This document shows, piece by piece, positions 1 through 27,651 of a stretch of 27,651 bases of DNA. Positions within the stretch are counted from its first letter, which is position 1. Every line of letters begins with the position of its first letter. The position numbers and the translations under genes are program-made. The notes under the pieces were generated by a model, which saw nothing but the letters and a program-made list of their open reading frames with translations, made no database searches and was not told the origin of the DNA. Location: positions 1 through 27,651 of the forward strand of contig JALGTJ010000007.1 in assembly GCA_029821415.1 (NCBI GenBank), given 5' to 3'. The DNA comes from Candidatus Zipacnadia bacterium. Its GTDB lineage: Bacteria; Armatimonadota; Zipacnadia; Zipacnadales; Zipacnadaceae.

Positions 1-756
1 ATCAAAGCTTACGGGAACTTCCACTATTTCAGCAGTATGTTGCGGTGGGGACTGCAGTCGCTGCATAACCCGTGGGCGCACCGTTGCCATCTGCGGGCGG
101 TGGTTGCGGGTGATAATGCGTGCCATAATGTTGCCGCCAAAGGCTGGTCGCGTTTGCACTAACAGGCGCTCTGTAGGGTCAATCTCCAGACCGGTACAGT
201 CAGCGGTCAGGCCGGTTTTAATGCGAGCAGCGATGCGCGGCGCCAGGTCCCGGCCCTGCTCAGTGGCCCCGATGAGCACAATCTCAGGCTTGTGCTTGTT
301 TATCAGGCCGGAAATCACATCAGTATATGTACCGGTACGGTAACGCGCCAGCGCGGCATCCTCAGCATAAAACACCCGGTCTGGTCCAGACTGTGCCGCT
401 TTCTCAGCAAGCTCGCCCACTTTATCGCCCAACACAACCAGGCTCAGTTCGGTCTCCAAATCGTCAGCCAGCTCGCGGCCCTTGCCCAGCAGCTCCCAGG
501 TCACGCCCGCCAGCCCGTCCTCGCTAACTTCGCCGATTACCCACACGCCCCGGTACCCACTGGTGTCTATCTCTTCAACGGCGGGAGCTTCCCAGATAAT
601 AGCACCAACCGGGCAGACGCTCATACACCCGCCACACAACGTGCATGCTTCAGTGATAGTCGCCAGCCCCTCGGTGACCCGAATCGCGCTGTAGGGGCAA
701 GCCTTCACACAAAGCTGACAGCCAGTACATTTGTCCGCGTCAATATGGATATCCAT
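1..756 (-). CDS. etfA: Electron transfer flavoprotein alpha subunit with N-terminal 2x[4Fe-4S] ferredoxin domain (C-terminus runs off window)
   Basis: Not in the ORF track; manual translation from ATG at 756 gives MDIHIDADKCTGCQLCVKACPYSAI...EACTLCGGCMSVCPVGAI (two CxxCxxCxxxCP motifs), then YRGVWVIGE...ELLGKGRELAD...GRDLAPRIAARIKTGLTADCT...TRPAFGGNIMA...RPQMATVRP, typical of EtfA. Open to the window edge and adjacent to etfB. Confidence 0.95.
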   Translation of the reverse strand, partial: MDIHIDADKCTGCQLCVKACPYSAIRVTEGLATITEACTLCGGCMSVCPVGAIIWEAPAVEEIDTSGYRGVWVIGEVSEDGLAGVTWELLGKGRELADDLETELSLVVLGDKVGELAEKAAQSGPDRVFYAEDAALARYRTGTYTDVISGLINKHKPEIVLIGATEQGRDLAPRIAARIKTGLTADCTGLEIDPTERLLVQTRPAFGGNIMARIITRNHRPQMATVRPRVMQRLQSPPQHTAEIVEVPVSFD

Positions 757-790
757 TTTGTATCTCTATCTGCTGAATTAAGCAGGCTAC

Positions 791-1573
791 TTACAGCACT
801 TGCGCGTCACGCAACTTCTCAATAAGCAAGCGAGCTACCTGTTGGGGTTCGCCCTCCAGCCGCTCAGTTTTGTGCGAACGCTGCGGCGGGAATATTTCCA
901 CTACTGTGGTCGGCGAGCCGGACAACCCACATTTGCTGGGATCAGCTTGGATATCCTCCAGTGTCCAGGTGGGTATCTCTTTTTTGCGGGCTGCCATAAC
1001 CCCGCGCAGCCCGGCATGGCGGGGGACATTCATATGCTTGTCAGCAGTAATTAGAGCGGGCAGCTTCATCTCTACCGTCTCAAAACTGCCCGCCAGCAAG
1101 CGCTTGACCTGTATCTTTTTCCCGTCTACTCTCACTTCCATTGCGTAGGTAGCCTGGGGAATACCCAACTGCTCAGCAATGCCTGGCCCTACCTGAGCAG
1201 TGTCGCCATCAAAGGCCTGCTTGCCACAGATAACCAGATCGTAGTTGCCGATCTTCCGTATCGCCTGCGCCAGGACATAAGAGGTCGCCAGGGTGTCGCT
1301 GCCGGCAAAGGCCCGATCGCTGAGGAGAATAGCTTCATCACAGCCCATAGCCAAGGCCTGGCGGAGGGCCTCTTCGGCCTGCGGTGGGCCCATACTAATC
1401 GCGGTAACCGTCCCGCCATATTCTTCTTTAAGCTGCAGCCCCGCCTCAATAGCATTCTCATCATAGGGATTGATGATACTGGGGACGCCCTCGCGGATCA
1501 GCGTATTGGTCTCAGGGTCAATACTGACCTCGCTGGTGTCCGGAACCTGTTTTATGGCCACTATGATATGCAT
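791..1573 (-). CDS. etfB: Electron transfer flavoprotein beta subunit
   Basis: MHIIVAIKQVPDT...NPYDENAIEA...DRAFAGSDTLATS...GKQAFDGDTAQVGP...GSPTTVVEIFPP; 260 aa. Confidence 0.97.
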   Translation of the reverse strand: MHIIVAIKQVPDTSEVSIDPETNTLIREGVPSIINPYDENAIEAGLQLKEEYGGTVTAISMGPPQAEEALRQALAMGCDEAILLSDRAFAGSDTLATSYVLAQAIRKIGNYDLVICGKQAFDGDTAQVGPGIAEQLGIPQATYAMEVRVDGKKIQVKRLLAGSFETVEMKLPALITADKHMNVPRHAGLRGVMAARKKEIPTWTLEDIQADPSKCGLSGSPTTVVEIFPPQRSHKTERLEGEPQQVARLLIEKLRDAQVL

Positions 1574-1608
1574 ATCTTACTGTCCATACTCTTGCAATTT
1601 GGACACGT

Positions 1609-2310
1609 CTAAGGCTTAGTACCCCACACCGCCGTCGCGATCCGCCAGGTTAGATGCCGCCAGGCTATATTGCGAAACCCTGCCCGCTCCAATGCTATCT
1701 TGAGCTGCTCAGGCGTCGCAAACTGCTGGGTCGATTCAGCAAGATAATTGTATGCATGCCGATGCCCAGTAAGTACCCGCCCCACCAGCGGCACACCATA
1801 TCTCCGAAATAGTTCGGCCAGCCACACTGCCCGATTCCCACACATCTCAAGTATCAACACCTGGCCACCAGGCCGGGTAAGCCGGGCCATTTCCTGCAGC
1901 CCTGCATCCAAGTCCGAAAAGTTACGTACCGCAAAGCCGGCCATCACCACATCAAAACACCCAGCGCACCCCGGCAACTCCAGTGCATCGCAACATACCA
2001 GGGAAACCATCTTTTGGTCCGCGAGCTTACGCCGGGCAATGCGCAGCATTGGCTCCGCAAAGTCAGCCACAACCAAGCGGCCCGTATCGGGATGCTCCTG
2101 TAGCCAGGCCCGAGCAGTATCGCCGGTTCCCCCACCTACATCAAGCACTACCGCCCCCGGTGGCGCTTTAATCAGAGCACAGGCCTGCCGCTGCCATGCC
2201 TGGTCACTACCTAAGGTCAACAGCCGATTCAGCAGATCATAACGCGGGGCGATCTCGCTGAACATACAGCGAATCATTTCTCGCTTCGGCTTCATATGGC
2301 TCTGATGCAC
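1609..2310 (-). CDS. ubiE: UbiE/MenG-family SAM-dependent methyltransferase (alternative start ATG 2295)
   Basis: MFSEIAPRYDLLNRLLTLG, VLDVGGGTGD (SAM motif I), ADFAEPML, DALELP, FAVRNFSD, GGQVLILEM, AYNYLAES. The family is clear; the substrate is not established. Confidence 0.85.
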   Translation of the reverse strand: MHQSHMKPKREMIRCMFSEIAPRYDLLNRLLTLGSDQAWQRQACALIKAPPGAVVLDVGGGTGDTARAWLQEHPDTGRLVVADFAEPMLRIARRKLADQKMVSLVCCDALELPGCAGCFDVVMAGFAVRNFSDLDAGLQEMARLTRPGGQVLILEMCGNRAVWLAELFRRYGVPLVGRVLTGHRHAYNYLAESTQQFATPEQLKIALERAGFRNIAWRHLTWRIATAVWGTKP

Positions 2311-2360
2311 CCTGTCCGAGCAGATTGCTTCCCCCTCCGCGCTTTCTACCCTTGCTCAAC

Positions 2361-3512
2361 CTACTTCTTCATCGCTTCCTTAAGCAAACGATTGGCGATG
2401 ACCAATCGCTGGATCTCGGAGGTGCCCTCTACGATGTCAAATAGCTTAGCCTCGCGGTAGTAGCGCTCCACCGGATAGTCCTTGGTATACCCGTAGCCAC
2501 CGTGAATCTGCACAGCCTTGTTGCAGACCTCCACGCACGTCTCCGAGGCGAAGACCTTGGCCATAGCCGCCTCTTTTTCAAACTCCAATCCTTGGTCTTT
2601 GCGCCAGGCGGCATGATAAGTGAGCCAGCGGGCCGCTTCAATACGGGTGGCCATATCCGCCAGCGTAAATTGAATTGCCTGGAACTCGCTAATTGGCTGC
2701 CCAAACTGCTCCCGGGTAGGCGCATAGGCAACCGCTGCATCATAAGCCGCCTGAGCCAGGCCGACTGCACCGATGGCCATACCGATGCGCCCGGCCCCCA
2801 GCGTGCTCATTGCTACCCGAAAGCCGCGTCGCTCGCGGCCCAGCACGTTCTCCTTGGGCACACGGGCATCTTGGAAGATTAGCTCCCGGTTAGCCAGGGC
2901 GGGATAGGCCATCTTCTCTTCATCCTTGCCAAAAGTGAATCCCTCCGTGCCCTTTTCCACGATGAAAGCTGTGATCCCCCGTGCTCCTTTCTCCGGCGCA
3001 ACGTTGGCAATGATTACGTATATATCCGCCTCACCACCGTTGGTAATGAACACCTTGGTTCCGTTCAGGACGTAGTAGTCACCATCCAGCTCGGCGCGGG
3101 TGCGGACACTGGCGGCATCGGAACCCGCCCCCGGCTCAGTCAAACCAAAGGCACCGATCTTCTCTCCACTAGCCAGTGGCCGCAGGTACTTCTCCTTCTG
3201 CTCTTCGCTGCCAAACTCCATAATAGGATACTCTGCCAGCAAATGAGCGCCATACACCGCACCGGTTGTGGTGCAAGCTGCCGAAAGCAACTCGCCAATG
3301 ACCGCCCAGTCCAGGATTCCGAGGCCCAGCCCGCCATATTCTGCCGGCACTGGCACCCCGAACAGATCCAGCTCGGCCAGCATCTTTATATTTTCCCAGG
3401 GATACTCCCCTCGCTCATCAACTTCCTTGGCTCTAGGCTTGAGCTCCTCATCACAGATTTCTCTGACTGCTGCGAAGATCTCCTGCTGCTCTTCAGTGAA
3501 TGAGAAGTCCAT
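2361..3512 (-). CDS. Acyl-CoA dehydrogenase (short-chain, Bcd/CarC-like)
   Basis: [70 protein letters not shown] (catalytic Glu motif); 383 aa. Confidence 0.96.
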
Positions 3513-3552
3513 CTCGTTCCTCCCGGACGTGGTTAGTCACAGCGTATACTAT

Positions 3553-4563
3553 CTATGCTGGAGTAAAGCGCGGCAACGTCCAACGAACCACGGCAGCCCC
3601 CAGGGTAAAGCCGGCGCCAAATCCCACGAACAGCACAACATCACCCGGCGACAGCTTGCCTCTGCGGTACGTGTCATCCAAACACATCGGCACTGACGCC
3701 GCCGAAGTATTGCCATACTTATCCACGGTGCTGACTACCCTGTCGGGGTCTATTTCCAGGCGGGCTGCCGCCGCATCGAGTATCCGCCGGTTGGCCTGAT
3801 GCATAATCACCGCCGAGACATCTGCCGGCCCCAGACCAGCCTTGTCTAAAGCCTCCCGCGCGATTCTGGGAATGCCCCGCACTGCCAGCTTAAATATCTC
3901 AGGACCTTCCATCTGGAGACAGTCTTGGCTTTGGGCAATCTGTTCGGACGCAATGCGCAGCCGTGAACCACCTGCCGGCAAAATCAACAAATCGCCATAC
4001 TCGCCGTGCGAGCTAAGCGCAAACGATAACAGCCCCTCGCCGCGTCCACAGGGCCCCATTACTGCCGCCCCTGCCCCATCGCCAAACAGCACACACGTAG
4101 CGCGGTCCTTCCAATCGGCAATCCGGGTGAGCACCTCAGCGCTGATCAACAGCACATAGTCATAATCGCCACTACGCACAAAGTTAGCGCCAGCGGCCAT
4201 AGCGTAAATAAAGCCAGTACAACCACTGCTTATATCCATAGCGCCGGCATTTTTTGCTCCAATTGCGTTCTGGACAAGGCAGGCAGTGGCCGGGAAAAAA
4301 TGGTCAGGAGTGACGGTAGCCAGTACAATTAGCCCGATCTGTTCCGGACTAACGCCGGCGTCATCAAGAGCACGCTGGGCAGCTCGGATAGCCAGGTCCG
4401 AGGAGGCTTGGTCATCGGCTGCCAGATGCCGCTCGCTTATGCCGGTATGCCGGATGATCCATTCGTCAGTGGTGTCAACCATGCGCTCCCAGTCAGCATT
4501 GGTCAGAACAGTCTCTGGTAGATACGAGCCTACCCCGCAGATTGTTGCACCACGCAAAGACAT
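3553..4563 (-). CDS. fabH: 3-oxoacyl-ACP synthase III
   Basis: GVGSYLPE, catalytic triad motifs SGCTGF (Cys), MHQANRRI (His), YGNTSAASVP (Asn); FGDGAGA; GFGAGFT. Confidence 0.97.
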   Translation of the reverse strand: MSLRGATICGVGSYLPETVLTNADWERMVDTTDEWIIRHTGISERHLAADDQASSDLAIRAAQRALDDAGVSPEQIGLIVLATVTPDHFFPATACLVQNAIGAKNAGAMDISSGCTGFIYAMAAGANFVRSGDYDYVLLISAEVLTRIADWKDRATCVLFGDGAGAAVMGPCGRGEGLLSFALSSHGEYGDLLILPAGGSRLRIASEQIAQSQDCLQMEGPEIFKLAVRGIPRIAREALDKAGLGPADVSAVIMHQANRRILDAAAARLEIDPDRVVSTVDKYGNTSAASVPMCLDDTYRRGKLSPGDVVLFVGFGAGFTLGAAVVRWTLPRFTPA

Positions 4564-4617
4564 ACTCTATCTCTCTCTTAGGCAGGAAGATTGAAAACCG
4601 CAACCGGAGATCCGCAT

Positions 4618-5619
4618 TCAGTTTGCGTTGACCGCCAGTTGTTGACAGGCCTGCTCAAGGTGCTTGACAACTCCACCTTCTACAGCGCGCTGGGCCACCT
4701 CAATCGCACTGGCGATTGCTCGACTGTCGGACCGACCATGACTGACAACGACAATACCCCGGACTCCCAACAGTAGAGCGCCGCCGTAGCTGGCGTAATC
4801 GTAGCGCCGGTGCAGGCTACCCAACTTGCTGGTCATCAGAAACTCGGCGAGCTTACCGTTCAAGGCATCACGCAAACAGTTGTCCAAATCGTCCATCACG
4901 AAATGGGCCATCGCTTCGGCAGTCTTGAGAGCCACATTTCCTGCAAAGCCGTCAGCCACTGTGACATCGACCTGGCCATTGAAGATGCCGTCAGCTTCGA
5001 TGTTGCCGACAAAATTGATGGGCATCGCGGTGAGCATGTCAAACGCCTTGCGCGTGAGGCTGTTGCCCTTTGATGGCTCTGAGCCGATGCTGAGTAAACC
5101 AACTCTGGGTTCCCGGATGTCCAAGGCGTACTCTGCATAGATACTGCCCATCAGCCCAAACTGGGCCAGATGAATCGGTTGGCAGTCAGCATTGGCCCCG
5201 GCATCAATAATTATTCCCGGACCACGTCGTGATATCACAGGCGCAGCAATACCCGCACGACGCAGGCCCTCAATGACACCCACCCGCGCATGAGCCAAAG
5301 CCAGCAACGCCCCGGAATTGCCAGCCGAGACCACGGCCTGCGCCTCTTGATTCCGCACCATATCAACAGCCACAAACAGAGAACTTTCCGGTCGCCGCAG
5401 TGCCCCAGTTGGTTCGGCGTCCATTGCAATGACGTCGCTAGCCGCCACAATTCGGAGGTTAGAGGGCCGTTGAGCCGAATCGGGCAAGTGTTTTTCGATT
5501 TCCTCCGACCGGCCCACCAGAGCAATTTGCACCGGTAGCTGCTTCGCGCCCCGTAGAGCACCTTTGACTATTGCCTGCGGTGCGAAATCTCCACCCATAG
5601 TGTCAACAGCAATAACCAT
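4618..5619 (-). CDS. plsX: Phosphate acyltransferase PlsX
   Basis: IAVDTMGGDFAP, VSAGNSGA, DAGANAD, FVGNIE, VADGFAGNVALKTAE, GGALLLGVRG, SHGRS; located between rpmF and fabH. Confidence 0.97.
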   Translation of the reverse strand: MVIAVDTMGGDFAPQAIVKGALRGAKQLPVQIALVGRSEEIEKHLPDSAQRPSNLRIVAASDVIAMDAEPTGALRRPESSLFVAVDMVRNQEAQAVVSAGNSGALLALAHARVGVIEGLRRAGIAAPVISRRGPGIIIDAGANADCQPIHLAQFGLMGSIYAEYALDIREPRVGLLSIGSEPSKGNSLTRKAFDMLTAMPINFVGNIEADGIFNGQVDVTVADGFAGNVALKTAEAMAHFVMDDLDNCLRDALNGKLAEFLMTSKLGSLHRRYDYASYGGALLLGVRGIVVVSHGRSDSRAIASAIEVAQRAVEGGVVKHLEQACQQLAVNAN

Positions 5620-5651
5620 AAGCTCTCCCAGCCATTCACTATACAGCCCGC

Positions 5652-5849
5652 TTAGTGACGCTCCTCTTCCAGTTCGACGGTGTGATCCACTTTCTCACCC
5701 TGGTAGTAGCCACACTTGTGGCAGGCATTGTGGGGAAGGATCATTGCCCCACAGTTGGAGCATTTCACCAATTCCGGCATGCTCAATCCCTGGTGAGTGC
5801 GCCGCTTGTTGCGCCGTGACCTGGAGGTCCTTCTCTTCGGTACAGCCAT
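5652..5849 (-). CDS. rpmF: 50S ribosomal protein L32 (Zn-binding form)
   Basis: MAVPKRRTSRSRRNKRR...CSNCG...PHNACHKCGYYQG. Confidence 0.97.
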   Translation of the reverse strand: MAVPKRRTSRSRRNKRRTHQGLSMPELVKCSNCGAMILPHNACHKCGYYQGEKVDHTVELEEERH

Positions 5850-6108
5850 ATCATGTCAACTCCAGCTATCAACTAACCTGCGTGGGCATCTTCCCACGCA
5901 GGCATAAGATGATCAAAAGATATACTGCACACTGCAGGTAGTAACACCAGCAGTGGCATCTCACCCGAAGAGCCCCTGCTGGTGTTGGCAATCACGTTTG
6001 CGCTCACTGCAATACTGTCCGCACACTCACGTCCTACCCAGCACTTAGAGCAATGAAGCCCCCGCTGGACTGAGTTCGGTATGTCCCCTCGTTTGCCTCC
6101 AAGATGCA
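5850..6108 (-). ncRNA. Candidate structured 5' leader or ncRNA upstream of rpmF (no known family recognised)
   Basis: Follows a consensus promoter. Contains an 11-bp perfect stem AACACCAGCAG/CTGCTGGTGTT (5943-5986), a 10-bp stem (5877-5902) and further imperfect pairings (ACTCA..GTCC/GGAC..TGAGT). Confidence 0.4.
5877..5902 (-). terminator. Perfect 10-bp hairpin just upstream of rpmF (terminator- or attenuator-like, weak U-tract)
   Basis: Minus strand CCTGCGTGGG-AAGATG-CCCACGCAGG followed by TTAGTTG. Confidence 0.45.
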
Positions 6109-6114
6109 TAGCTA

Positions 6115-6143
6115 AGTATAGCCCGTTAGGGGGTTATTGTCAA
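6115..6143 (-). promoter_or_regulatory. Sigma70-type promoter for the rpmF-plsX-fabH unit
   Basis: Minus strand TTGACA (6143-6138), exactly 17 nt, TATACT (6120-6115). Confidence 0.85.
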
Positions 6144-6183
6144 GAATTCATCCAGATCCTGGGCTCGCCAGGGCAGCACTCGC

Positions 6184-7993
6184 TCACCAATCTGCCAGGG
6201 AAGTCTCATTGTCCTGATAACTTATCGTGTGCAGCAGCATATGCTTGTACTCAAGCTCAGACTTACTTTTGGGCTTGTGTTCAGTCAGGACAGCCTTGAA
6301 TGGATCAGTAGGCTCAGTCACCAGTTCCTTGGCATGCTCAATGCTCTGCCGGAGCCGGGCGCGGGCAAAGTCAGCAGCAAAGGCCGCCAACGATTCGAAG
6401 CTGCTGGCCGGCACTACTTTCACCACTACTCCGGCCCGGAGATTGTTTAGTGGTTGGCGCAGCCGATAGGTACGCTTGCGGGCATAGACTGTCAACTGCA
6501 GTTCGGCGTCATCGCCCGGACCAGTCCACTCCAGAACTGCCGGCTTAGGCCCCGAGGTAACATCTTTACCCTCTACCGGCCCGGCTCGCAGAACCCGTAT
6601 TCCCACATAGCACCCGGCCCTCTGAATTGCGATCGTGCCCATCGCCGGTATTGCAGTCGGCAGTCCGTTCCATTCCTCGCGGCTCACAATCACTCGGTCT
6701 ATCTGCGCACGCGGGCCCAGCACTCCGCGCAGCCAGGCGGTCAGGCGGTTGCCACGCCCAATTAAGTCAAAGTCAACCGTGACCATACCCACATTCTTGA
6801 CCTGCATACTGGTGACATAGCTGGGCCGCGGTTCAGCGAAAAAGTATGCGGTCGGCAGTTCCGGCAATCCGGCCAGAGTAACCAACAGAGGTATACTTGT
6901 CGCGCTGGGCTGGCCAGTCATAGTGCCCAGGCTAAAGCGGTCGTGCATATATGTGTCCGTGCGGACGATATATGCTCCCTCCCGCGCCTCAGTTGATAGT
7001 TGAAACGGCAATTGCCGGCGCACCCCTGCCAGCAGGCCAGCAGGAGGCACGTAGTCGGGAGCAACAAAGAACATAGCAAACTGCGTCACGTGAGAAGGCG
7101 CCGGCCCACCTAAATCAACATAGATAAGGTACGGGCTGTACTCCCCGCCATACAAACAGTCTGCCGGCCTGGCGTATAGTGCAGCTCCAGCCAACGCACC
7201 CGATTCGGGCTGGACACGACCGGCCAGGTCGTAATACATTAGCATCAGCGCATCCTGAAGCTGCTGGCTGTGCATCTGAGCATCAGCGGCCTGCCAGATC
7301 CATTTCAGGGCCGCCAGTCGGTAGCTGTCTGAGGCGGGGCTGTGTCCATCTCCGAGACCCTTGTCAAGCGTCTTGCGTCTTCGCCCACCAACTTGCGACC
7401 TGTTTCAGGCTTTCTGCGATCTGCTGGTCAGCGCCCAGCGCGCGGCCCAGCATCGCCAAGCTGGCTACACGCAGCAAACCGGTGACCTCGTCTTCCGAAG
7501 GAGCCGGCTTATCTCTGACTGCCGCAAGTGCCAGCCCCAGCCCGCTGTACAGTTCCTCTTGCAGCTCCGGCGCGAGCTTCTGGTAAATCTGAGCGAGTAC
7601 CGGGCTGGCAAAATAAGTAGCCTGCAGGCTGGGAGTCTGCCCCTGGCCAGCGAACCAAGGGAACTCTCCTCGCCTGGCCGAGCCCGGCTGAGTATCCTGG
7701 GCAGCCAGAATCGCTCTGAGCACCTGCTGGGCTTGTTCAATGTTGGTGTCGCTCTCACAGGCTGCCAGAACATAACCCGGGCTCTCCGTCGCCACGGTGG
7801 GGCGGCCCACCTGATCTATCACCAAGCCGGTGGCTTCATCAATTTGTGCTTTGCATTCATCAGACGAGGTGAGCCAGCTTACCAGGTTGCCATATCGTTG
7901 GTCGCGTTGGTCGGCCTGCGCAGTGCTCATACCTGCCAGCACACAAACTACCAACACTAAACGCCCAATTGGGCAATCAGAAAGCCAGGCCAC
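6184..7993 (-). pseudogene. Frameshifted gene for a putative secreted protein (~600 aa when repaired), seen as ORFs 7364-7993 and 6184-7275
   Basis: Signal-peptide-like N-terminus (RLVLVVCVLAGMSTAQA-DQ) with AAGGAG RBS. Deleting one copy of the 7-bp tandem repeat at 7368-7381 joins the two ORFs in frame (...WWAKTLDKGLGDGHSPASDSYRLAALKWIWQAADAQMHSQQ...), giving (1810-7)/3 = 601 codons. Confidence 0.8.
7368..7381 (+). repeat. Exact 7-bp tandem duplication GCGTCTT-GCGTCTT at the frameshift point
   Basis: Plus strand ...CAAGCGTCTTGCGTCTTCGCCC...; minus strand GCG-AAGACGC-AAGACGC-TTGAC. Confidence 0.95.
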
Positions 7994-8045
7994 AGCCCAT
8001 CACTCCTTCGCTCAGATCGCGCTGTAACCGTTCGCATCAAGGCGC

Positions 8046-8072
8046 AGAAAGCCGCCGAGTTCGTCTCGGCGG
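8046..8072 (-). terminator. Rho-independent terminator after rpsI
   Basis: Minus strand CCGCCGAG-ACGAA-CTCGGCGG then CTTTCT, about 80 nt after the rpsI stop. Confidence 0.65.
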
Positions 8073-8149
8073 TTCCACCAGTGTACTGCGTGCTGTCATC
8101 CTGTGGCGATGATCCCACAGACAGTACCACACTCGTGGCAGTCCCAAGC

Positions 8150-8545
8150 TTAGCGTTTGGAGAACTGCTTGGCGCGACGCGCTTTGCGAAATCCGGCATG
8201 CTTGCGCTCCTTGACGCGGGCATCACGGGTCAGCAGGCCCTCCTGGCTGAGGACAGTACGAAACTCCTCGTTCTCCTTTACCAGAGCCTTGGCAATCCCG
8301 TGGCGCAGTGCACCAGCCTGGCCCACAATGCCGCCACCGAGAACCTTGGCCTCCACATCGTACTGCCCAACGGTATCAGTGACCCGAAAAGGCTCCTGAA
8401 CCATCTGGATCAGGGAGTAGCGATGCAAATACTCCTCCGCCGGCCTGCCGTTAACAATGATCGTGCCACTGCCTGGCTGCAGCCACACCTTGGCAACAGC
8501 ATCTTTACGCTTGCCTGTACCATAATCAGCTTGTGCTTCGGCCAA
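8150..8545 (-). CDS. rpsI: 30S ribosomal protein S9
   Basis: [58 protein letters not shown] start at 8545 chosen from the GGAGG RBS; the track uses ATG 8569. Confidence 0.97.
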
Positions 8546-8590
8546 TCTTGCCTGCCTCCTTGAGCCCATAACGGAAAATGGAATTCAGTG

Positions 8591-9037
8591 TCAAATTTCT
8601 GCCAACTCCAGCGGCTGAGGCTGCTGAGCCTGGTGGGGATGGTCAGGACCAACATAGACTTTCAGCTTCCGGCCCATCTTACGCCCCAGCGGGTTGTGGG
8701 GCAGCATGCCCAGTATTGCCCGCCGTACTATTTCCTCCGGGGAGCGTCCCATGAGCTGCTCAGCCGTCTCTACCTTCAAGCCGCCCGGAAAGCTCGAGTG
8801 GCGGTAATATTTCTTGTTCGCCAGCTTATTACCGGTAAGAACTATCTTCTCGGCATCTGTGATAATCACGAAGTCGCCAGTGTCAACATGCCGAGTATAT
8901 TCCGGCTTGTGCTTGCCCATAAGAATACGAGCAACACGAGAGGCCAGTCGGCCTAGCCGCTGCCCAGCAGCACTGATGACCCACCAGTCTTGTTGCACTT
9001 CATCTTGTTTCATTGAGTTAGTCTTCAAGTTGCCCAT
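8591..9037 (-). CDS. rplM: 50S ribosomal protein L13
   Basis: LGRLASRVARILMGKHKPEYTRHVDTGDFVII, GMLPHNPLGR, LKVYVGPDHPHQAQQP. Confidence 0.98.
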   Translation of the reverse strand: MGNLKTNSMKQDEVQQDWWVISAAGQRLGRLASRVARILMGKHKPEYTRHVDTGDFVIITDAEKIVLTGNKLANKKYYRHSSFPGGLKVETAEQLMGRSPEEIVRRAILGMLPHNPLGRKMGRKLKVYVGPDHPHQAQQPQPLELAEI

Positions 9038-9115
9038 ATTACACTGCCCTTTCGTCGCTCAATCACTCGCGCGAGAAAGCCAACACTAACGGGCTGTACC
9101 AACCGGTCACATCTG

Positions 9116-9862
9116 CTAGTAACTCACCTTTACCAACCACAGTCCACAGCCCGGCGCCGTCGGACCCGCCCGCGCACGATCTCGGCTGGCTAGAATCTCA
9201 GCCACTGCTAACGGCTCCCAGCGTCCCCGCCCGACTTCCACCAACGTTCCTGCGATAATACGTACCATCTTATACAAAAAGCCATCGGCCTGCACATAGA
9301 CCCTCACCATCTCATCGTCTTGACTGACCTCAAGCCGGTCAATAAGACGCACCATATCTGTTACCGAACCGCCCGCGGCGCAAAAAGCGCTAAAGTCATG
9401 CCGACCCAACAGTGTCCGCGCCGCCTGTCCCATCGCCCTGACATCCAGTGGTTCGGCGATATGCCAGGCGTAGCGCCCTATGAATGGCGAGCTGGTCCGC
9501 CGATTAAGAATCTGGTAACAGTACAGCTTGCGCCGGGCGTCATAGCGCGCATCAAACTCCAATTCCACTTCCCGCGCCTCCACCACACCGACCGCGACCG
9601 GTAGCCGCTCGTCCACCGCCCTGGCCAAGTTGCTGACTGGGATAGGGCTGGGACTTTCAAAGGTCACGACCTGGCCCAGGGCATGAACTCCAGCGTCAGT
9701 GCGACTGGCCCCCCGAATGGTGACCGGATGCCCAAGCACCGCCACCAATGCCTGCTGCAGCTCGCCTTGGATCGTCTTCGCGTTAGGCTGAATCTGAAAT
9801 CCGGCATAGTCACTGCCATCATACTGGACGGTCAGCATCAGCTTACGCATCGCTGTCATCAA
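9116..9862 (-). CDS. truA: tRNA pseudouridine(38-40) synthase TruA
   Basis: YDGSDYAGFQIQ, GASRTDAGVHALGQV, HDFSAF, GFLYKMVRIIAGTL, AGPTAPGCGLWL. Confidence 0.97.
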   Translation of the reverse strand: MMTAMRKLMLTVQYDGSDYAGFQIQPNAKTIQGELQQALVAVLGHPVTIRGASRTDAGVHALGQVVTFESPSPIPVSNLARAVDERLPVAVGVVEAREVELEFDARYDARRKLYCYQILNRRTSSPFIGRYAWHIAEPLDVRAMGQAARTLLGRHDFSAFCAAGGSVTDMVRLIDRLEVSQDDEMVRVYVQADGFLYKMVRIIAGTLVEVGRGRWEPLAVAEILASRDRARAGPTAPGCGLWLVKVSY

Positions 9863-9892
9863 GCCGGACTCGGAAGCGTGACGAAACTATAC

Positions 9893-10246
9893 TTATTCGA
9901 CCAGTTCAAGGATAGCCATTTCGGCTTGATCCCCGCGGCGCTGGCCGGCACGAATGATACGCGTATAGCCACCGGGGCGCTCAGTGTAGCGCGGCGCGAT
10001 TTGCGTGAACAGGTAATCGACCAAATCCTGATCGTTGATCAATCGCAACACCTGGCGGCGAGCCGCCAGATCACCACGCTTGGCCTTGGTAATAATCTTT
10101 TCGGCTATCGGGGCAGCCTGTTTGGCCTTTACTACTGTAGTCTTTATGCGATTGTGACGCAGCAAGGCATCAACCACTCCCCGTAGTAGAGCCTTGCGCT
10201 GATCACTCGGTCTTCCCAGTTGTTTCCCAGCTTTGCGATGTCGCAT
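9893..10246 (-). CDS. rplQ: 50S ribosomal protein L17
   Basis: MRHRKAGKQLGR...IKTTVVKAK...RPGGYTRII...RRGDQAEMAILELV; start at MRHR (10246). Confidence 0.98.
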   Translation of the reverse strand: MRHRKAGKQLGRPSDQRKALLRGVVDALLRHNRIKTTVVKAKQAAPIAEKIITKAKRGDLAARRQVLRLINDQDLVDYLFTQIAPRYTERPGGYTRIIRAGQRRGDQAEMAILELVE

Positions 10247-10288
10247 TATGTTAACCTCGTAGAGAGTGCTTCCGCGGGTCACCACCCG

Positions 10289-11281
10289 CTATTCGTCCTG
10301 CTCATCCTGATCGGGTTGCGCCAACGAAAGCCCAAACTTGGCCAGCTTCTCGATAACTTGCTCCAGCGAACGTTCGCCGAAATTACCAATTCCCAACAGA
10401 TCCTTCTCTGTATGCGCCACCAGCTCACCGATTGTCTGGATGTTTGACTTCTTCAAACAGTTGAGCGCACGGACGGTCAGATCCAACTCCTCAATGGGCA
10501 GGGCCAGTGTCTTGTCATAGACTTCCGCCTCGGCCTCCTCCAGCTTGGCTTCCGCCTCCTCTTTAGGTACTGCAGCAAAGACGGCCAGATACTCCTGGAC
10601 AATGGCAGCAGCCTGCCGCAGCGCCTCATCAGGCATAACCGTCCCGTCCCCCCATAGCTCCAGAGTCAGCCGGTCCAGGTCGGTACGACCCCCGATGCGT
10701 GTAGGCTCAACATGGTAAGCAACGCGAGGAATCGGTGAGAAAAGCGCATCCACCGGAATGACGTCAATCGGCGTGCTTTGTCGGTCACGCGCCTCCACTG
10801 GTAGGTAACCCTTACCTTCCCTAACCCACATCTCCATATACAGCTTACCATCTTCCTCAGTTATGTCCGCTATGTGTAAATCCGGGTTGACCACTTCCAA
10901 CTCCGGCGGACACTGCACATGTGCCCCGGTTACCTCCTGGGGACCGGTCGCCTCGATAGTTAACTTGTAGCTTGCCTCCTCATCAGCCTCAAGCTGCGGC
11001 CTTACGCCATTGGCCCACCTAATCACCAGCTCTTTGATATTCAATATTAGTTCGGTACTGTCTTCAGCAAGACCGGGAATGGTGCTAAACTCGTGACGTA
11101 CACCTTCGATCCTAATATCAGTAACGGTCAGGCCAGGTAAGTGAGCCAACAGCACTCGTCGAAAAGCATTACCCAAAGTGTGACCGAAACCCCGCTCCAG
11201 CGGCTCTATCGAAAAACGACCGTACTTTTCGTCAAGTTCAAGTATGACAATCTCAGGCTTGACCCCTGCAAGCATATTCAC
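10289..11281 (-). CDS. rpoA: RNA polymerase alpha subunit
   Basis: GRFSIEPLERGFGHTLGNAFRRVLL, HEFSTIPG, VDALFSPI, ELDLTVRALNCLK. Confidence 0.98.
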   Translation of the reverse strand: MNMLAGVKPEIVILELDEKYGRFSIEPLERGFGHTLGNAFRRVLLAHLPGLTVTDIRIEGVRHEFSTIPGLAEDSTELILNIKELVIRWANGVRPQLEADEEASYKLTIEATGPQEVTGAHVQCPPELEVVNPDLHIADITEEDGKLYMEMWVREGKGYLPVEARDRQSTPIDVIPVDALFSPIPRVAYHVEPTRIGGRTDLDRLTLELWGDGTVMPDEALRQAAAIVQEYLAVFAAVPKEEAEAKLEEAEAEVYDKTLALPIEELDLTVRALNCLKKSNIQTIGELVAHTEKDLLGIGNFGERSLEQVIEKLAKFGLSLAQPDQDEQDE

Positions 11282-11367
11282 GACTCCTCACTTGTCGTAT
11301 TCAGCTTCCGCTCAGTTCCTTGTAACAGACGACTGATCACCAAAGCCCTTGGCCACCAGCCGGTCAA

Positions 11368-11997
11368 CTATCGTGAGTAGAACTCCATGACTAACTGTTC
11401 GTCAACGTCCAGGCGAATCTCGTCTCGCTCGGGCAGGCCGAGAATGTCTACAACACGCTCTTCCCGATCTACTTGTAGCCAGCTCAGGCTCTCGCCGGAG
11501 GTGCTAGCCAGGGCTTCCTCAATAGGCTGAAGGTTCTTACTGCCGTTCCTTGCCTCTATACGGTTGCCAACTTTTACCAAATATGAGGGGATATTGACCA
11601 CTTGCCCATCCACCGCGAAATGACGGTGGTTCACCATCTGTCGAGCTTGCGCACGACTGCTGGCCAAGCCGGCTCGATAGATGACGTTGTCCAAGCGTCG
11701 CTCCAGCAGTTGTAGCAGATTGTTTCCGCTGATTCCCGGCATGTTCTCGGCATCACGAACGTAACGCCGAAACTGTTCTTCACTGACGCCATAGATATGG
11801 CGCAGTTTCTGTTTTTCGCGGAGCTGCTTGCTGTAATCACTGACTCGATACCGCCGTGAGCCCTGGCCCCGGTGCCCAGGAGGATAACTCTTACGCTCCA
11901 TAGCACACTTAGGACCATAACAGCGCTGCCCCTTAAGAAATAACTTCTGGCCGGCCCGACGACACAGCCTGCAAACAGGACCGTGTTGCTGGCTCAT
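11368..11997 (-). CDS. rpsD: 30S ribosomal protein S4 (Zn-binding form)
   Basis: CRLCRRAGQKLFLKGQRC...KC, QLREKQK, LLERRLDNVIYR, ARQMVNH, EQLVMEFYSR; ATG 11997 follows GGAGGTGA. Confidence 0.98.
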   Translation of the reverse strand: MSQQHGPVCRLCRRAGQKLFLKGQRCYGPKCAMERKSYPPGHRGQGSRRYRVSDYSKQLREKQKLRHIYGVSEEQFRRYVRDAENMPGISGNNLLQLLERRLDNVIYRAGLASSRAQARQMVNHRHFAVDGQVVNIPSYLVKVGNRIEARNGSKNLQPIEEALASTSGESLSWLQVDREERVVDILGLPERDEIRLDVDEQLVMEFYSR

Positions 11998-12090
11998 TAA
12001 CAACGTTCACCTCCGAATGACAACCTGCCAATCGACAGTTCATCAGCTCTTACGCTCTCAGTTTTTCTTGCATAACACAATCGCAAAGGC

Positions 12091-12483
12091 CTACACCCGG
12101 CGCCGTTTCTTAGGCCGGCATCCGTTGTGGGGGACAGGGGTAACATCCTTGATCTCGCCGATATCAATACCAGCCGCCTGCAGCGCCCGAATGGCAGTCT
12201 CGCGACCCGAACCGGGCCCCTTGGTGAAAACGTCCACCTTGGACATACCAAACTCCTTAGCCTGACGCGCAACGCTCTCCGCGGCCAACTGAGCGGCAAA
12301 GCTAGTGCCTTTTTTTGTCCCGGTGAAGCCAATTGTGCCACCACTAGCCCAGCACAGCGTATTACCTGCAGGATCAGTGATAGTTACAATAGTATTGTTG
12401 TATGTTGATTTGATGCACGCCCGCCCGTAAGGTACTCGTTTGGTGATCTTGCGGCGGCGCGAACTTGTTTGATTGCGACGCAT
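12091..12483 (-). CDS. rpsK: 30S ribosomal protein S11
   Basis: [42 protein letters not shown]. Confidence 0.98.
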
Positions 12484-12531
12484 TGCTCTGCCTCCGTTAA
12501 TAGCTCAACCGGCGAACCCGTGTACCTGACA

Positions 12532-12915
12532 CTATTTAGGTCCTGGTGCCCGCTTCCGACCCGCCACGGTCTTCTTACGCCCCTTGCGAGTGCGGGCATT
12601 GGTCTTAGTCCGCTGTCCCCGAACAGGTAGCCCACGGCGGTGGCGGATGCCGCGGTAGGAGCCAATTTCCATTAACCGCTGGATATGAGCGTGCACCTCG
12701 CGGCGCTTTTTACCTTCGATCGTGTAGTCACGGTCAATGATCTCACGCAGCCGGGCTGCATCTTCTTCACTAAGCTCGTACATTCGGGTGCCAGCGTCAA
12801 TTCCTGCCTTTGCCACTATGGCTTCGGCACTGCTCCGCCCGATACCATAGATATAGGTCAAGGCAATATGGACTGGTTTGTCTCGGGGCAAGTCAACTCC
12901 CGCTATTCTGGGCAC
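12532..12915 (-). CDS. rpsM: 30S ribosomal protein S13
   Basis: [44 protein letters not shown]. Confidence 0.98.
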
Positions 12916-12933
12916 TGTCCATTCCTCCCTGAG

Positions 12934-13047
12934 TTATCCCTGGCGCTGCTTGTGGCGGGGGTTGGAACAAATCACATAGACCCGCCCCCGTCGGCGCACG
13001 ATTTTGCACTTGTCACAACGCTTTTTCACTGAAGCTTGAACCTTCAC
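12934..13047 (-). CDS. rpmJ: 50S ribosomal protein L36 (Zn-binding form)
   Basis: Too short for the ORF track. Manual translation from GTG 13047: [37 protein letters not shown], with GGAGG RBS. Confidence 0.97.
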
Positions 13048-13085
13048 AACAATATCCTCCTCATTATCTGAGACCGGTTACCAAC

Positions 13086-13107
13086 CTTGCCCTCTGTGGA
13101 GGGCAAG
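13086..13107. other. 9-bp perfect inverted repeat between infA and rpmJ (possible mRNA hairpin or weak terminator)
   Basis: CTTGCCCTC-TGTG-GAGGGCAAG; no clear U-tract on the coding strand. Confidence 0.4.
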
Positions 13108-13126
13108 TGGCCCCGAGAAGCATTGG

Positions 13127-13360
13127 TCACTTGTGCAGCCAAGTAATGCGTGCTCGCGTCACATCATACGGCGACAGCTCCACCGTAACCTTATCACCCG
13201 GCAAGATACGAATATAGTTGCTGCGCATCTTGCCGGATAGATGGGCGAGTACCTCGTGCCCATTTTCCAGTTCTACATTGAACTGGGCATTGGGCAATTT
13301 ATCTACTACTCGCCCTATCACGCGAATTTTTTTGTCACGCTTTCCAGTATCCTGAGACAT
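13127..13360 (-). CDS. infA: Translation initiation factor IF-1
   Basis: [45 protein letters not shown]; overlaps the map 3' end by 26 nt. Confidence 0.97.
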
Positions 13361-14162
13361 CCGATAGCAACTTAGCCCCTTCTGCCAGAGTCAAAATTAG
13401 CGGCTCCGAGTCGGTTACCACTACATCATGTTCAAAGTGTGCCGACAGCTCACCGTCGGCTGTGCGCACCGTCCAACCATCCTCTTTATCCACCTGGACC
13501 TGTGCTGTTCCCACATTGACCATCGGTTCGATGGCCAAGACCATTCCCGGCTGCAAAACCAGCTCGTAATCCTCAAACGCTCCTGGACTGTAGAAATTCG
13601 GGATCTGCGGCGGCTCATGCAACTGCTGGCCGATCCCATGTCCTGTCAACTGCCGAACTACGCTATAGCCACGGCTCTCTACATACTCCTGGATAGCCTT
13701 AGAGATCTGCTTCAGCCTATTGCCCGCCCGAGCTTGCGCTATACCTGCCATCAGCGCCCCTTGCGTAGCGTCAAGCAGTCCATGATACTCACCTGGCTGG
13801 CCGACGACAGTAGTGAAGGCGGCGTCGCCATGGTAACCATCGTAGCAGGCCCCCAGGTCAACGCCCACCACTTGCCCCACCTCCAGTACAGTGTCATCAG
13901 GAATTCCATGGACCACCACATCATCAATCTGAATACAGGTCGCCGCAGGATAACCCTGGTATCCCTTAAATGAGGGCAGCGCTCCCCGAGCTCGGATGTG
14001 GGCCTCCGCCAATTTGTCAAGTTCCAATGTAGTCACGCCGGGCGCAATCTGCGCGCGTACCAATTCCAGCGTCTCTCCAACAATCTGCCCAGCAACTTTG
14101 AGCTTCTCCAGCTCCTCTTCTGAGCGCCGCGCCACACGCCGACTGCCGGCTCTCTTAGCCAC
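13335..14162 (-). CDS. map: Methionine aminopeptidase type I
   Basis: [46 protein letters not shown]. Confidence 0.97.
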
Positions 14163-14164
14163 CG

Positions 14165-14830
14165 TCAGTAGGACCGCCTTCCCCGCGCTATCTGTGCAAG
14201 CTCTGCGCTGAGCTGGTGCTGATCCTGCTCAGCATCAACGGTCACGAGCTGGCCGCGCTGTCTATAATACTCAATCAACGGCGCAGAGTCCTGTTTATAA
14301 ACCTTCAGCCGATTACGAATCGCTTCCGGCCGGTCATCACTGCGAAGATAAAGCTCGCCCCCACACTGCGGGCATTTGTCCCCAACATCCAGGCCGTCAC
14401 GGCGGACATTGTATATCGTTCCGCAATCCGGGCACATCCGCCGCCCACTTAGCCGCCGCACTACCTCGGCATCACTGATCGCCAAATTGATCACCAGGGG
14501 CTGCTCGCGACCTACCCTCTCAAACATCGCAGTTAGTGCCTCTGCCTGAGCAATAGTGCGCGGAAAGCCGTCAAGCAGAAAGTGCTCCTCGTCGCCGAGC
14601 TGCTCCATTCGCTCTGCAACCAGACTAATGACCAGACCGTCGGGCACCAGTTCGCCTGCCTCCATGTAGCTTTTCGCCTGTTTGCCCAAGTCACTGCCCT
14701 TAGCTACTGCTGCTCGCAACAGATCTCCAGTGGACAGATGCGTATAGCTCATGTGCGTTTTCAAATACTCGGCATGGGTACCCTTACCGGCTCCCGGTGG
14801 GCCCAACAATATCAGGTCTCGCTGTGCCAT
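14165..14830 (-). CDS. adk: Adenylate kinase (Zn-lid type)
   Basis: GPPGAGKGT, STGDLLR, LDGFPRT, RRMCPDCG...CPQCGGELYLRSDD. Confidence 0.98.
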   Translation of the reverse strand: MAQRDLILLGPPGAGKGTHAEYLKTHMSYTHLSTGDLLRAAVAKGSDLGKQAKSYMEAGELVPDGLVISLVAERMEQLGDEEHFLLDGFPRTIAQAEALTAMFERVGREQPLVINLAISDAEVVRRLSGRRMCPDCGTIYNVRRDGLDVGDKCPQCGGELYLRSDDRPEAIRNRLKVYKQDSAPLIEYYRQRGQLVTVDAEQDQHQLSAELAQIARGRRSY

Positions 14831-14886
14831 TGACTACTTATCCTTTATCACCCACCTCAAGGCCGCCTAAATGTCGTCACTGTCAA

Positions 14887-16230
14887 CTAACCATGCAGGA
14901 AACCACGGTAGTGGCGCATCAGTAGTTGCGCCTCCACCTGCTGCATCGTATCAAGAGCTACCCCGACAATAATCAGCACGGAGGTGCCGCCGACCAGAGT
15001 GAAGGTTTGCACCCCGGTTATCGGCCCCACATAATATTGCATTAGCGCTACGATACCCAGGAAAACGGCCCCGGCCAGAGTAATGCGGTACAGGATCTTG
15101 TCCAAATAGTCCCGAGTCTTCTCGCCAGGCCGGATCCCCGGCACTGCACCGCCGTTCTTCTGCAGGTTCTCGGCAATCTCTTCGGGATTAAAAGTAACTG
15201 CCGTATAGAAATAGGTAAACAGAATTACCAGAACAAAGTACAGAAACGATGCGAAATGATTACTTTGGCTTGGTGTGGTAAAGTTGATTATTGTCTGAAT
15301 AGCGCTGTAGATGCTCTCGTCGGAGAACCCCAAACGGCCAACAAGGTGCACAATCTTGTCGTTCATCAAGAATTGTCCGATTTGCGCCGGAAACATTGCC
15401 ACAGCAATGGCGAAGATAATAGGCATCACGCCCGCCTGGTTGACCCGCAGAGGCAAATAGCTTGTCTGGCCACCGTACACACGGGTGCCTCTGATCCGCT
15501 TGGCATACTGGACCGGAATCTTGCGTTCGGCCTGTTGCACCTTGATAATGCCGTAGATCATCCCTACGAATAGAACCGCCAGGAACAAGATATTACCGAT
15601 GGCGATCTGACCAGCTACAAGCATCTGCACGGTAGTGGCCAACTGCTGGGGCAACGCGGTCATTATGCCCACGAAGATTATCAATGATACGCCCTGGCCG
15701 ATGCCGTATTCGGTGATCTGATCGGCAATATACATCAGAAATAGCCCGCCGGCCACCATCATAATTACATCAAAGACAATAATCATCGGCCCACCCTGGA
15801 ATGCGCCCATGGTGCCGAAGAATCCAATCATTCCAATGCCCTGTATCAGACAGATGCCGACGGTGGTGTACTTGGTCCATTGGCGAATTTTGCGCTGGCC
15901 CCATTCACCCTCTTTTTGCAATTGTTCGAGAGAGGGGACCGCCATCACCAGGAGCTGGAAGATAATTGAGGCGGTGATATAGGGCATTATACCCAGTGCT
16001 AGTATAGAAAATCGCTTTAGTGAGCCACCAGCAAAAGCATTGAGCAACCCGCCGATACCCCCGCCAAATGCCCCAGAGAACAACCGCTCCATAGCCTCCT
16101 TGTTGACTCCCGGCAGAGGCACATGTGCGCAGGCCACGTAGACGCCAAACATCACCATTACGTACAGTATGCGCTTACGCACATCAGGCAGACGCATCGC
16201 CTGGGCCAGGTTGCCAATCCGTTCCTGCAT
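14887..16230 (-). CDS. secY: Preprotein translocase SecY
   Basis: FSILALGIMPYITASIIFQLL, ITEYGIGQGVSLIIF, RKIPVQYAKR, YLPLRVNQAGVMPIIFA, IPGIRPGEKT-like VPGIRPGEKT, GGTSVLIIVGV. Confidence 0.99.
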   Translation of the reverse strand: MQERIGNLAQAMRLPDVRKRILYVMVMFGVYVACAHVPLPGVNKEAMERLFSGAFGGGIGGLLNAFAGGSLKRFSILALGIMPYITASIIFQLLVMAVPSLEQLQKEGEWGQRKIRQWTKYTTVGICLIQGIGMIGFFGTMGAFQGGPMIIVFDVIMMVAGGLFLMYIADQITEYGIGQGVSLIIFVGIMTALPQQLATTVQMLVAGQIAIGNILFLAVLFVGMIYGIIKVQQAERKIPVQYAKRIRGTRVYGGQTSYLPLRVNQAGVMPIIFAIAVAMFPAQIGQFLMNDKIVHLVGRLGFSDESIYSAIQTIINFTTPSQSNHFASFLYFVLVILFTYFYTAVTFNPEEIAENLQKNGGAVPGIRPGEKTRDYLDKILYRITLAGAVFLGIVALMQYYVGPITGVQTFTLVGGTSVLIIVGVALDTMQQVEAQLLMRHYRGFLHG

Positions 16231-16688
16231 CAGTCAATAACCTCCACGGTCCCGCCAGCCGCTTCGATCTTCTCACACGCCGATCTGCTAAAGGCATGAG
16301 CCTTAACATCGAGCTTGCACGACAGCTCGCCATCGCCCAGTATCTTCACCCCATCACCAATCTTGGAGATAAGACCCCTGTCCAGCAGCACTTGCGGCGA
16401 GACTACGCTGCCCTCGTCAAACCGCTCCAGGTCGCGGACATTCACAATCTGATACTCTTTGCGGAATATGCCGATATTCTGAGCCTTGTTGCTCTGCCCC
16501 CGAAGCTTAGGCAAGCGGCGATACAGCGGCGTCTGCCCCCCCTCAAAGCCCGGTTTAACACTCGAGTGCTGCTTCTGGCCCTTCTGGCCACGGCCACAGG
16601 TCTTACCCTGACCGGCACTGATACCGCGGCCCTTGCGCTTGGCCGACTTATGCCTCGCCTTATTTGGCTTCACGTCAGACAAATCCAT
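16230..16688 (-). CDS. rplO: 50S ribosomal protein L15
   Basis: KRKGRGISAGQGKTCGRGQKGQK, GFEGGQTPLYRRLPK, VKILGDGEL, KIEAAGG. Confidence 0.98.
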   Translation of the reverse strand: MDLSDVKPNKARHKSAKRKGRGISAGQGKTCGRGQKGQKQHSSVKPGFEGGQTPLYRRLPKLRGQSNKAQNIGIFRKEYQIVNVRDLERFDEGSVVSPQVLLDRGLISKIGDGVKILGDGELSCKLDVKAHAFSRSACEKIEAAGGTVEVID

Positions 16689-16785
16689 ATTTACTCGCTT
16701 TCCCTCCGTCTGTTTGTTGCCCAGCTCCCCACCAGCGTTTTCTCATCCGACCTCTGACAAATCTGATCGATCCGACTCGGAGAAC

Positions 16786-17160
16786 TCAGAACTTCAAGCC
16801 GGCCTCCCGAGCGGCCTCAGCCAGAGCGGCAACCTTGCCGTGGTAAGGCCAACCCGCCCGGTCAAAGACGACCTGCTGGATGCCCTTGTCAAGTGCTCGT
16901 TTTGCCACAGCCTCACCAACAGCCACGGCAGCGGCAATGTTAGCCGTACCTGATAGCCCCGCGCTGATCTGCTTGTCAAGGGTACTGGCAGCCACCAGCG
17001 TGTGACCGGAAGTGTCATCAATTACCTGAGCATAGATGTGTTTAAGCGACTTGGTGACACACAACCGAGGGCGCTGCGAGGTGCCCCTGATTTTCGCACG
17101 ACCTCGCATCTGCCGCCGGCGTCGAGCTGTTCTTCTGTCTCGTTCTTGACTCACAGTCAA
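16786..17160 (-). CDS. rplR: 50S ribosomal protein L18
   Basis: [48 protein letters not shown]. Confidence 0.98.
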
Positions 17161-17199
17161 CCTTCCTTAACCAGAGTACAGCCCCGCTCGCACGCTTGC

Positions 17200-17763
17200 T
17201 TACTCCACACCGATTTTAGCTTGCTTGCCAGGCTTACGACGGGGCTGCTCGTCAACATATTTGATACCCCGCCACTGCGTTCCCTTTGCCCAATACGGAC
17301 TTACCGGCCCGACTGCCCGAATGTCAGCAGCCATCTGTCCAACCACCTGCTTATCAATGCCCCGTACCACAATCTGATTATTATCGCTAATCTCGATCTC
17401 TGTACCTTCCAGAGGCTCAATGACCACATCGTGGGACAGACCGACATAAAGCCGCAGGTTTTTGCCCTGCATCTGGGCACGATAGCCCACGCCTTGGTAT
17501 TCCAAACGTTTTTCAAAGCCGTTGACCACGCCTGTGACCATATTCGCGACCAAAGCCCTGGCCAGTCCGTGCAGGGCACGGTACTTCTTCTGTTCCGCAG
17601 CCCGGGTAAAGATAATCCGGCCCTCACTAACGGTCGCGCTGATTCCCTCGGGTAGCCGCCGGCACAGCTCTCCCCGTGGTCCCTTGATCGTCACCACGTT
17701 GTCTTTGATGTCAACCTCGACATCATCGGGTATCGTAATTGGCGCTTCACCTATACGCGACAT
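17200..17763 (-). CDS. rplF: 50S ribosomal protein L6
   Basis: MSRIGEAPITIP, VTIKGPRGEL, ALHGLARALVANMVTGV, GVGYRA, GIDKQVVGQ. Confidence 0.98.
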   Translation of the reverse strand: MSRIGEAPITIPDDVEVDIKDNVVTIKGPRGELCRRLPEGISATVSEGRIIFTRAAEQKKYRALHGLARALVANMVTGVVNGFEKRLEYQGVGYRAQMQGKNLRLYVGLSHDVVIEPLEGTEIEISDNNQIVVRGIDKQVVGQMAADIRAVGPVSPYWAKGTQWRGIKYVDEQPRRKPGKQAKIGVE

Positions 17764-17809
17764 ATTCGTTTGCTCCTCAGCGTTTGATCACAAGTGTGTC
17801 TCCGCGGCG

Positions 17810-18205
17810 CTACCACAGCTCACAGATTACCTCTCCACCGGTACCTGCGCGGCGGGCCTGTTTTGCACTCATAACACCTTGACTGGTAGAGACAATAGCT
17901 ATCCCGATACCTCCAAGCACACGAGGCAGTTCGTCTTTGGCCCTATACACTCGTCGGCCAGGTTTACTGACCCGACGGCAGCCAGCCATTACCGGCCGGT
18001 TCTGTTCATCATACTTCAGGCGCAGCCGCAAGTCCCGGCCGTGGTTGACCAGTTGAAAGCCCCGTAGATAGCCTTCTTCATGCAGAATCTTAGCAATGGC
18101 CATTTTCATCTTAGACCTAGGCACATCCACACTGGTACGGCGCGCATTATAGCCATTACGAATACGATTGAGCATATCTGCTATCGGATCGGTTACGACA
18201 CCCAT
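17810..18205 (-). CDS. rpsH: 30S ribosomal protein S8
   Basis: TDPIADMLNRIRN, RVSKPGRRVY, GIAIVSTSQGVMS, GGEVICELW. Confidence 0.98.
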   Translation of the reverse strand: MGVVTDPIADMLNRIRNGYNARRTSVDVPRSKMKMAIAKILHEEGYLRGFQLVNHGRDLRLRLKYDEQNRPVMAGCRRVSKPGRRVYRAKDELPRVLGGIGIAIVSTSQGVMSAKQARRAGTGGEVICELW

Positions 18206-18273
18206 CAGTTACCTCCTGAATCAGCCTGAGCACCTCCATCGCTAGCACCCAGGTCAGCGGTGCCCAGCAGCCA

Positions 18274-18459
18274 CTACCAGCTGGACTTGGTTATCCCAGG
18301 AATGTTACCCGCCAGGGCCTGTTCCCGGAAGCAAATGCGACACAGGCCGAAGCTACGCATATAGCCACGCCGGCGGCCACACAACTGGCAGCGGTTATAG
18401 CCGCGAGTCCTGTACTTAGGCTCTCGCTTCTGCTTGGCAATCCACGATTTTTTCGCCAC
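18274..18459 (-). CDS. rpsZ: 30S ribosomal protein S14, type Z (Zn-binding, 61 aa)
   Basis: MAKKSWIAK...[24 protein letters not shown]...GITKSSW. Confidence 0.98.
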
Positions 18460-18528
18460 GGACTTCTGCCTCCTGGCAGTGGGGTGGTATAGACATATTC
18501 GTCATTGCTGTTACTGAGCGTATCTGCT

Positions 18529-19080
18529 TCATTCAGAGACCAGGGGTAGGCCCAGTGCCTCCAGTAGAGCTATGCCCTGGTCATCAGTTTCGGCAGTAGT
18601 GACGATAGTAATACTTAACCCCCGGGTCTTTTTGACATCATCGTAAGTCAGTTCGGGAAAGATCAGATGATCGTTGATCCCTACGGTATAGTTCCCTCGG
18701 CCGTCAAAACCACTGCGCGGTAGGCCACGGAAGTCGCGGATACGTGGCACCGCAACGTTGAACAGCCGGTCAGCAAACTCCCACATCCGCGCGCCCCGCA
18801 GGGTGGCCTTACAACCGATGGCCTGTCCCTGGCGCACATTAAAGGCGGCTATAGACCGCCGCGCGCGAGTGATACAAGGCCGTTGCCCCACGATCAATGC
18901 CAACTCGTCGACGGCGCTCTCCAAAGCTTCGAAATCATTAGTCGCCTCAGAGACGCCCATGCTCACAACGATCTTCTGAGGCCGGGGTGCCTGCCATATA
19001 TTCCGGTAGCCGAACTGTTTCATCAAAGCCGGCCGAACTTTTTCTTCGTACATAACTTTCAGTCTGGGCTGGTAGGCCAT
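18529..19080 (-). CDS. rplE: 50S ribosomal protein L5
   Basis: PRLKVMY, KIVVSMGV, IAAFNVRQG, RIRDFRG, FDGRGNY, IFPEL; start at MAYQP (19080). Confidence 0.98.
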   Translation of the reverse strand: MAYQPRLKVMYEEKVRPALMKQFGYRNIWQAPRPQKIVVSMGVSEATNDFEALESAVDELALIVGQRPCITRARRSIAAFNVRQGQAIGCKATLRGARMWEFADRLFNVAVPRIRDFRGLPRSGFDGRGNYTVGINDHLIFPELTYDDVKKTRGLSITIVTTAETDDQGIALLEALGLPLVSE

Positions 19081-19163
19081 TTGACTTGCCTGCGCTTTCA
19101 CTGGCCGCCTCCCGGAGCCGCGCCTACGCGCAGCACCAACGGCCCGGCTATAACTGGAGACTA

Positions 19164-19508
19164 CTACTGGTCAATGTCCGCACCACATTTCTTGCACACG
19201 CGCACCCGTGTGCCATCTTCTCGTTGGCGATGGCCGACACGAGTGGGCTTGTTGCAGCTCGGGCAGACCAACATTACGTTAGATACATGGATAGGCCCCG
19301 GGCTTTCAATAATGCCACCCTGGCGGACCTTTTGAGTCTGGCGGACAGCACGCTTCAGGATATTCATGCCCTCCACTATGACCCGCTCTTCTTTGGGCAG
19401 CACCCCAATCACTCGCCCCCGTCGCAAATTGCCCTTGTAAGACCTATCTTTACCGGAAATCACAATGACCTCGTCGTTGGCCTTGATATGCAGCCTCTTC
19501 GCGGACAT
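19164..19508 (-). CDS. rplX: 50S ribosomal protein L24
   Basis: EVIVISGKD, VIVEGMN, GGIIE, IHVSNVMLVCPSC, RVCKKCG. Confidence 0.97.
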   Translation of the reverse strand: MSAKRLHIKANDEVIVISGKDRSYKGNLRRGRVIGVLPKEERVIVEGMNILKRAVRQTQKVRQGGIIESPGPIHVSNVMLVCPSCNKPTRVGHRQREDGTRVRVCKKCGADIDQ

Positions 19509-19877
19509 CTAAACCACCTCGGGCGCCAGAGATATGATCTTTACATGTTCCTTCGCCCGCAGTTCTTGGGCAACGGGACCAAATACGCGGGTACACAATG
19601 GGTTGCCATTCTCATCTACGATTACCGCAGCATTGTCATCGAATCGCACCTGAGTCCCGTCAGGGCGTACTACGCTCTGGCGGCAACGTACTACCACTGC
19701 CCGGACGATATCGCCCTTGTGCACCGGACTTTGCGGGGTAACCTGCTTGGCCGAAGCCACTATCAAGTCGCCTAACGACGCATATTTCCCCCCGCTGCGT
19801 CCAACTATGTTTATGCAGCCAATTTCCCGTACACCAGAGTTGTCAGCCACCCTCAGCCTGGTTTCTTTCTGAATCAT
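19509..19877 (-). CDS. rplN: 50S ribosomal protein L14
   Basis: MIQKETRLRVADNSG, FDDNAAVI, TRVFGPVA, IISLAPEVV; 122 aa from ATG 19877. Confidence 0.98.
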   Translation of the reverse strand: MIQKETRLRVADNSGVREIGCINIVGRSGGKYASLGDLIVASAKQVTPQSPVHKGDIVRAVVVRCRQSVVRPDGTQVRFDDNAAVIVDENGNPLCTRVFGPVAQELRAKEHVKIISLAPEVV

Positions 19878-19937
19878 CGTTACAGCCCTCTTGCGAACTT
19901 GATCGGACTTTCGGCTATTCACATAGTAATGCAGCAG

Positions 19938-22010
19938 TTAACTTCTCTCGCTCTCAGCGACGATGCGTTGCTCAATATCCGGTGGAACAGGTTGATAGTG
20001 AGCGAACTCCATAGTGTAACTGGCACGCCCCTGCGAGAGCGAACGCAGATCCGCCGCATAGGTGCGCATCTCGGCTACTGGAACTAATGCCTTGATCCTC
20101 TGCAGTCCCTTGCCCACAGCATCCATCCCCTGAATCTGACCGCGCCGGCTAGTAATATCACTCATTACATCGCCCATAATGTCCTCAGGCGTAGCCACTT
20201 CAACCGCAGCTACCGGCTCCAGCAGTTTTGACCCGGCTTCTTCCAGAGCCTTGCGCATCGCCAGTTGACCGGCCCTACGAAAAGCCATATCCGACGAGTC
20301 CACCGGGTGCGAACTACCATCATCCAGAGTGACCTGGACGTCAACTACTGGATAGCCAGCCAGTACGCCCGACTCCATTGCATCCTGCACACCCTTTTCA
20401 ACAGCAGGGATGTAGTTGGTGGGCACGGCGCCCCCCTTAATCTCATTGACAAACTTGAAGCCCTCGCCTCGGGGCAGCGGCTCTACCCGGATCCACACAT
20501 CGCCAAACTGCCCCCGGCCTCCGGTCTGTTTCTTATGGCGTCCCTGCACGCGCACCTTTCGAGTTACAGTTTCCCGGTAGGCAATCTGGGGCGGCTTGAG
20601 CGTGACATTGACATCAAACTCATTCTGCAGACGGGTAGTGATGATTTCAACGTGTAATTGTCCCATACCCCGAACAATCAGTTCTCCGGTCTCTCGGTCC
20701 CGCTCGTAGGCGAAACCGACATCTTCGTCAGACAACTGCGCCAATGCACCGGAAAGTTTATCCTGATCGGCACGCGAAGCGGCCTCCAGGGCTACCGCGT
20801 GCATACCACTCGGCAAAGGCGGACAGTCAAATATCACGCTTTCGCGGCCTTGGTAAAGTGTCGTTCCCGTCCGCACCTTTTCCAGCTTGTTGACACAGGC
20901 AATATCACCTGCTGCCACTGTCCCTGCCGAAACCGTTTCACGGCCCTGAACAAAAGCCAGACCACTGAGCTTGGCACTCTCACCGCTCTGTGCGTCGGTG
21001 ATGGGCGCGTCTGCCTGGCCTATCCCGGAGATGGTGCGCAGCAGGCTCAGCCGCCCGACGTATGGATCCAGGATCGTCTTAAATACCACTGCCGCGAATG
21101 GCTGATCCGCTGCCGGAGCTCGGACAATTTCTTCCCCATCTCCCGGCGCATGTCCGTGCCAGGGGCCTCGACTCACCGGCGAAGGCGCCAGTTCAACCAA
21201 TGTCTCGGCCAAACTGGCAACCCCGATTGCCCGGCGGGCATCAGTAGCAAGTACTGGCATAATCAGCCCTCGAGCAACGGCTTTCCGCAGGCCTTCGGCC
21301 AATTCTTCCGCAGTAAGCTCCCCTTCTTCCAGATACCTTATGGTCAACTCATCATCGGTAGTCGCCACCGCATCAACAAGTTGTTCGTAAGCTTGCTCTG
21401 CTGCCTCGCGTAACTCCTCAGGTATATCTCCCCGTTTGACCTCAGTGCCTTGGCCAGTAACCGCTTGCATAGTCAGCAGGTCCACCACGCCCTGGAACTG
21501 CCCTTCGCTGCCGATGGGAAGCTGAATCGGCACGACCTCCGGTCCGGTGAGGCTCTCTGCCAGACTCGCCACCGCACCGTCAAAGCTGGCGCGCTCCTTG
21601 TCTATCTTGTTTACGACGGCAATTACCGGTTGATTGCAATTCCGGGCTGTTTCGAAAACCTTGTAGGTGTGTACCTCCACTCCGGCATTAGCATCAATGA
21701 GTAACACACTACAATCTGCCACCCACAGTGAGGGCACCACCTCGGCAAAGAACTCAGCATAGCCAGGTGTGTCAATAAGATTTATCTTAGTGCCATTGTA
21801 TTCGCAGTAGCAGGCCGCCGGCGAAATGGAGATCTGACGGCTCTTCTCCTCCTCGCCAAAATCACAGGTAGTGGTGCCTTCTTCAACCTGACCCATACGG
21901 CTCTTCATGCCGGTGCTAAACAGCAGCGCCTCGGCCAAGGTGGTCTTACCGCAACCACGGTGGCCAACTATGGCCAGATTGCGAATGTGATCGCTATCGT
22001 ATTGTGGCAC
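19938..22010 (-). CDS. fusA2: Elongation factor G paralogue (EF-G2 / EF-G-like), 690 aa
   Basis: IRNLAIVGHRGCGKTT (G1), RQISI (G2), DTPGYAEF (G3), NKID (G4), KKQTGGRGQFGDV, GGAVPTNYIPAVEKG, HPVDSSDMAF, LLEPV, DLRSLSQGRASYTMEFAHY. Five-domain length with non-canonical G motifs; GGGAGG RBS before GTG. Confidence 0.95.
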   Translation of the reverse strand: MPQYDSDHIRNLAIVGHRGCGKTTLAEALLFSTGMKSRMGQVEEGTTTCDFGEEEKSRQISISPAACYCEYNGTKINLIDTPGYAEFFAEVVPSLWVADCSVLLIDANAGVEVHTYKVFETARNCNQPVIAVVNKIDKERASFDGAVASLAESLTGPEVVPIQLPIGSEGQFQGVVDLLTMQAVTGQGTEVKRGDIPEELREAAEQAYEQLVDAVATTDDELTIRYLEEGELTAEELAEGLRKAVARGLIMPVLATDARRAIGVASLAETLVELAPSPVSRGPWHGHAPGDGEEIVRAPAADQPFAAVVFKTILDPYVGRLSLLRTISGIGQADAPITDAQSGESAKLSGLAFVQGRETVSAGTVAAGDIACVNKLEKVRTGTTLYQGRESVIFDCPPLPSGMHAVALEAASRADQDKLSGALAQLSDEDVGFAYERDRETGELIVRGMGQLHVEIITTRLQNEFDVNVTLKPPQIAYRETVTRKVRVQGRHKKQTGGRGQFGDVWIRVEPLPRGEGFKFVNEIKGGAVPTNYIPAVEKGVQDAMESGVLAGYPVVDVQVTLDDGSSHPVDSSDMAFRRAGQLAMRKALEEAGSKLLEPVAAVEVATPEDIMGDVMSDITSRRGQIQGMDAVGKGLQRIKALVPVAEMRTYAADLRSLSQGRASYTMEFAHYQPVPPDIEQRIVAESERS

Positions 22011-22027
22011 TCAGCTTGCCTCCCGAT

Positions 22028-22222
22028 TCATACATTTGCGCTTGGCTCATCACAGCTATTGTTCTCATCGTGCGCCTTCAGCTTTGTGCTCCGGAGCAGC
22101 ACCTTGCCATACAGAGGATGCCTGGTCCTTCGCTGGATCTCAACCACCACTGTCTTGTCCATCTTGTCACTGACCACCGTTGCCAGGGCCGTCCGCTTCT
22201 CGCCGCTGTGTGTTCTACTCAT
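22028..22222 (-). pseudogene. rpsQ: 30S ribosomal protein S17, C-terminally truncated (about 57 homologous residues plus 7 unrelated)
   Basis: [12 protein letters not shown]...HPLYGK...KAHDENNSC, then DEPSANV*; the conserved GDxVxIxExRPLSKxKxWxL half is absent. Confidence 0.85.
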
Positions 22223-22446
22223 TGATTGATCCCCAACTCCCGCTCGCGCAGAATAGTATTAATCTGAGCGATCGCTTTGCGGTACTTCCTGACCCGCTTC
22301 GGATCGTCAATCTGGCCAGAGGCCAGGCGGAAGCGCAGGTTGAACAGACTCTCCGCAATTTGTCTCTTTCGGTCCTGTAGCTCCTCGCTGCTGGCTCTCC
22401 GCAGTTGGTCAATAAACTGGCGGGTAGTATCAACTGTGTCCGGCAT
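22219..22446 (-). CDS. rpmC: 50S ribosomal protein L29
   Basis: [37 protein letters not shown]; start at MPDTV (22446). Confidence 0.96.
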
Positions 22447-22858
22447 CGTAGTCCCCTCGAGTAACAAACTTACACTTGATCGGCAGTTTGTGGGCAGCTC
22501 GCCGCATCGCCTCGCGAGCGGTCTCCTCGGGTACGCCGCCCATTTCAAACATTATCCGACCAGGCTTGACAACCGCTACATAATAAGCAACCGGTCCCTT
22601 GCCCTTCCCCATTCGTGTTTCGGCCGGCGTCTGAGTAATCGGCTTGTCAGGGAATATCCGAATCCACACCTTCCCTCCCCGGCGAGCCTCGCGGGCCATT
22701 GTCACACGAGCTGCCTCAATCTGCCGGGAATCAATCCAAGCCGGCTCCAGAGCCTGGAGGCCAAACTCGCCAAAATTCACAGTGTTGCCCCGATAAGCTA
22801 ATCCTCGCATCCGCCCTCGGTGCTGCTTAGCATGCTTTAGTCGCTTAGGCATCAACAT
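22430..22858 (-). CDS. rplP: 50S ribosomal protein L16
   Basis: [48 protein letters not shown]. Confidence 0.98.
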
Positions 22859-23864
22859 CTTCAGCTTCCTCCTCGACCGCATCTACCACTATAGCAGGCT
22901 GCGTCTCATCGCTATTGTCAACAGACTCTTCTTCCCCAACAGCTTCTACCGGCTCGGCTGCCTCAACTTCCGTTACTGCCAGCTCCGTTTCTGGTTCGGT
23001 CTCATCGTTAGCACTGTCAGGCTCATCTTCCTCAACAGCCCCCACCGGCTCTGCCGCAGACAACGGGGCCGTCTCAAGCTCTGCTACCTCAGGCTCCGCC
23101 TCTGGCGGAGCAGCCGACAGATCTTCTGCCGCTGCCCCAGCGGTTGGTTCTTCTTCCACCTGCTCCCCATGTTCAATTAGGGCCACCTCCTCTTCCAGCT
23201 CTTCCCAGACATCTCGCTTCTTTTCCTCCTTGGGGGGCAAGATGTCACCCTTATATACCCAGACCTTCACCCCAATGTTACCGTAAGCGGTTCGGGCTTG
23301 AGTGACGCCGAAATCAATGTCCGCCCGCAAGCTCTGCAGTGGAACCGGCCCTTCCGGCCCCATCTTCTCGCGCCGCGCAATTTCTGCCCCGCCTATCCTA
23401 CCAGCAATCTCACAACGTACCCCTCGGGCACCACACTCCAAAGCACGTTCCAGGGCCTGACCCATAGCTCGTCGTGGCGAGACACGCCGCTCGATCTGCC
23501 AGGCAATATTATCAGCCAGCAGTTGCGCACAAGTATCCGGTTGAGCCGTCTCCTCCACATTTACCCGCACCTTTGCCTTAACCATCTTCTGAAGTTGCTG
23601 GCGAAGCCGATCCACATCGCGCCCGCCCCGGCCGATCATAATCCCCGGTCTGGCAGCTTCAATGGTCACCGTTATGCTGTCAGCGGCTCGATCAATAATG
23701 ATATTGGAGATACCGGCATTGCGCTCTCTGTCGCGAATATACTTACGGAGCTTGATATCCTCAATCAGTTGCTGACGGTATTGAGCACCCTCGGCAAACC
23801 AGCGACTACGCGCCTTGCGTACACTGACCAGACGAAAACCGTATGGATGGACTTTTTGACCCAT
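22845..23864 (-). CDS. rpsC: 30S ribosomal protein S3 with ~128-aa acidic C-terminal extension
   Basis: [53 protein letters not shown], then an E/A/D/P/V-rich tail. Confidence 0.98.
22902..23096 (-). repeat. Degenerate tandem duplication (33 and 32 codons) within the S3 acidic tail
   Basis: [33 protein letters not shown] versus [32 protein letters not shown]; in DNA, GTCTCATCG recurs at 22903 and 22999 (period 96 nt) with similar downstream sequence. Confidence 0.8.
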
Positions 23865-23891
23865 TCACGTCACTCCTTATGACCTTGGCCC

Positions 23892-24242
23892 TCAATCAGA
23901 GTCGGCAGCGCTCCCGTCGCTGACGACAACCGTAATGTGACAAGTGGGACGTCGTTGTATATCAGCCCGACCCCGTGCCCTGGGCCGTAGCCGTCGCATA
24001 CGTGGTCCTTCATCAACTACCGCCGTGAGCACAATCATCTCATCGGGATCCATACCATGATTGTTCTCGCCATTGGCTACTGCTGAATTCAGACAGTTCA
24101 GAACGTCGGCCGCTGCCGGCGACGACTGCACCTCCAGGATTGCCCGTGCCTCATTTGCGGTGCAACCCCGAATCAGATCAATGAATTTACGGGCCTTCTG
24201 GGGCCCACGGCGTACCCATTTTGTTACTGCGCGAGCTTCCAT
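23892..24242 (-). CDS. rplV: 50S ribosomal protein L22
   Basis: MEARAVTKWVR, LNSAVANGENN, VVDEGP, RPRARGRA, CHITVVV. Confidence 0.97.
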   Translation of the reverse strand: MEARAVTKWVRRGPQKARKFIDLIRGCTANEARAILEVQSSPAAADVLNCLNSAVANGENNHGMDPDEMIVLTAVVDEGPRMRRLRPRARGRADIQRRPTCHITVVVSDGSAADSD

Positions 24243-24282
24243 TGTTCAATTCTCCCCACATCTGTTCAAGCCAGTGAAGCGG

Positions 24283-24612
24283 TTACTCTACCGCGGTCCC
24301 TGGTGCCAAACGTCGGGGCCCCTCGTGGGCTCCCTCCTCCCCAGGGCGAGCGCGCCGTCGGCGCATCCCGCGGAAGGTGCGAGTACCGGCAAATTCGCCA
24401 AGCTTGTGCCCGACCATATTCTCGGTAATATATACCGGAACATGCCTGCGGCCGTCGTAGACAGCTATAGTATGGCCAATCATCTCCGGGAAGATCGTTG
24501 ACCGCCGCGACCAGGTCCGGATAGTTTGCTTGTCACCGGTGGCGTTCATTTGCTCCACCTTCGCCATTAGTTTCTCGTCAACAAAAGGTCCTTTCTTCGT
24601 TGATCGCGGCAT
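24283..24612 (-). CDS. rpsS: 30S ribosomal protein S19 with atypical extended C-terminus
   Basis: [41 protein letters not shown]; AGGAGG RBS. Confidence 0.97.
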
Positions 24613-24635
24613 CACACAGCCTCCTATGACATCAA

Positions 24636-25472
24636 CTACCGTCGGGCACGGCGCTGTCGAACAATGTACTTATTCGACGGTTTTTTCGGATTACGAGTTA
24701 TCTTGCCTAAAGTCTTCTTGCCCCAGGGACTCAGAGGGCTCGGATGGCCCACCGGCGCCTTACCTTCGCCGCCGCCGTGAGGATGATCCACCGGATTCAT
24801 CGCTGAGCCGCGCACATGCGGGCGCCTGCCACGCCAGCGCGCCCGCCCGGCCTTGCCATCACTTACGTTGATATGATCAATATTGCTCACGCGCCCAATG
24901 GTCGCTCGGCACGAGGTAGGCACCAGGCGAACTTCGCCCGACGGTAGATTCAGGTGCACATAGTTACCCTCGCGGGCTGCAACACGCGCGCCCGATCCAG
25001 CACCCCGAGCTATTTGGCCACCTCGGCCGGGCTGCAGCTCAACATTATGGACAACCGTACCCACCGGAATCCGTCCCAACGGCAGGCAGTTGCCTGGGCG
25101 AATTGGCACCGCCTCCCCGGAGACGACCGAGCTACCCTTCGCCAATCCCTGAGGAGCCAAAATGTAACGCTTCTCGCCATCCATGTAGTGAAGCAGAGCC
25201 AAATGGGCCGAACGGCCCGGATCATACTCAATAGCCGCCACTTTCGCCGGAATATTGTCCTTGTCACGCTTGAAATCCACCAGGCGAATTCGGCGCTTGT
25301 GCCCGGCGCCACGGTGGCGGGAGGTAACACGTCCGGCGGCGTTACGTCCCGCGCTTTGTTTGCGCTGAATAGTCAACCTTTTCTCGGGTCGCTTGTCATC
25401 CAGGTCGGACCTATCCAGCGATACGTAGCCACGGCGGCCTGCTGTCACTGGTTTATGTTCTTTGACGGGCAT
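24636..25472 (-). CDS. rplB: 50S ribosomal protein L2
   Basis: [41 protein letters not shown]; start at MPVKE (25472). Confidence 0.99.
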
Positions 25473-25513
25473 CGTCTTCTTCCTCACTCTCGCAGCTACT
25501 TCAGCTACATTGG

Positions 25514-25825
25514 CTAACCTTGAACCAGTTCAATCTGGTCGCCAGGCGCTAATGTGACTATAGCCTTCTTGACTCGCGCAGTCTTACCGGTGCGATGACG
25601 ATAGCTGCGCTGGCGAGTCTTGCCCTTGATATTCATAGTGTTTACCTTCACTACACGCACATCGAACAGTGCTTCAATGGCAGAACGAATCTGCACCTTA
25701 TTAGCGTCGGAGCGCACCACAAAGTGGTACTTGTTCTCTCGCTCGGCCTGTTCCATGGCCTTCTCCGTGATGATGGGAGAGCGAATGATATCGCGATATT
25801 CTTCAATCTGCTCAGGCAGTTGCAT
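25514..25825 (-). CDS. rplW: 50S ribosomal protein L23
   Basis: [36 protein letters not shown]. Confidence 0.97.
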
Positions 25826-26459
25826 CTATATCGCCTCCTGCGCCCATCTCTTCCAAAGCCTGGCGGGTTACAATGATATGATCAGCCCATAGCACATCGC
25901 GGACGCTGAAATGTGGTACCTCGCGCATGACCAGATCAGGAATATTGCGTGAGCTATAATAGATATACTGGTCCAGATACTCATCCTCGCTTAATAACAT
26001 CAGCACGTGCCCTGTGCAGCGTAGAGCAGCCAGCATCTCCACAATAGTCTTAGTGCGAATCTCCTCAACGATAATCTCATCAACGACCACAACGTTGCCC
26101 ACTGCTGCCTGGGCCGACAAGGCGCTCTGTAGGGCCTTTCGCCGCATCTTCTTGGGCAACCTGACTCTCCTGCTTTCACTCCGCGGGCCATGAGCCTTGC
26201 TGCCTCCAACGAATATCGGCGCACTCCTCGCCCCATGGCGAGCCCGACCCGTACCCTTCTGGCGATACCACTTGGCCGTAGTCAGCTTGATCTCCGAACG
26301 GGTCTTGGTGCTCCTGTTTTTCTGCCTACGCTTGTGGTCTACCGTCACCAATGCCTGATGAATCAAGTCATTGTGTAACGGCGCGGCAAACCATTCGTCA
26401 CTGACTTGCAGCTCGCCCACCTTTGTACCCTTCATATCATTTACTGCCATGCTCGGCAT
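25812..26459 (-). CDS. rplD: 50S ribosomal protein L4
   Basis: [38 protein letters not shown]. Confidence 0.98.
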
Positions 26460-26466
26460 GAGCGGC

Positions 26467-27114
26467 TCATTCCTTTGCTGATTTCTTTGTGGGCCGGATG
26501 ATCACCAGACCGCCGTTCGGACCCGGAATACCGCCCTTAATAAGTAACACGTTCTCTTCAGGGTCAACTGCGACCACAGTCAAGCCCTGGATCGTGACTC
26601 GCTTATTGCCCATGTGACCAGGCATTCTCGTCCCTGGGAAGATACGCTGAGCATCGGTGGCCCCTGCTGACTGCAGACTCCGATGTACCTTTGAGCCGTG
26701 ACTGGCCGGGCCACCGTGAAATCCATATCTCTTCATAACACCCGCAAACCCTCGCCCCTTTGACCGACCTGTCACATCCACCCGCTCGCCCTCACTGAAC
26801 AGCTCAACAGTAAGCTCCTGACCCTCTTGGTATTCTTCGTCAGCATCTACGCGAAATTCGGCCAGATACCGGAGCGGTGCAATGCCCCGGCTTTCAAAAT
26901 GACCGCTCAATGGACTGTTAGTGCGACGCCGGCTGCGCCGCTCAAATCCAACCTGAACCGCTTCATAACCGTCTGTCGCTCCAGTCTTGCGTTGCACCAC
27001 GGTACACGGCCCAGCCTGCACGACCGTCACCGGGATAGCCTCACCCTCCTCAGTGAATATGCGTGTCATACCAACCTTCTTGCCTAACAATCCTACTGGC
27101 ATTTCATTCACCAT
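26467..27114 (-). CDS. rplC: 50S ribosomal protein L3
   Basis: GLLGKKVGMT, DGYEAVQVGF, VDVTGRSKGRGFAGVMKR, MPGHMG, LLIKGGIPG. Confidence 0.98.
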   Translation of the reverse strand: MVNEMPVGLLGKKVGMTRIFTEEGEAIPVTVVQAGPCTVVQRKTGATDGYEAVQVGFERRSRRRTNSPLSGHFESRGIAPLRYLAEFRVDADEEYQEGQELTVELFSEGERVDVTGRSKGRGFAGVMKRYGFHGGPASHGSKVHRSLQSAGATDAQRIFPGTRMPGHMGNKRVTIQGLTVVAVDPEENVLLIKGGIPGPNGGLVIIRPTKKSAKE

Positions 27115-27153
27115 TTTATGTCTCGGACCCAGCCGGGGCCTCAGCCGACTATG

Positions 27154-27474
27154 CTACGACGTGCGGATGGCGATATCTACACCGCCGGGCAAGTCAAGCT
27201 CCATCAATGCATCCACCGTGCGAGCTGTGGAGTCCAGAATATCAATGAGACGCTTATGAATTCGCATCTCAAAGTGCTCCATAGTGCGGGTGGATCGCCC
27301 CAGTGCCGTCGGCTTGACAATACAGTAAACGTGCTTTTCCGTGGGCAGCGGCACCGGCCCGGATATGCGCGCCCCTGTGTTCTCAGCCGTCTCCACTATC
27401 TTCTCACACGACTGGTCCAGCACTTCGTGATCGAAAGCCTTCAACTTGATCCTGATTTGTGAACTTCTTTGCAT
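27154..27474 (-). CDS. rpsJ: 30S ribosomal protein S10 (NusE) with atypical loop
   Basis: [36 protein letters not shown]; ATG 27474 after GAGGT. Confidence 0.97.
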
Positions 27475-27530
27475 AACAACCTCGCTTCGCGCATGCACCG
27501 ACGAGATCTCCGGTGCGCAGCTCTAACTGG

Positions 27531-27651
27531 CTATTCCAGAACTTTCGTAACGACGCCGGCGCCGACGGTATGTCCGCCCTCGCGGATGGCAAAACGCACG
27601 CCTTCGGTCATAGCAATAGGCTGAATTAACTCCACCGTGAATTGGGCGTTA
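27531..27651 (-). CDS. tuf: Elongation factor Tu, C-terminal 39 residues (partial at window edge)
   Basis: Manual translation [39 protein letters not shown], directly upstream of rpsJ. Confidence 0.96.

Follow-up and report, generated by a model that had tools for sequence, protein, structure and literature searches.

A 7-bp tandem duplication splitting a putative lyase gene in a Candidatus Zipacnadia genome is probably a joining error of the assembly

Tandem repeats that shift the reading frame of genes for secreted or surface proteins are known from contingency loci, in which simple-sequence repeats mediate phase variation. Frame-shifting lesions are also known from local misassembly in metagenome-assembled genomes (MAGs) built from short reads: overlaps are duplicated and gaps are dropped, and the resulting lesions are private to the assembly, spread genome-wide, blind to reading frame and to gene essentiality, and located near contig ends. 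The locus described here shares with contingency loci a frame-shifting tandem repeat within the gene for a probably secreted protein, but differs from them in the lack of a multi-copy tract, in the lack of copy-number variation between strains, and in the presence of extra lesions. With local misassembly it shares all of the characteristics listed above, except that its own lesions lie 6-7.6 kb from the contig end, and not within the first few hundred bases. The window, i.e., the whole stretch of DNA that was analysed (27,651 bp), is the whole of contig C41, which is the longest contig of a MAG (G000; 326 contigs, 1.9 Mb, N50 of 7.1 kb, 67% complete) from the Armatimonadota, class Candidatus Zipacnadia (PMC10290634). 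Judging from assembled contigs, we put the probability that the 7-bp duplication arose technically, through a joining error (assembly or stitching) of this MAG, at roughly 87%; it would then be one of hundreds of such small errors in the draft genome. Although present in the record, the duplication almost certainly does not reflect the organism, in which the gene is most probably intact and encodes a protein of ~650 aa.

On the forward strand, positions 7368-7381 read GCGTCTTGCGTCTT, which corresponds to AAGACGC-AAGACGC, an exact 7-bp tandem, on the coding (minus) strand (Table 1). As the original prediction had described, the duplication and a stop two codons downstream are both present in the deposited sequence: the upstream ORF (209 aa) terminates in ...WWAKTQDA followed by TGA, and the downstream frame is open on the minus strand from 7368 to 6184. 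When one copy of AAGACGC is removed in silico, the junction reads ...WWAKT-LDKGLGDGH..., which is the exact reading of the intact homologue P0003. For the single fused frame that had been proposed, the junction is hence confirmed, but the proposed length is not, as the intact protein has 650 aa instead of 600. By itself, a repeat of this kind carries no significance: with an order-2 Markov model, ~1.8 exact 7+7 tandem repeats are predicted for the window, and the 104 repeats observed in the genome (1.5 per 27.65 kb) compare to ~120 expected. A genome-wide excess of 7-mer tandem repeats was rejected on these counts, an excess being found for longer units only. It is the comparison with relatives because of which 7368-7381 is counted as an insertion.

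Table 1. Coordinates of the split gene, its lesions and neighbours in the window, and of related lesions on other contigs of the MAG.
Feature	Position	Strand	Remark
rpsI (S9), conserved upstream neighbour	8150..8569	-	
Whole remnant of ~650-aa gene, three frames	6126..7993	-	
N-terminal piece, signal-peptide-like start	7364-7993	-	
Junction of 12-bp in-frame deletion	7581..7582	-	TCCAACATGGTG missing, LQHGE>Q, no microhomology
Private synonymous substitution GCA>GCG (Ala)	7382	-	Directly 5' of duplication; L001 position 6624 is A, vs window
Exact 7-bp tandem duplication AAGACGC/AAGACGC	7368..7381	-	+7 frameshift, creates TGA at 7364-7366
Middle piece	6184-7368	-	
Junction of 80-bp deletion	6200..6201	-	Second frameshift; window reads ...NETSLADW and stop, TGA 6184-6186
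True C-terminal tail ...WQIGERVLPWRAQDLDEFLTITP and stop	6126-6203	-	
rpmF (L32), conserved downstream neighbour	5652..5849	-	
rpsQ (S17)	22028-22222	-	Short, 64 aa; matches Pfam positions 2-45 of 68
rplN (L14)	19509-19922	-	
murF lesion	C250:5564		
yidC lesion	C97:2824		
ligA lesion	C217:6342		
Imperfect 24/25 duplication	Contig C189		
41- and 37-bp duplications	C167:8400-8850		

P0003 is encoded by L001, a contig of a JGI metagenome (Ga0366834_1031934) that is 99.5-100% identical to window positions 3560-14049 (10.4 kb), with the gene order rplM-rpsI-X-rpmF-plsX-fabH in both. Three indels separate the window copy of the gene from that of L001: a 12-bp loss, the +7 duplication, and an 80-bp loss. 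Due to the last of these, at ~6200, the final ~49 residues are replaced by LADW and a stop, the true stop being the TAA at 6126-6128. The statement that the gene has no other lesion is therefore contradicted by the two losses, of 12 bp (~7581) and of 80 bp (~6200), and perfect reversibility is lost with it: the second frameshift (80 bp) persists after removal of one heptamer, so that reverting the duplication leaves a C-terminally truncated protein. Replication slippage between CCTGGCAG repeats was considered as a cause of the 80-bp deletion and rejected as a clean explanation, since these repeats are 81 bp apart and an in-frame loss would be expected, and since microhomology is lacking in 21/30 deletions of the MAG.

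None of the three lesions occurs in L001 or in nine further loci (L005-L013) at any site covered; among these, L008 and L009 are near-identical to the window, as is L001, and seven (L005-L007, L010-L013) were grouped as more distant. In addition, Logan contigs of four independent runs (X1-X4) were compared over window positions 3500-12600. The seven letters at 7368 are left out in the contigs of X1, X2 and X4 (X3 is without a contig across the site), and contigs of the same three runs have T in place of C at 7382 relative to the window. CACCATGTTGGA is inserted behind 7581 in all four runs. At 6200, an X3 contig continues into the missing 80-bp segment, and the alignment of an X1 contig ends exactly at this position. 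The window alleles were reproduced by none of 18 runs (Logan contigs), and the best-matching run, with 0.87 of the sampled words, carries intact alleles. The runs that matched are metagenomes of hydrothermal-vent, marine and sediment origin; word depth was 3-9 in the runs examined. That the lesions are private to this contig, compared with ten loci and four runs, argues for an artefact, although, with the best run at 0.87, this reading is inferred and not seen in source reads.

The same comparison bears on two biological explanations that had been proposed for the duplication. A slipped-strand ON/OFF switch, in which the copy number of the heptamer would toggle the reading frame, would be in line with a tandem unit that is not a multiple of three within the gene for a probably secreted protein. 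However, two copies are found here and one everywhere else (10/10 other loci and 3/3 runs covering the site), a multi-unit tract exists in none of the relatives, 7+7 repeats occur at chance rate genome-wide, and the two other lesions would keep a reverted duplication from restoring the protein, which leaves phase variation with a practically negligible chance of being the correct explanation. The second proposal, a footprint left by an excised mobile element with a 7-bp target-site duplication, could account for the direct adjacency of two exact 7-bp copies. Loss of bacterial insertion sequences normally proceeds by precise excision, with removal of one target-site copy, or leaves larger scars. 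Moreover, an element at this site is present in 0/10 related loci and 0/4 runs, and the units of tandem duplications in G000 range from 7 to 78 bp and do not share one target-site length, which renders an excision footprint extremely improbable.

What sets the locus in context is that the lesions are of one class that extends over the whole MAG. Long ORFs of G007, a genome of the same genus (1.09 Mb sampled), were compared to G000, and 38/335 orthologues (11%) turned out to be frame-split in G000. On the DNA level, 283.5 kb of well-conserved orthologues contain 37 events of this class, i.e., ~1 per 7.7 kb. Thirty of them are deletions of 10-132 bp, with a microhomology of 0 bp in 21 and of 1-2 bp in 8; the other seven are tandem duplications of 7, 7, 23, 25, 37, 40 and 41 bp, six of them exact and one with 24/25 matches. 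Event lengths are a multiple of three in just 10/37 cases, near the proportion of one in three that would apply if there were no selection. Among the genes broken are murF, yidC, ligA, mfd (twice), pnp, lon, tkt (transketolase) and mutS2, and no viable cell could carry all of them in this state. Events are often paired at distances of 195-365 bp, a spacing into which the window pair 7383/7581 (198 bp) fits. In the reverse direction, a comparison on the DNA level left at most two such events in 268 kb of G007, the other apparent G007 events being mirrored lesions of G000. A naive reverse control, which had returned 15 splits in G007, was discarded: several of these are mirror images of G000 lesions (e.g., C12, C187, C217), which arise when parts of an ORF that are out of frame in G000 all match one frame of the G007 DNA.

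An alignment-free count of exact tandem duplications with a unit of 19-78 bp gave 48 in G000 and 0 in 1.09 Mb of G007. Of these 48, 73% are located within 700 bp of a contig end, compared to 24% expected, with a sharp onset at ~250-300 bp. Contig ends are products of assembly, and a biological process can therefore not explain this bias. Taken with a nearly clean control genome and with a lesion class that is indifferent to reading frame and includes essential genes, the bias argues for an artefact. In a separate observation, the C-terminal two thirds of LigA are encoded twice, on C217:4803-6546 (85%) and on C287:1-1086 (84% identity to LigA of G007), which means that the G000 bin holds redundant or mixed-strain sequence.

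Several features of the window itself fit this account less well. All three lesions are in one non-essential gene, and ~25 kb of ribosomal and other genes on the contig are clean; at 6.2-7.6 kb from the contig end, they are the most internal of their class. Private SNPs are also denser in the gene (8 in 1.95 kb) than on either side of it (4 in 8.5 kb). Three lesions and a raised SNP density in one accessory-looking gene, with clean essential flanks, could point to a real strain-specific pseudogene, in which relaxed selection would have permitted the 7-bp duplication and the 12-bp and 80-bp deletions; relaxed selection would predict the same clean-flank picture. The private SNPs with respect to X1-X4 and L001 further imply that the window represents a distinct lineage, and a split orthologue also occurs in G059, a member of the same family. 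Nevertheless, 6/8 of the SNPs in the gene are synonymous and give no sign of long-standing relaxation, the gene is conserved across the order (66/67 genomes), and the independent assemblies are free of all three lesions. As the identical lesion class runs through the whole MAG, where it disrupts murF, yidC and ligA and is concentrated near contig ends, this gene would have to be a special case. The very recent pseudogenisation that had been considered is thus unlikely, and an assembly error is the only one of the four options originally listed that the evidence supports.

In the split orthologue of G059 (G059:C9:26662-28516, minus strand), the gene is present as two overlapping frames that correspond to residues 11-277 and 272-640. 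Within the window, three synonymous third-position differences to L001 and runs X1-X3 are located exactly 3 bp apart, at 6757, 6760 and 6763. X4 agrees with the window at these positions except for 6757, the sole position of difference that is common to X4 as well. These differences may reflect polymorphism among strains or recombination over a short patch.

A joining error of the MAG could have produced the lesions as follows: at low coverage, and in variable or thinly covered stretches, adjacent sequence pieces would be concatenated at a wrong offset. A true overlap that is left untrimmed would be written twice and appear as an exact tandem duplication (here, of 7 bp), whereas the missing bases of an unbridged gap would be dropped and leave a blunt deletion (here, of 12 and 80 bp). 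The gene at 6126-7993 would then consist of at least four pieces, joined at 7581, near 7375 and at 6200. The technical step involved might be end extension or scaffolding with pieces of ~200-700 bp. The private substitution at 7382, one base before the duplication, would fit an error close to the end of one of the joined pieces, and so would the 24/25 copy on C189. Being richer in SNPs than its ribosomal-protein neighbours, the gene would be a typical site for fragmentation of an assembly graph.

It is very unlikely, by contrast, that the lesions are real and that a vent-associated Candidatus Zipacnadia strain carries, by the hundreds, blunt deletions without microhomology and short tandem duplications that are exact. 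If it were the case, they could stem from relic DNA or from error-prone repair by end joining in cells that are damaged or do not grow, and a lyase-like gene that is conserved across the order would be one casualty among them. Lesions of this kind are also found in L001, which lacks 56 bp of rpsK (S11) at ~1627 (corresponding to window positions 12367-12422) and 47 bp of fabH at ~10174 (window 3858-3904), bases that are present in the window and in X1-X4. With these losses, the lesion class is represented in another public assembly as well, and they show that such lesions arise technically in this type of data.

As biology, the duplication is thus no switch, no footprint, and probably no pseudogene. 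If joining errors are the cause, about 11% of the conserved genes in this MAG are frame-split by them, and any flag for a pseudogene, split gene, frameshift or tandem duplication in this MAG is to be presumed artefactual pending reads. The same caution holds for L001 with its comparable deletions in rpsK and fabH. Other MAGs could be screened quickly for this class of error by two alignment-free signs: exact tandem duplications whose units measure 19-78 bp and are not divisible by three, and a pile-up of such duplications 250-700 bp from contig ends.

Regarding the gene itself, the downstream piece has 37 homologues, nearly all of them single proteins of ~650 aa without a Pfam domain. The gene is present in 34/34 high-quality genomes of the order and is one uninterrupted frame in almost all genomes that have it; that it is intact elsewhere across the order speaks for an artefact in the window. 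The possibility, raised along with the original prediction, that orthologues are consistently two separate genes does not apply, as they are single genes for ~650 aa in 66/67 genomes of the order. At the N-terminus, RLVLVVCVLAGMSTAQA-DQ resembles a signal peptide, and the protein is probably secreted, as far as this can be read from the sequence. For both halves, Pfam and NCBIfam returned no match at E<=1 apart from noise, and a sequence-profile search of the PDB returned no match. The ESM Atlas yielded unnamed clusters only, together with a faint heparinase lead; among the unnamed clusters matched by the intact protein are some from Verrucomicrobiota and Planctomycetota.

An AlphaFold model of P0003 (with 36 homologues; pLDDT 88.3, pTM 0.88) comprises a helical toroid in the N-terminal part (residues ~70-330) and an anti-parallel beta-sandwich in the C-terminal part. 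Of the top 23 Foldseek matches in the PDB, 22 are polysaccharide lyases of the toroid/beta-sandwich type, and the remaining one is human dermatan sulfate epimerase, which is structurally related. E-values go down to 2e-9 with a probability of 1.0 (4ok2, 8khw, 7bjt, 2fut, 3afl), and the matches include Alg17c (PL17), Atu3025 (PL15), heparinases II and III, glycosaminoglycan (GAG) lyases, and PL8. The product of the intact gene thus probably has a polysaccharide-lyase-like fold and may be regarded as a putative lyase on the basis of this model. The (alpha/alpha)-toroid with a beta-sandwich is common to the model and to described lyases (PL17 Alg17c, PL15 Atu3025, PL12/PL21 heparinases, PL8, PL33/35 GAG lyases). 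However, a family match on the sequence level is lacking, global TM-scores are only 0.3-0.45 at an identity of ~10%, and, unlike the genes of the named polysaccharide lyases, this gene has rpsI and rpmF as its neighbours throughout an entire order of Armatimonadota. The intact protein, encoded at this fixed position, defines an unnamed, order-wide family. H219, Y255, R261, Y281 and Y350, the latter as part of a T347-D-T-Y350 motif, are invariant or near-invariant; from this conservation, these residues and the motif are candidates for the active site.

The rest of the contig is structurally sound. A gross misassembly was considered on account of two unusual arrangements and rejected. First, a full-length gene for EF-G (690 aa; 19938-22010, minus strand) lies inside the S10/spc cluster between rpsQ and rplN. 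Second, the interval from rplR to rplO (window 16689-16785) lacks rpsE (S5) and rpmD (L30). Both the placement of EF-G and the S5/L30 gap are collinear in G007 and G006 of the same genus, and S5 is encoded on C236; EF-G within the ribosomal cluster is therefore a lineage feature and not a misjoin. On C236, S5 is encoded alone (5879-6646, minus strand), by an ORF of 255 aa (271-aa open frame) that is much longer than a typical S5, next to an aldo/keto-reductase-like gene and, further upstream on the other side, a tsaD-like gene. Ribosomal protein S3 of the window (22845-23864, minus strand; 339 aa) contains KH and S3_C, which end at ~203, and continues into a C-terminal extension of ~135 aa.

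Follow-up and report, generated by a model that had tools for sequence, protein, structure and literature searches.

The window, i.e., the whole 27,651-nt stretch of DNA analysed here, is one contig of a Candidatus Zipacnadia (Armatimonadota) metagenome-assembled genome (MAG; labelled G000, 326 contigs, 1.9 Mb, 67% complete), and Pfam scans placed an S10-spc-alpha ribosomal-protein cluster on its minus strand. The cluster reads S10, L3, L4, L23, L2, S19, L22, S3, L16, L29, S17, an EF-G paralogue, L14, L24, L5, and S14, followed by S8, L6, L18, L15, SecY, Adk, Map, IF1, L36, S13, S11, S4, RpoA, and L17. All 25 further cluster genes scanned from S10 to L17, including L36, matched Pfam families, and S5 and L30 are the sole expected members absent from the window. 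Compared with a canonical spc operon, all other genes are present in canonical order and on one strand, while rpsE and rpmD are absent between rplR and rplO and the EF-G paralogue is inserted between rpsQ and rplN; the canonical arrangement, with both rpsE and rpmD between rplR and rplO, was found neither in the window nor in the loci of its class. The features around the empty slot are as follows.

9893..27498, minus strand: S10-spc-alpha cluster (Pfam scans), complete apart from S5 and L30
17200..17763, minus strand: rplF (L6), upstream neighbour of rplR; PF00347 E 9e-33
16786..17160, minus strand: rplR (L18), 124 aa; PF00861 E 5.3e-46; TIGR00060 140.6 bits, cut-off 87.85
16689..16785, minus strand: L18-L15 spacer of 97 nt, seen in the sequence, the slot of rpsE and rpmD in other bacteria
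16675..16746, minus strand: 23-aa ORF from ATG 16746, present in the sequence and marked by an earlier reading
16230..16688, minus strand: rplO (L15), 152 aa; PF00828 E 2.8e-20; TIGR01071 144.7 bits, cut-off 77.95
14887..16230, minus strand: secY, downstream neighbour of rplO; PF00344 E 2e-104

With rplR ending in TGA at 16786-16788 and rplO starting with ATG at 16688, both coordinates and profile searches agree with an earlier, sequence-only reading of this DNA that just 97 nt, holding neither S5 nor L30, separate the two genes. The spacer is an ordinary intergenic stretch with a purine-rich ribosome-binding stretch ahead of the rplO start. It holds no promoter-like or terminator-like site, its folding z is +1.09 (172 of 200 shuffles fold at least as well), and no Rfam 15 match at E up to 1 was obtained on either the L18-L15 locus or the S5 locus. 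Among six same-genus genomes, mean column identity in the spacer is 54%, with indels, and only the last ~15 nt before the rplO start, a purine-rich AAAG-GA stretch, are conserved. Because the spacer is so poorly conserved and carries indels within the genus, we judge the 23-aa ORF to be spurious: the frame exists at ATG 16746, as had been noted, but is not credible as a gene. rplO would remain on the operon transcript and be read via the purine-rich ribosome-binding stretch.

The missing rpsE lies elsewhere in the genome. A six-frame search with the S5 N-domain profile found one match in the 67%-complete genome, on contig C236, and none in the window, giving the following features.

G000:C236:5879-6646 (equal to L001:970-1737), minus strand: rpsE (S5), outside the window, from the six-frame PF00333 search
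about C236:6672-6691, minus strand: leader hairpin of rpsE, GCCUCCC-AUGC-GGGAGGC
about C236:6697-6702, minus strand: -10 box of rpsE, TAGAAT, with TG before it
about C236:6720-6725, minus strand: -35 box of rpsE, TTGACA

The C236 gene encodes a bona fide, ordinary uS5: its TIGR01021 score is 181.5 bits (cut-off 164.05), with the alignment spanning profile positions 2-156 of 156, and its two Pfam domains are PF00333 (residues 15-79, E 8e-23) and PF03719 (residues 91-161, E 4e-26). Since it is the sole S5 gene of this 67%-complete genome, we regard it as the functional gene and not an extra paralogue. Wherever S5 was matched (in 67 class and 100 phylum-sample genomes, i.e., 167 genome rows), exactly one copy was found, so the suggestion that S5 might be duplicated fails, and the suggestion that it might be divergent holds only to a moderate degree. 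The central proposal of the sequence-only reading, that S5 had been relocated and put under separate control, is borne out: rpsE is present once, stands alone on a different contig, and has a promoter-like site and a leader of its own. The profile search it had called for in the rest of the genome returned S5 once, on C236, and no L30. On C236, rpsE is convergent with an aldo/keto reductase gene and has ~850 nt without a long ORF upstream. Synteny across 21 rpsE loci holds within genera only (a tsaD-like gene and one other), with no partner gene travelling with rpsE across the class at these loci; since no neighbour is common to the class, rpsE has acquired no new operon partner.

How far the move reaches was assessed in a phylum sample of 101 genomes (S5 in 100, L18 in 101) and a class sample of 71 genomes at ≥80% completeness, plus G000 (S5 in 67, L18 in 69). 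S5 and L18 lay on different contigs, a result that gives no distance because most genomes are fragmented MAGs, in 66/66 class-sample genomes having both, including a 7-contig, 100%-complete genome with S5 on its C5 and L18 on its C1, and in 8/8 such genomes of the window's class in the phylum sample, whereas in the other classes of the phylum the two genes shared one contig, at most 841 nt apart, in 92/92 genomes. The order L6-L18-S5-L30-L15 was present in 20/20 other-class loci, with SecY within the fetched stretch in 19. Across 36 class loci, the gene after L18 was L30 or L15 at a gap of 18-497 nt and S5 was never between, so that the comparison of gene order in sister genomes, which had been put forward as a check, found the S5-less junction in class relatives as well. 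The closest named public records to the C236 S5 are MAGs labelled Armatimonadia or Armatimonadota, and more distant S5 matches (Firmicutes, Delongbacteria) have the canonical gene order. The S5 move is an old inherited trait of the whole class.

An assembly or binning artefact, in which rpsE-rpmD was dropped from the contig or the S5 contig came from another organism, would find some footing in the fragmented and incomplete state of this MAG and in the length of C236 (just 8.3 kb), and yet its probability is practically negligible. We compared Logan contigs of runs X1-X4 at the junction, where X1, X3, and X4 represent three studies and X1 may be the source sample. Contigs of these three runs cross 16689-16785 unchanged, extending at least 31 nt beyond it in both directions and free of indels, joints, and loose ends, while X2 contigs have a low-coverage hole that leaves 16705-16750 uncovered; at the level of assembled contigs, the check that had been suggested for this interval revealed nothing amiss in X1, X3, and X4. 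Greater weight goes to separate assemblies of relatives with the same arrangement: the L18-L15 junction is identical in arrangement in six same-genus assemblies, the 36 class loci show an S5-less L18-L15 or L18-L30-L15 junction, and S5 is off the L18 contig throughout the class sample, even in the genome with seven contigs. The S5-less junction is beyond chance because it recurs in every class genome examined. As for binning, the nearest rows to G000 are same-genus genomes in both an S5 tree and an L6+L18+L15 tree, and the G+C content of C236 (55.0%) compares with 56.7% for the genome. The deletion during assembly that had been offered as an alternative is therefore rejected, given the contigs of X1, X3, and X4 that bridge the spacer and the agreement of the six same-genus assemblies.

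L30 has had a different and later history. PF00327 gave no match over the gathering score in the 67%-complete genome itself, while it was found in 18/31 relatives and, as a control, in 13/14 reference genomes. Its distribution among relatives is sharply structured: L30 is found in 0/8 genomes of genus g1 (G000 included), 0/2 of g2, and 0/3 of g3, i.e., 0/13 in total at 67-95% completeness (four at 92-95%), and in 4/4 genomes of g4, a sister genus in the same family, and 14/14 from six other families of the order. Genomes that have L30 carry it between L18 and L15, and in 9/9 loci from g1-g3 this slot is assembled and empty, at 18-139 nt and, in one genome, 284 nt. That exception, a g3 locus (L033, G012:C9), has its 284-nt gap without detectable L30 where a congener has 18 nt, and may hold a decayed remnant or an insertion.

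That L30 persists unrecognized, being too divergent for detection or lying in unassembled or unbinned DNA, gains something from the small size of the protein (~60 aa) and from the incompleteness of the g1-g3 genomes, but is highly improbable, given that the same profile recovered L30 in 18/18 genomes outside g1-g3 and 0/13 inside and that the canonical slot was assembled and empty in every g1-g3 locus. Nor did tblastn with 12 class L30 proteins reveal a relic in g1-g3 spacers or the G000 genome beyond chance-level matches, the best match in the latter being E 0.007 over 36 aa. L30 is lost, not moved, only in a sub-clade of three genera, g1-g3, which includes the genus studied here, and the loss is later than the S5 move and confined to part of one family. 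The earlier statement that rpmD is missing from the cluster therefore stands, while relocation does not apply to L30. The loss may have been one event or two, because g1-g3 are not clearly one clade in small trees. The class has kept L18-L30-L15, and rpmD was then lost in g1-g3, leaving the 97-nt spacer seen here. According to the passages of PMC3353972 that treat L30, the protein is missing in 145/995 bacterial genomes, including cyanobacteria, and in chloroplasts, through independent losses. The present case resembles known losses in that L30 is not found and the flanking rplR and rplO are intact, and differs as a further, shallow loss within one Armatimonadota family. It adds an L30 loss that is dated and shallow, next to a sister genus that still has the gene.

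Trees of 43 genomes were used to consider where the moved gene came from. In the S5 tree, the 18 class sequences group as a single clade (SH-aLRT 99) whose stem measures 0.74 changes per site, whereas in the L6+L18+L15 tree of the same genomes the class is not one clade, and the stem of its largest clade (17/18 rows, with G080 outside) is 0.11 (97). S5 evolves slowly inside the class, as seen from the end branch of G000 (0.028 versus 0.12), and only three class-specific positions depart from a residue conserved elsewhere (N23D, V98I, and T144C). Identity of the C236 S5 is 39-53% to other Armatimonadota classes and 42-49% to records from Firmicutes or Delongbacteria. When 1.84 billion representative proteins were searched, the best matches stood at 72%, 68%, and a partial 70%, and thereafter at most at 55% identity and at most 174 bits, with no donor lineage visible among these proteins. 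The class clade in the S5 tree joins an unresolved polytomy with other Armatimonadota classes and one of five outgroup rows, the other four falling outside.

In our reading of these patterns, the gene descended vertically and went through a burst of change at about the time of the move. Xenologous displacement, in which a solitary rpsE arrived from outside the phylum by horizontal transfer and the native in-operon copy was then deleted, would account for the long S5 stem relative to that of the largest class clade in the L6+L18+L15 tree and for an identity to other Armatimonadota classes no higher than that to Firmicutes or Delongbacteria, and transfer is among the routes described for this operon cluster in passages of PMC8046335. 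However, the drop to at most 55% identity without a visible donor, the polytomy shared with other Armatimonadota classes to the exclusion of four of five outgroup rows, and the mere three signature substitutions between the class and others make it, in our estimate, quite improbable. The likely route to the moved gene would be that rpsE was duplicated, either internally or with a copy supplied by a close relative, and that the copy inside the operon was then deleted, as passages of PMC8046335 describe for rpmJ, rpsN, rplJL, and secY, where a duplicate arises and the in-cluster copy is deleted. Our case is like those in that an essential gene is gone from the cluster, a functional copy exists elsewhere, and the neighbours are untouched; it differs in that the gene is rpsE, with 0 occurrences in the main text of that source, and in that no second copy is seen in the 167 genome rows and the state is fixed across a whole class.

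The S5 protein of G000 has 255 aa, of which ~90 residues after the conserved core form a tail with 37 acidic (D/E) and 3 basic (K/R) residues. Tails of this acidic kind, 29-132 aa long, occur in 26/28 class sequences and are absent in two members of other orders, so the tail is not strictly tied to the move; we can only speculate that the 3' end of rpsE was freed to grow after leaving a tightly packed operon. In the window, S3 (22845-23864, minus strand; 339 aa) has Pfam domains to residue 203 and then a strongly acidic tail of ~135 aa that resembles that of the moved S5. S3 lines the mRNA entry site of the 30S subunit together with S5, and their tails might therefore have related functions.

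Upstream of rpsE, G000 carries TTGACA, 17 nt that end in TG plus one base, and TAGAAT, and six bases on lies the hairpin, followed 3' by 10 nt, AGGAGG, another 10 nt, and a TTG start. Within 200 nt upstream of the class rpsE genes, we searched for a promoter pattern (TTGACN-N17/18-TAnnnT) and for a hairpin defined as a perfect stem of ≥6 bp with ≥5 G-C pairs. The promoter pattern occurs in 56/68 class genomes, 53 of these with TG before the -10 box, and is absent from this interval in 12/68, which include families f7 (3/3) and f8 (4/4). The hairpin follows in 50/56 genomes with the promoter, 5-20 nt past the -10 box (5-12 nt in 49), and is absent in the other 6/56. As a background for these counts, the same hairpin test was positive in 107/2000 random windows of the G000 genome (5.4%) and after 3/44 look-alike promoters, with a stem directly after the -10 box only at rpsE. 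Transcription is expected to start ~7 nt past a -10 box, and the hairpin is predicted to lie at this start. The motif CCTCCC...GGGAGG occurs twice in the 1.9-Mb genome; its other copy, at about 4404 of C257, has an A-run on one side and a T-run on the other, which gives it the look of a bidirectional terminator.

Stem sequences vary along family lines. Families f1, f4, and f5 have GCCUCCC/GGGAGGC, and part of f4 has GCUUCC paired with GGAAGC or GGGAGC; each of the 14 f6 genomes has GCCCCCG(G)/(U)CGGGGGC, f2 shows G/C variants, and GCCGCCU/GGGCGGC occurs in a different order. A C-rich 5' arm faces a G-rich 3' arm in almost every row, and loops vary in length and sequence. Covariation was scored on 50 rows aligned from locus references, without dropping rows and with the roughly seven misaligned rows counted as unpaired. 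Both-side changes occur in 5/7 stem pairs (e.g., U-A 27 vs C-G 16; C-G 21 vs G-C 14), the covariation score of 0.350 compares with 0.170 in shuffles and was reached by 0/500, and 40 cells changed on both sides against 13.3 expected. Pairing stands at 95%, a figure that is partly circular because hairpins were pre-selected as perfect stems, and falls to 46-64% when the partner is slid by 1-3 columns. The compensatory changes amount to few independent events because they are concentrated in few lineages, such as the 14 f6 genomes, and it is with these qualifications, pre-selected stems and few events, that the leader shows a conserved 5' structure with covariation. A first MAFFT leader alignment with RNAalifold had misaligned the hairpins and predicted 4 pairs, and a covariance model from 7 close relatives (R1) was too sequence-specific and also matched the antisense of the palindromic stem. 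No such hairpin was found near the in-operon rpsE of other classes, where the narrow R1 model gave one 12-bit match in 20 loci. In part of f4 (e.g., L065, L078, L106, and L111), promoter and hairpin lie 146-168 nt before the estimated start, with frames of up to 329 aa, which suggests either an N-terminal extension of S5 or a long leader.

These elements suggest that rpsE has a transcript to itself, made from an extended -10 promoter close to consensus (TTGACA-N17-TAGAAT, TG preceding the -10 box), and is translated from the AGGAGG site and TTG start, so that the predicted mRNA would start with a conserved G+C-rich stem-loop. In E. coli, translation of the genes from rpsN to rplO is coupled to that of rplE, which S8 represses, as the account of this operon in PMC3616713 has it. 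A solitary rpsE, as distinct from its canonical spc counterpart, cannot be translationally coupled to such an S8-controlled chain, and its output must therefore be set otherwise; the hairpin would act in cis, specifically for rpsE, to set how much the uncoupled gene produces. We consider it a candidate new regulatory RNA with a putative function. Two other assignments were discarded. An intrinsic terminator does not fit a stem without a U-run that in G000 is followed by CTATCTTGTAAAGG and sits between the promoter-like site and the rpsE ribosome-binding site, with upstream neighbours that vary between genomes, and a switch pairing the C-rich arm with the true ribosome-binding site was dropped since the f6 arm GCCCCCG has no partner near the start. 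Among the runs matching the stretch, none is listed as an RNA dataset.

As to what the hairpin does, we tentatively favour a 5'-terminal stem-loop that protects the mRNA, a reading that falls a little short of even in our estimate and is favoured because of the fixed place at the predicted 5' end and the freely varying loop; protective stem-loops are known to require a place at the very 5' end of a bacterial mRNA. Second to it comes an autoregulatory operator, in which excess free S5 would bind the 5' stem-loop of its own mRNA and lower translation or stability, replacing the S8-coupled control lost on leaving the spc operon. The restriction of the hairpin to rpsE (50/56 class promoters versus 3/44 look-alikes and 5.4% of random windows) would suit such an operator, as would a stem kept in sequence, beyond pairing, across f1, f4, and f5, with strand asymmetry and varying loops. 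In addition, the N-domain of S5 is reportedly homologous to double-stranded-RNA-binding domains. On the other hand, a stem of 6-11 bp with a freely varying loop is a small target, a fixed place at the predicted 5' end suits a protective stem-loop equally, and f7 and f8 are without the element. We know of no organism in which S5 acts as a repressor, nor of any S5-binding leader. Solitary ribosomal-protein genes are often self-regulated via leader structures, according to passages of PMC3616713, which lends the operator some plausibility; on balance we regard it as possible but doubtful, and what is left of our expectation goes to some other role. The rpsE leader shares with the autoregulatory leaders in passages of PMC3616713 a conserved 5' structure with compensatory changes, and differs in matching no Rfam family. 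On the same points, the comparison extends to the 5'-terminal protective stem-loops of bacterial mRNAs.

Taken as a whole, the explanation that we consider very probable comprises a solitary, class-wide rpsE, a later L30 loss in g1-g3, an own promoter, and an rpsE-specific hairpin as cis element. A more far-reaching version, in which rpsE gained its own unit in the class ancestor, with an extended -10 promoter and an S5-bound operator that would be the first S5-specific leader and would replace S8 control, and in which the ribosomes of three genera would run without L30, strikes us as rather unlikely. Removal of a single essential gene from the cluster and loss of L30 are of kinds already known; new are rpsE as the gene concerned, its fixation over a whole class, and the conserved rpsE-specific leader that goes with it. 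No description of rpsE outside the spc operon in Armatimonadota was found in the largely open-access literature searched, and the ribosomal protein and operon passages of the Fimbriimonas genome paper (PMC4072686) hold nothing on rpsE placement.

Genomic changes like this move are rare, the gene order concerned being among the most conserved in bacteria, and because the move is fixed in the whole class, it can serve as a clean class marker (66/66 versus 0/92 genomes). It is also a natural experiment in which an essential small-subunit protein is uncoupled from operon-level control, and the restoring of balance is directly testable because a conserved rpsE-specific leader hairpin exists. For genome-resolved metagenomics there is a practical side as well: because MAGs of this class carry S5 on a separate contig, often a short one, binning can miss the gene (4/71 class genomes gave no S5 match), and this lowers completeness estimates and breaks single-contig ribosomal-protein sets.

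Other observations concern the window and its surroundings. The EF-G paralogue inside the cluster (19938-22010, minus strand; 690 aa), between rpsQ (S17) and rplN (L14), scores 858 bits on the EF-G subfamily model NF009381, is under the cut-offs of TIGR00484 and the EF-G2 model, and is 38% identical to a second EF-G on C299. It is present in 31/31 relatives of the order and, in most relatives with a known L18 place, shares a contig with L18, a few kb away (the contig is a different one in G005 and G026). At the window end, 27499-27651 (minus strand) holds the 3' end of a gene that we read as tuf (EF-Tu) from its translated sequence, directly upstream of rpsJ (S10) and with no fusA between them, so that the usual str-operon order rpsL-rpsG-fusA-tuf is not seen here. 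Finally, the runs holding 16300-17200 (X1-X15) are labelled as hydrothermal vent, marine, or sediment metagenomes.

Follow-up and report, generated by a model that had tools for sequence, protein, structure and literature searches.

EF-G paralogs of the EFG II subfamily have been described by the hallmarks GHxxxGKTxL, RxISI, and DTPGY, with Gly opening the G1 motif, Leu following it, and a relaxed G2 motif that contains Ser (PMC3150367). In that description, only EFG I had a conserved genomic context, namely the str operon (PMC3150367). Within the subfamily, Thermus thermophilus EF-G-2 (structures 1WDT and 2DY1) carries Tyr at the catalytic position (DAPGY), which is no proof of GTPase loss, given that GTPase activity, both intrinsic and ribosome-dependent, as well as translocation are reported for this protein (PMC3150367). 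In Mycobacterium smegmatis, MsmEF-G2 (9K0Z and 9K10) has been described as stress-specific and without GTPase activity; its Tyr98 is directed away from the gamma-phosphate, and the substitution H88Y nearly abolishes the GTPase activity of MsmEF-G1 (bioRxiv 10.64898/2026.05.25.727771). Another alternative EF-G, the EF-G2 of Bacteroides thetaiotaomicron (fusA2, BT2167), has been described as enabling GTP-independent translation and is transcriptionally induced upon carbon limitation via BT4338 (PMC10294740). The stress link of the characterized members in Bacteroides and Mycobacterium fits poorly with a growth-coupled operon. To our knowledge, the T. thermophilus EF-G-2 gene is not in the spc operon. 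Armatimonadota had not yet been sequenced when the EFG II subfamily was defined.

The locus examined here is located in a window of 27,651 nucleotides, which is the whole stretch of DNA that was analyzed (positions 1–27,651 of contig JALGTJ010000007.1, assembly GCA_029821415.1). The source organism, a Candidatus Zipacnadia bacterium from a hydrothermal vent, has two types of EF-G, the second of which is catalytically altered and of the EFG II type. This second gene (hereafter EF-G II; fusA2-like, 690 aa, GTG start, positions 19938–22010) lies in the spc operon in the order rpsQ–EF-G II–rplN, and all of these genes are on the minus strand. On the upstream side are rplP (L16; 22430–22882; Pfam Ribosomal_L16, 3e-54), rpmC (L29, 75 aa; 22219–22446), and rpsQ (S17; 22028–22222), with the rpmC stop overlapping the rpsQ start (ATGA). 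The rpmC frame was established by aligning the DNA with that of relatives and translating it; a 72-aa open reading frame at 22215–22433 was rejected as L29 because it is in the wrong frame and has no Pfam match. On the downstream side, a 60-nt spacer (19878–19937) with AGAGGG ahead of the rplN ATG and without a terminator-like site is followed by rplN (L14; 19509–19877; Pfam Ribosomal_L14, 2e-46, full length), rplX (L24; 19164–19508; profile match), rplE (L5; 18529–19101), and rpsN (S14, short zinc type; 18274–18459), all of them also on the minus strand. Farther along, rpsE (S5) is not found between rplR and rplO. A second deletion was rejected as the cause, since rpsE is on other contigs in the source MAG and in four relatives, making its absence here a lineage feature.

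The EF-G II product carries the complete set of EF-G domains (GTP_EFTU, EF-G_D2, EFG_III, EFG_IV, and EFG_C), and the initial annotation of a co-directional 690-aa EF-G paralog within the spc operon stands. Among family models, the EF-G subfamily model NF009381 (PRK12740.1-5) matched over its full length with 857 bits (cut-off 583). Scores fell below the cut-off for the EF-G equivalog TIGR00484 (636.8 bits; cut-off 659.4), the EF-G2 equivalog NF009377 (593 bits; cut-off 890), and the Bacteroides-type EF-G2 model NF058620 (561 bits; cut-off 1000). For solved structures, full-length scores were 570 bits for the canonical Thermus EF-G, 442.7 for T. thermophilus EF-G-2, and 431 for 9K0Z, and the G domain is nearest to those of MsmEF-G2 (9K0Z, DTPGY) and T. 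thermophilus EF-G-2 (1WDT, DAPGY). A canonical fusA (AHIDAGKTT, RGITI, and DTPGH) is present in the same MAG in an rpsL-rpsG-fusA-tuf cluster on another contig (C299), upstream of tuf as had been anticipated, and its product shares 38% identity with EF-G II. Both proteins consist of the same five domains, and their domain IV tip loops are identical, but EF-G II lacks the catalytic His and is encoded in the spc rather than the str operon.

The motifs noted initially were all recovered by direct reading. The P-loop GHRGCGKTTL (residues 16–25; 21936–21965, minus strand) has Gly for Ala, Arg-Gly for Ile-Asp, and Leu after GKTT. Switch I (G2) reads RQISI (residues 58–62; 21825–21839, minus strand), with Ser for the Mg-binding Thr, and switch II (G3) reads DTPGY (residues 80–84; 21759–21773, minus strand), with Tyr84 at the position of the catalytic His. 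In domain IV, tip loop 1 (KKQTGGRGQFG, residues 493–503; 20502–20534, minus strand) and tip loop 2 (HPVDSS, residues 568–573; 20292–20309, minus strand) are kept. These features are shared widely among the 80 operon copies compared in Armatimonadota. The catalytic position is occupied by Tyr in 74 copies, Phe in five, and Gly in one, and never by His; Gly at the first position of G1, Leu after the motif, and Ser at the fourth position of G2 are each found in 74/80. The core of tip loop 1, QTGGRGQ[FY]G, is invariant in all 80 copies, and H-x-VDSS in tip loop 2 shows little or no variation in any group. The G4 motif is NKID in the source protein and degenerate in some relatives.

The label "non-canonical" holds only in part: the motifs deviate from EFG I, but they are the standard signature of the described EFG II (PMC3150367), and solved members also have Tyr. 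The source protein has the G1 Gly and Leu, the G2 Ser, DxPG, and NKxD, with an RxxSI motif resembling those of the Clostridia and Chloroflexi sub-subgroups, and its gene lies outside the str operon in a genome that has an EFG I within str. Its location in spc differs from the published picture, in which conserved context was limited to EFG I (PMC3150367). T. thermophilus EF-G-2 belongs to the same subfamily and shares GHxGSGKTTL and the D-x-PGY Tyr, but its switch I is HRTTV. MsmEF-G2 has lost the P-loop His as well as the switch I Arg and Ile, whereas the source protein has His17, Arg58, and Ile60. The B. thetaiotaomicron EF-G2 differs in its carbon-limitation response and in having no linkage to a ribosomal-protein operon.

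The rpsQ end adjacent to EF-G II required separate consideration. The contig version of S17 (64 aa) matches the Pfam and NCBIfam S17 models at profile positions 1–50 of 72 only; its first 57 or so residues are correct, after which it runs out of register, and it had been taken for an rpsQ remnant. However, a Logan contig from run X2 (record 14) contains 104 extra letters exactly between 22053 and 22052, which points to an assembly breakpoint (22052–22053, not strand-specific) at which about 104 nt are missing, comprising the S17 C-terminus, the stop codon, and the start of the spacer. Contigs of run X1 end or begin at this breakpoint, with loose ends that code for the rest of S17 (RVGDQVEIIE ... 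VARAE-stop), while those of runs X3 and X4 stop at 22051 and 22055. The deleted junction as it appears in the source contig was present in none of these four runs. In close relatives, S17 is 87 aa long, with about 106 nt at the breakpoint position. The shortened rpsQ is therefore very probably an assembly artifact rather than a biological feature, and the presence of a single S17 match in the MAG, with no second rpsQ, is consistent with this reading. An S17 pseudogene split by insertion was also considered; when the 60-nt spacer that follows EF-G II was searched for the tail, only a weak resemblance in one frame emerged, and the read evidence that places the missing tail at 22052/22053 led to its rejection. 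The 17-nt gap between the rpsQ stop and EF-G II (22011–22027, minus strand) is correct as the contig reads, but the true spacer is probably 54 nt, as in close relatives, among them L004.

Both EF-G II junctions are bridged by contigs of other runs (X1 and X2), contrary to the possibility that they lack read support. Synteny of EF-G II in the operon was found in six independent MAGs, and dozens of independent assemblies, some of them single-contig genomes, share this gene order. In the source genome's class and three other Armatimonadota families, the order S17-EFG-L14 (slot A) was present in 62/62 further loci. In one large clade (16 loci), EF-G II is located three genes downstream, directly after rplE, in the order L5-EFG-S14 (slot B). 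A match was found in 77 of the 79 genomes of the source genome's class, most of which have both EF-G types. In a few Armatimonadota lineages EF-G II has been lost or lies outside the operon, indicating that its linkage to spc is not obligatory. The placement is real, old, and inherited across much of Armatimonadota. A chimera or recent mobile insertion in this one MAG, which is fragmented (326 contigs, 67% complete) and has a local assembly fault beside the gene, is already refuted by the repeated order and bridged junctions and by the lack of repeats, transposase, or GC shift at the locus. The initial annotation had also asked if this order might be common and already described in the lineage. 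It is common in Armatimonadota, but our literature search found no published description of EF-G II in the spc operon; the EFG II subfamily itself was already known.

Phylogenetic analysis separated EFG I and EFG II with 100% SH-aLRT support, and every operon copy was placed on the EFG II side. The EFG II outgroups in this tree were homologs from MAGs, and the named reference proteins were compared through PDB matches only. The EFG II tree and the ribosomal protein tree have well-supported clades in common, and EF-G II is a vertically inherited, fixed part of the spc operon in Armatimonadota. In a quick EFG tree, EFG II sequences from outside the phylum fell among the slot A copies. Two independent insertions, one for each slot, are disfavored by the AU test, in which a single Armatimonadota clade was not rejected (p = 0.325), and by the nesting of slot B within the phylum in the ribosomal protein tree. 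A single insertion with one later shift is the preferred scenario, although it is not proven. The dN/dS ratio of EF-G II is about 0.10, compared with 0.07–0.12 for L16, L14, L24, and L5, and purifying selection acts on it as on the neighboring ribosomal protein genes. For the same genome pairs, amino acid identity is 42–45% for EFG II versus 56–60% for EFG I, indicating that EFG II evolves faster.

The only signal of its own that EF-G II carries is the Shine-Dalgarno sequence GGGAGG, 9 nt ahead of the start codon; this site and the 60 nt to rplN were confirmed by direct reading. As first reported, no promoter, terminator, terminal repeats, or transposase flank the gene. Simple consensus scans found no flanking promoter-like sites (two matches, both inside the gene, versus 1.8 expected) and no terminator-like sites, and a repeat search found no terminal repeats. 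The GC content is flat across the region (0.53–0.59), and the spacers between EF-G II and L14 are short (median 68 nt). On the basis of these absent signals, we infer that EF-G II is transcribed on the spc mRNA and would hence be made in step with ribosomes. Few gene orders in bacteria are as conserved as that of the S10-spc-alpha cluster, and the phylum-wide retention of a non-ribosomal gene in such a cluster argues strongly that co-expression with the ribosome has been selected for. Co-expression with ribosomal proteins combined with low-GTPase translocation is a plausible reading of the sequence, and the growth-coupled role first proposed would be compatible with the location in the operon.

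Taken together, we consider it probable (roughly 60%) that this EFG II protein, fixed in the spc operon and made from the spc mRNA, would act beside EF-G I as a constitutive translocase of low GTP cost or as a ribosome-bound regulator. EF-G II would bind GTP, given that the P-loop Lys and Thr, the G2 Ser, and NKxD are kept, and the invariance of both domain IV tip loops suggests that it may enter the ribosomal A site as EF-G does. Its GTPase center appears to be rebuilt, with Tyr replacing the catalytic His and Arg/Gly replacing the Ile-Asp of the P-loop, which contacts the sarcin-ricin loop through these two residues, so that GTP hydrolysis would probably be slow or nil. A bolder version of this scenario can be advanced only tentatively. 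It posits constitutively two-translocase Armatimonadota that stem from one insertion of an EFG II with a rebuilt GTPase center, close to the root of the phylum and between rpsQ and rplN; EF-G II would be made from the spc mRNA at a fixed ratio to ribosomal proteins and serve growing ribosomes, in GTP-sparing translocation or subunit quality control, and not as a stress backup.

Alternatively, EF-G II may behave as MsmEF-G2 does and bind ribosomes without translocation, as a stress or idle-ribosome regulator in the factor site for which the operon merely ensures supply. MsmEF-G2 is of the same subfamily, has the closest G domain among solved structures (9K0Z), and is a stress-specific protein devoid of GTPase and recycling activity (bioRxiv 10.64898/2026.05.25.727771). 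However, the invariant tip loops (the parts that touch the codon-anticodon helix in translocation), the higher full-length similarity to canonical Thermus EF-G than to 9K0Z, and the retained switch I Arg and Ile all argue against this explanation, which seems rather unlikely. The presence of two EF-Gs per genome may also suggest a dedicated ribosome-recycling factor that shares labor with EF-G I, like Borrelia spdEFG2 or mitochondrial EF-G2; such division is documented in other lineages. Recycling factors of these types belong to other subfamilies that keep the catalytic His and G motifs, and MsmEF-G2, the one EFG II protein in which recycling has been assayed, cannot recycle, so this role is improbable. 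A ribosomal protection protein of the Tet(M)/Tet(O) type, suggested by common fold ancestry and a partial tet_protect score, is very improbable: the score (NF012153, 327.7 bits) is far from the cut-off of 775, every specific Tet model is also far below its cut-off, the domain IV loops are of the EF-G type, and inheritance is vertical across the phylum rather than mobile.

In addition to exposing an assembly error in a MAG, easily mistaken for a truncated essential-type gene, these findings bear on the role of EFG II paralogs, a question that dates from 2007–2011. The three members studied (Thermus, Mycobacterium, and Bacteroides) conflict, and the latter two have been described as stress-linked. 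The operon placement suggests that the role of at least one EFG II lineage is growth-coupled, and cultured Armatimonadota such as Chthonomonas and Fimbriimonas may serve as test systems.

All genes in the window lie on the minus strand, in the order S10-L3-L4-L23-L2-S19-L22-S3-L16-L29-S17-EF-G paralogue-L14-L24-L5-S14-S8-L6-L18-L15, followed by SecY-Adk-Map-IF1-S13-S11-S4-RpoA-L17 and then by TruA, L13-S9, and lipid genes. The EF-G paralogue (19938–22010, minus strand) has a GTG start and encodes 690 amino acids with five of the five EF-G domains. Its own ribosome-binding site (GGGAGG) ahead of the start codon, the 60-nt spacer to the rplN ATG, and the motifs GHRGCGKTT, RQISI, DTPGY, and HPVDSS were all found as described in the initial annotation; the 17-nt spacer after the rpsQ stop holds for the contig reading only. 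The description of the gene as having no evident promoter, terminator, or terminal repeats was also borne out. Promoter-like matches occurred at chance level, both within the gene, and neither terminator-like sites around it nor flanking terminal repeats were found. The GC content (0.53–0.59) is flat over the gene and its neighbors. The window is the entire contig C41 of a 1.9-Mb MAG (326 contigs, 67% complete), and a canonical fusA was indeed found upstream of tuf outside the window, in an rpsL-rpsG-fusA-tuf cluster on contig C299. The product of this fusA has AHIDAGKTT, RGITI, and DTPGH, and shares 38% identity with the paralogue. The closest named relatives are "Candidatus Zipacnadia" and "Armatimonadia" MAGs, Zipacnadia being a class of Armatimonadota (NCBI taxonomy), and the metagenome runs containing the window sequence are hydrothermal-vent and marine.

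Other features of the cluster were also observed. The rpmC (L29) gene (22219–22446, minus strand) uses the frame of a 109-aa ORF (22219–22548), and its stop overlaps the rpsQ start (ATGA); a 72-aa ORF at 22215–22433 was rejected as rpmC. The rpsC (S3) ORF (22845–23864, 339 aa) overlaps the rplP ORF by 38 nt and has a C-terminal extension of approximately 130 aa, the Pfam domains stopping near residue 203. Between rplR (16786–17160) and rplO (16230–16688), only 16689–16785 remain, so that the usual place of rpsE (S5) is empty, and no L30 gene was seen in this L18-L15 interval. S5 is encoded on contig C236 of the same MAG and on off-cluster contigs in four relatives (G066, G068, G063, and G037), and its absence here is therefore a lineage-wide relocation rather than a gap. 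Two minus-strand ORFs between rpsI and plsX (6184–7275, 363 aa; 7364–7993, 209 aa) gave no Pfam hits (E ≤ 0.001).

The presence of the paralogue within the operon is not an artefact. All six MAGs from other studies have the order L16-L29-S17-EFG-L14-L24-L5, with paralogues 87–58% identical to that of the window, and S17-EFG-L14 recurs in every fetched locus of the window's GTDB class. Matches were found in 77 of the 79 genomes of this class, most of which have one copy resembling the EFG II subfamily (42–87% identity) and one resembling canonical EF-G, or EFG I (36–43%). A chimeric assembly can be dismissed, as Logan contigs from the sequencing runs X1 and X2 read across the two junctions: the stretch from rplN to the EF-G gene is covered by X2 record 9 and by X1 record 2, and EFG-rpsQ-rpmC by X2 record 14.

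The "rpsQ remnant" of the initial annotation is almost certainly not a biological truncation. The contig encodes an S17 of only 64 aa, compared with 87 aa in the relatives, whose DNA is approximately 106 nt longer at this point. X2 record 14 aligns to 21586–22053, continues with 104 extra letters, and then aligns to 22052–22260. X1 contigs end and begin exactly at 22052/22053, and their loose ends translate into an S17 continuation (RVGDQVEIIE) and a C-terminus (VARAE-stop). In X3 and X4, the contigs break off at 22051 and 22055, and the deleted junction was seen in none of the four runs. The extra letters in X2, the breaks and loose ends in X1, and the lack of the deleted junction indicate a local assembly error or, at the very most, a rare variant, in which approximately 104 nt missing at 22052–22053 take away the S17 C-terminus. 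The true rpsQ-EFG spacer probably measures 54 nt, as in locus L004 of a relative.

The best NCBIfam model for the protein is NF009381 (PRK12740.1-5, EF-G subfamily; 857 bits vs. a cut-off of 583), and the protein does not reach the thresholds of the models for canonical EF-G (TIGR00484), the EF-G2 equivalog, Bacteroides EF-G2, and tetracycline protection proteins. EFG II is defined by Gly as the first G1 residue, Leu after GKTT, Ser instead of Thr in G2 (some sub-subgroups having RxxSI), and retained G3 and G4 (Margus et al., 2011, PMC3150367), and the window protein has every one of these features. The best solved-structure matches of its G domain are Mycobacterium smegmatis EF-G2 (9K0Z; DTPGY) and Thermus thermophilus EF-G-2 (1WDT; DAPGY), whereas canonical Thermus EF-G is closest over the full length. 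Since both G-domain matches also have Tyr, the substitution of the catalytic His, correctly noted as non-canonical, is an EFG II hallmark and not specific to this gene. A tree of 76 EF-Gs separates EFG I from EFG II with 100% support, and all operon-embedded Armatimonadota copies are on the EFG II side. The protein represents a sub-lineage that is new within a known subfamily.

Within the phylum sample of Armatimonadota, EFG II occupies two places in the spc operon. Slot A (rpsQ-EFG II-rplN; 62 loci in the alignment set) is found in the window's class and in families f23, f31, f33, and f36, and slot B (rplE-EFG II-rpsN; 16 loci) in one large clade. Two genomes of family f24 have the gene outside both slots, and three genomes (G120, G103, and G111) have canonical EF-G only. 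G120 has contiguous spc genes with nothing inserted at slot A or slot B; S17 adjoins L14 in G103, G111, G126, and G232 as well, but there no S14, S8, or L6 follows rplE. In slot B-clade loci that lack EFG II after rplE, the cluster is interrupted precisely at that point. The clusters of L175 (G232) and L177 (G111) are broken directly after rplE, with unrelated genes (a methyltransferase or a DUF4011/AAA helicase) in the rpsN-rpsH place, and L176 (G126) and L178 (G103) have no S14/S8/L6 match there. In the tree of concatenated L16, L14, L24, and L5, slot B is a single clade (97% support) that includes the genomes with EFG II elsewhere and two without it, and the slot A lineages lie outside. Well-supported clades of the EFG II tree are concordant with this tree, and a single Armatimonadota EFG II clade was not rejected (AU test, p = 0.325). 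Beyond the phylum, the closest EFG II genes (Acidobacteriota, Bacteroidota, and others) share at most 43% identity, and their surroundings are free of ribosomal genes for 3 kb. The most economical account is a single ancient insertion at slot A followed by one move to slot B, with the gene lost or relocated afterward in some lineages; on these unrooted trees, the A-to-B direction is only suggested.

The gene is an EFG II member residing in the operon, vertically inherited, and under purifying selection. Its dN/dS against the two closest relatives is 0.10, and those of L16, L14, L24, and L5 are 0.07–0.12. Of 80 operon copies, 74 have Tyr at the catalytic position, five have Phe, one has Gly, and none has His. 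Switch I retains Arg, the gate Ile/Leu/Met, and Ser, and the domain IV tip loops QTGGRGQ[FY]G and H-x-VDSS, the latter already reported as kept, are invariant or nearly so. The P-loop Ile-Asp, which contacts the sarcin-ricin loop in EFG I, is not retained; slot A copies mostly have Arg-Gly instead. The final Asp of G4 (NKxD) reads as Glu in seven of the 16 slot B copies and as Thr or Ser in approximately 10 slot A copies in the uncurated alignment; such degenerate G4 motifs may alter guanine specificity in some relatives.

The EFG II gene is probably co-transcribed with the spc genes, as promoter- and terminator-like signals are lacking and the spacers are short (median 68 nt to L14). The protein would bind GTP and enter the A site as EF-G does, and its ribosome-stimulated GTP hydrolysis would be slow or lacking. 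The literature on low GTPase activity is divided. The H88Y substitution almost abolishes the GTPase of M. smegmatis EF-G1, and EF-G2 of this species has none (bioRxiv 10.64898/2026.05.25.727771); Bacteroides EF-G2 is described as enabling GTP-independent translation (PMC10294740). However, Thermus EF-G-2, also with Tyr, is reported as GTPase-active (PMC3150367). A low-GTPase translocase, taken alone, is therefore given a probability of about 0.4–0.5. A non-translocating regulator resembling M. smegmatis EF-G2, which shares DTPGY, is a weaker candidate and rather improbable. Roles in recycling or drug protection are unlikely. The initial annotation had allowed that this gene order might prove common and already described; it is common in the lineage, and no paper mentioning EFG II in the spc operon was found in a literature of incomplete coverage. 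Public annotations of cultured Armatimonadota must already show the arrangement, and the new element is an EFG II fixed phylum-wide inside the spc operon.
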